A stretch of 61,948 nucleotides of DNA, filler included, from Dimargaris cristalligena (lineage: Eukaryota): NCBI GenBank assembly GCA_003614675.1. It is 2 parts of 2 records of this genome, joined end to end, with 100 filler letters (N's around TTAATTAATTAA, not from the genome) between each part and the next. Parts side by side here need not be neighbours in the genome. Positions count along the whole stretch, not along the records: positions 1 to 30,936 come from ML002448.1; 1 more part is not named here. One strand, written 5' to 3'. The notes beneath the pieces were generated by a model that worked only from the letters and a program-made list of their open reading frames with translations, did not search any database and was not told the origin of the DNA. The translations under genes and the position numbers were made by a program. Positions 1 through 61,948 of this stretch are shown piece by piece. Within the stretch, counting starts at the first letter, position 1, and each line of letters opens with the position of its first letter.

Positions 1-1370
1 GCCCTAGACGTGACACACCCCTGGTATCGGTATTGGCTTACTTTCCATTTAATGACCAATATATGATTTGGTTGAAAGTTGTTGGGGATCGTAATCCCGC
101 ATTTCTCCGATTCTAGATGCTTGAAAATGGGCAGCTTAAATTAATGCCCGGCCAACATTGGCAAACTAGTGCCCCTGGTATTCCCACACCAGCGCGATAG
201 CGGTCACCCGGGCGAACTAACGGAGGGGCGCCCCCTAGAACAATACGCAGACCTAGGACACATTACTACAAACTTTATTTGCAGTTGGATGGACCTTGAC
301 TGGGCTGTCCGATAATGCCTTTATTGGGGCAGTTACGTAGTGATGGTGATAGGCCCCTCGATTCGACTCAATCCGGTTAAGGAAATTCCGAAAGGGAATC
401 TAGCCAAGGGTCGTGTATCATGCGGATTCGGTAGGAAATAGGGAAGGTGCCGATAGAGGGGGTTACAACCGCAGTAACACCCCCAGGCGCTTGCTTCCCA
501 GAGGGTTGATAAAGATTCCAAGCACCATTGTATAGTCACTTTCCGTGCTGGGGTGCTGCCCACAGGTGTGCGAAAAACCGCGAAATGCGAATACTTGGCC
601 AGTGGGAAAGTGAAGGCCGGGGTGATAAGACCCACAGGAATTGCAGGGCGAGATATACCAGCGGGGTTGCGGCCAATGCCGGAACTTGCCGAGCCATTTA
701 CTATATTATTAATCACAGTCCAGCCTGATTGACCATAGTATTCTCCATTTGACCTGGGGATTTTGGATGGTTGGAAATAGGCATGTCCTGGGAAGCAGTA
801 TTACTTACATAAAAACCATAGGTCTCTGTCTATATGTAAGTGTACAGTCACCGTGAAAATAGTGACACTATAGTGTCCGAGGTCATCTCTAGACCCAAAG
901 AGATGGAAGCGTTAGGGTTAGATCCAAGGAAGTTTGGCGTGGGGAGCCGATTCAGATGGTGGGCATTGTGAATTATTGGACGAGAAGAGAATCTGGAATC
1001 CCGGGGGGTGTGGGCCGTGGGAGCAAACTGAAACGCCCTAGTGTTCATACATCATTGAGCCGACCCCCCTGTATTCTATAGATACATGGGGCAAGCGGAA
1101 ATATGTAAGTGTATAGTAAATACGGATACTTGGGGCCGGATAATGGAAGGTCTATCTAATCCCCGGAGTATGCCCTACTTCCCCTATAGAATAGTTTCGT
1201 AGACGCGCAATAGTCAACAATTTAGGCGGAGCTAACCTAATGCGTAGGTAGGAAGTGGATTGGATTGGATGTCCCAACCAGTGTCCTATGACGGGGATTG
1301 GCATGGAGGATAGGACAGCTGGTTGGGCTAGCCAGGGCACACAGCTCTATTAAACTATATACTACACTAA

Positions 1371-1415
1371 AGTAGAGTAGAGTAGAGTAAACTTAAGTAA
1401 AGTAGAATAGAGTAG
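1371..1415. repeat. Imperfect (AGTAG)n microsatellite
   Basis: agtagagtagagtagagtaaacttaagtaaagtagaatagagtag. Confidence 0.7.
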
Positions 1416-1832
1416 TGTGGTTTGGGGAGGCCGCCATGGTGAGCCAAATAGCGGAATTGAGTGACGGCCGGATGAGCCAAGAAAGAATCCGAGGATGTGC
1501 CTGTTCGACAGAGGCGATCCCTCCGCTCTTTTTCTTTCTTCGTCTTTCACTCTCACCCTCACTCAGCTCCCATACCTACATACAAATACAGCCTTTAACT
1601 CTTTCCAATACCCCCTCACCAGCCTACACCAGCGATTTTCATTAAAAACAGTGCCATACATGGCCATATACAGCACTGGCTGTTGCGTCTCTTCAGCCAG
1701 ACAGGCAACACTCCTTTCTCAAGAAAAAACACGGCAGCATGATGAAGGGTTGTTTCTAAAGCAGCCTTTTTCTACAGTACGAATATGGGCCGGATAAGGG
1801 ACTTGGTGCATCTCCTAGTGTGTATGAGCATC

Positions 1833-1965
1833 CATATGGGTGAAATTCGGCCCAGCTGTATAAGGTTTTAAATGATAATGTATGGGATATTTATTTTTAA
1901 CCAGTCATATTTGCTTCATCCAACGGATTTTTCGTTATACAGCTCGGTTGAACCTCTTCCATATG
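1833..1965 (+). mobile_element. MITE-like element, copy 1 (133 bp, ~31 bp imperfect terminal inverted repeats)
   Basis: Left end CATATGGGTGAAATTCGGCCCAGCTGTATAA; the right end reverse-complements to CATATGGAAGAGGTTCAACCGAGCTGTATAA. AT-rich non-coding core. Three further copies in the window. Confidence 0.8.
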
Positions 1966-3539
1966 TAGGCCCAACGAATCCCCCGGGCAAGGCAAGCCAG
2001 GACTTACTAAGCCGAGGATCGAGCGGAATCGGCTGATGGATAAGGTGCGGCCGGGTTATAAAGTCGATACTATGCCGGATGATCGGTAATATGAAGACGG
2101 CCATGAATGGCGAGCCGAGACTGGATGGATAGCCGCGCCCCCTTATCGTTGACCTGAAGCTGGACGCCGATTAAGCTAATGGAGGTAACATTAGGGGAGA
2201 AAGGGCGCCACTATCGGCGGCCATGTCTTTGTGGAAAATAGCATATCAGTAAACACCAGATCCAGTGGCACGGAAGACCGTTTTGGCTGGGGAAAACTAG
2301 CCAACCGCAACTGAAGATTTAATCAGACGCGACCAGTGTGGTAACGGATGGTTGGCCCTCCATAGGCGAACGACGAGTATAGCTGCTATCGCCGTAATGG
2401 CTCAAATAAGAGGGAGGAGAAGATAGGAGGACGGGTGTGGATCGCCCGCCCGTGGGGCTGTCGGATTGGTGCTCGTGGTATCAATTGAAAGTGAAAGTGA
2501 AAGTGAAAATGGAACGGCATATACAGAGGGAGGAAGAGGAGGAGGAGTTCCCCATTGTTGGGTTGGGAAGGCGAGAGGCTATACGCGCAACCCGGATAAT
2601 CCACCCAGGCGTGCATATATGCTATGCGAATGAGACTATAAAAGCCCCACTCCGCCCTTCCCGTCCTGTTGCTGCTTTTTTAACCGTCCCTCTTTTAACC
2701 GTCTGTCTTTCGTTTCCTAATTACTAAATACTATTATTATCCTTCTCATCATTATTATTATTAGTATAAGTGTATATTCTCTGGAATAGGCCCATTGGTT
2801 CCCTCCGGCTCTTAGTATATCTCTGGAATAACACCACCGCCCACCTTGACTTGCCCATTCACCCCCCGAGGCCACACTGTGTACTCCCCACCTTTCGCCC
2901 ACTCGCTCGATGTTTGGGAGCCCACACTGCTGTACCCATCGTCACTATTGTATCAGATTGCCATTAGTCTTCCCAAATACTCGACGCATACATATATATA
3001 TATATCTCCCGGCTGCACTGCATTTATCAGCTGGTGTGCCGTGAACCCTCTCACTTGACTGTCATCGAAGCATCCAGCGCTGTATGCACCCATCCTCCTA
3101 TTTCTTCTCTCACTCTAACCTTCTACTATATCCCCCCCTCCTTGTCGGCCGTCTCCTTTTTTGGCCTACTGTCACTGCATTAATGCGACCAGTAACGCCC
3201 GTACTTTTTTACAACTCCGCTGCCTCAGCCTAAGCTGCATATATCATTGTCTATTTCCCCCGCCTCCCTCTTTTCTCCCTTCTACTCCTTAATTCCAGAC
3301 CATCCGTGTCCTTCTCTATTTTATACATACCTACCAATACCACCCTTCCATTCCACTCCTTGTTTTTATTTACGCTGCTCCTATTTCCCTTCTTTATACA
3401 TACATATATATCTATCTATCTATCCAAAAACGCACATACACCCAATAATACACCCAGAGAAATACTAATTATAATCCCGTACCACGTCCCTGTACTGCCG
3501 GGTCCCGTTTACCCCCACTCGACCCTAGTTACACACCAC

Positions 3540-6500
3540 ATGCCTCTACTTGCTAAGCCATTGGGGGAGTCCGACTCATTCCCCCTGGGCCTAGGTCGCA
3601 CCGTTTCCGAGTTCCCCTCTAATATGCGCTCCTCCACCCCCACGACTCCGATTCCCCAGGTTAAACCCGAACTCACCCGAAGCCAGTCTGACCTCCCGGC
3701 AGCCAACGGTAAGCCTACCCCTCCCCACAGTTGGATGTACAGGCGTCCTCTTAAATATATCCATCAAAGCCCTCCCTCGGTATAATCGATCCCAAACCAT
3801 TCTTTCTATTTCAACCCAAACGTGGACTCCTTGGTGGCCACATTCATTCTATCGCCACCTCTTCACCTACACCTTCTTATACAATATTATATATATAGAT
3901 AGTTATTATAGAATACCCTATTATTTCACCTTCCCCTCCCGCCTCCTTATTTACCCTAATAGTTTATGCATAATCTACCCCTTATCCCTCTCTGGAATCT
4001 CGCATCTCATTAACCAGCTGCTGACCGCCTCCGTCGGGCTCGCAAAACCGCTTCCATGCTCTGGCCCTCGACCAGCCAAACTTCCGAATACGTCATTGGC
4101 ATCATGGGTCTAGATGATGCTGATAGCTGTCCATTGCGCCTCAGTCACTTACTCGTAGACACTATTGTCCGTCAGTTTACACTGTGTCAGCGGCCGCGCA
4201 AACACATTACTCCTACATGTACAATTGGTAAGTAGTAGATTGACTGGTTCACTCACTCATATTTTCCTCTTTTTAGATTTATTTTTTTGACCTGATACAT
4301 TAGTTCAGGTGGACTATATATATGTATAATTAGGCCATTATTACTCTTCCTCACCCACTGTGGGCTCTCTCGAATTACAATCCTCTGTCAGTGTGCTTCC
4401 GCTGGGCTTTTCAATGCTTCAATGTTTCAATTTTTTATTGTTATTTTTTGCAACCTTTCTGGGGTGCGGATACCTTTCCTAATGGTGTGTGTGTGTGTGT
4501 GTGTAGAGGGAACAGGGATGATCATTCTCATAAGCAGAGTCGTTCCCCGCTTTTTCGTTACTTTTTGTGCCGGTGTTTTGGTCTCTGGACTGTGGTTATT
4601 TCCAAATACCAACTGGTCTATGTCTGCTAGCGTCAAATTTAGCATACTCCATTGTTTATTTTGATCCAAAGGCACCATCCCTCTCCCCACGCTCCATCAC
4701 TATTCCCATTTGACCTTCGGAAAACTGTGAATGGCTGTTCCTTCGGATGGGTTGCCTAGTTAGTCCAGCCAACCTGGGCATGCCCGCCGATTAGATTTTT
4801 TTAATATTTTTTAATTTAGCCATTTGGTCACTAGCACTCACTCACAGAGACGAGTAAATGTGGCACAGGCTGGCATGGAAACCTACCCTTTCATTTTTAC
4901 CCTTCCCCTCCTTTATTGTGGAAGCCCTCCGCCCGAGAGAGCAGGTTTTCCTTGTCCCTTTTCCTTGTAATCTACCCTCCTTTGAGCAGGTTCATCCGGT
5001 CCAGGCGGATGTGTCCACACCCAACCTCGCATGTATCCAGGCGACCCCCATCTTTAATTCCCACCCCCCTGTCTGGAACTCTGCATGCTCATTTTTCTCC
5101 TTGACCGGGAGCAACAGTCATGCTGGCTGGAGGTGGGTTTGGAGTGAGTGGGGGGTCACTATGGGTCTGCTGCTGATGGATGGTTTTAATTTGCCTGGTG
5201 ACTGCCAAAAGGAAGGAGGGGTGGGTAAAAGAAACGTTGGTTATACGTCGTTTTCATTTCACTTGGCCATTTAGTAACCTGAGGCACTCTGGCATAGGGG
5301 GAGGGTCGATGGTTGGCCTAGTCGTCAGCTATATTGGCCGTGTCATCCATATATTATCTTTCTCATTGCATCAGATACCCCCGCCAGTTCTCCTCCGCTG
5401 ATCCGGGCTGGGAGCGGAGCGTGCAGGAGAACGGTGGGCTAGCTTGGCAAATGTCCATGCCCCTCCTTTGTCAGGACCTTGCTAATCCTTCTTGCATTAA
5501 TATTATTCCCGCACCATCCTCCCTCCTTTCCCCCTCTTCAATTGCATATAAAGGGGAGCCTCCCTCCTATTCCTTCCGATTACCATTCCCCTCCTTTGCA
5601 CTTCTCGTCTCTTCTCTACAAATTATTTGCTATATTGACCCTCAGGCAGATACATACCATACCTTTTATTGCGGATATTCACACCCCAGCCCCACTCCTT
5701 GCCGTTCTTCATTAATGCAGTTTCAATGAGTATTTGACTAACCTCTCAGCCACCCCTGATCGCTACATCGACTAATTCGCCTTATATTTCCCTATTTCTT
5801 GGATCTACCCTACAATCCTTTTCCTTTGTCTGGCGAACAGACAAGTGTAGTATGATCGGAGAGATCCACGGTACCCTTTACCCCATCTATTTAAACCACA
5901 TCGCTGACTCACCCTGCCAAGGTCCACCAGATTCGCTCCCAGCTCAGTGGCCAACCTGCCTTGACCATATACGCGGTCTTGTGATCTGCTCCCAGGTCAC
6001 TGATCTGTTGTCAGTCGCCCGCATCATTAAAGTCCTCCGACTGGTACTGGCCCAAGATATTCCTTTTGTATTGGCGGATTTCCACGCCAACGATACCAGT
6101 CAATCTCTCCTGGTACAGGCGAGTTGTCATTTACACGATCGACTGAATACGGCCACCCCCCCTGGCATCCGCTCCCTTGCTGCAGTAGAACCAACGCGGG
6201 ACACTGCCCATCTCCTGGCTACAGTAGCCTCCTTCTTCGAGGGCCGCTTCGTGTCTATACCATATCAGGAAACGGAGGGCGGTCGTCCGACCCTGAATCA
6301 TCGCGATACCATCGGCCTATTTAACCATATCCTCACCCTGATGGATCAACAGGTCTCTCCCACTCATCCTCTAACTGTTAATCATTCGTCTCCCCCCGAT
6401 TCCCCATCCGCGTATCTCTCGATTGTTCCTACAACCACCAACTCTTTCGTCACCGCCCCGGTTGTCACTCTACCCAACATGTCCGTATTTGCCCTCCCGG

Positions 6501-9500
6501 ACTCGTTTAGTGCTGGTTCGTCCTGCAGCCCTGACTCTTTAGTCCAGCAGCTGGCTGCCTCGACATCGGCATTCTCCCAAGTTGATCAGACCGAAGGCAC
6601 TGCGGCCGAAAACAAACCCCACCATTACACCACCACAGCTCGTAGCCCATTGTCTGGGAAACCCTGGTCAGCTTCATTGGACACTGTCGCTAGTGATGCG
6701 AGTGCCCTACCCTCTCCCGTTCCACCCACCACTCCCCTACCGATACCCAACACACCGTCGATGCCCCATGCTCGGGACTTACCACCACACCTTAAGCCGG
6801 CCCAGATGTTCAATCCAAGCGATTTTCCTCGTCCGAGGACCGTCGGTGATTTGGGCGTGCAGTTTCCTCTAGCATTCATTAGTCAGCGTGCGGTGGACCA
6901 ACCCATGACCGAGTATCGGGCTTGGATTGCTGCCAACCGGCCAGAATCGGAACAGCAGCCTCAGCGCCCTGTCGACCCGGCCTGTGATTGGGACTTGAGC
7001 CACGTACCTACCTATCTCCGCCCATTCTTATGCCAGACCAAGGTTACCCCTATGGGCACATTGCTCACTGTGGATTCTCTAGTAGACCGACTCATTGCCC
7101 CTCATTCCTACCGGGACCTCCGATTCGCCAACACCTTTTTGCTTACCTACCAACGGTTCCTCACCCCTGGCGAGCTGTTCGTTGAGCTCCTCCAACGCAT
7201 CCTGGATGCCCGATCTACCCCAAACGCCCCCCCTACTACGCCTCATTCAGCTACCCACCCCGTGGCCGCTGGTAAGCCCAACTCGGTCACCTTTCGAGTG
7301 TGCCACATTTTAACTCTGTGGGCCTCTGATTACTGGGATGATTTTACTGGGCAGTACTCATCGTCAGCCTTTCGGACAGGTGTGGCGGCTTCCGACGATC
7401 TGCGTCCCCTGTTACATGCTTTTATCCTCGACCCCAGCATGGTAACCAAGTACAAGTTGTCCTGTCGCAAACTGATGGAGGTGCTCTACCAAGATTCACC
7501 CCATTTACGTGACCAGTCTAATCCGCTTAGTTTCCAAGCCCTAATCGAAAACATGCGGGAGGAATCCCGATCCCGCTGCGCTTCCACCGCTGCCCCCAGC
7601 GTGGATTCGGTGACCGAAGCCTCTGAAACGGTATCCGCTCGCTCGAGTCGCGAGGTCTTTCTGTCATTCGAGGATTTTAAATACACTACATCTAACAATA
7701 GCTCCCCGACTACCGTGGGGCCGGAGGATTCTAGCGTAGGCGGTGGACAAATTCGCTCAACGTCCCAACCCGAATCAAAGTCGGAGGCGTTTCTACCTTC
7801 TCGTACCCCTGTCTTCGGTTCACGGTCGGCATTTGACTGTTTTGATCGGCCTGTTGTCGACCTGCAGTCCGAATCCCCCATCACCTCCCCCATTCTGCCT
7901 GACGCACCAACCTTTGCACCATTGATATCTCGTACCCGATCTCGCTTTAATTTGTCGCGCTTCTCCATGGTGCGGGGAGGCCCCGCAGGGTCCCCCCTAC
8001 CCTCCCCCACTACGTCCGCGCGGCCCTCTGTGGCCGAATCTGTCACTCCGAGCGTGAAACAGCGGGAGAAGACTCTTGCCATGACCATGGATAAGCTCAC
8101 CCGATCCTTCCAGGGCGCCAAAAAGGTCGGTAGCTCGTTGGCTGTTCGGCGTGGGCAAACATCGGTGTACCTGACTGTTAATCCCGTAGCCACAAACAGC
8201 GCCACCAATTTCCAGCCTGACCTGCTCCCTGCTTCGCTCTCGGCCAGCTGTCACAGTATTTCCCATGCCCAACTGGGCCTAACCCCAACTGCCACATCAG
8301 CCGCCTTCTACTCTCAGACAAGCGATAATCTATTCTCCCCCAATGCTGCCGTTGACAGTGGCTGCATAATTCCTGTTCCGCGGGATAGTGTACATGTCAA
8401 TGCCGAAGCTGATGTCAACCCAGAAGAGAGCGAGGAGGAGGAGGATGGTTCGGAGGAATACGCTTCCTGCCGCGATTATCTGCACCGACCAAGCAAGGAC
8501 ACCATCATGTCTGACTGGACCGATTTAGGCGATGAGTTGATTGGCGTTGATTTGGAAGGTAACGTCAATGGTACCCTGACTGACTGGGGTGAACCTGTGA
8601 AACCCAACAAATCCCTTCGTCTTATGCAGTTTTCGTTGAGCCGTCGCAGGAAATCGTCGGTTAATCGAGGCCCTAGCGGCGCCCAGACTCCCACTACACC
8701 ATCCACCATTGCGGAATTCTGGTCCCGTCTCGGTCGCAAATCATCCACCACTCCGGGGGGAGCCTTACTCTCCAAGTCATCGAGCAGCTGCAGCGAAGTC
8801 ACAACGCCACGTGAACTACCTCGGGAACTGTTCTCGGATGCGGATGACACTGACCAATGTAGCGAACTGTCTTCAGTAGTTGGCGCCGACGACTCCCGCC
8901 AAGCCTTGGGGAGCGGAAGCAGCCGAGGGTTGGCTAGCTTGACCAAAACTCTACGATTGAAGAACCTGTCCATGTCAATGGGTCGTCCGTCCTTTTCCGA
9001 TGGTCAGCGTCGCAAGGACTCCAGTGAGAGTATTCGCCGGAATACTCCCTATTACCCCACCCAGCCCATCAGCTTCCCTCTACCTCCCCTCACCCCTACC
9101 TCCAGCCTATCCGACGTTGTTGAGCAAAAGATCCGGATTCTACGGAACTATCCGCCCAACGATAAGGTCCAGGTGGACGCCAAATGCGCGGCCCAGCAAT
9201 TGACTTGTGCCGAAATCCAACTCTTTGTCGATATCAAACCTCGTGACCTACTGCGTTACTTTTGGAAACGGTCTGTCCCGCTGGTGGACGGTAGCGCCAG
9301 TGTGAATTTGTCGCTCTCGAAGAATGGGTCGGAGAGTGTTCCGTACATCAGCAAACGGGGAACTAAGCAGGATGCATTTGGTACCCTTGCCCCAGGGTTC
9401 GAACATTTCAACTACGTTGCTGACTGGGTCACCTCAAAGATACTATCCAACGTCCAGGTTCACCAGCGAGTGAAGGTTATTATGTATTTCCTGGACGTAG

Positions 9501-10072
9501 CTGCCGAACTTCTCGCCCTCAACAACTTCAACACCCTTATGGCGGTGATGGCCGGTCTCAATAGCAACGCCATTTACCGACTCCACCGTACCCGGGCAAT
9601 TCTGCAGGAGAACACTGAGTATAATGCTCTGTGGAAGCGCTTGGATGCCTTGACATCGTCGGAACGCTCCTACCGGGCTTACCGTGAGCGCCTCCTGGCC
9701 TCGCCGTTGCCCTGCATTCCATTCCTGGGCTGCTGTTTGCGGGATTTGGTGTTTGTCGATGAATCCCTACCCGAAAATAACCGGGATCAGCTCAAGGGTG
9801 GCATCTCTGCTCCTGGATCCGCCAAAAGTAGTCCGACTAGCACGGTGGTTCCAGCCCTCTTCTGGCGCAAGTTTGAGTTTGTGGGGGATATCATTTTGAT
9901 GCTTCGCAAGCAACAGCGATGCTTCACCAACGAGGAGTTCCCCCAGCACCAGTCGATCCAGTCCAACCCGACGGTGATCCAACTCATTATGGGTCAGCCC
10001 TGTTTGGACGAGAACGAGGCTCACGAACTCTCGTTGCATTTGGAGCCCCGGACGGTTAACGTGCCTCGCTAG
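3540..10072 (+). CDS. Ras guanine-nucleotide exchange factor (REM + CDC25 domains) with an N-terminal degenerate Ras-like domain; 3 exons
   Basis: Exons 3540-3708, 4018-4227 and 5841-10072 join in frame through phase-1 GT-AG introns (gtaagc..cag; gtaagt..cag). REM: DSLVDRL..FANTFLLTYQRFLTPGELF. CDC25: AQQLT..FNYVADWV..LNNFNTLMAVMAGLNSNAIYRLHRT..PCIPFLG. Confidence 0.9.
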
Positions 10073-11436
10073 TGGAAGGGGTGCCCTATATTGCCACGTC
10101 ATTTTTGGGAAGTGCTTTAGTAGGGCCTAACCAACTGTACTGTACTATCTTCATCTTAGCCTCCGCCTGTTCCCTGGCACCGCCTCGCATCATTATCACT
10201 ACTCGCTTTACCAAAGTTTGGTTTCATTGCATGAGGTGGTGCCCAGTCGGTACGCGTGGGGCTAGGGGGGAAAGGTGGGTTTCGTGTTTGATACATTATA
10301 TCCAACTATTTTCCATGTACTCTTTTTAACGCCGTAGTGTAGAGATTTGTTAATGGCCAATCAGTCGCGGCCATTGGCGGATAGTCGTATTCAGTTGCTG
10401 GCCACACTATTAGTCGTAGAAGGGTTCTATTTCATATAATTTGATTCAGTAGTATTATTTGTTAGGTGCTGGCCTAATTCACCTCTTACCACATTAATTA
10501 TTTTTTTTCGGCTTTTATCGTTTCACCCTCTTGGACGACCATTTATATGCTTTACGTTGAATGTCCAACCCTCTATTCGATTCATTCGCACCTAGCTCGT
10601 GTACACATCTTCAGTTGTTATTCTCATTCCATAGACGTCATCGAATCTGATATATTTCGAAATGGGGTTTACCAAAAGGTGGCTGTGGTGATGATAGTAT
10701 TTATATCGCCCTCCGCCGCATTATGTTATTGCTTATGCACTTCACGAATGTCCACCAAATAATCATGTACCCATTTGGTTAGTCATGCATCCCTTAGTTT
10801 ATTTCACGGCTTGCTTAACTGAATGCCCTAAACATGTAAATAAATATTTTATCAATATCAGCTGCAGTATTATATATTATTATTTTTATGGAATTAACCG
10901 GAAGATGAGGTATGGTACTTGGTGATATGCTGGGGCTATTACAATAGGCCCAATTTAGTCATCCAAGGATACAAAAGTAGGGGTAGAGCTTTTAGAAAAA
11001 GGGTAAAGGTAGTTTACAGGGGAGGCCCTAAGGCCACATAGATTGTCATAACTAGTGGTGACGCTTCTGTCGATAAAGGGTTCCGAAAAATGGTTTGTAC
11101 AGGCAACAGTGATTAGTTAGGTAGCCAATTGGTGTATTATATGGGTCAAAGCTCCGGTTGGATATATGGCCTATTTATAATAGAACCACGTGAATGGTAG
11201 ACATTTTTACGGGGTATACATGGAAGCCCCAAAGCAATACGAATACGCGATGGTTGTCGCGGATACCAGAAGTAACCATCCCCCGGAAACTCCGAGCGCG
11301 AATGCAGGGGAGAAATAGACTTATAAGAGAAACGGGAAAGGCGAAGGATTCTAATAGTGAAAAACACAGCATCAATAGACCCAGGATATCGTCTATGGTT
11401 AATTCGTCCAAACCCCCGATAGAATTACTACTGTTC

Positions 11437-11470
11437 CTACTACTACTACTGCTACTATTATTATTATTAC
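11437..11470. repeat. (CTA)n/(TTA)n trinucleotide microsatellite
   Basis: ctactactactactgctactattattattattac. Confidence 0.7.
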
Positions 11471-11786
11471 TCTGCAAAAATAATTCAGATGCGTATCTAC
11501 TTTATACTGGGGTTGAAGAACATCCTATTATTAAACAGCGCAGGCCCCTCAGATGGTAATAGCCGCCATTTCGGTAAACAGGAATAGTCTCTGGATGTAT
11601 TCGGATTTTTTTTTCAGTATTCCGTTGGCAGGTTAGAACCCAAGAACACAAGGTGATGAAGAGTTTCCAACTCCAATTCCATAGGAATCTCAGGTCGGTG
11701 GAAGTGGTGACAATCAGCAGGTCCGTTTCAAAAGCGATAGATAGTGCGATGTTAGAAGTGGTGGTTGATAAACGCACTAGGACTCT

Positions 11787-14700
11787 CTATTCTAGTTTTG
11801 CGTGGGCTCTCTCTATCTCTTTCACTCCCTCCGAGGTCGGTGGCATCACATAAACGATAATATCCGACCCAACGGTGGTCATTTCCCGCGTTTCCACGTT
11901 CACTAATCGCAGTATCTTAAGGGAATGGAACCCGGGGTGCTGGGCAGTCAGTTGGACCACGGCCGTATAGTACGAGGTAGGTTCACGCAATTCGATGGTG
12001 ACGTCCGGGGTCATGACGACCAGGCCCGGCAGATCCAGCTGCCCGCTGGAATCATCGGCCTCAATCTGAGCCTGAGTCGGGGGGGCTCTTCCCACGGGAT
12101 CACCATAATTGAGACTACTATTGCTACCACCTCCACCGCCGCCGCTGCCGTTGATGGAAGCGGCCGCGGAAGTAGGGGAAGGGAATAGGAGTTGGGAGGG
12201 GTCCGTCGAGGTCAGTTGCAAAGTTTTGGCCTGGCTGGTAATGTTATTGATAATGATCGTGATTTGAAATGAAGTGCCGAATGGAATCACGGTTTGCGGG
12301 ACTACGGGGTGGTGGGGAGGAGGAGGGATGTCCAATAAAGGTTGGTTAAAGAGGGAGATATATAAATATGTGTGTTTAGTGAAGGTGGATAAACCAAGGG
12401 GCCGAATGAGAGTGCACAGTGGCGGGGGGGAGAGAGAGAGAGAGAGAGAGGCAAAAATTAAGTCGTTGGAGGAGTCAAATGGCTGATTCGCAAGATTATA
12501 TGAGGGGTCTCACCCTTCCCATACACATAATCTGAATCAGACCTCTAGGCCAAGGACTTAAGGGCTATTGTAGCTCACTCGGTCGGGGTGTGCACAAGTG
12601 TGTGTATGTCTGTATGTAAGTGTAGGTGGATGGGCTTAAAGTCCAACTAAAAATAAAGTCATACTCAGTACCCATACTTAATTACCCATGGCTAAAATCA
12701 GGGGGGCGGCTCAACACTTACCGGATATAGTTAAAAGAACTCCCAGTGCGGCGGACCGCACCAGGGGCCGAGTCTTGTATTCAGTGCCCATGGCCCCATT
12801 GGGCGTACTCGCGGTTCGGGAAAGCGGAACCAGGCCCAAGCCATGGATATCTCCTGTGTAACCCCCACTACCTATAAAGGAGTTCAGCCCGTTGAGCGGT
12901 AATGGGGGCCGACTGGTAGTGCTGGCGTTCGAGATCGAGGGCCCACCCGCCATTGCGTTGGTATTAAACGGCGTATTATGACTAGTACCCGGACCATCAT
13001 GGAATAGGGACCGTCGATGGTCTTGGTTGGATGGCCCGTGGTTAGAAGTCGGACCTCGGTTCGTGGCCGTCGGAGTCGCCGCCGGGTCCACATTATAGTT
13101 CGAGGGAGAATTCCGGCTTAATCGGTGGGGATCGACGTAATAATTGGTGGAAGCATTCACCGCTGTTGTTGCCGCCGCCGTCGTCGTCGCGGGCATCGTT
13201 GTCGATGTCATCATTGAAGAGTTGGACGTGGCATTGGGGTGGTAGGTCGCACTGGAAGGGCCAAACAACACGCCCTCGAGCGCAATGGACGACATATTGG
13301 ATGCGGTTGAACTCAGCCGGAACCGGTTACCCGTTCCGCCCCGCGGTCCCTGGTGGAGGGGCGGGAGGGGACGCAGTAGACTAGCAGCCAAGACCGGGGG
13401 TAGGGACAGGGGCCTAGGTCGGCCCGATTGGCCAGCGAGACCGGGCATCGTCCGCAGGAGATGGGAGGGGGTATGATTTGGGTTCAGATTGAGGCTGGGT
13501 TGGGGTCTGGTCCCCCGCAAAGAGCGGTGATCACTACCATTCCCCCCCCAAGGGGGTACGATGGCTGCGAGCCCAAATGGGTCGAACCGGCTGGTCCACC
13601 GGGCGTACGGGTGGGAAAGGCGGCCAACGAGGGCGTCAGAGGGTATTGGCTGCTGCCCTCCCATATGGCCCGGGTAGACATGTTACTCGTGTGTCGGTTC
13701 CCCCAGTTAAACATAGGGTCCACATATGAATGGCGGTTGGAGGTGGAGGTGCTCGACGGAGTGGGCAAAAAGGCGAGACCCGGGGTTTCCGGCAGGAGGA
13801 TGCCCGGTTGGCACGGGGCAAAAAAGGGTACCTGGGCCAAATCAACCTCATAATAGTTGGTGTGTAAGTAAGGCCGGGCCGCCGGGGTGGTGGGTTCGGG
13901 CTGGCACTGCTTCGGAGAGGGACCCGGATTTTTTCGTTGTTTGAGGCAGGGATACCCCCGAATCACCACTTTGAGCAGGGGATCCGTCGCTAAGTTTAGA
14001 CTCTGGTCGGTGGGGCTGAGAAGCGAAGGGCCGGACGAGTTCCAGTTGGCCACCGGTGCTAGCCGGTACACGATGTTATGGGTAGCCCCCGCGGAGATCT
14101 TAAGGGGGAATACGGATGTAGGTCTATCGGGCCATGACGTGGCCGCGACCATCCCTGCCGAAGACGCCAAGGCCGAGGATGAAGCCGAAGCCGAATTCGT
14201 GGTTGAGGTTGAGGTCGAAGTTGAAAGGAGAGGGGAAACGGACAACTGGGAGGACGGATGGGGATTATGGCCCGTCATAGGTCCCAGAATATCCGATACC
14301 ACCGCAATATTTGATTCGGCCGTTACTTGTTCCACCACGTAATCAAACGGCGCATAGGGGGATGAGGCGTTGACCAGTTCGACCGTTAGAAACAAGTCAG
14401 CGGGGTGATCCATCTGGGTAAACTCGTAGCTCACTAACAGTCCGGCCTGGAGGGGGAGAAGGAAGTCGACCGACTTTGTCAAGTGTCGGGGGTTAGTGGC
14501 AATCAGATCATGGCCAACCGCTCGTTGTTCCATGTCACCCTCGGAAGTAGCACCGTCCCGGTTGAAGTGGCCCGTGTCTAGGCTTAGCCAGTCGGACCCC
14601 GTTCGCTCCATACCCGCCAAACCCAGGAAATTTTCACTTGCGTCAAAGTGCCCATTGGCAAGAGTTCCGGTATCCGCCCCCGCATTGGGAGATGCGACCT

Positions 14701-16324
14701 TACCACTGTGATTCAAAGCACCACCACTAGCAGCAGCACCATTGGTATCGTTATAGGTATCAATAGTCCAGCCCCCTAGGCCGGCCACCAAATCGCCCAA
14801 GGCACCCAAGGTATTCAATTCGAGGGTCGAATGGGCCAACCCGGGGCACGGGTCAGCCGGGCGGATTTTAGTCCACTGGCCCACCGCCGTGAGGGTGATT
14901 TGCACGGTGGGACATTCGTGGACCAGGGGCGCCTGTACGTTTTGCAGCGGAATAGGTAGTTGGAAAATGGCGGTGGGTTTTTCGGCCCGGTCTTGGGTTA
15001 GTATCCAGAGCCGATTGGATCTGCCGGCTGCCGAATTACGCCAAGCCACCGTAGGCCCCCCCGGTGAGCTAGAGGAGGGGGGTGGTGGTACTTGCGGTCT
15101 ACCGAATCCCACGGCATTAGGCTGGATTGTCAAGGAAAGCCAGTGGGAGGAATGCCCATTATCCGCATGGGACGTCGTCGGTTGGCCAACTCCTATATCT
15201 CCTGCGCCCGAGAAGGAGGGATTGCTGTTCGTCAGGGAGGGTGGTCGAAGGGCCGACGGATGGTGGTTAGATGCATGCAAAATTTTCGAACCATTGCCCG
15301 GTTGGGAGGCAGTACGACGAATATTGGTTCCACTAAATTGGCCCAAGCTCTGAATATTGTAACGCATATTCGCCTTGCCCCCATAGTGGGGGGGTTCCGG
15401 GCCGGGGGTCAACTGGGGCGGACCGGTATTGCGGTCAAACCGGGCGGAGGCGGGTGGAGAGACAGGAGCACCCATCGGTATGTCGTTGTTGGGGTTGCTT
15501 TCGGCGTAGTACTGGGCCGGGTCGCTCATACGGGTCGGTGGGCGCCGGTACTGACCATTTGATTGACTGGGCGTGGTTGTTCGCCGACGGTCATTTCGAG
15601 AAGGGTGTTTTTGGTGGTGGTGGTGGTTGGTGCTGATATTGTTATTGAAGCCGCTTTGGGTCGGGTCGGCGGATGGGGGAGTGGTGTTACTGACCAATGG
15701 GTGCACGGGTTGGTCGGACCCGCCGACGTTCACGTAAAATTCCAGTGCACTGAAAAATTCATCCAAGGGATCTTCAAGCAGGGCCCAGTCTAAGGCTACT
15801 TCGGAGGCCATACACCGGGCCTTGACTTTATCCCGCCAGTTGGCCGGTAATTGGCACACCGTATACAGGGTCAAGGGCTCACCTAACGGGGTAGAAGTGT
15901 TGGTGCAGCGGAAAAATGGAAGGGCATGGGTTAGTAATGGTTAGGCCTAGAGTTCGTTTTAGAACTGACTCCCAAATATTGGCAGGCCTAAGCGGGGTCA
16001 TCGTTCGCCTTTCAATACCTAAATATAAGGTGTCCCGAAATGGACGCATTTGTAAGATGGGTCAACGGTATGGGCGTACGGCCCGGGGCTGGAAATGCGT
16101 AGAAGGAGGGACCTTTAAGCCTGGAGGGCCCCGATACCTCATCTCATTCGGAGTATCAACTGACCTGTAAAGACATGTCGGCGCTGGAATTGGAGCACCG
16201 TGGTTGCATCTCCGACCAGGTCGTGGTGAAATGGGTCGTCGGTCAGGCGGGTCGACCACTCGCTCAGTTCCAACAGATGGCGAAACAGCTCGGCCGGTAT
16301 GCGCCCATCGCCAGTGGTGACCAT
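11787..16324 (-). CDS. TRS65: TRAPPII-specific subunit Trs65-like protein; 3 exons, apparent frameshift at a G8 run
   Basis: Exons 16324-16165, 15882-12722 (frame change near 13542-13549) and 12301-11787, with canonical GT-AG junctions giving QRRHVFTG|EPLTLY and LTIS|VPQTV. Trs65-like blocks: LFLTVELVN..FPLKISAGATHNIVYRL and FQITIIINN..GLVVMTPDVTI..GFHSLKILRLVNVET. Confidence 0.75.
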
Positions 16325-16760
16325 CGTGCAATGTATATGAGGTAAAAATAGAAGAGGAATAGCAGCGTGTGGAATGGTCGAAAGCCAAAAGAGTTCGAAA
16401 GGGTAGAAAGTTCTGTCCAAGAGCTGCTTTAGGACCACGCAGTTAAGGGTGGAATGCAGATGCCACTCGATTTAGTCATGGGCAGGGTCACATGGGTCTC
16501 AGACGTAAGTGACGACTCTCGTGGGCCTGGACCAGGCCTAACAAAGATTATTTCGGGATTGGTCACCCATATTCTCGACGGTTGGGGTACTACAGTAGAG
16601 CTGTACACAGTGGTTTCTATGTGAGAGAATGCCAAGCGTAGTGAATGGTTTATTATGGGTAATTCTCAGGCACATCCAGATATGCTAATATATATATATA
16701 TATATATATACTGTCCGCTCCAAAAGTGAGCCACTGGCACGGTCAGCGAGTCAGCGGAAA

Positions 16761-18639
16761 TTAGGCCAATACAATGTACTTTTGCAAGTGGTCCGGAATG
16801 GCCGTCAGGAGGTTTTTAGACTCGAGCCATTTGCGACCTAGCGATGCGGGGAACCAAAATAAAAATGGGTTAAAGCGGAGTTTAATAGGTTATCACATTC
16901 ACCATTATTGTAAATGGGAGGTAATATTCCAACCAGGGCCCACCGCAGCTTATCCATGAGTGACTATGGATAATAATTGAGTGGGGGTATTGGCCGAAGC
17001 GACTCACAAATGTATATGGACTAAACTTACTGAAGAGCCGAGATTGGTAACGGTAGGCGCCGTCGCAAATCATCGTCACGATCGTTTTGTCTATACGGTG
17101 GATAAATAATAAGCAATGCCGAGGGATATATAGGCCGGGTCGCCGGAAGAAGTTAGGAGTAGTTACTAATACCTACCACTAGGACACCAGGCTGATGCTA
17201 ATAGTATCCCGGCCATTGAGGCCTGGCCCACATTAATTTATATAAGTGACTTACTAGGCCCTATTTGTTTCGCAACCTCCACTGCCGCCGCGACATTAAG
17301 AGCGGACGACGCCCCAATGTAGATACCCTCTTCATCCAGTAGTCGATACAGGGTAGAAATGGTCAATTCGTCCGGAATGTACACTGAGTCGTCAATCAGG
17401 CCAATGTCTGGTCGAAGATTATCGGTTACTCGGCCCTGGCCGATGCCTTCGGTAATCGAGCTACCCTGGCGTTCAGTCAACTGGCCCCCGCTCTGGATAT
17501 AGCTGTGGAGCACCGATCCGGGCGGGTCGGCCAAAACGATGCGGATACGGGGGTCGCGCTCCTTCAAGTAGCGAGCGGTACCGGCCAGGGTACCCCCCGT
17601 TCCCGTGGCGCAGGTGAAAGCATCGAGTGGCGGACCAGTGGGGTCGGTTTGGTCCGTTCCACCGGTTTGGGCCCAAATCTCGGGGCCCGTCGTCTCAATA
17701 TGGGCCCGGCGGTTGGCGGTATTATCGAATTGGTTCGTCCAGACCGCATTAGAACCCAATGATTCAGCCAAGCGGGCGGCCTGGTGGTTATAGTTCTCGG
17801 GGTTATCAAAAGGCACAGCGGGGACGGGGAATACTTCAGCGCCGAGCATGCGCAGCAGGTCGATTTTCTCCTGGCTCTGGGTATTGGGCATAAAAATAAC
17901 ACACCGGTAGCCCTTGGCGCGGCACACGTGGGCCAGTCCAATGCCAGTATTGCCCGCCGTGCCCTCCACGACCGTACCACCCGGGCCGAGCAAGCCGCGC
18001 TCTTCGGCGTCTTTCACTACATAGAGGGCGGCCCGGTCTTTGACCGAACCCCCTGGGTTCATGAATTCGGCCTTGCCCAGTATGTTGCAGCCCGTTTCAC
18101 GACTCAGGGACTCAATGCGCATCTGTCCACCAAATAGGAATAGTCACGTGGAGCAATGGTTGGGGCATTTAGTGAACTCGTTGAAGCTCCGAGCAGGTCG
18201 CCTTCTACAGCTTGCGACCGCCAACCAGGACTGTGGGTAGTCAGTTGAGGGCCACCGGATGTTGAATAGGGAATATTGGGAGTAGAGTCGCTTACCAGAG
18301 GGGTATTGCCGATGGCGCCAATGAACCCGTTGACCGTCTAGGACACACGGTGGTTGGGTATATATATATTGTTAAGTCAGAGAGAGCCAAGTCATATAAG
18401 TATAGATACCGCAATTATAGGGGACATTTTTTTTATTGCACCCGCGGATATGCGGACTTGTCGAACCCTCGTGCAGATTAATGAGGGTGAAGAGAGAACG
18501 CCCAGGGGGGTAAGTGAAAAGGTCTGGAATATCTTATTATTTAGGTACTGAGGGTTACCTTGACGGTGGAAAAGAACCGGTGGCGGGCGGTTAGCCGCCG
18601 GCAATTGCCAAGAGCGCAGTAGGCTACAGACAAGGACAT
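16761..18639 (-). CDS. cysB: Cysteine synthase (O-acetylserine sulfhydrylase, PLP-dependent; fungal CysB/Cys11 type)
   Basis: Exons 18639-18559, 18337-18296 ([14 protein letters not shown]), 18122-17255, 17090-17031 and 16837-16761, all GT-AG and in frame. Motifs [14 protein letters not shown] (PLP lysine), [19 protein letters not shown]. Confidence 0.93.
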
Positions 18640-19808
18640 GAGACGACGCCGGAGTGACGGTGATAGGGTTCGAAGGAATAAGCAACAAACGGTCGAAGGA
18701 GGTATATGAAGTGGTCAGGAATGAAGCAAGTCGTAAACGAATGGGGATGGAAAGGCAGGCCAGTCACAGCCAACTAAAACATGGATTATACTGTGCTTTT
18801 CCCGCAGCCTAGATTAATAGGGGCCTCACGTCATTCTATAAAGGGCTTTCTTCCCATCCCATCCCATCCCTTTTCGCCTGACTCTCCCGTAGTCCAGGTC
18901 TTCCAGTGGGCAGGGCGATGATGATTGAGAAGGTACTGCAGCTCACTGGGCGACCTAAAGCCAGAAATAGCTAAAGGTCAATGTTAGACTTTTATTGCAG
19001 GCAGCAGTAGCAGTCATCGCGCAAGCCTTACTTCAAGATACACAGCCGTTACTTTGCCATAAAACAGAGGGGGTTTCACTTGGCTGTTTAGGCGTGCAGA
19101 TGTAATACTAGACAACATGATTGATTAGGCTGGAGTTGACTCGCACTAGTACTGCCCCAAAGTTCCGTAGATGGATTGTAATTTAGAACAACTATCTATC
19201 TCATGTAGCAATGTCTGTGCTGTGGTGTAATAATGTTGGTTATTTTGGAAACTAGAATGTCTATTATTTGCCCCTCCATCCTCCTCATTAATCGATGATT
19301 GGACTAATAAATTGGAATTAGATACTGCTGTTGTCAACAGCTAATGGGATGCCAAGTGGCTGATTCTTTCATCTGGGGTATTTATGGATAAGAGGGTTAT
19401 TAGATATATTACTACTGCTTACTGCGCCATCCAAGCGGTTAAGGCTGCCAGCAAAAATAGCGCATTTATATAATAATTATATATACCCCAGAAAACACTA
19501 CAATAGAGTGAAGGTGGTGGTCATTCCCTACTTGAATTCCAACGGCGTATATTATTCCTTCCCCAACCTGTCCCACTTTTGTGTGCATTCCCCATACCCA
19601 TCATATGCCCAGTTTTTATTCCACACAGTACTCCACTTTTCAAAACAACGCCTTCAGCCGCCAAGGTTTTGCACTAGCCCTACAAAATACCCAAACCTTC
19701 ACACCTATTATTATATCGTGTTTCTCGCCTAAAGCCCAATACCACCCCCCCTCTCATTCCACCCATTGATTTCTCTAGTACAGCGTGTCCTTTCGCTAGC
19801 AATACACA

Positions 19809-20943
19809 ATGTCCGCCGAAGCCCCAAACGAATCCGACCGCAAGGCCTGCCCCGTCGATCACACCGCTAAGCAAGACGGTACGGCGTCTGCCAAGAGCTG
19901 GGCCAATCTCTTCGGCTTCTTCTCCTCCGACCAATCCACTAAACCGAATTCGCCAGTGAGCCAGTCTACTCCAATGCCAACTACCACCCAGGTCAATCCC
20001 GACAATTTCATGCCCGAGTTAGACCAGTCTCCCGTCGACGGGCAAAAGACTGTGCTCTCTACCGAACGCGAACTCTCCACTATACCGAGGGCGTTCCCAG
20101 GGAAGTCCGATTCCGCCAAGAGCTGCCCGGTCCAGGCCGAGCAGCAGCAGCGCTCCTTCTCCACTTCGTCGTCAGCGGCTACCGCTGAAGCACCTGCGGT
20201 GTCGCATTCCGGCATGGACGGCCATTTCACCCAGGACGGGGTGGACAATCCCGAAGTCAGCAATACCTGGGTCTACCCGTCGTCACAGCAGTTCCACCAG
20301 GCCCTCGTGCGTAAGGGCATGGAAACCCCCGAGGAAGCAGTCGATATGATGGTGGCCATCCACAACTTTTTGAACGAAGGGTGCTGGCAGGAGGTGCTCA
20401 AGTGGGAAAAGCTACACATGGACGAGTGCCGGGAACCTAAACTTCTGCGGTTACGTGGGCGGCCCAACGATCTTAGTCCCAAGGCCCGGTTTCTCAGCTG
20501 GTTCGGGTAAGTACCTGCATAGTATATTCATGAACACTGGAGTAATAGCGGCCATGTGCCTCAAAACCGCCTTACTTTTTTTATATTTCCTTTCCTCTCC
20601 TTTTTATCAACCCTATATTAGGGGGCAGCACAACCCCTCAGTAGATAGGCCAGTCATCTAACCACACAATATAATCCTTTCACTTTCGACAATTTCCCCT
20701 TCCCACCCAATTAGAACACCTCGTCCCTTTGATCGCCACGACTGGGTAGTGTCCCGTTGCGGACGGGAGGTTCGCTACGTTATCGACTATTATTCGGGAC
20801 AAGGTCAGCCTGACGTGCCCGAATTCCATGTCGATGTCCGACCGGCGCTTGACTCACCTCAGGCCGTTTACGACCGGATGCGGGTGGCGTTGCAAGAAGG
20901 CTACCAATGGGTCTCTAGCCCCGGCAAGCCGGATAGGTCCTAA
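19809..20943 (+). CDS. CYC3: Cytochrome c heme lyase (holocytochrome c synthase); 2 exons
   Basis: Exons 19809-20506 and 20715-20943. Two N-terminal CPV heme motifs; [25 protein letters not shown] (Cyc3-like), PFDRHDW, RYVIDYY, DVRPALD. Confidence 0.93.
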
Positions 20944-23634
20944 GGTGGTTTTTATCGCCTACAGAGCCAATCCGGAGAGACAGCCATGCCGTAACATCCG
21001 GACTGTCCCCCTTTTTTCCGGCAATTTTTTTAACCGAAAATTACACCCCCCAATATTTAGATTTGCCTTTAAATATTTGGTGTCTGCTTTCGTCTGTTTT
21101 ATATATAAAAATATATGTGGGTTTTAAAAAGTAGCCTTTTATTTACAATGGCGTGCTTATAAAAGCAATGTTTACCAGAATCCTCGATAAATGCTCCAAG
21201 ATGGCTAAATAGAATGCTGTACCCTTTAAGCGACATGTGTAATCCTCCAATGCTATCCGTCGGCCTTGGATTCTAGACGCAATTATAATAGTTTGTATAC
21301 CCTGGCCCTAGCCCCTTCCTACCCCACCATGGACTGGTTCTACCATATACAAATGGGCGAAGTTCAACCCGGGCGTATATTATTGTAAGCGGTATGTAAA
21401 TGGGGCGCCGTGCGAGAAATTCGCCATTAATCTGAAAGCCGCATCCCCCCGGACGGGCTCTTCTCACGATCCAACTGAGCTGAATTTGTTGGTTTAATTA
21501 TGTGCTTTCGGAGACATTTTTTATAATCAGCTTGGCACTAAAGGAGGCGGACTTCGCTAGCAGCTAAGTGACCGGACTCTATATATGTGTGTGATTTACA
21601 GACAGCCGGCCTAGTTACGCAGCTACCGGGTTAAGTAATGTTCATCTGATTGGGAGTAGTCTAATCTTGATGGAAATGGATTTGACCTTTAAACACAGCA
21701 GTGGAAAAATATAATAAATGCCAGGGGAAAACACCACGTACAGACGGTAGTAAGGTTAAATGTTTTTGAAACACTACTCTGGGAACGCCTTCGCCCTATC
21801 TTTTGGGAAAGTCGGCCCCCCAATTTACGTATGAGTGACACCTGCTGACACTGATTTAGTTTTGCAAAGTTTGGTGAAAGTGGCCTATCATAAACACACA
21901 GTGGCTGCTTCGGAGGCCCTGGATTATTCCGATACCAGCCAGATTAAATGAATATTGGTGAAAAAATCACACCTTGGCCGACCCCCCTCCCAAATATATT
22001 TGGGAAGCCGCGGTACACTGGTTCAATTGGGCTGGCCCAGTCAGAAAAAGGTGGTTCGATTGATTCCGCGTCTGCCGCATCAAGGGGCCCACTCAAATGT
22101 ACCTGCAATTGGCCGGCGTAGGCCGCTTTTAGTAGAGGAATGTTCCCAGGCCCCAAGATGAAGAGGGATATTATTTTAAGTGATACTGAATGAAATATGC
22201 GCCAAGAGTATCCTAGAGCCTTCTGCCAACGCCAACCGTTAAATTTTTCATGTATAAAATAATTAGACCCTTTTGATTTAGGGACAAAGAGGGCTGTCCC
22301 CTGAATAGGCTATGTGGGGGCTGGGAACAACAAATCCCGGAAGACCAGGTACGCGTGTAATAAACCAAATTACATTGCTACTCCGGGTGATCTCCAAAAC
22401 CAGAAGATAAATCTGGGGGTAAACAACCGCCCGGTAACGAACCCGGTTAGGCCAAGAGGAATATCAGTAAGTTAAAATACGACAGGGAAATGGACCCAGC
22501 TTGGAATACATGAATAATACCCACTGTTGCCACTACCAAGATTAACCGATTAGCTGTTGCTGTGGGTATAAGTGACACTCAACCTTGATATCAGCAGCCT
22601 AGGAAGAAGGTTGAAGAGGGCTAGGGTACGTCGCTGAGGCACTATACTCCCCCCTCTGCAATGCAGATTGCTGGTATAGTTGCCGCCGGAGGTATCCTGC
22701 CTTACTACTTTTTTTCTGCAAGGCCCAACGATACGGCAGTAATAGGAATGCCACGTCGCCTATGCCATTGAACACTGAATAGGAACGTTTGGGCTGGTTT
22801 AATGTAGAAGACTATGGCCCCTGGTCAAATCACCCGGTGCTCTCTGGTATAATACAGGTACTCTTTAGCTGATTTAGGATATTTTTTTCGTCAAATTGGA
22901 CGGGCGCGATATCCATCAGCCTGGAATTCGACACGCTGGGCGCATTGAAGAGGTTGTACTGGTCCCTGCTTTGGTCCCGAAGGCCAAGCGCACCTATACT
23001 TATATATATATATATATATTAATTCATTCATGTGATCACTTCCGCACTATCTCCCCCCTTCCACACACACACACACGTACACACACCCGTCCATTAACGG
23101 TTTAACAGCCCCTTTTCCCTAAGGAATTGATTTCCCATCAAAATGCAGTGTTCAAATTGACGCCTAGAATTTTTACGTCGCGCAGAAAGACAGCTGATTG
23201 ACACCCGTTGGCTAAGTGGGTATATAAATATTCTGGCCATCTCTTCCCCCACTTACATTATACATTGTGACTGTTAGTCTATTAATATTCTGTACTATCG
23301 GCCTAATTCCCCTTTCCCTCCCACTAGCTCAGTCACCTCTCCTGCCGTTGATCTTTTTCGCGTTTCCTCCTTAAGTGTAACTAATACTGGCCCTCCGGCA
23401 GTTCCTATATTTATATAAAAGAGCGTGCCCTGTGCTCTACTGGTCTTCATTTGGGGTTTCAACCATCGGCCAATATTACATTACCACTCGCTCCACCATT
23501 TTTTATTTATTTATGCATTAGAAAATATTTTTATTATCAGGACATTACCCATTGTATACCCCCTTATCCTTCCAACTTAACCACCTACGGCTCCCTACCC
23601 CACCAATCTCGTACCACCATTTTGGGTATCTAGC

Positions 23635-25531
23635 ATGTTGCCTAAGCTGCTACTATCCCAACCGGATGAGGTTCTAGAGCTAACCGCGGCCTACCTCAGT
23701 CCCGCCGACCTTATCGCGCTCAGCAGTGCCCAATCCCAACTTCGGAGCCATTTCTTACCCTATGCTTTTCGTAGAACCCACTGTACTACCTCCCATGCCG
23801 TTCCGATTTTGGAGGAGAAGCCGTGGATGTCACTGGTCCCACCACCAACCCTTAGTTTGCGGTCGTCTACCCGTCGTCTAGCCACCCGGATTCGCTTGGG
23901 CCCACTGGTCCGGCACCTCACTCTTCATCTGGACCACCTGCAGTATGGTACAGCGCCCCCGATTGAATCGCTACTTGATCAGGGTCTGCAGAGTGGGTCA
24001 ACTGATGACCACCTTTCGTGGTTCCCAAACGTAACTCAGTTGCTAGTGACTGAAGCCGATCCACTTCGCGTTCGGTCCATACCAAACACTAGCGTCACCC
24101 CTACCACCACCCCCCATTCCACCCCCGATTTCACTACGGCTACCGCCTTGACTACGTCCTCCTCCCCCAAAGGCGCTACTAGTGCAGGGCGAACCCAATC
24201 ACTACCACCACCCCCACCTGCATCATTATCGGCACCACCATTGTCACTGTCACTGCCATTGTCGTTACTCGAGCCACTGCCGGCGTCCACGCAGGGATGC
24301 CTAGACCACAACCTGCTCTCCCCCTGGCGACCCCTGGTCCCCCATAACATGGCAGTAAACTTGACCCACCTGACCTTACAGCTTACTGATCTAGAATCCC
24401 CTCATCATCACCCCCAGGAAGAAACCAGGTCGCCACAACATGGTTCCTGCACTCAGCGACAGGGTCAACTATACCGGCTGCTGGTGACGACAAATCGACT
24501 TACTCACCTGAAACTGAGCTGTAGTCGCCGGAGCCCTCCCGACCACCCCGTCCCTTCCACTCCGGCTGTCACTACAGTCACCCCCCCCCTTCCTTTCGGC
24601 TCCACGCTCTCCCGCATGGCACGCTGGTTTCGTCGGTTGTCCTCGTCTGCGGGTGGTCACAGTCGACGGTTGCGCCGATGACCCCCTGTTACGCTCCATC
24701 CACACCCACCTTTCTAGTCTTCGCTCTCTAACCCTTCGACGCCACCGGATCACTGGACGTGCGTTGGCCGAGTACCTCCTACCTACCCAACCGTTGCTAC
24801 GAAGCCTAACCCTCGACCCCTTACCGCCATCCCTCCTCCAGTCTCCTCGAATGGCCGACCCCTTCGCACCAAGTGCGACTAGGGGAGGCTTCTTTAATGA
24901 GCATTATCTGCCGCAACTGCGCCACCTCACTTTAACGGGGGCGGTATCCGATCTGGTCATTGACCACGACCGGCACCTCCCCTTACACCAGCCGGTTCTC
25001 CATTACCGGTCCCATAGCGGTGGCACTCTGCTGCAGTTCAAGCGGCTGTGGCGAAGTCTCAAATCGGTGTGCATCCGGCGATTACCGGTGGGGGATGTCG
25101 ATATCCATCGGTTGGTCCGAAACTGCCCCCGGTTGGCTCAGGTGGAATTAGATCAAGTACCAGTCACTGGAAACGGTTACCGCGCCCTATTGGAACACAG
25201 TTCCCGCTTGCGCACGCTACGCATCCGACAGGCGGATGCCTTATCCGGCCAGGGCACTCTCACCGCACCTCATAAGACGGTCACTCGTCACCAACTGGTA
25301 CCCGTCCGATTGGCATCGTCCCGGATTGCTGAGCTCGAGATTTTAATCGCCGGGTTTCGTATGGATTGGCTCGCGCACCTTAAACCGCAACTCCAGCACG
25401 TTCACACAGTGACTCTACCAGGTCCCCTTCGAAAATCGGAATTGTTGCAAGCGGTCTTGATCTGCCCCGGAGCTAAGGTATCCCTGCGAAAAGAACATGC
25501 GGTTTCGAATCCAACGGTTGTGATGGTATAG
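23635..25531 (+). CDS. F-box protein with C-terminal leucine-rich repeats; split into two frames at a C9 run
   Basis: F-box-like LLSQPDEVLELTAAYLSPADLIALS. LRR-like units FPNVTQLLV, NLTHLTL, RLTHLKL, CPRLRVVTV, LPQLRHLTL, CPRLAQVEL. Removing one C from 24581-24589 fuses ORFs 23635-24681 and 24653-25531. Confidence 0.75.
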
Positions 25532-25914
25532 TTCGGATTTACACCAAAGTTGTATTTGTATTTGTATATGTGTATATGTGGCCGAGTCGTATTTATAATT
25601 TATAATTTATAATCCCAAAAAACCAAAAATCCAAGGCTTTAGTGTGCCTCCTGCTCTTTTAATATGTGTAATCTAGCCTAATATAACCCTAAGTCTCATT
25701 ACTTATTGCCAGTAAAATAATACCAATTTTCGCTCAACAGTAGGTAAACTAGAGGGGTATGTAAGGATAAAAGGTAGCCGCTCTGGTATAATAAAAGTGG
25801 ATAAAGAAACCTGCGGGGGGCTCAAAGTCGGTTCCCTGTTTCCCCGGCACTCTTTCTTTATTGTCCCGGTTTATAGCAACTCTCCTATACCTATTAGCTT
25901 ATTACTTTATCGCC

Positions 25915-27605
25915 ATGAACATCCCGTCGGAGAAACGCATTCCATTGGCGTCCGAGTACAAAGATCTCGCCTTCATGTACATTCCGAGTCGAGACGGACA
26001 TGACCAAAACCTGCTCATCGCTCTCCACGGCCTAGGTGAGTAACTTTGCACTAGTGCCCCGTTTGTCTCGTGCATCGTCTAACTCAACCGTGAATCCCTG
26101 AACTGGCATGGGGTTAGGCTGAATGCCATGTCCTCTCCCGTTTTGGCTGATTGGCTCGGGGGAAACGGCGTACTTCTATCGATTCGGTCAGAATGAAACC
26201 TGGCAGTCGCTACCACAGTCGTACTTACCAGCGACCATACGGCGCTCCGCCTCTGCTCGTCCTCTATTTAAATTCGGCCTAAATACACACACACTATAGG
26301 AGATACCCCCCGTAATTTTGGACGGGCCTTCAAAACCTACCAGCTGCCCCAGACCGCTGTCCTGGCGGTCAAAGGCCCTTCGCCTATCCCCTATTTCCCC
26401 GAAGGCACCGGGTGGTACCCTTCGTTCGACCTCAGCGGCAATCGTAAGTTTTTGATATATATTTACACGTATACAACCTCGATTACCTTTAATAAAACCA
26501 TACCGGTGTCGACGTATGAATACCCTAACTGTGGTTAAGTCAGGCGGTGTCCGTATTGATCGACAGTACACCCCCTAACCGTTCGATAACACCTGCATTT
26601 TTTTAAATAATAATAATATATTTTTATATGTTTACCTTCCTATAATTCTGAACTCCAGTCATTCCAAGCAGCAGTCCTGATTATAAACGGGGGCTTCTAG
26701 ATACGCGTCAACGCTTGGTCCGTCTGATTTGCTATCTTATTTATGACAAGGGCTGGTCTCCCCGAGAAATCTTCCTATTTGGTTTCGCCCAAGGAGGCAC
26801 TGTAGCCTTGGATTTGGTTCTTTTCGGAACCTGGAACCCTACACTAACAGCTACCGCTGAATCCACTAAAAAAGGCCATCCTGTCCATGGGTCCCCTGGG
26901 AGTTCTCTGGGTGGATTGATTTCCGTTAGTGGCGCGGGCCTATCCCGGGAAGCCATTACGGCCTGCCAAAAGCAGTCAAGTGGAAACCTGTCCTTCGTAG
27001 TTGACCCCACTGCCCGGGATGTCCCGATACTATGGACACACGGTGAGAATGACCCCGAACTGGAACCTAAAGTGGCGACGGAGCAGGTAGGTGCTGTAAT
27101 GAAGTGCAGTGTTCATATAGGCTCCCTTTAGATATTATGGTGCAGTACCAATCACAACGAGTCCATCCCACCCAGGCCGCGCCAGTTTTGGCTATCTCAT
27201 TATTAATGCCGTTCCCCTATTCTTATTTTTTTATTCTAAAGGCGTTATTTATGAGAAAAACCCTCAGGCTGCGTAAATTAACAACACTGAAGATTCCCAA
27301 AAAGGAACAAGCCATGCCCCAATCTGATGTAAGCACCCCTCCACGAGCACACGCCGGTTCACACTGATTATCGTATATATATGTTTAAGGCGCTGCATAT
27401 CCCTAAATGGTCGTGTAGTCACCAAATTAATGGGTCCATATTTTGCCACTTCTGTTTTATTGCCGCATTCTATCAGATGGAACTTCGAACAATACTCGAA
27501 TTTTTAGCCCAACACCTGATGTTACGCGATTTAGGACTTGCTAGAGACCCCGCGGTTATAGAAATCAATGATCAAGTTGCGTCTTTAGAGCGGATTAACC
27601 CGTGA
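25915..27605 (+). CDS. Phospholipase/carboxylesterase-family alpha/beta hydrolase (Abhydrolase_2-like), probably catalytically inactive; 5 exons
   Basis: Exons 25915-26035, 26300-26443, 26659-27086, 27242-27328 and 27477-27605 splice in frame. Motifs LLIALHGLGD, LPQTAVLAVKGP, IFLFGFAQGG, LGGLISVSG, PILWTHGEND. Confidence 0.85.
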
Positions 27606-28273
27606 AACTGTAGACTAAATATTTCAAGTAAATAGATTAAATTATAATTATTATAATGAAATGGGTCTACCTCCAAAAAGAAGGCCGTATGGCCCTAACT
27701 ATCCCAAAGGAGACTCTTACCTTACTACTAAATCGGCTGGTTGGAGACTACATTTACCCAATTCCATGGGATATATAGCATTGCCTGATAAACAACCACT
27801 CATTCATCCTCAAAGTTGATTTCGACTGATCAATAACTCCCTTGTAATATCTGTACACATATTCCCGGGTTTTGGGATCTCGTATACTTTGGCATAATTC
27901 GGAACAGCTAGTAGTAAGCTATGGCATGTCAGTTCAATCATCCCCATGTATCTTCTTTCTACGCTTTATCCCATTTACCCCGTATTCCTGGCAACCATCA
28001 TTTTGAATTGTCACTAGGATTTGGAATAAAATTGGGAGACATTGGTTCCTTTTCCGGGCGTCGTGGCACCGGAGGGGTTTTATGTCACTGACAGAGATAG
28101 TGATATTGGTCGGATGAGATAGAACATCGGAGCGAATGTACATAATGGCAACTAAAACAGTCGATAGAATTGGTAAAAAAGGGGATAATTATGACGGGGG
28201 GGTTTTTTTTTCAAATGAAACATTTATTTAATAGGCAATTTTTTCGGTAGAATGATTGCTCGTCAATATGGAC

Positions 28274-28419
28274 CATATGAGAGAAGTTCATTCAGGCTGT
28301 ATAACGAAAAATCCATTGGGTGAGACCAATATTACTGGTTAAAAGCTATTCTTACATATATTCACTCAAGCACGTATTATGTAAAACCTTATACAGCTGG
28401 TTTGAATTTCACTCATATG
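28274..28419 (-). mobile_element. MITE-like element, copy 2 (146 bp, reverse orientation)
   Basis: CATATGAGAGAAGTTCATTCAGGCTGTATAA...TTATACAGCTGGTTTGAATTTCACTCATATG; homologous to 1833-1965. Confidence 0.8.
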
Positions 28420-30331
28420 TAACATGCGTAGAAATAGGGTATTGATAGGGAAATCCAGCCGGAAAGAGCCTCCCAGAACTAGGGGGAGGCGGGAGCACTT
28501 GAGTTTGATAAGAACTGGAGGAGATAAATCCTCCCGTTTTGCGGGTTGTTACACTGGCCCTACTATTGGACGAGGTAGCCGGTCTAGGATTATAAAGATG
28601 TAAAAGGAATGGAAATTGATGAACAGAGCACAGCCGCCTTCTTCGAAGAGGGGACTCCTTGAACAAGGGCTGTAAAGCCATCCTTTAAATATTTCAATTT
28701 TCATCCCATATCACTATTGTTGTATTGTAATGGGCCACTCGGCCAATAATAGTGCAAGTGTGTCGTATACTAGGATAGAGGGATTTCCCCCGTCGTTAGC
28801 TATCAAATCCAAGTGCTCCCGCCCCCCTGTTGCTCTGGGAGGCTCTTCCCTGTTTTATAATGTCCTATACAATAAACATCTATTCCCATATTTCGGAAGT
28901 TTACATTTCGCCCTATTGGCACGTAATAGTATGAATAGTATCATTTTACTCGAATAAAATCCTGCAGTTACTTTCAATATTTTATTATAAAAGTTGACAC
29001 ACCTTCATACCCCCATCCCACTTCACCAACTAGCGTTGAGATGTCTTTTTTAAAATATACTCTTGCCCAGGCATAGCTAATAGAACTCAGCATTGGACCC
29101 GGACCATAAACAAGGCGTCCATTAAATCGGAGGGTGTTTCCAAATTGATATCCGGGAAGATAAAAGGGATACGGAAACCTCCATGACCTTTGGTCAATAA
29201 TTGGGGTGCGAACATTCTATCGAACTCACACAACAACAGGCGAAAAGAGGGTGGGCGCACAAGCCTGCGGGATACAAGGGGTAACGAGCGAAAATATTAT
29301 ACCAGGGCATTCTAATATTAGAGCTGATGTCCAACCTATATTCCTTCCAAGAAGGCCCTTGGCCTCCTCTTAAGGCAAGACCCGGTCCAGACTGTATTCT
29401 TATTGGCGGCTCTCTCATGCAATAAGGCTATTTTACAGCCAGCTCGGGTGGCCCGCGTTCGCTACTTTTGCACCTCCCCTTCCGGCTTTTGGGGCAAATG
29501 CTCTCTAGTCTGCTACAGTTGATTTCCTTTAGTGAAGGAAATGGCACTGCCCAATTGTATCGGCGAACTAGGCCGTTGGGTCAAAATGGATAATTCCACG
29601 GACAATGTCCCATAGACCAGCTACAAAAAATGAGAAAAGTAGGGAAAAGCCCACCGAGATGGCTTTTGCTTTATCGCCAGGGTCGGATATACCTGGCATC
29701 ATTCACTTAAAAGCAATAGCATGGCGGCTAAGCCCCCCCATGGATTTGAAATGGGGCCCTTTGTTCTCGAAAGGGATGTTCTATTTTTAGTGTTGGGAAA
29801 GAAAGAGCGGGAGGCTGGCTATTCGTTCGAGACCCCCCCCCCTTCCCCACACATCAACAGACCAATAGCCACATAGTCCCGCGTTCGAATTGGGCTGAAT
29901 GGGGGGGGGGAACACAACACCTTCGGTGTCGACCAACTCGAACAGTGGCTCACCTTGTACGGACCACTCCCAGTGCAGAATAAGGTTACACCCTCCTTTT
30001 GCAAGGGGCGCACATCTATGCGGTACAAGTGTATCTTCATACATTTCTATACTTTTTTCTACTAGAACCACCCTCCTAATGGGCGTGAAGCAAAGGGATA
30101 CGCTGTCTTTCATTGGGTTGGTAATAGTGACAAGAGCCCTCATAGTAACCCGCCGACTGACGATATATAAATATCTTCGGTGCTGCCTAGAATAAGTCCC
30201 TTAGATCCTTCGATACCCCTACACATACACACACATACATACTTTCTCTCTCTCCTACAATCTTAGGATTTCCCAGCCACATTTCCACTTTTGGACTTAT
30301 TTTCGGACATTTTTCTATAAGTCCCCTATTG

Positions 30332-30565
30332 CTATTCCTTCATCCACTTCAAGTGTGCCAAATACCCCACCAACCCTTCCCAACTGCCATTCGTCCACCA
30401 TGAAAGTGTGTTGGTGCCGGGATCTTCCAATCCACCGCTAGGATTCAGATTGCCGGCTGGTGTGGTCTGCTCGGCCGCAGAATGATGAGGTGTGGTTGGT
30501 GGGGTACCCGGCCCGGACGAAGGTGGGACGCTAGGTCCTGAGGAACGGCTGGGGATACGCGACAT
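30332..30565 (-). CDS. Small orphan protein (77 aa; S/P/T-rich N-terminus, Trp-rich C-terminus)
   Basis: GC-rich ORF in AT-rich surroundings. ATG preceded by a C/A-rich leader (aaaacacttccttcaATG) and TATAAATA about 50 bp upstream. Confidence 0.5.
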   Translation of the reverse strand: MSRIPSRSSGPSVPPSSGPGTPPTTPHHSAAEQTTPAGNLNPSGGLEDPGTNTLSWWTNGSWEGLVGYLAHLKWMKE

Positions 30566-30936
30566 TGAAGGAAGTGTTTTGATGTATTTTGAGTGAAGAG
30601 AAATGTTATAGTTATTTATTTATAATCGTAGTGTTTTGTGAAAGAGATAGGAATTATGAACAATATTTGTTTTCCGATATTTCAGGAAGAGGGCTCCCCG
30701 AACTGTGATCGTAAAATAGGTCATTATAAATAATCCAGGATCTCATTATACATTTCAAAATATCGTCATAAATCCGTCATATTATACGGTCGTTTGCAAA
30801 AAATGAGTGTTACAAATTGGTACAAACTTCCCGAAAGGCGTTGTCACAGAGTGGTGGTGTCAGGCCACTAAAATGAACAATAAAAATATATCAAAAGGGC
30901 AGGGTGGCTTCTCCAGGCGAACTGGTTTGTCACGCC

Positions 30937-31036
30937 NNNNNNNNNNNNNNNNNNNNNNNNNNNNNNNNNNNNNNNNNNNNTTAATTAATTAANNNNNNNN
31001 NNNNNNNNNNNNNNNNNNNNNNNNNNNNNNNNNNNN
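30937..31036. other. Assembly gap / artificial contig linker (N44-TTAATTAATTAA-N44)
   Basis: Palindromic 12-mer with stops in all six frames, flanked symmetrically by N runs; total 100 bp. Confidence 0.95.
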
Positions 31037-31324
31037 GCCCCTCTGAACCGCCGTGACATTGGTGAGGACCAGTTCCTTGTCCGTCGTGCCAAGAAGAACA
31101 AGGGCAGCAAGTCCAAGAATGCGGAAATGGCTGCCCCTCTGAACCGCCGTGACATTGGTGAGGACCAGTTCCTTGTCCGTCGTGCAAAGAAAAACAAGGG
31201 CAGCAAGACCAAGAATGCGGAAACGGCCGCTCCTCTGAACCGCCGTGATATTGGTGAGGATCAGTTCCTTGTTCGCCGTTCAAAGAAAAACAAGAGCAAC
31301 AAGAAGGGCAAGTCGGCCGAATTA
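31037..31324 (+). repeat. 96-bp coding tandem repeat, at least 3 units
   Basis: Units start at 31037, 31133 and 31229 (GCC/GCT CCTCTGAACCGCCGTGAYATTGGTGAGGAYCAG...). The third unit diverges at its 3' end. Confidence 0.9.
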
Positions 31325-31345
31325 CCCCCGGCTCCTACCGCCTAG
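31037..31345 (+). CDS. 5'-truncated tandem-repeat peptide precursor (Kex2-processed repeat protein-like)
   Basis: Open frame from the gap edge to TAG at 31345. 32-aa unit APLNRR-DIGEDQFLVRR-AKKNKGSK(S/T)KNAE(M/T)A, with two RR sites per unit. Confidence 0.75.
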   Translation, partial: APLNRRDIGEDQFLVRRAKKNKGSKSKNAEMAAPLNRRDIGEDQFLVRRAKKNKGSKTKNAETAAPLNRRDIGEDQFLVRRSKKNKSNKKGKSAELPPAPTA

Positions 31346-33165
31346 TCCCTATTATCGACTGGTTCTCCATCATATATTGTATTTATTTAACAGGGCTAGT
31401 CGTCACATTTGCCGTGGACTATTGTCAGTGGTCCCATTCCTTTGGACAATCCATCGGGCATACTTAAATATCCATAAAGCCACCTCCCTGTGATGCCAAT
31501 GTAGCCCAATAAATTCCGTATATACACTCATATGCTAAACGAAAGACTTCATCAGCCCCCATTTACAAATGCTTTAAACACGAATGCCAAATTTTATTCA
31601 GTAATTAGAAACCCTTGTATGGACTGTGGAGCTATTCTTCAGAATGTATGAACTTGGGTCAATAGAAAACCTGGCGGATGGTTAATGTGAAGCATATTGG
31701 GCTAGATCTGGAGAATAGTATTGTCTACTTAACCCAAAAACCGCGATATACGTGCAGTTGTCGACCATGGGCCGCAATGGAGGTAATGTACATGTAATTT
31801 AAAACAATGTCGCCGATAGGCGGGCTTGTAGGGCCGCGGATATTGTCGAATAGGTTGTGGGCTGCACTGGAACATTTTTTGTCTATAGTGTAGGAAGAAC
31901 ATTTGCCCATGCATAGCCTAAACCCGTCGCTAGTTTTCAAAACATGCACATTATACCCTACCGGGCTAATGATATGGGCACTTTATAGTAATATATAAAA
32001 ATATTATATTAATCGAAAATTCGTTATTATATTATTGATCCGCCATATCAACTTTTAGTCAAAATGGTGGAAAGTAAACTATCCGCTTGGCCCAAAATTT
32101 AAGTCTTTGAAAGTTGCTTATTATCGTTTTGCTTTACCCTACGTTATTCCGATGATTATTGTATAAAGTCGGTAATATGTTCATATATATCTATAGTATC
32201 AATGTACTTAATGGTCCTTGCACTAGTATTTATATCAGCCAAATCTAATTATGGCGCTTGAATATAGAACTAGGTATGCCCCTCCTCATTTGGTTATACG
32301 TTATACTATCTATATACCCCTCAAACAGATAATTTAGCGGTACTGCCAAGTACAGAGATGAGTGGAGGAGTTAGGAGCCCTCGACCAGTTTATTTTAAAA
32401 GGCGGAAAGGGTTGAATTATTCTATGAATGGAACTCTCTATGACTGTGCAGTTTTCAATACAAAAATATATATGTTTAAAGCGGATATGTAATTTGTGCC
32501 AGTAGAATGAAGGTATGTATCATACTACTTCAAATAGGGGACGTTACAAATAGGTGGAATTCAGGATGTTTGTGCTAATTTTATGAAGGTCAGTCGACCA
32601 TACCTAAAAAAATGCGTCTAATGCGCCAATTTCCCTTATAACTTTGTTACTCCAGTCTTATCTTTTACCAGTCATGCTTTTGTGAATCGTGGACGGCTTA
32701 CCTTAAAGAGACCAGGAATCGGTAAAACTAATGCGACACACCAGTCCGATATCATCAGCGAATTATTCCTATATTACACACTCGGTATTCAACATGTATA
32801 TAATATTGGAATTTTACCATTTTTTTGGTTTTATTTCTACTATATTCGATAACGCGACGTTGTAATTCGACGTCGATACACGCATAAAGTCTAAATACCT
32901 TTGCCTAAAAGAGAATAGTTAGCCGGTGGGGTACGAAGTCTATACTGAGACTGAATCTAAAAATAATTTGTCTAATTATTAATGAGTAGATGGCTGGGCA
33001 TCAAGGCTCATACGAATGGAGGAGGTGGGGGTGGGAGTGGTGTGACAGTGAGTAGTATGAGGGAAAATGGCGGCGGGCGCATGGTGGCGGTCGTGCGGAT
33101 GCAAGAGTGAGGGATTGATGCGGATATAAAATGGGGTGGGGGAGTGGGAGTGGTACTGTACTAAT

Positions 33166-35148
33166 TTATGCAATAATTGTAGTGGTTTGGTCGTAGTAAC
33201 TAGACCGAGTTTCCCAAGCCGAGCGGTAAGGAACGGTAAAACCGAAGCCAAATCCGTTGACATTACAAGTCTCGACGAAATCGTGCAGACCATTCATAAG
33301 GGCCAAGTCGTTATGGCGGGCGCTGGATAAGCGCCCAGCGATGGTGGTGTCGAAGACCGGGCGTGAATGGCGGGTAAGTACGGGAATGGTTCTCGGGGCA
33401 GCTGGTGCTTCCTGCTGACCGCGCAACACAAACCATTCCATCACACGGTTGCTGAGGCTTGGTTTGCGGGCACTGGTGGTGCTAATTATTCCAATCGGGG
33501 GAGCCACGGGGAGCGCGTTAATGTTGGTGGATCTTACCAATAAACTGTCAACTTTCACTGGTGTGCTTCTGGTGGTGGAGGCTGACCATGAGTTTGGCAG
33601 AGACTGGATTGAGGCATTAGACATGGTGGATTGAGAGGCGACCGATGCACTGATTCCTGTATCGAGGGAATGGCAGCGGGTCAGGCTGACGTCCTTGATG
33701 CGGTGATGGCGAAGGGAATCCTGGAGAGACTCAAGGCTCACTAGACTACGCGAAGAGTTGAAGATGGGGATCGGTGATTTGCGGTTCAGATAAGCCGGAG
33801 ACTGACAGCAGATGGTATGGTCGGAGGTAATGGAACTGATGGGTGACAGTTGACCGCGGAGATTTTGCGAGCGGGGCGATGCAATGATGTCGTCGCATAG
33901 CAGAAGACCATGTCGGATAGCCTGTTCGCGGGCCCGTTGCTTTTCGTATACGTCGGCTCGATATGAGGCCAGCACGGCATACGGGGTGGGGCTGGTAAAA
34001 AAGGCCAGGGCGTGAAGCAGCCCCTGGCAACAGAGAATGACCCCACTCGACCAAATCAAATCAGGGGACGAACGGCCAGAGTACGCTAAAAGGTCGTTCG
34101 ATATAAACGGCAAGTAACAAATTGCCAGGGATATGGCATAGAAGGTTACTGATAAAACAGCACGGAAGATTGTGCGACGGGGGACAAAGTCAACTGTGGC
34201 CAGCGGGAAGGGGCTAAGCGGGGACAGCAGTCCATTTAGTACCGACTGTCGGGCTTGGTAACGTATACAGAACTTATAGCTATAGTCGCGGTACCGATCA
34301 AACGAATTAGCGGCCGAGCATAGGGACGGACTGGGAAGCACGTTGGACGGCTCGGTCACAGTTTGGCGGAGAGAGGTGACTTGGCGGGATTGATAACGAA
34401 GGAGGAACTGTATGGCCCAGCCCAAGGCGTAAGCGGCGAAGAGGACCCCAAACAGGATCCAGATTCCCAGAAAAGACCAATAAAGTGCCGATGCCAAGGT
34501 GATTTCATGATCGGTGAATAAAACAATACTGGCGGAGGGCCCGGCGACGGATGTGGCACCGGCCAGGTATAAAATTACCGGGACTAAGCTGAACAAGGCG
34601 GCCAATCCAACGGACCCGACTAAACAGCCACGCTCAAACTGCTTATTAAGGCGCAGTAATTTATTTGCGGCGTCCAGGTGCACATTCACCAAATTCAGTT
34701 CATAGTGGGACTGGACGATAAACGCAATGATGGCGAAGATTGAGGCCAACGTAGCAAAATGGGTACCCCAGGCGATGAAGAGAGTAGCACCGCGGGTGGA
34801 TTGATTTAAAACTTCCGATTCCGACGCTCCAAACGCATGAAATGCGGGTTGCAAGCCGAGGACGTTAATGGATGACTCCAGTGGATTGATGCCGGAGGGA
34901 ATACCAGCAGCGGTAGGGAGAGGAGCGGGCAGCACGGCGGTATTTAGCAGTTGAAAAACGGCGAGAATAACATCCGTGATGGCAATTAAGATAGCAAACC
35001 GAAAGGAGGCATGGTTGACTTGGCGGTACTTCCAGTTGAGGAGGAAGACGCCCAAGCCGACAATGCCGAGGGAAGCAAGCACGGAGAGGCTGCTGAGAAT
35101 CCTAGTGACGCTGATATACAGGCCGAATTGGGCGACTGCAGCTGGCAT
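33166..35148 (-). CDS. Seven-transmembrane GPCR-like protein (Git3/cAMP-receptor-like) with long Ser-rich C-tail
   Basis: 660-aa intronless ORF with seven hydrophobic segments (SLSVLASLGIV; SFRFAILIAITD; WGTHFATLASIF; GLAALFSLVPV; WSFLGIWILFG; FYAISLAICYLP; CQGLLHALAFF). FR...IA..D in TM2 and QG...AL.F in TM7 are typical of this fungal class. Confidence 0.75.
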   Translation of the reverse strand: MPAAVAQFGLYISVTRILSSLSVLASLGIVGLGVFLLNWKYRQVNHASFRFAILIAITDVILAVFQLLNTAVLPAPLPTAAGIPSGINPLESSINVLGLQPAFHAFGASESEVLNQSTRGATLFIAWGTHFATLASIFAIIAFIVQSHYELNLVNVHLDAANKLLRLNKQFERGCLVGSVGLAALFSLVPVILYLAGATSVAGPSASIVLFTDHEITLASALYWSFLGIWILFGVLFAAYALGWAIQFLLRYQSRQVTSLRQTVTEPSNVLPSPSLCSAANSFDRYRDYSYKFCIRYQARQSVLNGLLSPLSPFPLATVDFVPRRTIFRAVLSVTFYAISLAICYLPFISNDLLAYSGRSSPDLIWSSGVILCCQGLLHALAFFTSPTPYAVLASYRADVYEKQRAREQAIRHGLLLCDDIIASPRSQNLRGQLSPISSITSDHTICCQSPAYLNRKSPIPIFNSSRSLVSLESLQDSLRHHRIKDVSLTRCHSLDTGISASVASQSTMSNASIQSLPNSWSASTTRSTPVKVDSLLVRSTNINALPVAPPIGIISTTSARKPSLSNRVMEWFVLRGQQEAPAAPRTIPVLTRHSRPVFDTTIAGRLSSARHNDLALMNGLHDFVETCNVNGFGFGFTVPYRSAWETRSSYYDQTTTIIA

Positions 35149-38100
35149 TATTAGTGTGCCTGGACAATGAATGGTAGTTAACTATCGACTATTACAAAGT
35201 TAAATTCTACACAATTATGTAATTTTAGGGAAATGATTAAAATACTTCAGTAACTGAGGTTCGAAGAATCGATTTCAATCCAGAAGACAGTTTTAGATGA
35301 AACCGCAGGTGCGGCAGGATTATGTATTGGGTTGGTAGAAGAAAGATGCTTAGATATCATAAACTAGGGATGGATATGGGGTTTAAGGCGTCGATATGGA
35401 GGCCATAATCATGAATGGTTTGCAGATGAATAGCATTGAACCATGCAGGTGGAAGCTGCTGTAAGTCAATGGGTGGTCACTAGGAATTACCGAAGCAAAG
35501 TTGACGGGCTAGGGGTTCAGTTTATATATCACAGACTGGTATTTACACCCATATTTGTAGCCTAGTCGTTGTATTTTTTTTAGAGGAATGCTTTGTTTAC
35601 TCTATTTCGACCGCAAAGGATCGTATTCCGTGGCGGGCTTTGAGTAGCCCTTTCCCACTTCCTTTTTGTTTCGATACTTTTCGGACCAAAAAACCAACCT
35701 TACCCACGCCTAGCCAAGGGTTCTCTAGTGTATCTAACGCGGCCTACAGTGCACTGCGCGAGTTCTTTGGAAAGGGGGTGTTCAGGATCGCGTAAACTCT
35801 GCCCTAATACACCCCTAATACTATTCTCTCGGCTCACCGTGATGATTGACACCATTTTTACATTTGTGACAGCTACCCGTCTAATATGGGAATCAGGGAT
35901 TCGTAAACATACTAACATGTTCTTATAGCCACCCCGGTTAAAGCGACGTGGAGAATAGGCATTGATAGAAGGGGAGGTGGGTGAGGGGAGGGCGGGGCAA
36001 GCCTTTGCAGAATAATGGTGAGCTTCTAGGCTGAGAATCGAACCCCCAAAATAGGAGCCGTTGGTCAGAGGGGCGGGCAAGTTAGGTAGTGTTCTGCTAC
36101 TACTTTCCTGTGGGTTTCATGGAGTACCATTTGGGCACTGTGTACCCCCGCCCCCTTTCGGGTCAGCAACAATGATTTGCTGCCGTGATAATGAATGGCC
36201 CCTGCCACTCCCACCCGTTTGGCATGAATATACCCCATCAATCGCAGCGCCTCCCCTGCCCCCCGTCCCCACTGGGGTAAGGCTCCTTAGTTGGACAAGC
36301 CTTTCTCTCTCTCGTCAATCTCCAGGTATATTCGGGGTCTCCCCTACGCATAGGGAGCAGGCCCCTGCAATGAACACATGATACCTTATACCGCATTTTC
36401 CACAATACAAATCATAACAATACTCAGCTACCTTGTTTATTAGTCACTCAGACATAAACAAACCCCGTCCCACTATTGCGAATAGCCAAAAGGGTTATTT
36501 CTATGTTCTGTTATGTGAGAACCGATTGCGGGCGGCATAGACATTTCTTTTGTTTACATTTTAGTGCGCGCGCCTACCCTCAGTCCTCAACTCGTCGCAA
36601 GTAGTGATTATGCATATACATTATAAATACATGCCGCTAAACACGATCGTATAGTATACTAGTTCGAGGTTACAGGCACGTCCACCTGTTTTTTAATCTA
36701 TATCTCACCAACTATCACTGTAAGTAGATCTCGGAACTCAATAACTGTCAAAACTCGAGTGTGTAATATAGCTACAATTAACGAGGTGTTATAGCAGTGA
36801 CCAGACGCGCCCTTCGACAGTGTATCATAATTAATGTTAAAGGCTTGTCTGTGCGTTACACGTATAACTGATCCACACATATCATAGGGAATGTAGAATA
36901 CAGGTTCTCTAGTTGAACACTACACGGCATTCAAGGACCGGAAAAAGGTCTGAGTACGTGTATCATGGATATATTCAATCAAATCTGGTAGTTCCATTTT
37001 GATGCCTTGTTTTAGGCGACCAACCCTGTACTGTTAGTAATGGCTGAAGTATATCAGGTAAATAGTTGGTAATATCATGTGTTGTATTGTTCTATAGAAA
37101 TCGGCTATACAGTCATTGGGATTTCACACCCATTGAACAAAAAACGCGAACGCCTACCCGGGTTATTTAATGAGAAAGGTGCAAGTCTATTGCCTGCGAG
37201 GTATTTCAGAATGCCGAGAACATTCAGTGTGGACTATGTTGTTTAGGTGCCCTAAACAGGATGTCCACATGGTGTCGTGCACTCCCGCAGAGTATAGTCC
37301 GATATCCTACAGAGCTCTAATTATTGTTAAATTACCGATGGGAAGCCTTGTCGGGGCAGTTTTTTAGTAACCTTGGTCCGTAATGCTACCTATGTGCAAA
37401 GCACGACCAATTAATAAATTTTGACTTGAAATATAATGTAAACTCCTGATATTGGACGGTTCCAAGATTTATACTATGATTTCGAATGTCTTTAGGTTTA
37501 GGTTGGCACTCACTATTCTACCAGTGTCCTCAATGAACCCTTGGTTTAACAACTATATACATTAACCTTACTTTTTTTACATTAATTCTGCTGAAATACC
37601 GATCCCCACAGTGGTTTCACTATTTACGAGCATAGATGACTGCAAGACCTCTGGATGGCATTGTACTGGGAGAAACTCATAAAACTTAGACTCTCCCAGA
37701 TGAAACTTGTTTGAGAGTCTTTAACCAGTAAATCGGAGGCCGTTGTTGGAATCATTGGAAGAGCAAAATAGCGGCGCCCTTGGAATGAGGGGGTGTCTCG
37801 ACAAACCAGTCTTTATCTAATTCAGTACATCGGGGCACCCGTGGACCCGCAAATACTATAGTAAACATTCGAAAAGAACTGGATGGTGTAAATATGGGGT
37901 TCACATTACCCCCATATTGTATTATTATTCTTTTTGGCTACGCAATAGGGTTTCTGGGATATGATCATAATAAATTATATCACGCCGATCCCTAGTGAGG
38001 TGATTTTATTTTAATGGCATTAGGCTGATAGTATCTCCATATATGAATAGCTCTTGAACCCGCTGGGTGTGTTCATGGCTTCCAAATCTATCAAAGGCCT

Positions 38101-38515
38101 AACTGGTGACATCACCATGACGGTCTCCGACTGACTCCTGGTATAGGGCGGGTAAACTTTCTTCCAAAGCGATATTTTATCGCCAATACCATAATCCGGG
38201 TCTAGGTTATGGATCCGTGGTACACTTGCGGGATGATTTCATCAAATGATTTACGGCTTGGCAGGGCCTTGTCCCAGCTTTATGAGGTATTATATCAGCA
38301 CACGTGAACTATTTCATTGTATATATGTAATGATAAGGTATAGGTAGTAATCGGGTAACTTCTATGAAATATATATAATATTATACATGCAAGGACATAG
38401 GTATGCATAACCAAGTGCCAGGATTTTTGATTTAAATTGGGTAGGAGGAGGTCAGAGTTTTTGGGATAATGGATATATAAAGAATACAGATTATATATAT
38501 ATATACGAGTGTCTA

Positions 38516-39265
38516 TTACACGGCAGTGACGGGAATGTCCCGATTTTTCCAAAACTTCCACTGGTTCGAACGCTCCGGCTGCTCGCCCGGGGATGGGTAT
38601 CCGGTAGCAGTCATACAGTGTAAGGTTAGTTTTTCCGCTTCCGCAATAGACTGGGGGGGCTGCGGCGGTACTTTCATATGCGGTGGGCATTGACGAATCA
38701 TCTCTTGCCATTCCTTAGCACGCACAAGCTCCATTTTCCCGATCCACTTCTCAAATATGGCCAGATTGCGTAGGTTCGCCTTGTAGATGATATCAAAAAT
38801 ATCGCCCAGAACGGGTATGGTGCCGATGCCTCCATCAATGGCGATGTTGCGAATCATTTTGGCCTTGTATTTGCCCGGTAGGCCGGTCGATGAGGCAATT
38901 TTGACCAGGTAGAGGGCGATGGCGACATTGACGCAATCACCCGCGGCGGGGACAAGACCAATCAGGCCATCAAGACCAATCTGAATGGGAAGGCCTGGGA
39001 TAGCGTCCATGGTTTTGGCAATACGGCGAAATTTGGTCAGGCGGACCTGGACATACTCAGGGTCAAACTTGGTACGCTCATTGAGTTGCAGGTAAAGGCT
39101 GGTGGGTGTAATCGGCGCAGGATTGACCTGAACCGGGGTATGGTCGCCTGTGGTGGTGGTGGTATGCGACGAAGGGCTGCGCGGAGGGGTCGGTGGGGCC
39201 TGGTGGAGTGGCTGGGTGGGTTGGACGTACATGGGGCGCGGTGGGTAGGCAGGGGGAGCAACCAT
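38516..39265 (-). CDS. DUF4112 domain protein
   Basis: RRIAKTMD..IGLDGLIGLVPAAGD..KMIRNIAIDGGIGTIPVLGDIFDIIYKANLRNLAIFE. Likely start MVAPP at 39265. Confidence 0.88.
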   Translation of the reverse strand: MVAPPAYPPRPMYVQPTQPLHQAPPTPPRSPSSHTTTTTGDHTPVQVNPAPITPTSLYLQLNERTKFDPEYVQVRLTKFRRIAKTMDAIPGLPIQIGLDGLIGLVPAAGDCVNVAIALYLVKIASSTGLPGKYKAKMIRNIAIDGGIGTIPVLGDIFDIIYKANLRNLAIFEKWIGKMELVRAKEWQEMIRQCPPHMKVPPQPPQSIAEAEKLTLHCMTATGYPSPGEQPERSNQWKFWKNRDIPVTAV

Positions 39266-40359
39266 GGTGATGTTTTTGTGTGGAAGGGGAGTGAATGGGA
39301 ATATCGACCGTGGGACAGCCGAAAGTGAACAATAGGAATACAAGTAGGTGGGGGACGTTACAGGCAAACCTAGGCAACCAGAGACGATTACGCAAGAACA
39401 GCAATGGTGGAGTTACTGAGTCAATAGGATGGAACAGCAACAGGCAGTAAGGGGCGGTGGTGAGTTGTAAGGGTCGTACAGGAGCAGTAACTGAACGGTG
39501 AAGTGAAGTTGGAATAGCCCCTCAGAAATCCGGGAAGAGACTGGCAAGAGAGAATAGAAGGTAGCGGTGGAAGTGGAAGCAAGTGGTGATAAGAAGGGTA
39601 GGTGGTAAAGACGGCAGGAAAAGAGGGTCTATATATACCAGACCAGTAGTGGCCCACGGCTTTCAGTGAAAGGGAAATCGATGCAGCCGCCACGGGGAAC
39701 CCTGCCTGCTTTTCCAACTCCGCCGCACCCAGATACTGCGTTGTTTTTACCCGGTTGCATGATCGAAAAAAAACCCCCCCAGTAGGGATGGGGTTTAGTC
39801 CCCCTGGGCTTACTGACAACCGTAGAATAGTCTATAATTTCCACATAGCGGGGAATCCTGGGTGAGTGTGGAAGTTTCCGTCACCCACCATCCGGGCTTC
39901 CCCAATCACAGGGTCTCCAAATCCAATCGGGCCAGCGACTCGACCTTCTCGAATAACGAGTCTTGGCAAAGAAGTGGCGTCGGGTTTATTTTACAAGACC
40001 CTCAAGCAAAGCTCCCCCAAAAACGGATTTTACGCCATGGCCACACAGTTTCCTATACCGCTATTCATATAGAGCCTTCCTGAATTCACGGTTTGATTAA
40101 GATCCTACCGATTCATTGTTCATCGGATTTCCAATTAGGCCCTCGTCACCATGGTCTGTTATTACGATAAACCGAATCTCGCCTTGTAAATACACGTCCA
40201 CAAAAGTGAGTGTGAAGGGGAAGGTGAAAAAGGCGAAGCCATCTCCAATTTTGCCCCATTGTTTCGTGCTACAAGTGCGGCGATAGATAACCACCCTTTG
40301 AACACGGCTCTCCCGCAGACGTGTTTTTATATATATTATTTTGGGTGGGCCATTTTTAT

Positions 40360-40493
40360 TATATGGGTGAAATTCGGCCCAGCTGTATAATGGTTTAAAT
40401 AATATATATATGTGATATTTATTCTTAACCATTAATTTTTACTTCATCCAACGGATTTTTTGTTGTACAGTTCGGTTGAATCTCTCCCATATG
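40360..40493 (+). mobile_element. MITE-like element, copy 3 (134 bp)
   Basis: TATATGGGTGAAATTCGGCCCAGCTGTATAA...TTGTACAGTTCGGTTGAATCTCTCCCATATG; closely matches copy 1. Confidence 0.8.
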
Positions 40494-41416
40494 TTTATTA
40501 CATTTATACACATATATGAATAGTCCCACCAGGGTGCAAAGCCCTCAGTGTAATATATTATTGGACGGCCCTTCACTCATTCCTCCTGTCCACAGATAGG
40601 TGGATATTGTCATACCTCCCCCTACCGTGGTAGGACAGCCCGGCCGACTAAAATACGACCACAGCTCACCTTCCAATTGACCTGGACGTGGTTATCGTCC
40701 ACACTCAGTGAAGCCCGAATGGCTGACATTTAGTCCACCGGAGGTAGCACGCGACACTGTAGAAGGTCCATGGGACATGGCAGGTAGTTGGAGGAGTTTT
40801 AGACGGTGCCCACTGGGCTTTTCACTGGCTATGTATTGCTGTTTGATCTGTCCACTCAACTCTCCCATCCGGGCGCCTTAGCTTAGGCTTCGTTTTGCAT
40901 CTCTTAGTATCGCTAAGCGCCGCCGAAGTATTATTGGTCTAATGGTAATTTTTCCCTTGTACAAAATGGAATTGGGCCTTCCTAAAAGGGGCCACTGTAC
41001 AACCCACCACACTGGGAACCGTGTGATAGTCAATTATATGGACGGTTTCGCTCATTTTTGAGTACCAGTCGGATCTTAGCGGGATGGAACGGTGGTCATG
41101 AAAATCTTTAAACTAACCCACTTTGGGGTAAGCCCACCTCCCCCCTTTCTTGTATTTCCAACCCGACGACCCCTCCCCCACTCTCGGCTGGCGTCCGATA
41201 ATACATATATAACCCTACCATCCACTTGCCCTGTTGTTGAGAGGTCATGCCACTGATGCATAATATTGTGATCCACTTCGTTCATTTTGCTGTTCCAGAA
41301 TTCGCTGCACTTATTTATATTACACGTGGCCATTACCCGTGTATGCCGCTCTCCATTTGCTAATTTTGAATTTGTCACCTGCTTATTTTTGCCGTGTGGC
41401 TTATGCAAACACGACC

Positions 41417-42859
41417 ATGCGGGTCCGTTTATCGCTTTTGCTGCTTTCCCTGATTAATGTGGGGTCTACAGTCCTTGCGGAACCCATTAATTCGGACGGG
41501 GATACTTCATCGACGAGCCAAAATGACGGTAAGCGCTCACTCACATCAACACCCAACATCACCCACCAAGACCGGTTCAGTCTCATCATGCTTCTTGCCA
41601 AGCCCCATATTACCCCCGACCTGTCCTACGCTTTGCAAACCGTGAATCGCAAGCTGTACAGCCAGCATAGCGCCTTGGCAGCCCAATGTCGCTCAAACTA
41701 TCTATGTCTGCTTCGAGTGGCGGTCAATCGTGGCGGTCTGGTCGACCCATCCATCGAAACCATACTAAACAATCTAATCTCGCAAGTGACCCTCCTCCAA
41801 ATTTTTGCGGCGCTGGATACCGAGATTAAAACTTGGTTATATTCTTACATTACGCCCGCTATATTGGGCAACGGCGGGCAAACTGGGCAATTGAATGTCG
41901 TCAGTGATACCGTACAGCACGCGCTTCCTATACCCCAACTACCCACGGAGATTCGTCCTGTGCCCTATTTACAGTTAAACCAGTGGGCCGATGAATTCCC
42001 GTTGGTGAACGCCATTAAGGCGGGCCCTGCCACGGCCCGGTTTATAGTGACCCTCTTCGAACAATTAGTCCGCCTCGTCATCACTAGCCGGCTTGATCAA
42101 ACCGAAACAACTTCTAGCTTGGTCGAGTTGATTCAGGAGGGGGCCGATGGTGCTGGTTCATCAACTTGGGACCATTTCCGACTGTTCAATTATGTTCAGA
42201 AGAATACCCCGGGCTTTTTCAGCGACCCTGTTATCCTTTTTCGCCGCTTAGTCATGGAAGTGTTCCGGGAATTATTCTACATAGCCTATCGTGAAAAGCA
42301 GTGGGATACCTTGCAGCGGCTTTTAACCACCATACACCGCCACCATTCCGTATTCGGTCGCTTCCAGACCTACTACCATGGTGTCCTGCTAGTGGCTCAA
42401 TTTGCCGAGCCCGGGCGGATGGCCTTTATGGAGGGTCAGCTCCGCTATATGACAGCAAGCGACCGCCTCACCTTGGTGACTTGTGCCCGGCACCTAAATT
42501 TGGTGGAGGCGGCCGAGTTCTTGACCGATGGGTTATGTGCCAACCGATCCGTGTTGTCGATGGGCCTTTGCATGTTGTTGGATCCGAATACCTCGGGTGA
42601 AGGAACTGTTCACCCTAACCTGTGTAACGGGCTCCTGGATCTACCCGAAAGATTCCTAGTGACCCACCGATTGGATGATTACTTCCAATTTCGCGTAGTT
42701 CCCGACCAGCCCTACCCTGAAAGGCTATATAGTGAAGGCGTCGATGTCAGACACTCCCTCCCCGGGCTAACCAAAGACAGTGGTACTTCCAACCAAAGAT
42801 GGCTTGCCGTGAAGAAATGGATAAAGAAAAGAGCGAGCCATGATCAATTTAACCAATAA
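41417..42859 (+). CDS. Secreted protein of unknown function (~480 aa)
   Basis: Long intronless ORF. Signal-peptide-like MRVRLSLLLLSLINVGSTVLA|EP, then an acidic pro-segment ending in KR. No recognised domain. Confidence 0.75.
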   Translation: MRVRLSLLLLSLINVGSTVLAEPINSDGDTSSTSQNDGKRSLTSTPNITHQDRFSLIMLLAKPHITPDLSYALQTVNRKLYSQHSALAAQCRSNYLCLLRVAVNRGGLVDPSIETILNNLISQVTLLQIFAALDTEIKTWLYSYITPAILGNGGQTGQLNVVSDTVQHALPIPQLPTEIRPVPYLQLNQWADEFPLVNAIKAGPATARFIVTLFEQLVRLVITSRLDQTETTSSLVELIQEGADGAGSSTWDHFRLFNYVQKNTPGFFSDPVILFRRLVMEVFRELFYIAYREKQWDTLQRLLTTIHRHHSVFGRFQTYYHGVLLVAQFAEPGRMAFMEGQLRYMTASDRLTLVTCARHLNLVEAAEFLTDGLCANRSVLSMGLCMLLDPNTSGEGTVHPNLCNGLLDLPERFLVTHRLDDYFQFRVVPDQPYPERLYSEGVDVRHSLPGLTKDSGTSNQRWLAVKKWIKKRASHDQFNQ

Positions 42860-43391
42860 CGGACCAACTGCTGCTTTAAAATAGTAGCTAATATACATAT
42901 CCCATATATTAGATAGTATCTGTGTTTATTCTAGAGCCAATCTAATCTTAATACAGGAGAATCCAGCGCAGCTTCCAAAACTTTTGTAAGAAGTTCAAAT
43001 ATGGAGGTGATAATCGCACCATTGTAATGGCCCCAAGGCCTCTCTTTGACATAATGCCGCTGAAGATAAGAAGTGTTTAATAGGTTAAGTTAGAAATGGA
43101 AATGGGTGAAGTTCAATGCAGCTAGATAGGGTATTTAAATAAGATGGTGATAGGAACAGAGGCCGGGGAATCGCTATACCAATAAAACCCATCATCCTAT
43201 CAAACGGATTGTTATGTTATACACCCCAATCGGACCACTCCAACACGATTTCCATTAAATCGGGCCACACGACATGGTCGCAGTTTCATACATTATATAA
43301 TGAGGCCAATGTCGGCATTCTCAACTCAGAAAGGGTTTATATGGTAAATGTACGTTAAGCGGGTCCGTGAAAGGTCTATGTGTAAACTTCC

Positions 43392-43736
43392 TCACTTCTT
43401 GGCGCTATTTTTGGCGGTACGGATCTTGTCGACCGTCGATTTCATATCGTTGGCAATGGGTGACGGGAACTTAGAAGTGGGGATCTTACCCATAGGGATC
43501 TTAGGCTTCGGGTTGGCATTGCCCTTCAAAGGAGGTTGGGCATTTCCGTTAAATCCCTTGTTGGAGCGCAGCAGGTCCGTATCCAATTTGTTTGGGGAAA
43601 ACATACGGCGGTAAACATGGATGGACTGGGAGGCTGGACTACTCTCGCCATAAGGGAGGGAGGCAGCGGTACTGGGTAGGTAGCTGAAAGCCATGGCCAT
43701 GGCAAGGAGAACGGCGGCAGACTTGATGCTGTGCAT
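43392..43736 (-). CDS. Small secreted cationic protein (114 aa; signal peptide + pro-peptide ending in RR)
   Basis: MHSIKSAAVLLAMAMAFSYLPSTAA signal, pro-region ending HVYRR, K/P/N-rich mature part. TATAAATA about 165 bp upstream (43901-43908). Confidence 0.75.
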   Translation of the reverse strand: MHSIKSAAVLLAMAMAFSYLPSTAASLPYGESSPASQSIHVYRRMFSPNKLDTDLLRSNKGFNGNAQPPLKGNANPKPKIPMGKIPTSKFPSPIANDMKSTVDKIRTAKNSAKK

Positions 43737-45324
43737 GATAGGGAATGCGGGCGAGTAAGTAGGTTCGGGTAACAATAGGCTACTATGGGGGACAGGAAAG
43801 TTGAATGGCAATTTTCAACAAGAATGGAGTGTGAACTGGGAGATGGGTAGTTGATGTGGAAATGGATGGTGATGACTTGAATAGGGGGGAAATGCCTGGC
43901 TATTTATAAGATAAAGGTAGTAAACTCGACACTAAGCCGCCGTGGCCCATCTATGAATGTCCACATACGTATCCCCGGCTGCCTACACATCAATACTCGT
44001 CGGGCCTAACAAAATCGCGTCCCAGTCTAAAGAATAGAGGAAAGCATACCCGCCTCGGGAATATGCCTATGTGTATAGAGAGAGTATTGTATTGCCCATA
44101 GGTCTAATGTATAAATCCATAGCCAATTGTCGAACGGTGGGTTCGATGGTTGCCAAACTACTCATAATCCGCTAAATAGGGGGAAGGAGGGGGCTCCATC
44201 GATTATCTGCCTTGTTTTCGTTAAATACATTACTACAGGGTCTTAGCTCCCCTCCCTGGCTCGACGTCGATCGTTACTACCCCCACCAAGTATACTCTTC
44301 AATGTACACTGGCTAAAGATTCATGGCGGGATCGTCTCAGGCGAAGAGAAGGGATGTTGGGGGAAACAAGCGGAAAGGATAAGTAAAACATATGACACAC
44401 CCCTATGAAGAGGTGCAAGGTATGAAACCAAGCTACCCGGGTACTAGCGATCACCGAATCATTAGGGAATCCCTTTAATCTAGGGAAATTCAACTCGCCT
44501 AAATACGATTGTGAATTGAGAAATGGACAGTACATCTATTATTGGTCAGTGAAGCCCGGTTTCTCAAAAGTGACTTTCATTATAAATTAAAATAAAACCA
44601 ACTTATTGGCAATATCCATAGACAATCCACTTTCTTGGTTCATATCACAGTGGGGGGATTGGTTGATGGAATCGACATATCGATTTTATGTAAAAGCTAG
44701 AGTATTATACCTCCCGTTTGAACAGTCCTCTAGAGTGAATACCATATTATATGGAGCAAATGGGAGAGGATTGCCCTGCCATGTATCTCGGTTGGGATAG
44801 TGTGACTTCCCAATCCTCCCCCTCTCTCTAAATAAAATGCGACATTCAAAAAAAGTGTCTTGCTCGAGAACAGTAAACTAATAGTCAGTCAAAGCTCCAA
44901 GATAAGCCAAAGACTCTACCTGGGCGAGTGTCATTTTAAATTTTACATATACAATTGTCAATCAAGCGTCCACCGTGCCAGATTTAAATTCATTTGACTC
45001 CTCTTTTTTAATAAATTGGCTGAAGACTTAGACTCACTCACTGGGGAAATACCAGTGCCAGATTTCCAAGTAAATGGCACGAGATGTGCTCGGAGGCGCT
45101 GTATTTACGATTCAAGTTCGCAATTATTATATATACGCAATAACTAGCCAACTCCCAGGCAGAGGGTAGCTTTAGGACATATAACAACAACGACCATTTC
45201 ATTGCAATTTTCACGTATGACCAATGTTAGCGATAACACACTATTTATACAGAACCATAACTTGTCATAAGCAAATAATCGTGGGACTTTGGCAATATAA
45301 ATAATACCGACAAAGTAATTGTAA

Positions 45325-47097
45325 TTACTCGATCTTGATTTTGGTATCCTGGCTGTCTTCGTCGGACGACGCACGCTTGGGGAATTTCCACCATTGATAC
45401 AGCAAAACCACAAAGATTATATCATCCCGGAAAGCGCTCACTCGCGTGAGTCCCGGCATGGGAATGACTAGGGCGAACAAGTCGTCCACAAACGTATTGA
45501 TGGCACGGTAAATAAATGTTGCCAGGGACATGGCTTCGACCGACTGCAGACGGTGGTTGAGGAACAGTTGGGGAGTCATATTAACGAATCCCAGGAGATA
45601 AATGGAGGCCATGAGGGCGTCCAGGCCCCAGGAGTAGAAGCCCTTGTGTTTCCAGAAAACGAGGGAGTAGCCGGCATAGCCGATAATGAGGGGGATGCAG
45701 AGGTAGAGAAGGTACTTAACCACACGATTGTCGAAGTCTTCGAGACTAGCCGTGTCCGTGGTAGGGATGGCTTGGTCGACCGAGACGGGGTCGTTCATTT
45801 TCTTCTCGTTCGATACTTTACTAACATCCTCATTGGCGACGGCTGGCTGGCGGAGAAATCGCCGAACCTTAAAGACCTTCCAAAGCTCCACCACAGCCGA
45901 TACGGCGGTCCCCGTCAGAACCAGCATACCCGAATCCTTACGGCGATCCCAAACGTACAGCAGGGTAAGCCACGAAGTGAGGGCCCCCATAAACACTGAG
46001 CTTCGTGAAATACCCGTGATGGACTTCTTGCGGGACCAGTGGTCAATGTCCGATTTAACAGCCAGGGTCTCAAACAGCATATGCAGACAAGCGGCCACGA
46101 TGGTAATCAGTAGCAAAGTAGGATTCACTTCGAAAATCATTTTGCGGAGCGACTCCAGTTCGTTGCCGGACACCGCTAGGGGAGAGCCACCAGCACTGAG
46201 CTGGGCGAATGTGGCATCCATAATTCGGGTCACACGGTACCAGCCCAGGGCTACGGTCTTGAGCTGCACGGTAAGAGGCATATCCCAGGTGGGCTGGTCA
46301 GTAGGTTCAAGCTCCTTAAGGTGTTCCTTCCGGGTACCCATGGAATTGGGTCCAAGAAGCGGAAGATACGGCCGATCGGCGGGGCTATTCATTACCTGGA
46401 GCTGGCGCGCAAAATCACCGGGTACTCGGCCGTGTAAATAGGCATTGTGGTCGTCCACCATTTCAACGGCCACCCGGGTTTTCCAGTGGGGGGCAATGCT
46501 CGGTTTTTCAGGAGTGGGCGAGGGCGTTGGCGAATCGGGGGTGGGGGGGACCACATCGCCCAGGAGATTGTGCTCCTGGAGGGCGGTCCGCTCTGTATGG
46601 AGCACCAATGGGGTAGCGGCTATCAAAATCTCGGGGTTATTACCCGGGTATGCGTCGGCTAATTCCAGTTCGGCGGGATAAACCATTACCGTAAGCGTTG
46701 AATGGACTGGCCAGCGCCGCGCGTCCGCCCACCGACTGGGCGCCAGTTGATGGGGCACGGGTAGCGACACATTGTGGGTTATTTCCACGTCGAACTCGGC
46801 CAGGCGGATGGGCTCGGGAGTGGTCCAAATGGGTTTGGTAAACCGGGCCAGAGCCGCGACATCCTTCGAGTCCTCCTCGGGGGCCACATATACAGCAGCC
46901 CGGAAGGTTTGGTCGGGCGCAAAATAGGGCTGGTGGTACTTGGCCTGGGCGGGGTCCGCAATGGTAGGGCGGGGGTTGTAGTAGGGAAAGTAGAAAGTGG
47001 GAAAGAACAGTGAGACGATGGAGAAGACAAGGTTGCCCAGGTAGAGGGAGAAAAGGGCTACCGAAGCCACTGTGGTGGCTTTCCCCAGGAAACCCAT
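45325..47097 (-). CDS. CLPTM1 family multi-pass membrane protein
   Basis: LRKMIFEVNPTLLLITIVAACLHMLFETLAVKSDIDHW, GFVNMTPQLFLNHRLQSV, YRAINTFVDDLFA..MP..RVSAFRDDIIF. Likely start MGFLGK. Confidence 0.92.
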   Translation of the reverse strand: MGFLGKATTVASVALFSLYLGNLVFSIVSLFFPTFYFPYYNPRPTIADPAQAKYHQPYFAPDQTFRAAVYVAPEEDSKDVAALARFTKPIWTTPEPIRLAEFDVEITHNVSLPVPHQLAPSRWADARRWPVHSTLTVMVYPAELELADAYPGNNPEILIAATPLVLHTERTALQEHNLLGDVVPPTPDSPTPSPTPEKPSIAPHWKTRVAVEMVDDHNAYLHGRVPGDFARQLQVMNSPADRPYLPLLGPNSMGTRKEHLKELEPTDQPTWDMPLTVQLKTVALGWYRVTRIMDATFAQLSAGGSPLAVSGNELESLRKMIFEVNPTLLLITIVAACLHMLFETLAVKSDIDHWSRKKSITGISRSSVFMGALTSWLTLLYVWDRRKDSGMLVLTGTAVSAVVELWKVFKVRRFLRQPAVANEDVSKVSNEKKMNDPVSVDQAIPTTDTASLEDFDNRVVKYLLYLCIPLIIGYAGYSLVFWKHKGFYSWGLDALMASIYLLGFVNMTPQLFLNHRLQSVEAMSLATFIYRAINTFVDDLFALVIPMPGLTRVSAFRDDIIFVVLLYQWWKFPKRASSDEDSQDTKIKIE

Positions 47098-47613
47098 GTG
47101 AGCTGCCAATGGGTTGGTGGATGGGAGAGAAGAGGTCGGTAAAGTGCGATGAATGAGGAGTTACGTGAATGAGGGAAGGTGTTGTTCAGCCAGAGAACCA
47201 GACAAGTAGCCGTTAAGTTAGAGCAGGGCCGCAGGAAAGAGAACCCGGGACATAGAGAGTCAAGTAATGAACGTAGCCGATGCTCGAGTTAGCCTAGGGA
47301 TATACCGGTCGACTGGTAGTTTTAACAGATGGTTGACTGGCTCCTCGCCGTTGCCGACTACGAGGCAGCTAACCCTTAAAACTGGTCTACCCTATTCCTT
47401 CTTGCCTCATTTACCAAACGGGTCTCTCTCCTCTCTCCATTTCCCTGTTGCGCTGTACGATAGTAGACTGTTTCAATCGCCAACCTTTTAGCCAAAGTCT
47501 GTACCCGTTCCTTTTGCAACGCCCACCCCCCCTTCACTCCGGCAGCATTTACACTTCGCTATAAAGCAAACGCACAAATCCCTTGGGTTATTCTAAGCAT
47601 CGCCAAGTCCCAC

Positions 47614-49306
47614 ATGGCCCACTTACCCCTGATAATACCACCCTTTCGTTTCGCCTGTGTCGAGCCCGGCGTCTATCGGGGCTGCTACCCCAACCGCCTG
47701 AACGAGCGGTTTCTGTTACGGTAGGTGGACATGAAGTACATTAAGACCAGGTCGATTTCTGTGATATCCGTTGATAGCTAATACGTCAAAGGGGGGAGGA
47801 CATTGCAGGGATACCTGTCGAAATATTTATTGGTCAGTGCATTATATACCCCATGGATCGCCTTATTATAAAACTAACGAAGGCGAGTGGACCTGATGCC
47901 TATTCAATTTCCATTGCTTTGCTATATTCGCGTAGACTTCAACTGCGTACTATAATTTCTCTGGCACCAAACGACCCCAATTCCTGGCTCCCCGATTACT
48001 GTACCCAACATCAAATAGCCCGTTTTTCATTCCCCACCGATGTGCCCAAAGAAAACGTCACACTTCAAACCGAATCTATCCAACGGTGCCTCGAACTCCT
48101 CCTAGACCCCCGCCGCCACCCGCTCTATCTCCATTGTACCGACGGTACTGCCAATACCAGTCTGATTATAATTGCCCTCCGCCGGCTCCAGCTATGGCCC
48201 CTCACAGCGGCTATTGCTGAGTATCTGCGGTTCAGTTCCACCGACGAATTTCCTTCGGAAGAGGAGGATTTTATCGCCGGGCTCCACGTGGAAGTTCAGG
48301 TGCCCCCCATTGTACCCTATTGGCTATGGGGTCCCGCGGTGGCCGATACCACGGCGTCGGACGATTGTGAAGGGTTAGCCTCGCTTCTGGCCCGGGAAAA
48401 TCCGGATGGGATCGACGAAAGCGTGCGTCAACTGGGCAAGGTTCTGCCGCTATCGACCCGAGTTCATAAGCCGTATGAAAACCACTTTTTACAGTCACAA
48501 CCCCCGTCTATCAACGGTCGCCCGATTCAATCGTGGTCAGACTTCCACCCCAACCATTTTTGCACGCTATGCCAGGAATTGCCCTTTAACCAACACCCGC
48601 TATGGTCATTACAGTGGGCTAGCCGCCACCTAACTGATCAGTCAGACCCATCGTCCCCGCCTTCGACCGGTCGTGTGGACGGGTCGGCTACTACTACCCA
48701 CTCCAGCTCAGCTACGGTAACTAACGGGGCGGCACAGTCTGATACCACGGCTAGTCACCACCATGGCAGTTTTGCTGATGCCCATCGGTTTCCGTTCAAG
48801 TCCATCGCAAGGAGCTCAAGTGAGGTCGCCCATGGTGGACGAGGTCCTGCACTGCCCGATACAAGTAAGTGAAATAGTGCCAACTTTTATTTATAAAAAT
48901 TATTTTGGCATTATTTTCCCCTTGACCTATACTATCCACAATCCAATTTTGCTATGATTAACCTCCTCCCTCACCATCTTTATCACCACAAGCCCACGTC
49001 CTCCGGTCTAATATATTATATTTTTACTTTTTACTGGATTACCCATGCCTTGGCTGGCGGTACCAAATAGGTCTGAAACTAAGTCGTTCTGATCGAAGCA
49101 CCACGGCCCCTCTCAACAAGAGCTCATCGGACATTCGCAAGGATAAAAGCCACAAGTTATCCAGCGGCAGTGCCTCAGCCAAGAAGCTGGACATTGACTA
49201 TTCTATGGGCAAAGACCCCGAGGAAGAAGGTGAGGAGGGTCAGGCGGAATGGGTCGAACTATCCTTGGCGGTACGGGCTTTGGCTCTGGAGGCCCATGGC
49301 TTGTGA
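47614..49306 (+). CDS. OCA6: Oca6-like atypical dual-specificity phosphatase family protein (Siw14/Y_phosphatase2 family); 3 exons
   Basis: Exons 47614-47720, 47936-48864 and 49071-49306 in frame. IPPFRFACVEPGVYRGCYP..FLLRLQLRTIISL, HPLYLHCTDG, LRRLQLW, C-terminal LSLAVRALALE. Confidence 0.82.
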
Positions 49307-50029
49307 GGGTCAGACATGGCTATATATCTTATCATATCTTAAGATTTCAGCAATGATTACACGGGCTAGCATATTATTTCTTCCAAAAAGACTACGTACT
49401 GGTGCAATCCTCGTGATTCAATTCGATATATATACCCCAATAATATTTGCCATTTGCATATACGAAGATTTTAATAATAGTAACAATTGTAATGTGAGAA
49501 ATAAAAAGAACTGAATAAGGGCCGAATAGCCATATATTGGAGCAAAGAGTTGTAGAATAATTGGATGGATATACACGATAACTTTTGTTAGAAAGGGAAA
49601 TATAAAGCGGGAAAGAGAGAGAGGGTATGTGTGTGTGTGTGGATGTCGGTAAAGGCTAGAAATAGGACAGACCACTAGGTAGGAATAATATAAGCGCTAG
49701 GATTACCCCAAAAGATGATTCGTTTGAATGAGTTATAGGCCCACTCATTAACTAAAAAAGCAAGTGGGTATAGGAGGGCCATTAATCATTAAACAATATA
49801 ATCATTGACCATTAATTTTTTTTAAAAGTCAATGGTTAATAGATCCCGTTTCAATGTAGATGTTGAATAGAGAATACGTGAGAAGGGTCAGCGGCCGGGG
49901 GAATACGATCATGTTACGAAAATCAGTAGTAAAGAACCATAAAAAACCAAGCCATGCCCCAGTCCCGGACCCGAGCAATCAAGTCCATTCGGCTACAGCT
50001 ACAGCTACAGAAGAGTCGCTACCCGTAGG

Positions 50030-53000
50030 TTAATGTCCGTCCATAGCATCCCCGTCGGAGGTAATTTGGTAAATATCCCCGATCCGCAAAAGCAGCTGTT
50101 GAATCAGGCCCACCAAGTGTTGCGGCCGGGGGAACGCCAACAGACGGATGAATTCGGGGTACAAGACTCGCATTTGGCGGTGGATTTGGGACTTGTCCAT
50201 ATCGAGAATATTTTCCAGGATGTTCACCACGACCGGCTGCCAGGCCTGGATGTGCCGCTCGGCGGTGTGCGGGTCGATACGATTAAAGTGTATGAACACG
50301 TTTTGGGAGAGGGGCACGAGGCGGTCTTCGACTTCTACAGCGATGAGTTGGCGTTCGGAGGAAGTGTCGGCGTACATGCGGTAAAGGATTGACATGGCGC
50401 ACTGGAGACTGTTGACCTCTTGCTTGAGAAGACTGGGTACTTGGGTCATGAACCCACTTTCCACTAGGGCTAGGCGGAGCTGGACGTCAGCGTTGAACTT
50501 GCGCGCAAACTGGTAGGATTTGTCCAGGCAATCTAAAATGAAAAACAGGTGGTTGGATTCCAATGACCGGTAGATGGACGCATTCTTGTGGAAGAGATCA
50601 TCCACAGTCTGGATTAACAGGAGCTGCAGCACACACTTGAGGGTGATCCGCTGGTATTCTTCCTGCGGGTCTCCCTTCCAGCTCTTAGGTTTCGGGGGCA
50701 GTGCGCTGACCAAATCACCGCTACCTCCCCCTAGCTCGTGACCATTACCCCCACCATTGTTACTATTGCTCCCCACCGGACGGAAATTAGAGCCCGTTCC
50801 GTTTAGACCGGAAGTAGGCACAGGCCGGCCACTCATTTCGAACAGCACGTGGGGCACACTGGTGTTGAATAAGTTGAGGAACGTCCGGCAAATCTGATGC
50901 CAAGCGGTCTCGTCGAATTTCTGGTGGTTATTTTCAATTAATTCCTGGAAACAAGCAGTACCAATCCGGGCCAGCGTCTCACTGTCTTGGGCGATACAGA
51001 TACTCAGTAATTCGAGGATACCGTCCAGTGTGGGGCACAGCGTCTCGTAGTAGTGCGTGAACAAGTCAATCAAGTTCCGCAGGGCCTTGATCAGGGTCGT
51101 GGAGAACCAGAATGTAATGTCCTCCTGGCGTCCGAACCGTTGACTGGTTTCGGGGGACTTCAAGTCCCGGAAGATGGGGTATACGACATCCCGCAGAATG
51201 AGTGACCAGAACTCGAACGAGAAGGTGGAGCCGTAGTTCTTGAGGAATTCGAACAGGTAGTTAAGGGCCTTGGTGCGCACTTCTAGATCGTCACAGTTCA
51301 TGATAATGTCGTACATGGCGTAAAACACGGGGAACCAGAGTCGATAGACGGGGTCTTCGTTGGGGGGCAAAGCATCGGCTCCCGCTAAGCGGGCCGGAGT
51401 GGTCCCACCCCCGCCGGTAGTAACCGTCCCGTTGTGATGAGCACCGGCCTTATTACCACCTTTCTCCGACATGGTCGTTTCAGAAGCGGAGACATCATTC
51501 CGTTGGGCCGCCGGGGTTTGTCCTCCAGCGGCGGCCACGGCGACTGCGGCCGCATTCGCCAGCTGGTGATGTACGGTCGTAAACCCGGGGTCCTGCAGCC
51601 GGGTAGCCAGGTTCTTCGCACACAGGTATAGCATTTCAATGGCCTGTAGACTAGACCGCTGGTGCATCGACGACGTACAAAACTCCGTTAGGCACAGGAT
51701 GAGGTCGGGGAAACTACCGAGGGTTACGATATCGTTGAACCGTTCTTTACACACCTCGCGCAGGATTTCAAAGGCCATAACCACGATGGGTTCGCTGGGC
51801 TCCCGGGCGGCGGTCGAGAGCACGGACAGGATCGTCTTCCAGCCGGATCGGACATGGTCGCTGCGGGAACGGATAATGTGTTGCAGGCAGCGCAGTACCA
51901 TATCCTTAATGGAAACGTCCGGGCTATTCTCCAGGATAAAGTGGAAGGGCCGTAGGAAATCCTTCTGGAATTTAAAGTGAGCCAATTCCTCCTTTTCCAA
52001 GAATTTCATGGATAGCTGGCGCAGGGAGTCCAGCGCGAAGAACCCGACTTGGACATTAGGGTGGCAACCCACCTGGTTAAAGTGGTCCCCCAGGATGGCC
52101 CACACATTGGACCATTCCATACGGATACGGCTCATGTTATAGTAGGAAATCTCGACAATCTTTTGGAGACTGTAGAGTCGCGGGTGGGTATGGCCACCAA
52201 ACGTCGAATTCTGAATCTCCTCCCACGACACAATGCTCAGGGCCCGCACGAATTCGACGATCCCCGTACCGGAAAGTTTAACACTGGAGCTGAAGATACG
52301 GTCCACCGCCACCACGAGGGACTGGGAGTTAGCGTCCAGCCGGGATAGATCGGCCAGTTGCAGGGACCGGTGCTGCCGGGTCACCCCGGGGCGTTGTTTA
52401 CCCGCCGTAATCACCGAACTACGCTTAAGGCGGTCGCCCCCGGGCACGTTACGCCCGCGGTCTGGACCAGGACTACGGGGAATACCCGCGGATCCACCCG
52501 AGCCTGTGGCGGAGGCGCTGCTAGTATGGCCGCCTACACTGCCCAAGGCCGAACCGGTACTTGTCCCCGATACGCTTAGGTTCCGGGGCCGATTATCCAC
52601 CGAACCCGATGAAGGGATAAGTAATGACGAGGGACTACCCCCGCTCGACCCACCACCACCCATGACGCCATCGTTGATCAGCTGCAGGCGTTCCAACTGA
52701 CTCACACAGGTCAACACATCCAGCCAGGACTGGTTCAGGTCGTTTCCGTCAATAGCCGCAATGTCGAGCAGCGTTTTGATGGCCTCGATATTCTTGGGCT
52801 TCATTTCCATGAGGTTGGCCAACACTGTGAATTTAGCCAGCGTCGATACAAACGCGTCGCGCTCGAGGGCCAGGTCAAAGGTCGCTGCAATATGAATGGC
52901 GTGCCGGAAACTTTCCAAACAAAGTTGGATAATGTCGGGGTCATCTAGCTCTTGGGCAGGCCCACTGATCCCTGCCAGGATGGGCATCCATACGATTTCG

Positions 53001-56000
53001 AACATGGGCCGGACGTGTTCAATGTGGGAGGCCTGGTAGAATAGGTTGGCCTCGTTGGCAATGTCCAGACGGGACCGCTTCCGAAGGATATCCTTGATCA
53101 GGGCTTCGCTCTTATTCGCCATTTCACGGGACATGCTGGAATAATACTCGTACCGGGTGGACCGGCGACGCAGTACCCCGAAGGCAGAAGACAGCCCAAG
53201 GCTGGAGGACCCGTCATCGAAGACACCGCCATCTTTACCGCCTCCGCCACCCCGGGCCCCACCGCTACCTCCGGCCCCTCCCACCGATCCTGCCCCACCG
53301 CCCGAACCACCCGTCAGCATTGGATCATGCTCGTCCTTGAGAATAATCTCGTGCTTCTGAATCTCGTCGTAGATGGCGTGCAGAAACTCCTCGGGCAAAT
53401 CGGCATTATCGTTGATACCCCGGTTGTTCTTGACGAAGTCCGCCTTGGTCATGCGGACTTTCACCTGGGGGCTGTGTTGGTCGGTGTTAAGCAGAATCAC
53501 CGAATAGGCCAGGACGTATGCGGTATCAGCGTTAGCGAACGCATCGGGGTTACCCTCCACGTAGCGTTCAGCAAACTTCAGCATGAATCGATCAATCTTC
53601 TGGGATTCACCTGGGAGTCGGAAGTCTTGCAGGAAATTACGGAGGGCGGGTACGAAGGGTGTGTTGACGAAGGCCATGTCATCGACAAACGCATGCATAA
53701 TAGCAATGTTTTTGGTGTCCCCCTCCCCGAGGTACTCGCCAAGTTGGGTCTTATTGAGGCCATCGGCGGAACGCAGGAATTTGGCAATGGCCTCCGGGGT
53801 ATCACTCTCGATGAAATGGGTTTTGATGAGCGCCTGGATGCCCTTCTTGGGCTTCCAGTTAAAGAGACGCAACCCATCCTCCAGCTGCTGCTTACGCTGC
53901 TTGACGTACATGAACTGACCGGGGTCATCCGTGGTTCCGGTGGTCGCCATATTGAAGCCGTGCAGACTGGTGGTCGAGGCCGATGCACTTAGGGATGGGG
54001 GTGGCGGGGTAGGCGACGGGTTGCTCGTTCCACTACTGACGGCATCAGTGGCGCTATCCAATAGTAGGGAAGGTTGGGGGCTTTTAGCATTAGCCCGGGC
54101 CGAAAGCGAGTCCGCGTCGGTAGCAGAAGGATGGGTCCCTGAAGTATCAGCCGAGCCCCGGTTGATCCAGGACACAAGGGAACGTAAGATACCGGTAATG
54201 GCTTCAATGGACTGGCACTTGAGTGAGTAGTCGTCGGGGACTAGATACTCTTTATGGGTGAGAAGAGCCTGCGTGACCGAGGATGTGGTTAGGTTCGGTG
54301 GGATGGTGGGCCCGGCGTGGAGTTCCCCTGGAGTATGGGGCAGAAACATCGGCCCGGCCAGAATATACTGACTGGCCTCCCCGTCACGGCCCGTCCCCGC
54401 ATTACTCCCGGCCGCCCCCGAGTTCGTATTCGTGGCCCCTGAGCCACTCCCGCCCGCGGCAATCTTGGATAACGTATTGACCAATCGCTCGTACAGATTC
54501 AAGGCCGAATCCTGGCTACAGTCGTAGTTCAAATACACCTCGATAAGGGTTTGGGGATCATTACATATTTGAAGCAGACACTGGATCAGGCAACTCCGCT
54601 GCAAGTAGGCCGAGTGACGCATTTCGATTGTCGGCAGGATAATTTCCCGAAATAGGACTTCGATTTCCTTGCGCATGAATTTACGGAGGGAGACAAGCAG
54701 GCGGGCCAGAATGGCCAAGCTCACTTCGAACACGCCGAAATCGAGGGATAGGAGATTACGACTTAGACTGAGGGAGAGGTACTGCTTGACGACCCCGATA
54801 AAGGGGATGGTGACATATTCGGAGGCATCTCCACCGGGTGGAAGGCTAACTTGGGAAAGGGCCCCCACGTTGTCGTTTAATGAATTCCGCCCCTCAGGAT
54901 CACCCAGGGTACTGTCCCTGGGATACGCCGGACTGTTGGGCTGGGTACCGGGGTTACTATCACTGGGCCCCCCCTCCGTAGGACCATTGCCCGTGCGTAA
55001 CGTCACATTGGCCCGCGTGAGAACGTCCAGGTGGGTATTGAGGATTATGTAGATGAGGTGCAGAGCCAGTAGGCGGGACCGAAGGGAAAGGATCCGGATA
55101 TCATTGTACTGCTCTTTGGTCATATTCTTCATGGACAGCTTACAAAGGGCCCGGAATAGACTGAAGGCGTCCCGGATGGCCTGGTCGTTGGCCAGGCCGG
55201 CCTGATTAGACTGGGTGGATGGAGGCCGGGTCATGGGGGTTAACGGGTGGAGGGGGGAGTCCTGCGGCTGGGAGACGTTGTCGGAATCAGTCACGGACAT
55301 CGCCACTGGGGCCAGTAACTCGGCGGGATGGGGCTCATCGGAGTTAGCCGGCCCCGTACGAGGGGCAGTATCTTCCACGGGGGATTCGACTGCTCCTTCC
55401 TGCAATCCATTGACAGTGGTACTATCCTGGTGTTTGTCACTGGGAAGGGCGGCTTCCACTGGGGTGGACTCCCCATTCCTGGCGAAGTGGGGGTTAGTAG
55501 TAGAGGCGGGTGGCGATTTAGCTGGACCCTTGAGGACGGCGGGGGATGACAGGGGAGATGGTTGGGCAGTTCCGGAAGCGGGGTCAGCCGATTCTCCGGA
55601 TTCAATGACTGCTGTATCCAACTTGATGCGCCCAAACACAATACGAACAATCTGAGCCAGGGTGCCTTGGGCCAGGGTCTGGTTAGATTCGCTACGGGAC
55701 AGGAGGTAGATATTGTAAATGGTGCGAACGGCCTTAAGTAGGGCAGATTGGTGAAGCTGGTGGGCTGGGTCGTTAGACGAGCAAGATACGGCGGCCAGGA
55801 TGGCCTTGACCACCTGCAGCTGCACCATGTCGTCAGTGATTTCACCCGCGAAGCAATCACAAACGATATCGACGAGCTGATCCAGAATCGAGACCGGGGA
55901 GCCTGGCGCGGAATTTCCCCCTTCGGGATTTTCGAAGTAGCTGTAGGAAATGAGTTTTTCGATACAGTCGAGCGCAATAATTATAGCGGGGACACTTTCC

Positions 56001-56989
56001 GTAGCACACGCCAAACGCAAGGGGTTCAGGATTAGTTCAGTAGCATCAACGGCTTCGGAATGTCCGCCCGCAGAGGAGGGGGTCGTGGTGTCGGCGGGGC
56101 CGGTTTGGCTGTTCTGATTTTGGCGGAGATGTTCCAAGGCACGGGTCAGGGCCTCCCGGAGTTTTTTGTCGCGTTTACCGTCGCGCGATTTCAAAATCTT
56201 TTCCAGATCATTGACAATGAAGAACCGGACCGATGCCATGGAGGAGGATGCGGTCGATACGGCGGTTAGCGTGGTACTCACGGATGCCCCCCGCGGACGG
56301 GTTTGGGGTGAGGCGGGAGCGGATACTCGAACTGGATTGGGGGGTGTTGCAGGGAGAACGGCGGGTGGTGGAGGAGGCACTTGAATAGGAGGAGGAGGGG
56401 GGACTCGCGATGAAGAGGTCTCCTCTGGACCGGGGCTGGACTTAGCCTCCTCCGCTACCGGCGGTGGTAAGGGTGAGGGTGGTGGTGGTGGCGTTGAAGC
56501 CGGCTCAGGTCGTGATGACTCGTCGTCAGTGGGGGATGGCACCTGACCGGCAGGGTCATCGATCGCCGGAGGGAGGGGGTCGGAGGAAGAGGATTCAGCG
56601 GCTACCATTTCAGCTGGCTCAGGGTCAGAGGGAATCCCCGCGGCCATTGGGGCATGTGGGGGTTCAGGTGAGGCTGTGGTTGAAGGTAGAGGCGAGGTTT
56701 CCGTGGGAGAACCTAATTCGATGGATTCGGCATCCTCAAACTCGTCCGCGGAGGGCTCATGGTCAATGGGTGAGGGTGGTAGATGTGGTGAAGTTGGCGA
56801 AGAGGGGTCCTCGGCCGAGGCCGCGTCTTCTGCATCTGACTCATCGGTAGCTGGCAACGCAGTTACTGCGGGAGCCAGTGATAGAGAGGTGGGGACTTCC
56901 TCCCCGTCGGCAGGAGGACTGGAAGCGGGTGGCGGGGCGAGGGTCATGTCATTGGGCTTGGACTCATCAGCCGATAAGGAAATGGCCAT
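50030..56989 (-). CDS. SEC7: Sec7/BIG-family large Arf guanine-nucleotide exchange factor
   Basis: DCB (ALDCIEKLISY, VQLQVVKAIL), HUS (YLNYDC), Sec7 domain (FNWKPKKG, FRLPGESQKIDRFM, AYSVILLNTDQH) and HDS (SLQKIVEISYYNM, DSLRQLSMKF). Likely ATG at 56989, just after a cgtag acceptor, so an upstream exon is possible. Confidence 0.95.
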   Translation of the reverse strand: MAISLSADESKPNDMTLAPPPASSPPADGEEVPTSLSLAPAVTALPATDESDAEDAASAEDPSSPTSPHLPPSPIDHEPSADEFEDAESIELGSPTETSPLPSTTASPEPPHAPMAAGIPSDPEPAEMVAAESSSSDPLPPAIDDPAGQVPSPTDDESSRPEPASTPPPPPSPLPPPVAEEAKSSPGPEETSSSRVPPPPPIQVPPPPPAVLPATPPNPVRVSAPASPQTRPRGASVSTTLTAVSTASSSMASVRFFIVNDLEKILKSRDGKRDKKLREALTRALEHLRQNQNSQTGPADTTTPSSAGGHSEAVDATELILNPLRLACATESVPAIIIALDCIEKLISYSYFENPEGGNSAPGSPVSILDQLVDIVCDCFAGEITDDMVQLQVVKAILAAVSCSSNDPAHQLHQSALLKAVRTIYNIYLLSRSESNQTLAQGTLAQIVRIVFGRIKLDTAVIESGESADPASGTAQPSPLSSPAVLKGPAKSPPASTTNPHFARNGESTPVEAALPSDKHQDSTTVNGLQEGAVESPVEDTAPRTGPANSDEPHPAELLAPVAMSVTDSDNVSQPQDSPLHPLTPMTRPPSTQSNQAGLANDQAIRDAFSLFRALCKLSMKNMTKEQYNDIRILSLRSRLLALHLIYIILNTHLDVLTRANVTLRTGNGPTEGGPSDSNPGTQPNSPAYPRDSTLGDPEGRNSLNDNVGALSQVSLPPGGDASEYVTIPFIGVVKQYLSLSLSRNLLSLDFGVFEVSLAILARLLVSLRKFMRKEIEVLFREIILPTIEMRHSAYLQRSCLIQCLLQICNDPQTLIEVYLNYDCSQDSALNLYERLVNTLSKIAAGGSGSGATNTNSGAAGSNAGTGRDGEASQYILAGPMFLPHTPGELHAGPTIPPNLTTSSVTQALLTHKEYLVPDDYSLKCQSIEAITGILRSLVSWINRGSADTSGTHPSATDADSLSARANAKSPQPSLLLDSATDAVSSGTSNPSPTPPPPSLSASASTTSLHGFNMATTGTTDDPGQFMYVKQRKQQLEDGLRLFNWKPKKGIQALIKTHFIESDTPEAIAKFLRSADGLNKTQLGEYLGEGDTKNIAIMHAFVDDMAFVNTPFVPALRNFLQDFRLPGESQKIDRFMLKFAERYVEGNPDAFANADTAYVLAYSVILLNTDQHSPQVKVRMTKADFVKNNRGINDNADLPEEFLHAIYDEIQKHEIILKDEHDPMLTGGSGGGAGSVGGAGGSGGARGGGGGKDGGVFDDGSSSLGLSSAFGVLRRRSTRYEYYSSMSREMANKSEALIKDILRKRSRLDIANEANLFYQASHIEHVRPMFEIVWMPILAGISGPAQELDDPDIIQLCLESFRHAIHIAATFDLALERDAFVSTLAKFTVLANLMEMKPKNIEAIKTLLDIAAIDGNDLNQSWLDVLTCVSQLERLQLINDGVMGGGGSSGGSPSSLLIPSSGSVDNRPRNLSVSGTSTGSALGSVGGHTSSASATGSGGSAGIPRSPGPDRGRNVPGGDRLKRSSVITAGKQRPGVTRQHRSLQLADLSRLDANSQSLVVAVDRIFSSSVKLSGTGIVEFVRALSIVSWEEIQNSTFGGHTHPRLYSLQKIVEISYYNMSRIRMEWSNVWAILGDHFNQVGCHPNVQVGFFALDSLRQLSMKFLEKEELAHFKFQKDFLRPFHFILENSPDVSIKDMVLRCLQHIIRSRSDHVRSGWKTILSVLSTAAREPSEPIVVMAFEILREVCKERFNDIVTLGSFPDLILCLTEFCTSSMHQRSSLQAIEMLYLCAKNLATRLQDPGFTTVHHQLANAAAVAVAAAGGQTPAAQRNDVSASETTMSEKGGNKAGAHHNGTVTTGGGGTTPARLAGADALPPNEDPVYRLWFPVFYAMYDIIMNCDDLEVRTKALNYLFEFLKNYGSTFSFEFWSLILRDVVYPIFRDLKSPETSQRFGRQEDITFWFSTTLIKALRNLIDLFTHYYETLCPTLDGILELLSICIAQDSETLARIGTACFQELIENNHQKFDETAWHQICRTFLNLFNTSVPHVLFEMSGRPVPTSGLNGTGSNFRPVGSNSNNGGGNGHELGGGSGDLVSALPPKPKSWKGDPQEEYQRITLKCVLQLLLIQTVDDLFHKNASIYRSLESNHLFFILDCLDKSYQFARKFNADVQLRLALVESGFMTQVPSLLKQEVNSLQCAMSILYRMYADTSSERQLIAVEVEDRLVPLSQNVFIHFNRIDPHTAERHIQAWQPVVVNILENILDMDKSQIHRQMRVLYPEFIRLLAFPRPQHLVGLIQQLLLRIGDIYQITSDGDAMDGH

Positions 56990-57997
56990 CCCTACGATAG
57001 AAAAGGGGGGATGCGAGATAAATGTAAAGGGATTGGTCCAAACTGAACTATGTATAAATAAATAAAGGGCACTGGGAGTATAAGCAAAGATGAAGGCGAA
57101 TGGCACAGCGTTAGCAGATATTGGTCAAGTAGCCTCGACGGGGTCCGGTTGACCATGAAACCTATGCAGATTCCGAATAAATGTAACTCAGGGGTTGTGT
57201 TGTCCTACTGTATCTCTCACTATCTCGAACTACCGCTGGCTGGGATAGATAGGCGGGGGCGTAATAGAGGTATTCAAACAGATGGGAGCGACGTCGAGTT
57301 TAGCAAAGACTCGTCGTCAGCTGGATGAGTGTAAATAGCACGGCTTGGCAAGCAACAGGAGATCGCGCCCTCGGTTATGGTGGCAATGGAGTCCATAAAA
57401 GAGAGTTTTTGCTCCTCTTTCTCTCTGGCTTTGGGGCAGTGACAGGGCAAGTGAAGGCGAAATAATGATGACAAGTTAGGCCCATGGCAGTCGGGTTTGA
57501 GGGCTTGTCTGTCCCTCACTTCCCCTCTCTACCGTTTAAAATAGCGGAGATTGACTAGGATCATCGCCCTTCCTTGTATTGGCGGTCGCCTCCATTTATC
57601 ATTAATTGATCTAGCTGCCATTAAACAAGGACGCTTGGCCCCAAACAAAGGTGGGCGATACATAATAGGTACAGATTGAATAGAGAACATAACTATTGGC
57701 CTACCCAGTTAATTATGACAAATTTGGCCCCAAAACCATGGACTTTACAACGCCAGCCTTCAATATTTACTCGCTTGCCGCCGCGTACCTGAGGAGCTGC
57801 AGTCGGCCGTTTGGGTTACCACTGGTGCAGTTCAAGATAACCATCGGTCCCATTAATTATTGACCATTCACTCCCCAAACTACTTGGTACACATTGTTTA
57901 TTAAGAGAAAGCCACGTCACCCTGATTTATATTACCCAACCTTTCCCTATCCCAATCAGCACCCCCCGAAGATAGCATAAAAATTGACCGCAACTTC

Positions 57998-60802
57998 CTA
58001 GATGAGCTCCCGTGCTTTTTTAAGGAACTTGGGCATTTTCTGTTTGCTCTTATCTACAATGTCGCTGGGCTTGAATTCATGGGGGGCCACCTCAATCAAC
58101 CACTCCGGGTTAATTTCCATCACCACCCGCACGAATTTCTCTGACGTCATGACGAGCTCATAATACATAACCCAGGGCGGCTTCGCCTCCCGTAGCGAAC
58201 TCGACGGATGGACCAGCACCGTTTCCTTCCGCTTCGCCAATTTATACGAATCCTCCCCCCGCTGCCGCTGGGCCACATTGCTAAAGTATCCGGCCAACAT
58301 GGCCTTGGCGACCCCCGATGTATCCGCAGGGTTCGGGTTGCTCTCCAGGGGCACCTCAATTCGTTCGAGCAGCCGGACGATTTGTTCCCGAATATCGGTG
58401 GCGCGCAACAAGGACCGCCGCTGGAGGTAGTTTTCGCGGCACCACGATTCCGAGTACTCCAGTTGCACCCACTGTTCCCAAATGTGCAACAGAGTGAAAT
58501 GGTCCCCGCCGGGCTGGACCAGATTCTGGTGCGCCTTTTCGGCGTTGAGTTTTTCGGCTTTAGGTCGGTAGTACAGGGCGCTTTGGACATCCAAAAGGGC
58601 GCACAGGGTGGCGATTTCATCGGAGCAGTGGTACTTGGCGGAGGCCAAGAGTGCTTTGGCCATTTTGGGATCCAGCGGTAATTCAGCCATCCGCCGCCCG
58701 GTTTTGGTCACCTCGCCCTTGGCGTTGAGGGCTCCCAGCATGTACAATTGCCCGATGGCTTTTTGAACGGTCGTCACGGAAGGCGGATCAATGTAGTCAA
58801 ACTCGACTAGGTTATTAATGCCGAGACTCATGAGTTGCAGGGCCACCATGCACAGATTACTGCGTTGGATCTCGGGTATCGTGTGGTCTTCCAATTCGTT
58901 TTCATAGGCCCACAGCGTGTACAGCCGGAAACATTTACCTGGTCCGACACGCCCCGCTCGGCCCGCCCGCTGGTTGGCCGCATTCCGCGAACAGGGGGTA
59001 ACCACTAGTGATTCCATTTCGGTATGGGGGTCAAAAGTCTTCAATTTCTGGAAACCCGGGTCAATCACGTATACGATGCCATCGATAGTGATGGACGTTT
59101 CGGCAATATTGGTGGCCAAAACCACCTTGCGGGCATTCTCTGGGGTAGGGTTGAAAATTTGCGCCTGTAGATCGGAGGGCAAGTTAGCGTAAATGGGACA
59201 CACGAGTAGATCCTTGATGCGGCGTCCGAGCGCGACCCGCGCTTGCCGCAAGAGTTCCTGGGCTTGTTCGATTTCACCCTGTCCCGTTAAGAAGACCAAG
59301 ATATCGCCCGTGGGCTGGGACGCGTGGATTTGTAATACCGTAGTGACCGCGGCCTGCAGATAGTTGGCCTCAGGGGCCAGCGTATAGTAAATATCGACGG
59401 GGAACGGCCGACCGGGAATTTTGAAAATGGGGGCATCGTCGAAGTAACTCGAGAATTTCTGGGCGTCCATCGTGGCACTCGCAATGAGTACCCGTAGGTC
59501 CGGGCGGTAACGAGTGATGTCCTTGATTAAGGCAAATAGAATATCGGTGGATAACGTGCGTTCGTGGGCCTCATCAATCATAATACAGCTATACCCGTCC
59601 AGGTCCGGTTCCGTAAGAAACTCCCGTAGCAGCATGCCGTCCGTCATGTACTTAACCACGGTCTTTTCCGAGGTTTTATCCTCGAATCGGATCGAATAGC
59701 CCACTTCACGGCCCAAGTGTACCCTCATTTCCTCAGCCACCCGCGCTGCCACACTCATCGCGGCCACCCGCCGGGGCTGGGTGCACCCGATTTTGCGACC
59801 GTCTTTACTGTACCCGGCTTCGTACAGATACTGGGGGATTTGGGTGGTTTTACCGGAACCGGTCTCACCCTCGATGATTAAGACGGGATGGTCCTCGATG
59901 GCAGCTAAAAGGGCATCCCGGTAGTCATATACGGGCAGCGACTCGCGGACGGCCTGTATCGATTTTTGTTTACGTTCGGCCGCATCCAACAGGGACTGGG
60001 CCTCGCGGTCGGCCTCCGTGGCCGGATCTAAGGTGCTCTCGAGCACGAAATCAATGCCCGTTTCGTCAATGATAAAGTCGTAAGCGTCGGCATCCGGGAT
60101 CGTGCCCTTATCCTGGGGACCCACTTTGACTTTGGTGCGGGCGATTTGCCGGGCCTCCCACTGCTCCAACTCGGATAAGTTTCCCCCTATTCCCTTTTCG
60201 TCCTTGCCGCTGCCACTCACTGATCCCTTGGGCTCCTGGTAACGCTGGTACAACGCTTGCTCCTTCCGTTTCCGGTCGATTTTGCCCTTGGTGGTGAGGT
60301 AGTCTTCGGGCATTACATACCCCTCGACATCCACATTAATGTCTTTGCGTTCCTTAGCGATACGCAGCACCTCTTTCTGGTACTCCAGCTGACGACGCTC
60401 GGTGTCCGTCAAGGCGGACTTGTGAAACAGCATTTCTTCGTCCGCGATTTGGGCCTCGAGGAGTTCTAGCCGAGACTGTTCGCGTTTCTTCAGGTACTCC
60501 TGGCGGGAGCGTTCACGCAGATCTGAAGTAACCTCCTGACGCTGGTGGCTGTCGTGGTGAATGCTTCGGGAGGTACGGGAAGAGGAACCGGATCCTTCGG
60601 GCCGACTTGAACTTGGCCCAAGGGAGGACCGCCGTGACCGGTCATGTTCGCGATCTCTATCTCGTACACGAAGGCGTTGGGCGAATGCATCCCGTTCTTC
60701 GGCATCCAGGGCATCGTCCCCTTGGTCATTGACGAGATGACAGGGAACCACGTCTTTCCGCCGGCCTTTATCCCGCGGGCTCTTTTCGTCACGGGTGCCC
60801 AT
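57998..60802 (-). CDS. PRP2: DEAH-box pre-mRNA splicing helicase Prp2/Cdc28 (DHX16)
   Basis: GETGSGKTTQIPQYL, DEAHER, SAT, QRAGRAGR. N-terminal RERSRQEYLKKRE and YVMPEDY blocks characteristic of Cdc28/DHX16. Confidence 0.93.
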   Translation of the reverse strand: MGTRDEKSPRDKGRRKDVVPCHLVNDQGDDALDAEERDAFAQRLRVRDRDREHDRSRRSSLGPSSSRPEGSGSSSRTSRSIHHDSHQRQEVTSDLRERSRQEYLKKREQSRLELLEAQIADEEMLFHKSALTDTERRQLEYQKEVLRIAKERKDINVDVEGYVMPEDYLTTKGKIDRKRKEQALYQRYQEPKGSVSGSGKDEKGIGGNLSELEQWEARQIARTKVKVGPQDKGTIPDADAYDFIIDETGIDFVLESTLDPATEADREAQSLLDAAERKQKSIQAVRESLPVYDYRDALLAAIEDHPVLIIEGETGSGKTTQIPQYLYEAGYSKDGRKIGCTQPRRVAAMSVAARVAEEMRVHLGREVGYSIRFEDKTSEKTVVKYMTDGMLLREFLTEPDLDGYSCIMIDEAHERTLSTDILFALIKDITRYRPDLRVLIASATMDAQKFSSYFDDAPIFKIPGRPFPVDIYYTLAPEANYLQAAVTTVLQIHASQPTGDILVFLTGQGEIEQAQELLRQARVALGRRIKDLLVCPIYANLPSDLQAQIFNPTPENARKVVLATNIAETSITIDGIVYVIDPGFQKLKTFDPHTEMESLVVTPCSRNAANQRAGRAGRVGPGKCFRLYTLWAYENELEDHTIPEIQRSNLCMVALQLMSLGINNLVEFDYIDPPSVTTVQKAIGQLYMLGALNAKGEVTKTGRRMAELPLDPKMAKALLASAKYHCSDEIATLCALLDVQSALYYRPKAEKLNAEKAHQNLVQPGGDHFTLLHIWEQWVQLEYSESWCRENYLQRRSLLRATDIREQIVRLLERIEVPLESNPNPADTSGVAKAMLAGYFSNVAQRQRGEDSYKLAKRKETVLVHPSSSLREAKPPWVMYYELVMTSEKFVRVVMEINPEWLIEVAPHEFKPSDIVDKSKQKMPKFLKKARELI

Positions 60803-61044
60803 GGTGGGGAAATAAATGAGACAATGCCAAACAAGGAAAGATAGTGTACACTAACGATACAAATGGGCTGCAGTAAAGACTGACGATTTGTTATGTAAGA
60901 AATGAGAACAAAAGAAGCTTAGGAAATGTAAGCCATAGGTTCAAAGAAAGAAGGGGAAGAACTAGACTACAAAACCACATGCTACAGTAGTGAGGTGAAT
61001 GTGAGTGAAATTAGAATGAAGAATTAAACCATTGTAAAGGTTAG

Positions 61045-61189
61045 ATATGGGAGAAGTTCATCCAAGCTGTATAATGAAAAATTCATTAGATTCGGCCAAT
61101 ATTACTAGTTAAAAATACATTTCCCATATATTTTCCCATACACGTATAATGTAAACCCTTATATAGCTGGGCCGAATTTCACCCATATG
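61045..61189 (-). mobile_element. MITE-like element, copy 4 (145 bp, reverse orientation)
   Basis: ATATGGGAGAAGTTCATCCAAGCTGTATAA...TTATATAGCTGGGCCGAATTTCACCCATATG; about 240 bp upstream of the PRP2 start. Confidence 0.8.
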
Positions 61190-61380
61190 TTGGAAATTTA
61201 TTTCTCCCGCCCCTCCGAATCCTTTACTCTGATTGGTCCGTCCTAATACCCGGGACTATTCTCTATCTATGATTGTATCATACTATACTTGGAACAGCGT
61301 TTTTATCATCATTACTGCTATTTCCAATATAATAAAACCAACCACGGGTATCTAGCTTTACCCCTTGCGTTTCTTTCTCT

Positions 61381-61948
61381 CTTCTTTAAATCTTTATAGT
61401 TATAATTAAAGGTGTTACCCAGGTTAACTACTCTTAGTCCATCAGGAGTCCTGAGGATAGGCTTTTAACAGTAGACAAGGCTTTGGGCTTAGCTAAGTGG
61501 GTCCTAGCATTAGGTAGGGGTACAGTACTAACTAATAAAGGCTATAAGTATATGTATAGGTAAGGGATATGCAGTGAGCATACTTACTAGTCAATACAAG
61601 GGGGGTAAATGTAAATAGAGTTTATTGAGGTAACCTAGGGGGTAAGAATAAGCTGAGTAATCTAACCAGGCCCCATTGCGAGTGGTTTTATATATACAGG
61701 GGCAACTCTAGAGGGAGGCCCTGGGGAGAGGATACTACTAAGACTAAGATATGGTGAAATAGGCTAAATGGACAGCTGTTAGGATCTGGAAGACTCTAAT
61801 GGTAACTGGAAGAGTCATCAGATTAGCTCTTGAGTATAAAGAACTGAACTCAAATCCTTGAAAACTGAACTTTATTCAAAAAGATAGGTGATAAAAAGGG
61901 AAAGGTGATGATAGACTTGCTGTTCCAAGAGGTGGCAGCAAGGGGGAG
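61381..61948. other. CpG-depleted degenerate sequence (probable decayed transposon or pseudogene, runs off the window)
   Basis: Only one CG dinucleotide (61679-61680) counted in ~570 bp. No ORF of 60 aa or more. Relic minus-strand gtaagt..tag intron-like segment at 61587-61542. Confidence 0.45.

Follow-up and report, generated by a model that had tools for sequence, protein, structure and literature searches.

PseudoGTPase domains are few in number, and for most of them the mechanism is unknown. The best-studied case within a GTPase regulator is in a RhoGAP (PMC5593906, from which our pseudoGTPase class definitions are also taken). In p190RhoGAP, the domains pG1 and pG2 keep the GTPase fold although each of the five G motifs is degraded, and they lie within a regulator of small GTPases; absence of nucleotide binding by the pG domains has been measured, and pG domain deletion is reported to lower GAP activity (PMC5593906). 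The locus discussed here lies in a window (the whole stretch of DNA that was analysed, 61,948 bases) from Dimargaris cristalligena, and resembles p190RhoGAP in that a probable pseudoGTPase domain is found in cis inside a small-GTPase regulator. The settings differ: p190RhoGAP is a metazoan RhoGAP with its domains in mid-protein, whereas here the domain is N-terminal, in a CDC25-type GEF of three Dimargaritales fungi. At the sequence level no relation was seen between the pG domains and the window domain, and the loss of nucleotide binding is measured in the former but deduced in the latter.

A Ras-like domain and REM/CDC25 also share one chain in GbpC, a Roco protein of Dictyostelium. There the regulation is within the molecule: the Roc domain binds GTP and is a substrate of the protein's own GEF (PMC6320773, in the parts used here, which further assign LRR, COR, kinase and cGMP-binding domains to GbpC). 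The window protein differs in having lost the motifs and in the absence of Pfam matches to Roc, COR or kinase, both in it and in its orthologs P0001 and P0015, where RasGEF and RasGEF_N are the only matches. From the N-terminus onward, G domain, REM and CDC25 follow one another in the same way in P0003, a transcript of the amoebozoan Soliformovum irregulare with Ras (PF00071), RasGEF_N and RasGEF domains, and beta1, beta4, beta5, beta6 and alpha5 line up in a MAFFT alignment of P0003 with the window family. Unlike the window protein, P0003 keeps its GxxxxGKS P-loop intact, and its Ras domain is significantly matched by Pfam (E 3.9e-19). Its match to the window GEF (E 2.8e-15) is not detectably closer than that of other RasGEFs, and among 108 matches in a search with P0003 aa 45-380, PF00071 was found in P0003 alone.

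Two further systems bear on how such a domain might work. In SOS, exchange activity is tuned by Ras-GTP bound at an allosteric site that lies between REM and CDC25, away from the catalytic site. The SOS ligand is a separate GTP-loaded Ras, whereas in the window protein, by analogy, it would be a tethered nucleotide-free domain. CENP-M (PMC5593906, Table 2) and the psGD of AAGAB (PMC12490416), both class i pseudoGTPases, have the G-domain fold, as predicted for the window domain, with no conserved G motifs, and both serve as protein-binding modules. However, they are stand-alone proteins or chaperone parts rather than parts of a GEF, and have no sequence relation to the window domain.

The body of the gene, which like all features below is on the + strand, is confirmed as a CDC25-type RasGEF by its matches to two Pfam families. 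The REM domain (RasGEF_N, PF00618) is encoded at 7067-7357 (E 9.6e-16, 58.4 bits against a cutoff of 28.3) and the CDC25-homology catalytic domain (RasGEF, PF00617) at 9191-9784 (E 6e-43, 147.3 bits against a cutoff of 23.1), at aa 409-505 and aa 1117-1314, respectively, of the protein translated from 5843-10069. The ORF from ATG 5852 to the stop is exactly 1406 aa, the length given in the initial annotation. Between the N-terminal region and REM is a linker of >200 residues, in which a motif, TVGDLGVQFPLAFISQ (6839-6886), is nearly identical in all three orthologs. The order pseudoGTPase domain, linker motif, REM, long disordered spacer and CDC25 is common to two Dimargaritales fungi.

The initial annotation had proposed that two upstream exons splice in frame onto this ORF to complete a Ras-like domain at its N-terminus. 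The splice sites are as it described. The join of 3624-3708, 4018-4227 and 5841-10072 is in frame, has GT-AG introns and no internal stop, and amounts to 4527 nt, or 1508 codons followed by TAG. The donors are CAACG|gtaagc (3708/3709) and AATTG|gtaagt (4227/4228), and the acceptors end in aaccag|CT (4017/4018) and gaacag|AC (5840/5841). In the joined sequence, the stretch likened to Ras begins at 4086 (EYVIGIMG) and finishes at 6343 (ILTLM).

The two upstream exons are not of equal standing. The tentative exon 1 (3624-3708) consists of 28 codons plus one base, is Pro/Ser/Thr-rich and has a GTAAGC donor; it lies where it had been placed, except that the ATG is one base earlier, at 3624 instead of 3625. 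Homology lends it no support: P0001 begins later, and P0015 has a long low-complexity N-terminus that is only loosely aligned in this region. The use of exon 1 is optional to the gene model, because the in-frame ATG 4056-4058 in exon 2 matches the start of the ortholog (P0001). The putative intron 1 (3709-4017, 309 nt, GT...AG) would be real only if exon 1 is used; the frame of exon 2 is shut on the upstream side by the TAA at 4011-4013. Exon 2 (4018-4227), joined to exon 3, is needed for the domain; from 4086 onward it encodes, by homology to the AlphaFold2 (AF2) models described below, the predicted strand beta1, a degenerate P-loop (GLDDADSC) and helix alpha1.

Intron 2 (4228-5840, 1613 nt) runs from GTAAGT to ACAG, is C/T-rich and has a (TG)n run at about 4484-4505. 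The window genes are mostly long uninterrupted ORFs, and by that measure the intron is long. No Rfam family matches the interval 3000-6000 at E<=1, and a repeat check of the intron found only short repeats; its length is not explained by either. An alternative acceptor at 5749, just 3' of the branch-point-like TGACTAAC, was rejected because it is out of frame with the ORF. Exon 3 (5841-10072) lies in an open frame of 5738-10072 and ends with the stop TAG at 10070-10072. From tblastn and the secondary structure of the models, its first part (5841-6343) would encode the rest of the pseudoGTPase domain, in the predicted order beta2-beta3, alpha2, beta4, alpha3, beta5, a disordered insert, alpha4, beta6 and alpha5.

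The evidence for the junction comes from the orthologs, in Dispira parvispora and Dimargaris verticillata, whose gene models are automatic annotations, one of them partial. P0001, an annotated protein of Dispira parvispora, aligns across 4227/5841 without a gap. Its aa 11-47 match 4080-4196 in exon 2 with tblastn E 0.002 when the whole window is searched and E 7e-4 when 12 kb is searched, and its aa 58-224 match 5840-6349 (E 1.3e-9); the 10 residues between the two matches pair with 10 window residues across the splice. P0015 matches 5882-6277 (tblastn E 6e-19). The three-way alignment of the window protein, P0001 and P0015 is colinear end to end, and no extra ortholog residues are needed at the junction. 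We take the junction as supported, above chance, by homology to an automatically annotated ortholog. The contrary reading would leave exon 2 outside this mRNA: the RasGEF would start at ATG 5852 with a truncated, non-folding fragment of the domain, and the upstream match would be a decayed remnant or belong to another transcript. The length of intron 2 among mostly uninterrupted genes and the shortness of the exon-2 match (39 aligned residues, E 0.002) speak for it, but exon 2 is open, in phase and provided with a consensus GTAAGT donor, and the junction gives exact colinearity with both orthologs. Moreover, the segment 5841-6343 is conserved (E 6e-19 to P0015), yet without beta1 and alpha1 it would be unable to form the predicted sheet. 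We consider this contrary reading very unlikely.

Whether the N-terminal region is related to Ras could not be read from the letters of the sequence. The initial annotation had pointed to a letter-by-letter resemblance to Ras, which does not hold up: pairwise scores against the genuine Ras domain of P0003 are no better than those of shuffled sequences (z -0.35 to 1.7), with 21 to 188 of 300 shuffles attaining the observed score. Pfam gave no GTPase family at E<=10, PF00071 included, for the exon-3 part (5843-6550) or for P0001 aa 1-232, and none at E<=1 for exon 2; P0001 aa 1-232 had a DUF2585 match below the cutoff, and the control, P0003, was recognized as PF00071 (E 3.9e-19). None of the three phmmer matches in the PDB at E<=10 is a GTPase, and hhalign of alignment A1 with one genuine Ras domain returned a probability of 0.15%. 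With the A1 profile, PDB sequences matched below threshold only: 10 Rheb, 2 UDP-glucose pyrophosphorylase and 1 DDX53. The Rheb matches (10 of the 13) are colinear with the profile, with E 0.27-0.81, and offer a weak lead. A similar weak lead comes from the language-model neighbours, which include Ras, Roc, Arf and CENP-M clusters (scores 0.82-0.90; the CENP-M cluster, a lead only, is among the neighbours of P0015 with 0.84).

The predicted structures do give such a link. AF2 models were made for the ortholog domains, which have 23-38% identity to the window protein. The two models share one 4-row alignment of three species and so are not independent. Model 1 (P0001 aa 1-232; pLDDT 58.9, pTM 0.64) has the element order b1 a1 b3 a2 b4 a3 b5 a4 b6 a5; model 2 (a segment of P0015; pLDDT 61.6, pTM 0.63) has the beta2 hairpin as well. 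Residues with pLDDT <50 number 90 of 232 in model 1, the beta2 and switch regions among them, and 82 of 228 in model 2. In a Foldseek search of the PDB, model 1 had at least 500 matches with E<=0.001 (best E 7.2e-6); among the matches listed, the target-normalised TM reaches 0.68, and all 48 of them, out of the at least 500, are Ras-superfamily GTPases. VIA-align, in which models without a clear match typically top out at Z 7-8, was run for model 1 against 48,161 chains, and the best match is Rheb (Z 13.7, rmsd 3.1, 158/166 aligned). Known pseudoGTPases are found as well: pG1 of p190RhoGAP-B (5u4v) with Z 12.1 (rmsd 2.6, 130/136 aligned) and the AAGAB G domain with Z 11.2. Model 2 is best matched by Ypt32 (Z 15.1, rmsd 4.4, 171/193 aligned) and next by Gem (Z 15.0, rmsd 3.5, 158/165 aligned). 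By title, 50 of the 50 VIA-align matches listed are GTPase-fold entries for model 1, and 50 of 50 are GTPase entries for model 2.

These models could mislead if AlphaFold2, working from a very shallow alignment, had settled on a generic alpha/beta fold of three layers whose likeness to small GTPases is accidental, the region itself being unrelated to G domains. The low mean pLDDT (58.9 and 61.6), the 4-row alignment and the failure of sequence and profile searches to connect the region significantly with a GTPase are in keeping with such an outcome. Against it, the strands and helices of both models follow the complete Ras order, and the best matches span 150-171 residues of GTPases that are 165-193 residues long, with Z 13.7-15.1. 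Among the matches listed every entry is a GTPase, with no other alpha/beta fold, and the sub-threshold Rheb matches and the language-model neighbours also favour a GTPase. We regard a spurious fold as unlikely. The N-terminal module of about 215 residues is predicted, with moderate model confidence, to have the Ras-superfamily G-domain fold. The small-GTPase fold expected from the initial annotation is supported by structure searches with the models (Foldseek E 7e-6; VIA-align Z 13.7 and 15.1), but not by profile or sequence search.

As had been claimed earlier, GxxxxGKS, DxxG and NKxD are all absent, and this is so in all three species, with SAK missing too; none of the conserved G1-G5 motifs of the Ras family was found in the N-terminal domain. 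Where GxxxxGK[ST] would stand in the P-loop, the three species have GLDDADSC, GLGDLAGS and GLETSDQA. Beyond beta5, ADFHAN, VNLQPQ and VDFQPQ stand instead of NKxD, and at the aligned places DxxG is missing behind beta3 and SAK behind beta6, the motif positions away from beta1 being dependent on a low-identity alignment. Because the P-loop Lys and the Ser/Thr are lost and acidic residues are present in the loop, the domain is probably nucleotide-free, that is, a class i pseudoGTPase. Given its predicted fold and the loss of the P-loop Lys/Ser, DxxG, NKxD and SAK, the module is therefore best read as a pseudoGTPase domain.

It could be argued instead that the domain is a real, if unconventional, nucleotide-binding G domain (a class ii/iii pseudoGTPase or an NTPase of altered specificity) that serves as a cis substrate of its own CDC25, in the manner of the GbpC Roc domain. 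The Dispira copy retains a glycine-rich loop, GLGDLAGSS, the Soliformovum protein has a Ras domain with an intact P-loop at the same position, and GbpC combines a G domain and a RasGEF in cis with intramolecular exchange (PMC6320773, in the parts used here). However, none of the three species has the P-loop Lys or the Ser/Thr after it, the loop is filled with acidic residues in the window and Dimargaris copies (GLDDADSC, GLETSDQA), and NKxD, DxxG and SAK are missing too. The loop also varies between the species, unlike a working site. This reading seems to us very unlikely.

As far as the searches reach, the family is narrowly distributed. In an exhaustive phmmer search of P0001 aa 1-232 against 1.84 billion representatives, two proteins were found at E<=0.001, P0001 itself and P0015. 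When residues 1-230 of the exon-3 protein were used to look for homologs in a word-indexed search, 1573 candidates came up, none at E<=0.001. The domain architecture is known so far only from three Dimargaritales fungi, members of an obscure mycoparasitic order. In the main text of the Kickxellomycotina genome paper (PMC9866270), intron, RasGEF, GTPase and the two species names are all absent.

In sum, we prefer the view, which we hold to be probable, that the gene encodes a CDC25-type Ras-family GEF fused to an N-terminal, probably nucleotide-free pseudoGTPase, encoded across the 1613-nt intron. The product would be about 1470-1510 aa, encoded on the + strand from 4018/4056 (possibly 3624) to 10072. 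Since a domain of this kind would be unable to switch, it would offer a fixed protein-binding surface, and its likeliest role would be to regulate or position the GEF through that surface. The surface might instead work in trans, in scaffolding, dimerisation or localisation, without contact to its own REM/CDC25. Known class i pseudoGTPases do work by binding other proteins; the AAGAB psGD, for one, binds AP1/AP2 sigma subunits (PMC12490416). The partner here might be, for example, an effector of Ras, a GAP or a membrane protein, and the linker of >200 residues separates the domain from REM. Nothing specific speaks against action in trans, which differs from the explanation we prefer in the partner alone; we rate it as possible, though on the unlikely side.

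How the preferred fusion of GEF and pseudoGTPase might work in cis can be put more concretely. CDC25 domains bind nucleotide-free Ras most tightly, and dominant-negative Ras sequesters GEFs. A permanently empty Ras mimic in cis could be a pseudo-substrate, or decoy, for the CDC25 catalytic site. Alternatively, the mimic could fill the distal REM/CDC25 site, as Ras-GTP does in SOS. The version we prefer, with either site occupied, starts from the tight binding of nucleotide-free Ras to CDC25 domains. The full scheme, in which the tethered mimic plugs the catalytic site or fills the SOS-like distal site until an upstream signal on the linker motif releases it, is speculative and, taken as a whole, unlikely. 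A complex prediction of P0001 aa 395-620 and aa 1015-1336 with aa 1-232, made without alignments or controls, scored 0.00 against a mark of 0.34 and gives no verdict.

Finally, such a domain can easily escape notice. An automatic annotation that stopped at the 1406-aa ORF would overlook it, and Pfam is blind to it even in the correctly spliced orthologs. In the literature searched, no paper combined a pseudoGTPase with a RasGEF, and further searches brought up no such fusion among the titles and abstracts listed. A pseudoGTPase on a CDC25-type GEF, if true, would carry the idea of a pseudoGTPase within a GTPase regulator over to the activation of Ras, and would make testable whether a nucleotide-free Ras fold in cis inhibits or primes a GEF. 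Should the full scheme prove true, it would provide the first case of a RasGEF under the control of its own pseudoGTPase, and a natural model on which Ras decoys directed at GEFs could be built.

The stop-to-stop frame at 5738-10072 on the plus strand has 1444 codons, and its first ATG, at 5852, yields exactly the 1406 aa that the initial annotation had assigned to a RasGEF. The translation of 5843-10069 carries a REM (RasGEF_N) domain at 7067-7357 (plus strand; Pfam E 9.6e-16, aa 409-505) and a CDC25-homology (RasGEF) domain at 9191-9784 (plus strand; Pfam E 6e-43, aa 1117-1314). The long ORF product is thus a eukaryotic RasGEF of the CDC25 type. REM and CDC25 are usually adjacent in RasGEFs. 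Here the spacer between them (7358-9190, plus strand) is about 610 residues long, mainly Ser/Pro/Thr-rich and little conserved, with conserved islands such as SLAVRRGQ and TPSTIAEFWSRLGRKSS.

The claim that two further exons upstream can be joined in frame to this ORF is borne out: the three-exon join is 4527 nt, with 1508 codons, a TAG and no internal stop. The proposed exons proved to be open segments with canonical splice sites, the only correction being that the exon 1 ATG is at 3624, not 3625. On the plus strand, exon 1 (3624-3708) ends in the donor G|gtaagc, exon 2 (4018-4227) lies between the acceptor aaccag| and the donor G|gtaagt, and exon 3 starts at 5841 after the acceptor gaacag|. 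Both introns are in phase 1. The closest relative, P0001, comes from Dispira parvispora, where it is annotated as a "hypothetical protein" of 1336 aa; a strand reading YKIAVVG starts after its first 13 residues. When all 61,948 bases were searched by tblastn, its residues 11-47 matched 4080-4196 (E 0.002) and its residues 58-224 matched 5840-6349 (E 1.3e-9). Between the two matches lie 10 residues of P0001 and 10 of the window protein, so none is missing and none is extra across the splice; the 4227/5841 junction thus has the support of homology. The ortholog from Dimargaris verticillata (P0015, partial, 1218 aa) matched exon 3 (tblastn, E 6e-19) and gave no tblastn match to exon 2, its opening strand and helix having diverged too far.

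Exon 1 has no comparable homology support and may be optional. A TAA at 4011-4013 closes the exon 2 frame upstream, and the first ATG in that frame, at 4056, is 10 codons ahead of EYVIGIMG and resembles the start of P0001. The predicted protein would therefore have 1467 aa if translation begins at 4056, or 1508 aa if exon 1 is included. The putative intron 2 (4228-5840, plus strand) is C/T-rich on the coding strand, has a (TG)n run at about 4484-4505, and shows no Rfam match and no notable or large repeat. At 1613 nt it is long against the mostly uninterrupted long ORFs of the window, which otherwise resembles an intron-poor fungal locus (14 long ORFs scanned). On the minus strand are a Sec7/BIG-type ArfGEF (50033-57124; a single 2364-aa ORF with DCB, HUS, Sec7, HDS and BIG2_C) and, adjoining it, a 950-aa DEAH-box helicase ORF (58001-60850). 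Other products among the 14 include a PLP-dependent enzyme, a haem lyase and CLPTM1. ORFs of 818 aa (13487-15940, minus), 671 aa (33169-35181, minus) and 531 aa (41264-42856, plus) match no Pfam family at E<=1e-5.

The N-terminal domain encoded by exons 2 and 3 had been likened to Ras by eye, segment by segment. None of the sequence-based methods establishes this kinship. The domain matches no GTPase family in Pfam even at E<=10, and phmmer against PDB sequences returned three matches, all irrelevant. A shallow alignment of the domain from the three species, compared by hhalign with the genuine Ras domain of P0003, a Soliformovum irregulare protein, gave a probability of 0.15%. Pairwise local and global scores against the same Ras domain (z -0.35 to 1.7) do not exceed those of 300 shuffles; the by-eye letter identities are thus at chance level and have no statistical weight. 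Two weak leads point towards a GTPase fold. The three-species profile against PDB sequences gave 13 sub-threshold matches, 10 of them Rheb (E 0.27-0.81) and colinear, profile 11-136 to Rheb 6-120. Language-model neighbours of the P0001 and P0015 domains include Ras, Roc, Arf and CENP-M clusters and unnamed archaeal clusters, with scores (0.82-0.90) that the tool itself rates as leads only.

Structure prediction does support a Ras-like domain. The orthologous domains were modelled in place of the window's own spliced protein, from a four-row alignment (one row each for P0001, P0015 and the window's exons 2 and 3). Both models are of moderate confidence and, sharing one shallow alignment, are not independent. 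The P0001 model (aa 1-232; pLDDT 58.9, pTM 0.64) has the element order b1 a1 b3 a2 b4 a3 b5 a4 b6 a5. Foldseek found at least 500 PDB matches at E<=0.001 (best E 7.2e-6), the best 48 of which are all Ras-superfamily GTPases (Rab, Rheb, Rho, Gem, Ras, Arf). In VIA-align, run on 48,161 representative chains, Rheb was at the top (Z 13.7, rmsd 3.1, 158/166 aligned), and among the matches listed 50 of 50 are GTPase-fold entries by title, including the known pseudoGTPases p190RhoGAP-B pG1 (Z 12.1) and the AAGAB G domain (Z 11.2). The P0015 model (pLDDT 61.6, pTM 0.63) has the beta2 hairpin as well; its top VIA-align matches are Ypt32 (Z 15.1) and Gem (Z 15.0), with GTPase entries again making up all 50 of the matches listed. 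Since, by the tool's own guidance, the best Z is typically 7-8 for models without a clear match, these values are well above background. In both models the switch regions and a 25-45-residue beta5-alpha4 insert are disordered. The models thus point to a Ras-like fold at the N-terminus. The segments paired by eye lie on the same secondary-structure elements in both, so the order of that correspondence was right despite the chance-level letters.

The nucleotide-binding motifs GxxxxGKS, DxxG and NKxD, noted initially as absent, are missing from all three aligned species. In an alignment anchored on beta1, the P-loop of the window protein is GLDDADSC, that of Dispira GLGDLAGS and that of D. verticillata GLETSDQA: all three lack the Lys and Ser/Thr that define GxxxxGK[ST], and two have acidic residues there. 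The NKxD site after beta5 reads ADFHAN, VNLQPQ and VDFQPQ; neither DxxG after beta3 nor SAK after beta6 was found in the aligned domains. By neither profile nor motifs does the window protein belong to the Ras family. PMC5593906 defines a pseudoGTPase as a GTPase fold without G motifs. Loss of all the motifs suggests that the domain is most likely of class i, that is, one that would not bind nucleotide.

The domain is narrowly distributed. An exhaustive phmmer search of 1.84 billion representative proteins with the Dispira domain returned only its own protein and P0015, both from Dimargaritales; the window adds a third, distinct species (domain identity 23-38%). The order common to all three is pseudoGTPase domain, linker motif, REM, long disordered Ser/Pro-rich spacer and CDC25. 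The linker motif, TVGDLGVQFPLAFISQ (6839-6886, plus strand), is nearly invariant, as is TEYRAW a few residues past it, in a linker between the pseudoGTPase domain and REM that is otherwise disordered. The motif could serve in docking or regulation. P0003, a transcript from Amoebozoa, has the same domain order as the window protein, but its Ras domain ahead of RasGEF_N and RasGEF is genuine (PF00071 E 3.9e-19) and its P-loop is intact. Its NKxD position reads ATFAD in a MAFFT alignment. PF00071 was found in one of 108 matches, that of P0003. A functional form of the architecture exists but is rare, and there is no sign that it gave rise to the Dimargaritales form.

A spliced pseudoGTPase-RasGEF fusion is, in our judgment, the probable product. 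A non-switching Ras-fold module at the N-terminus of a RasGEF would offer a fixed binding surface. CDC25 domains bind most tightly to nucleotide-free Ras, and the activity of SOS is adjusted by a second Ras that sits between its REM and CDC25 domains. These properties make a role in cis attractive, where a tethered empty Ras mimic could act as pseudo-substrate or allosteric ligand; such a plug in cis is nonetheless unlikely as the specific mechanism. Equally open is a role in trans, with the module as a scaffold or localisation element, for which the AAGAB psGD, described as binding adaptor sigma subunits (PMC12490416), is a precedent.

Among known systems, the pseudoGTPase domains of p190RhoGAP and the protein GbpC come closest. 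The former are dead G domains carried by a GAP (PMC5593906), whereas the window protein has a predicted dead G domain in a RasGEF, and GbpC joins a live Roc domain to a RasGEF in a single chain (PMC6320773), whereas the window domain is without G motifs. The window protein has no Roc-COR and is ruled out as a Roco protein. No paper in the literature collection searched contains both "pseudoGTPase" and "RasGEF", and broader searches brought up no pseudoGTPase-RasGEF case in the titles and abstracts listed. Restricted as it is to three obscure fungi and based on prediction, the architecture is nevertheless neat and testable.
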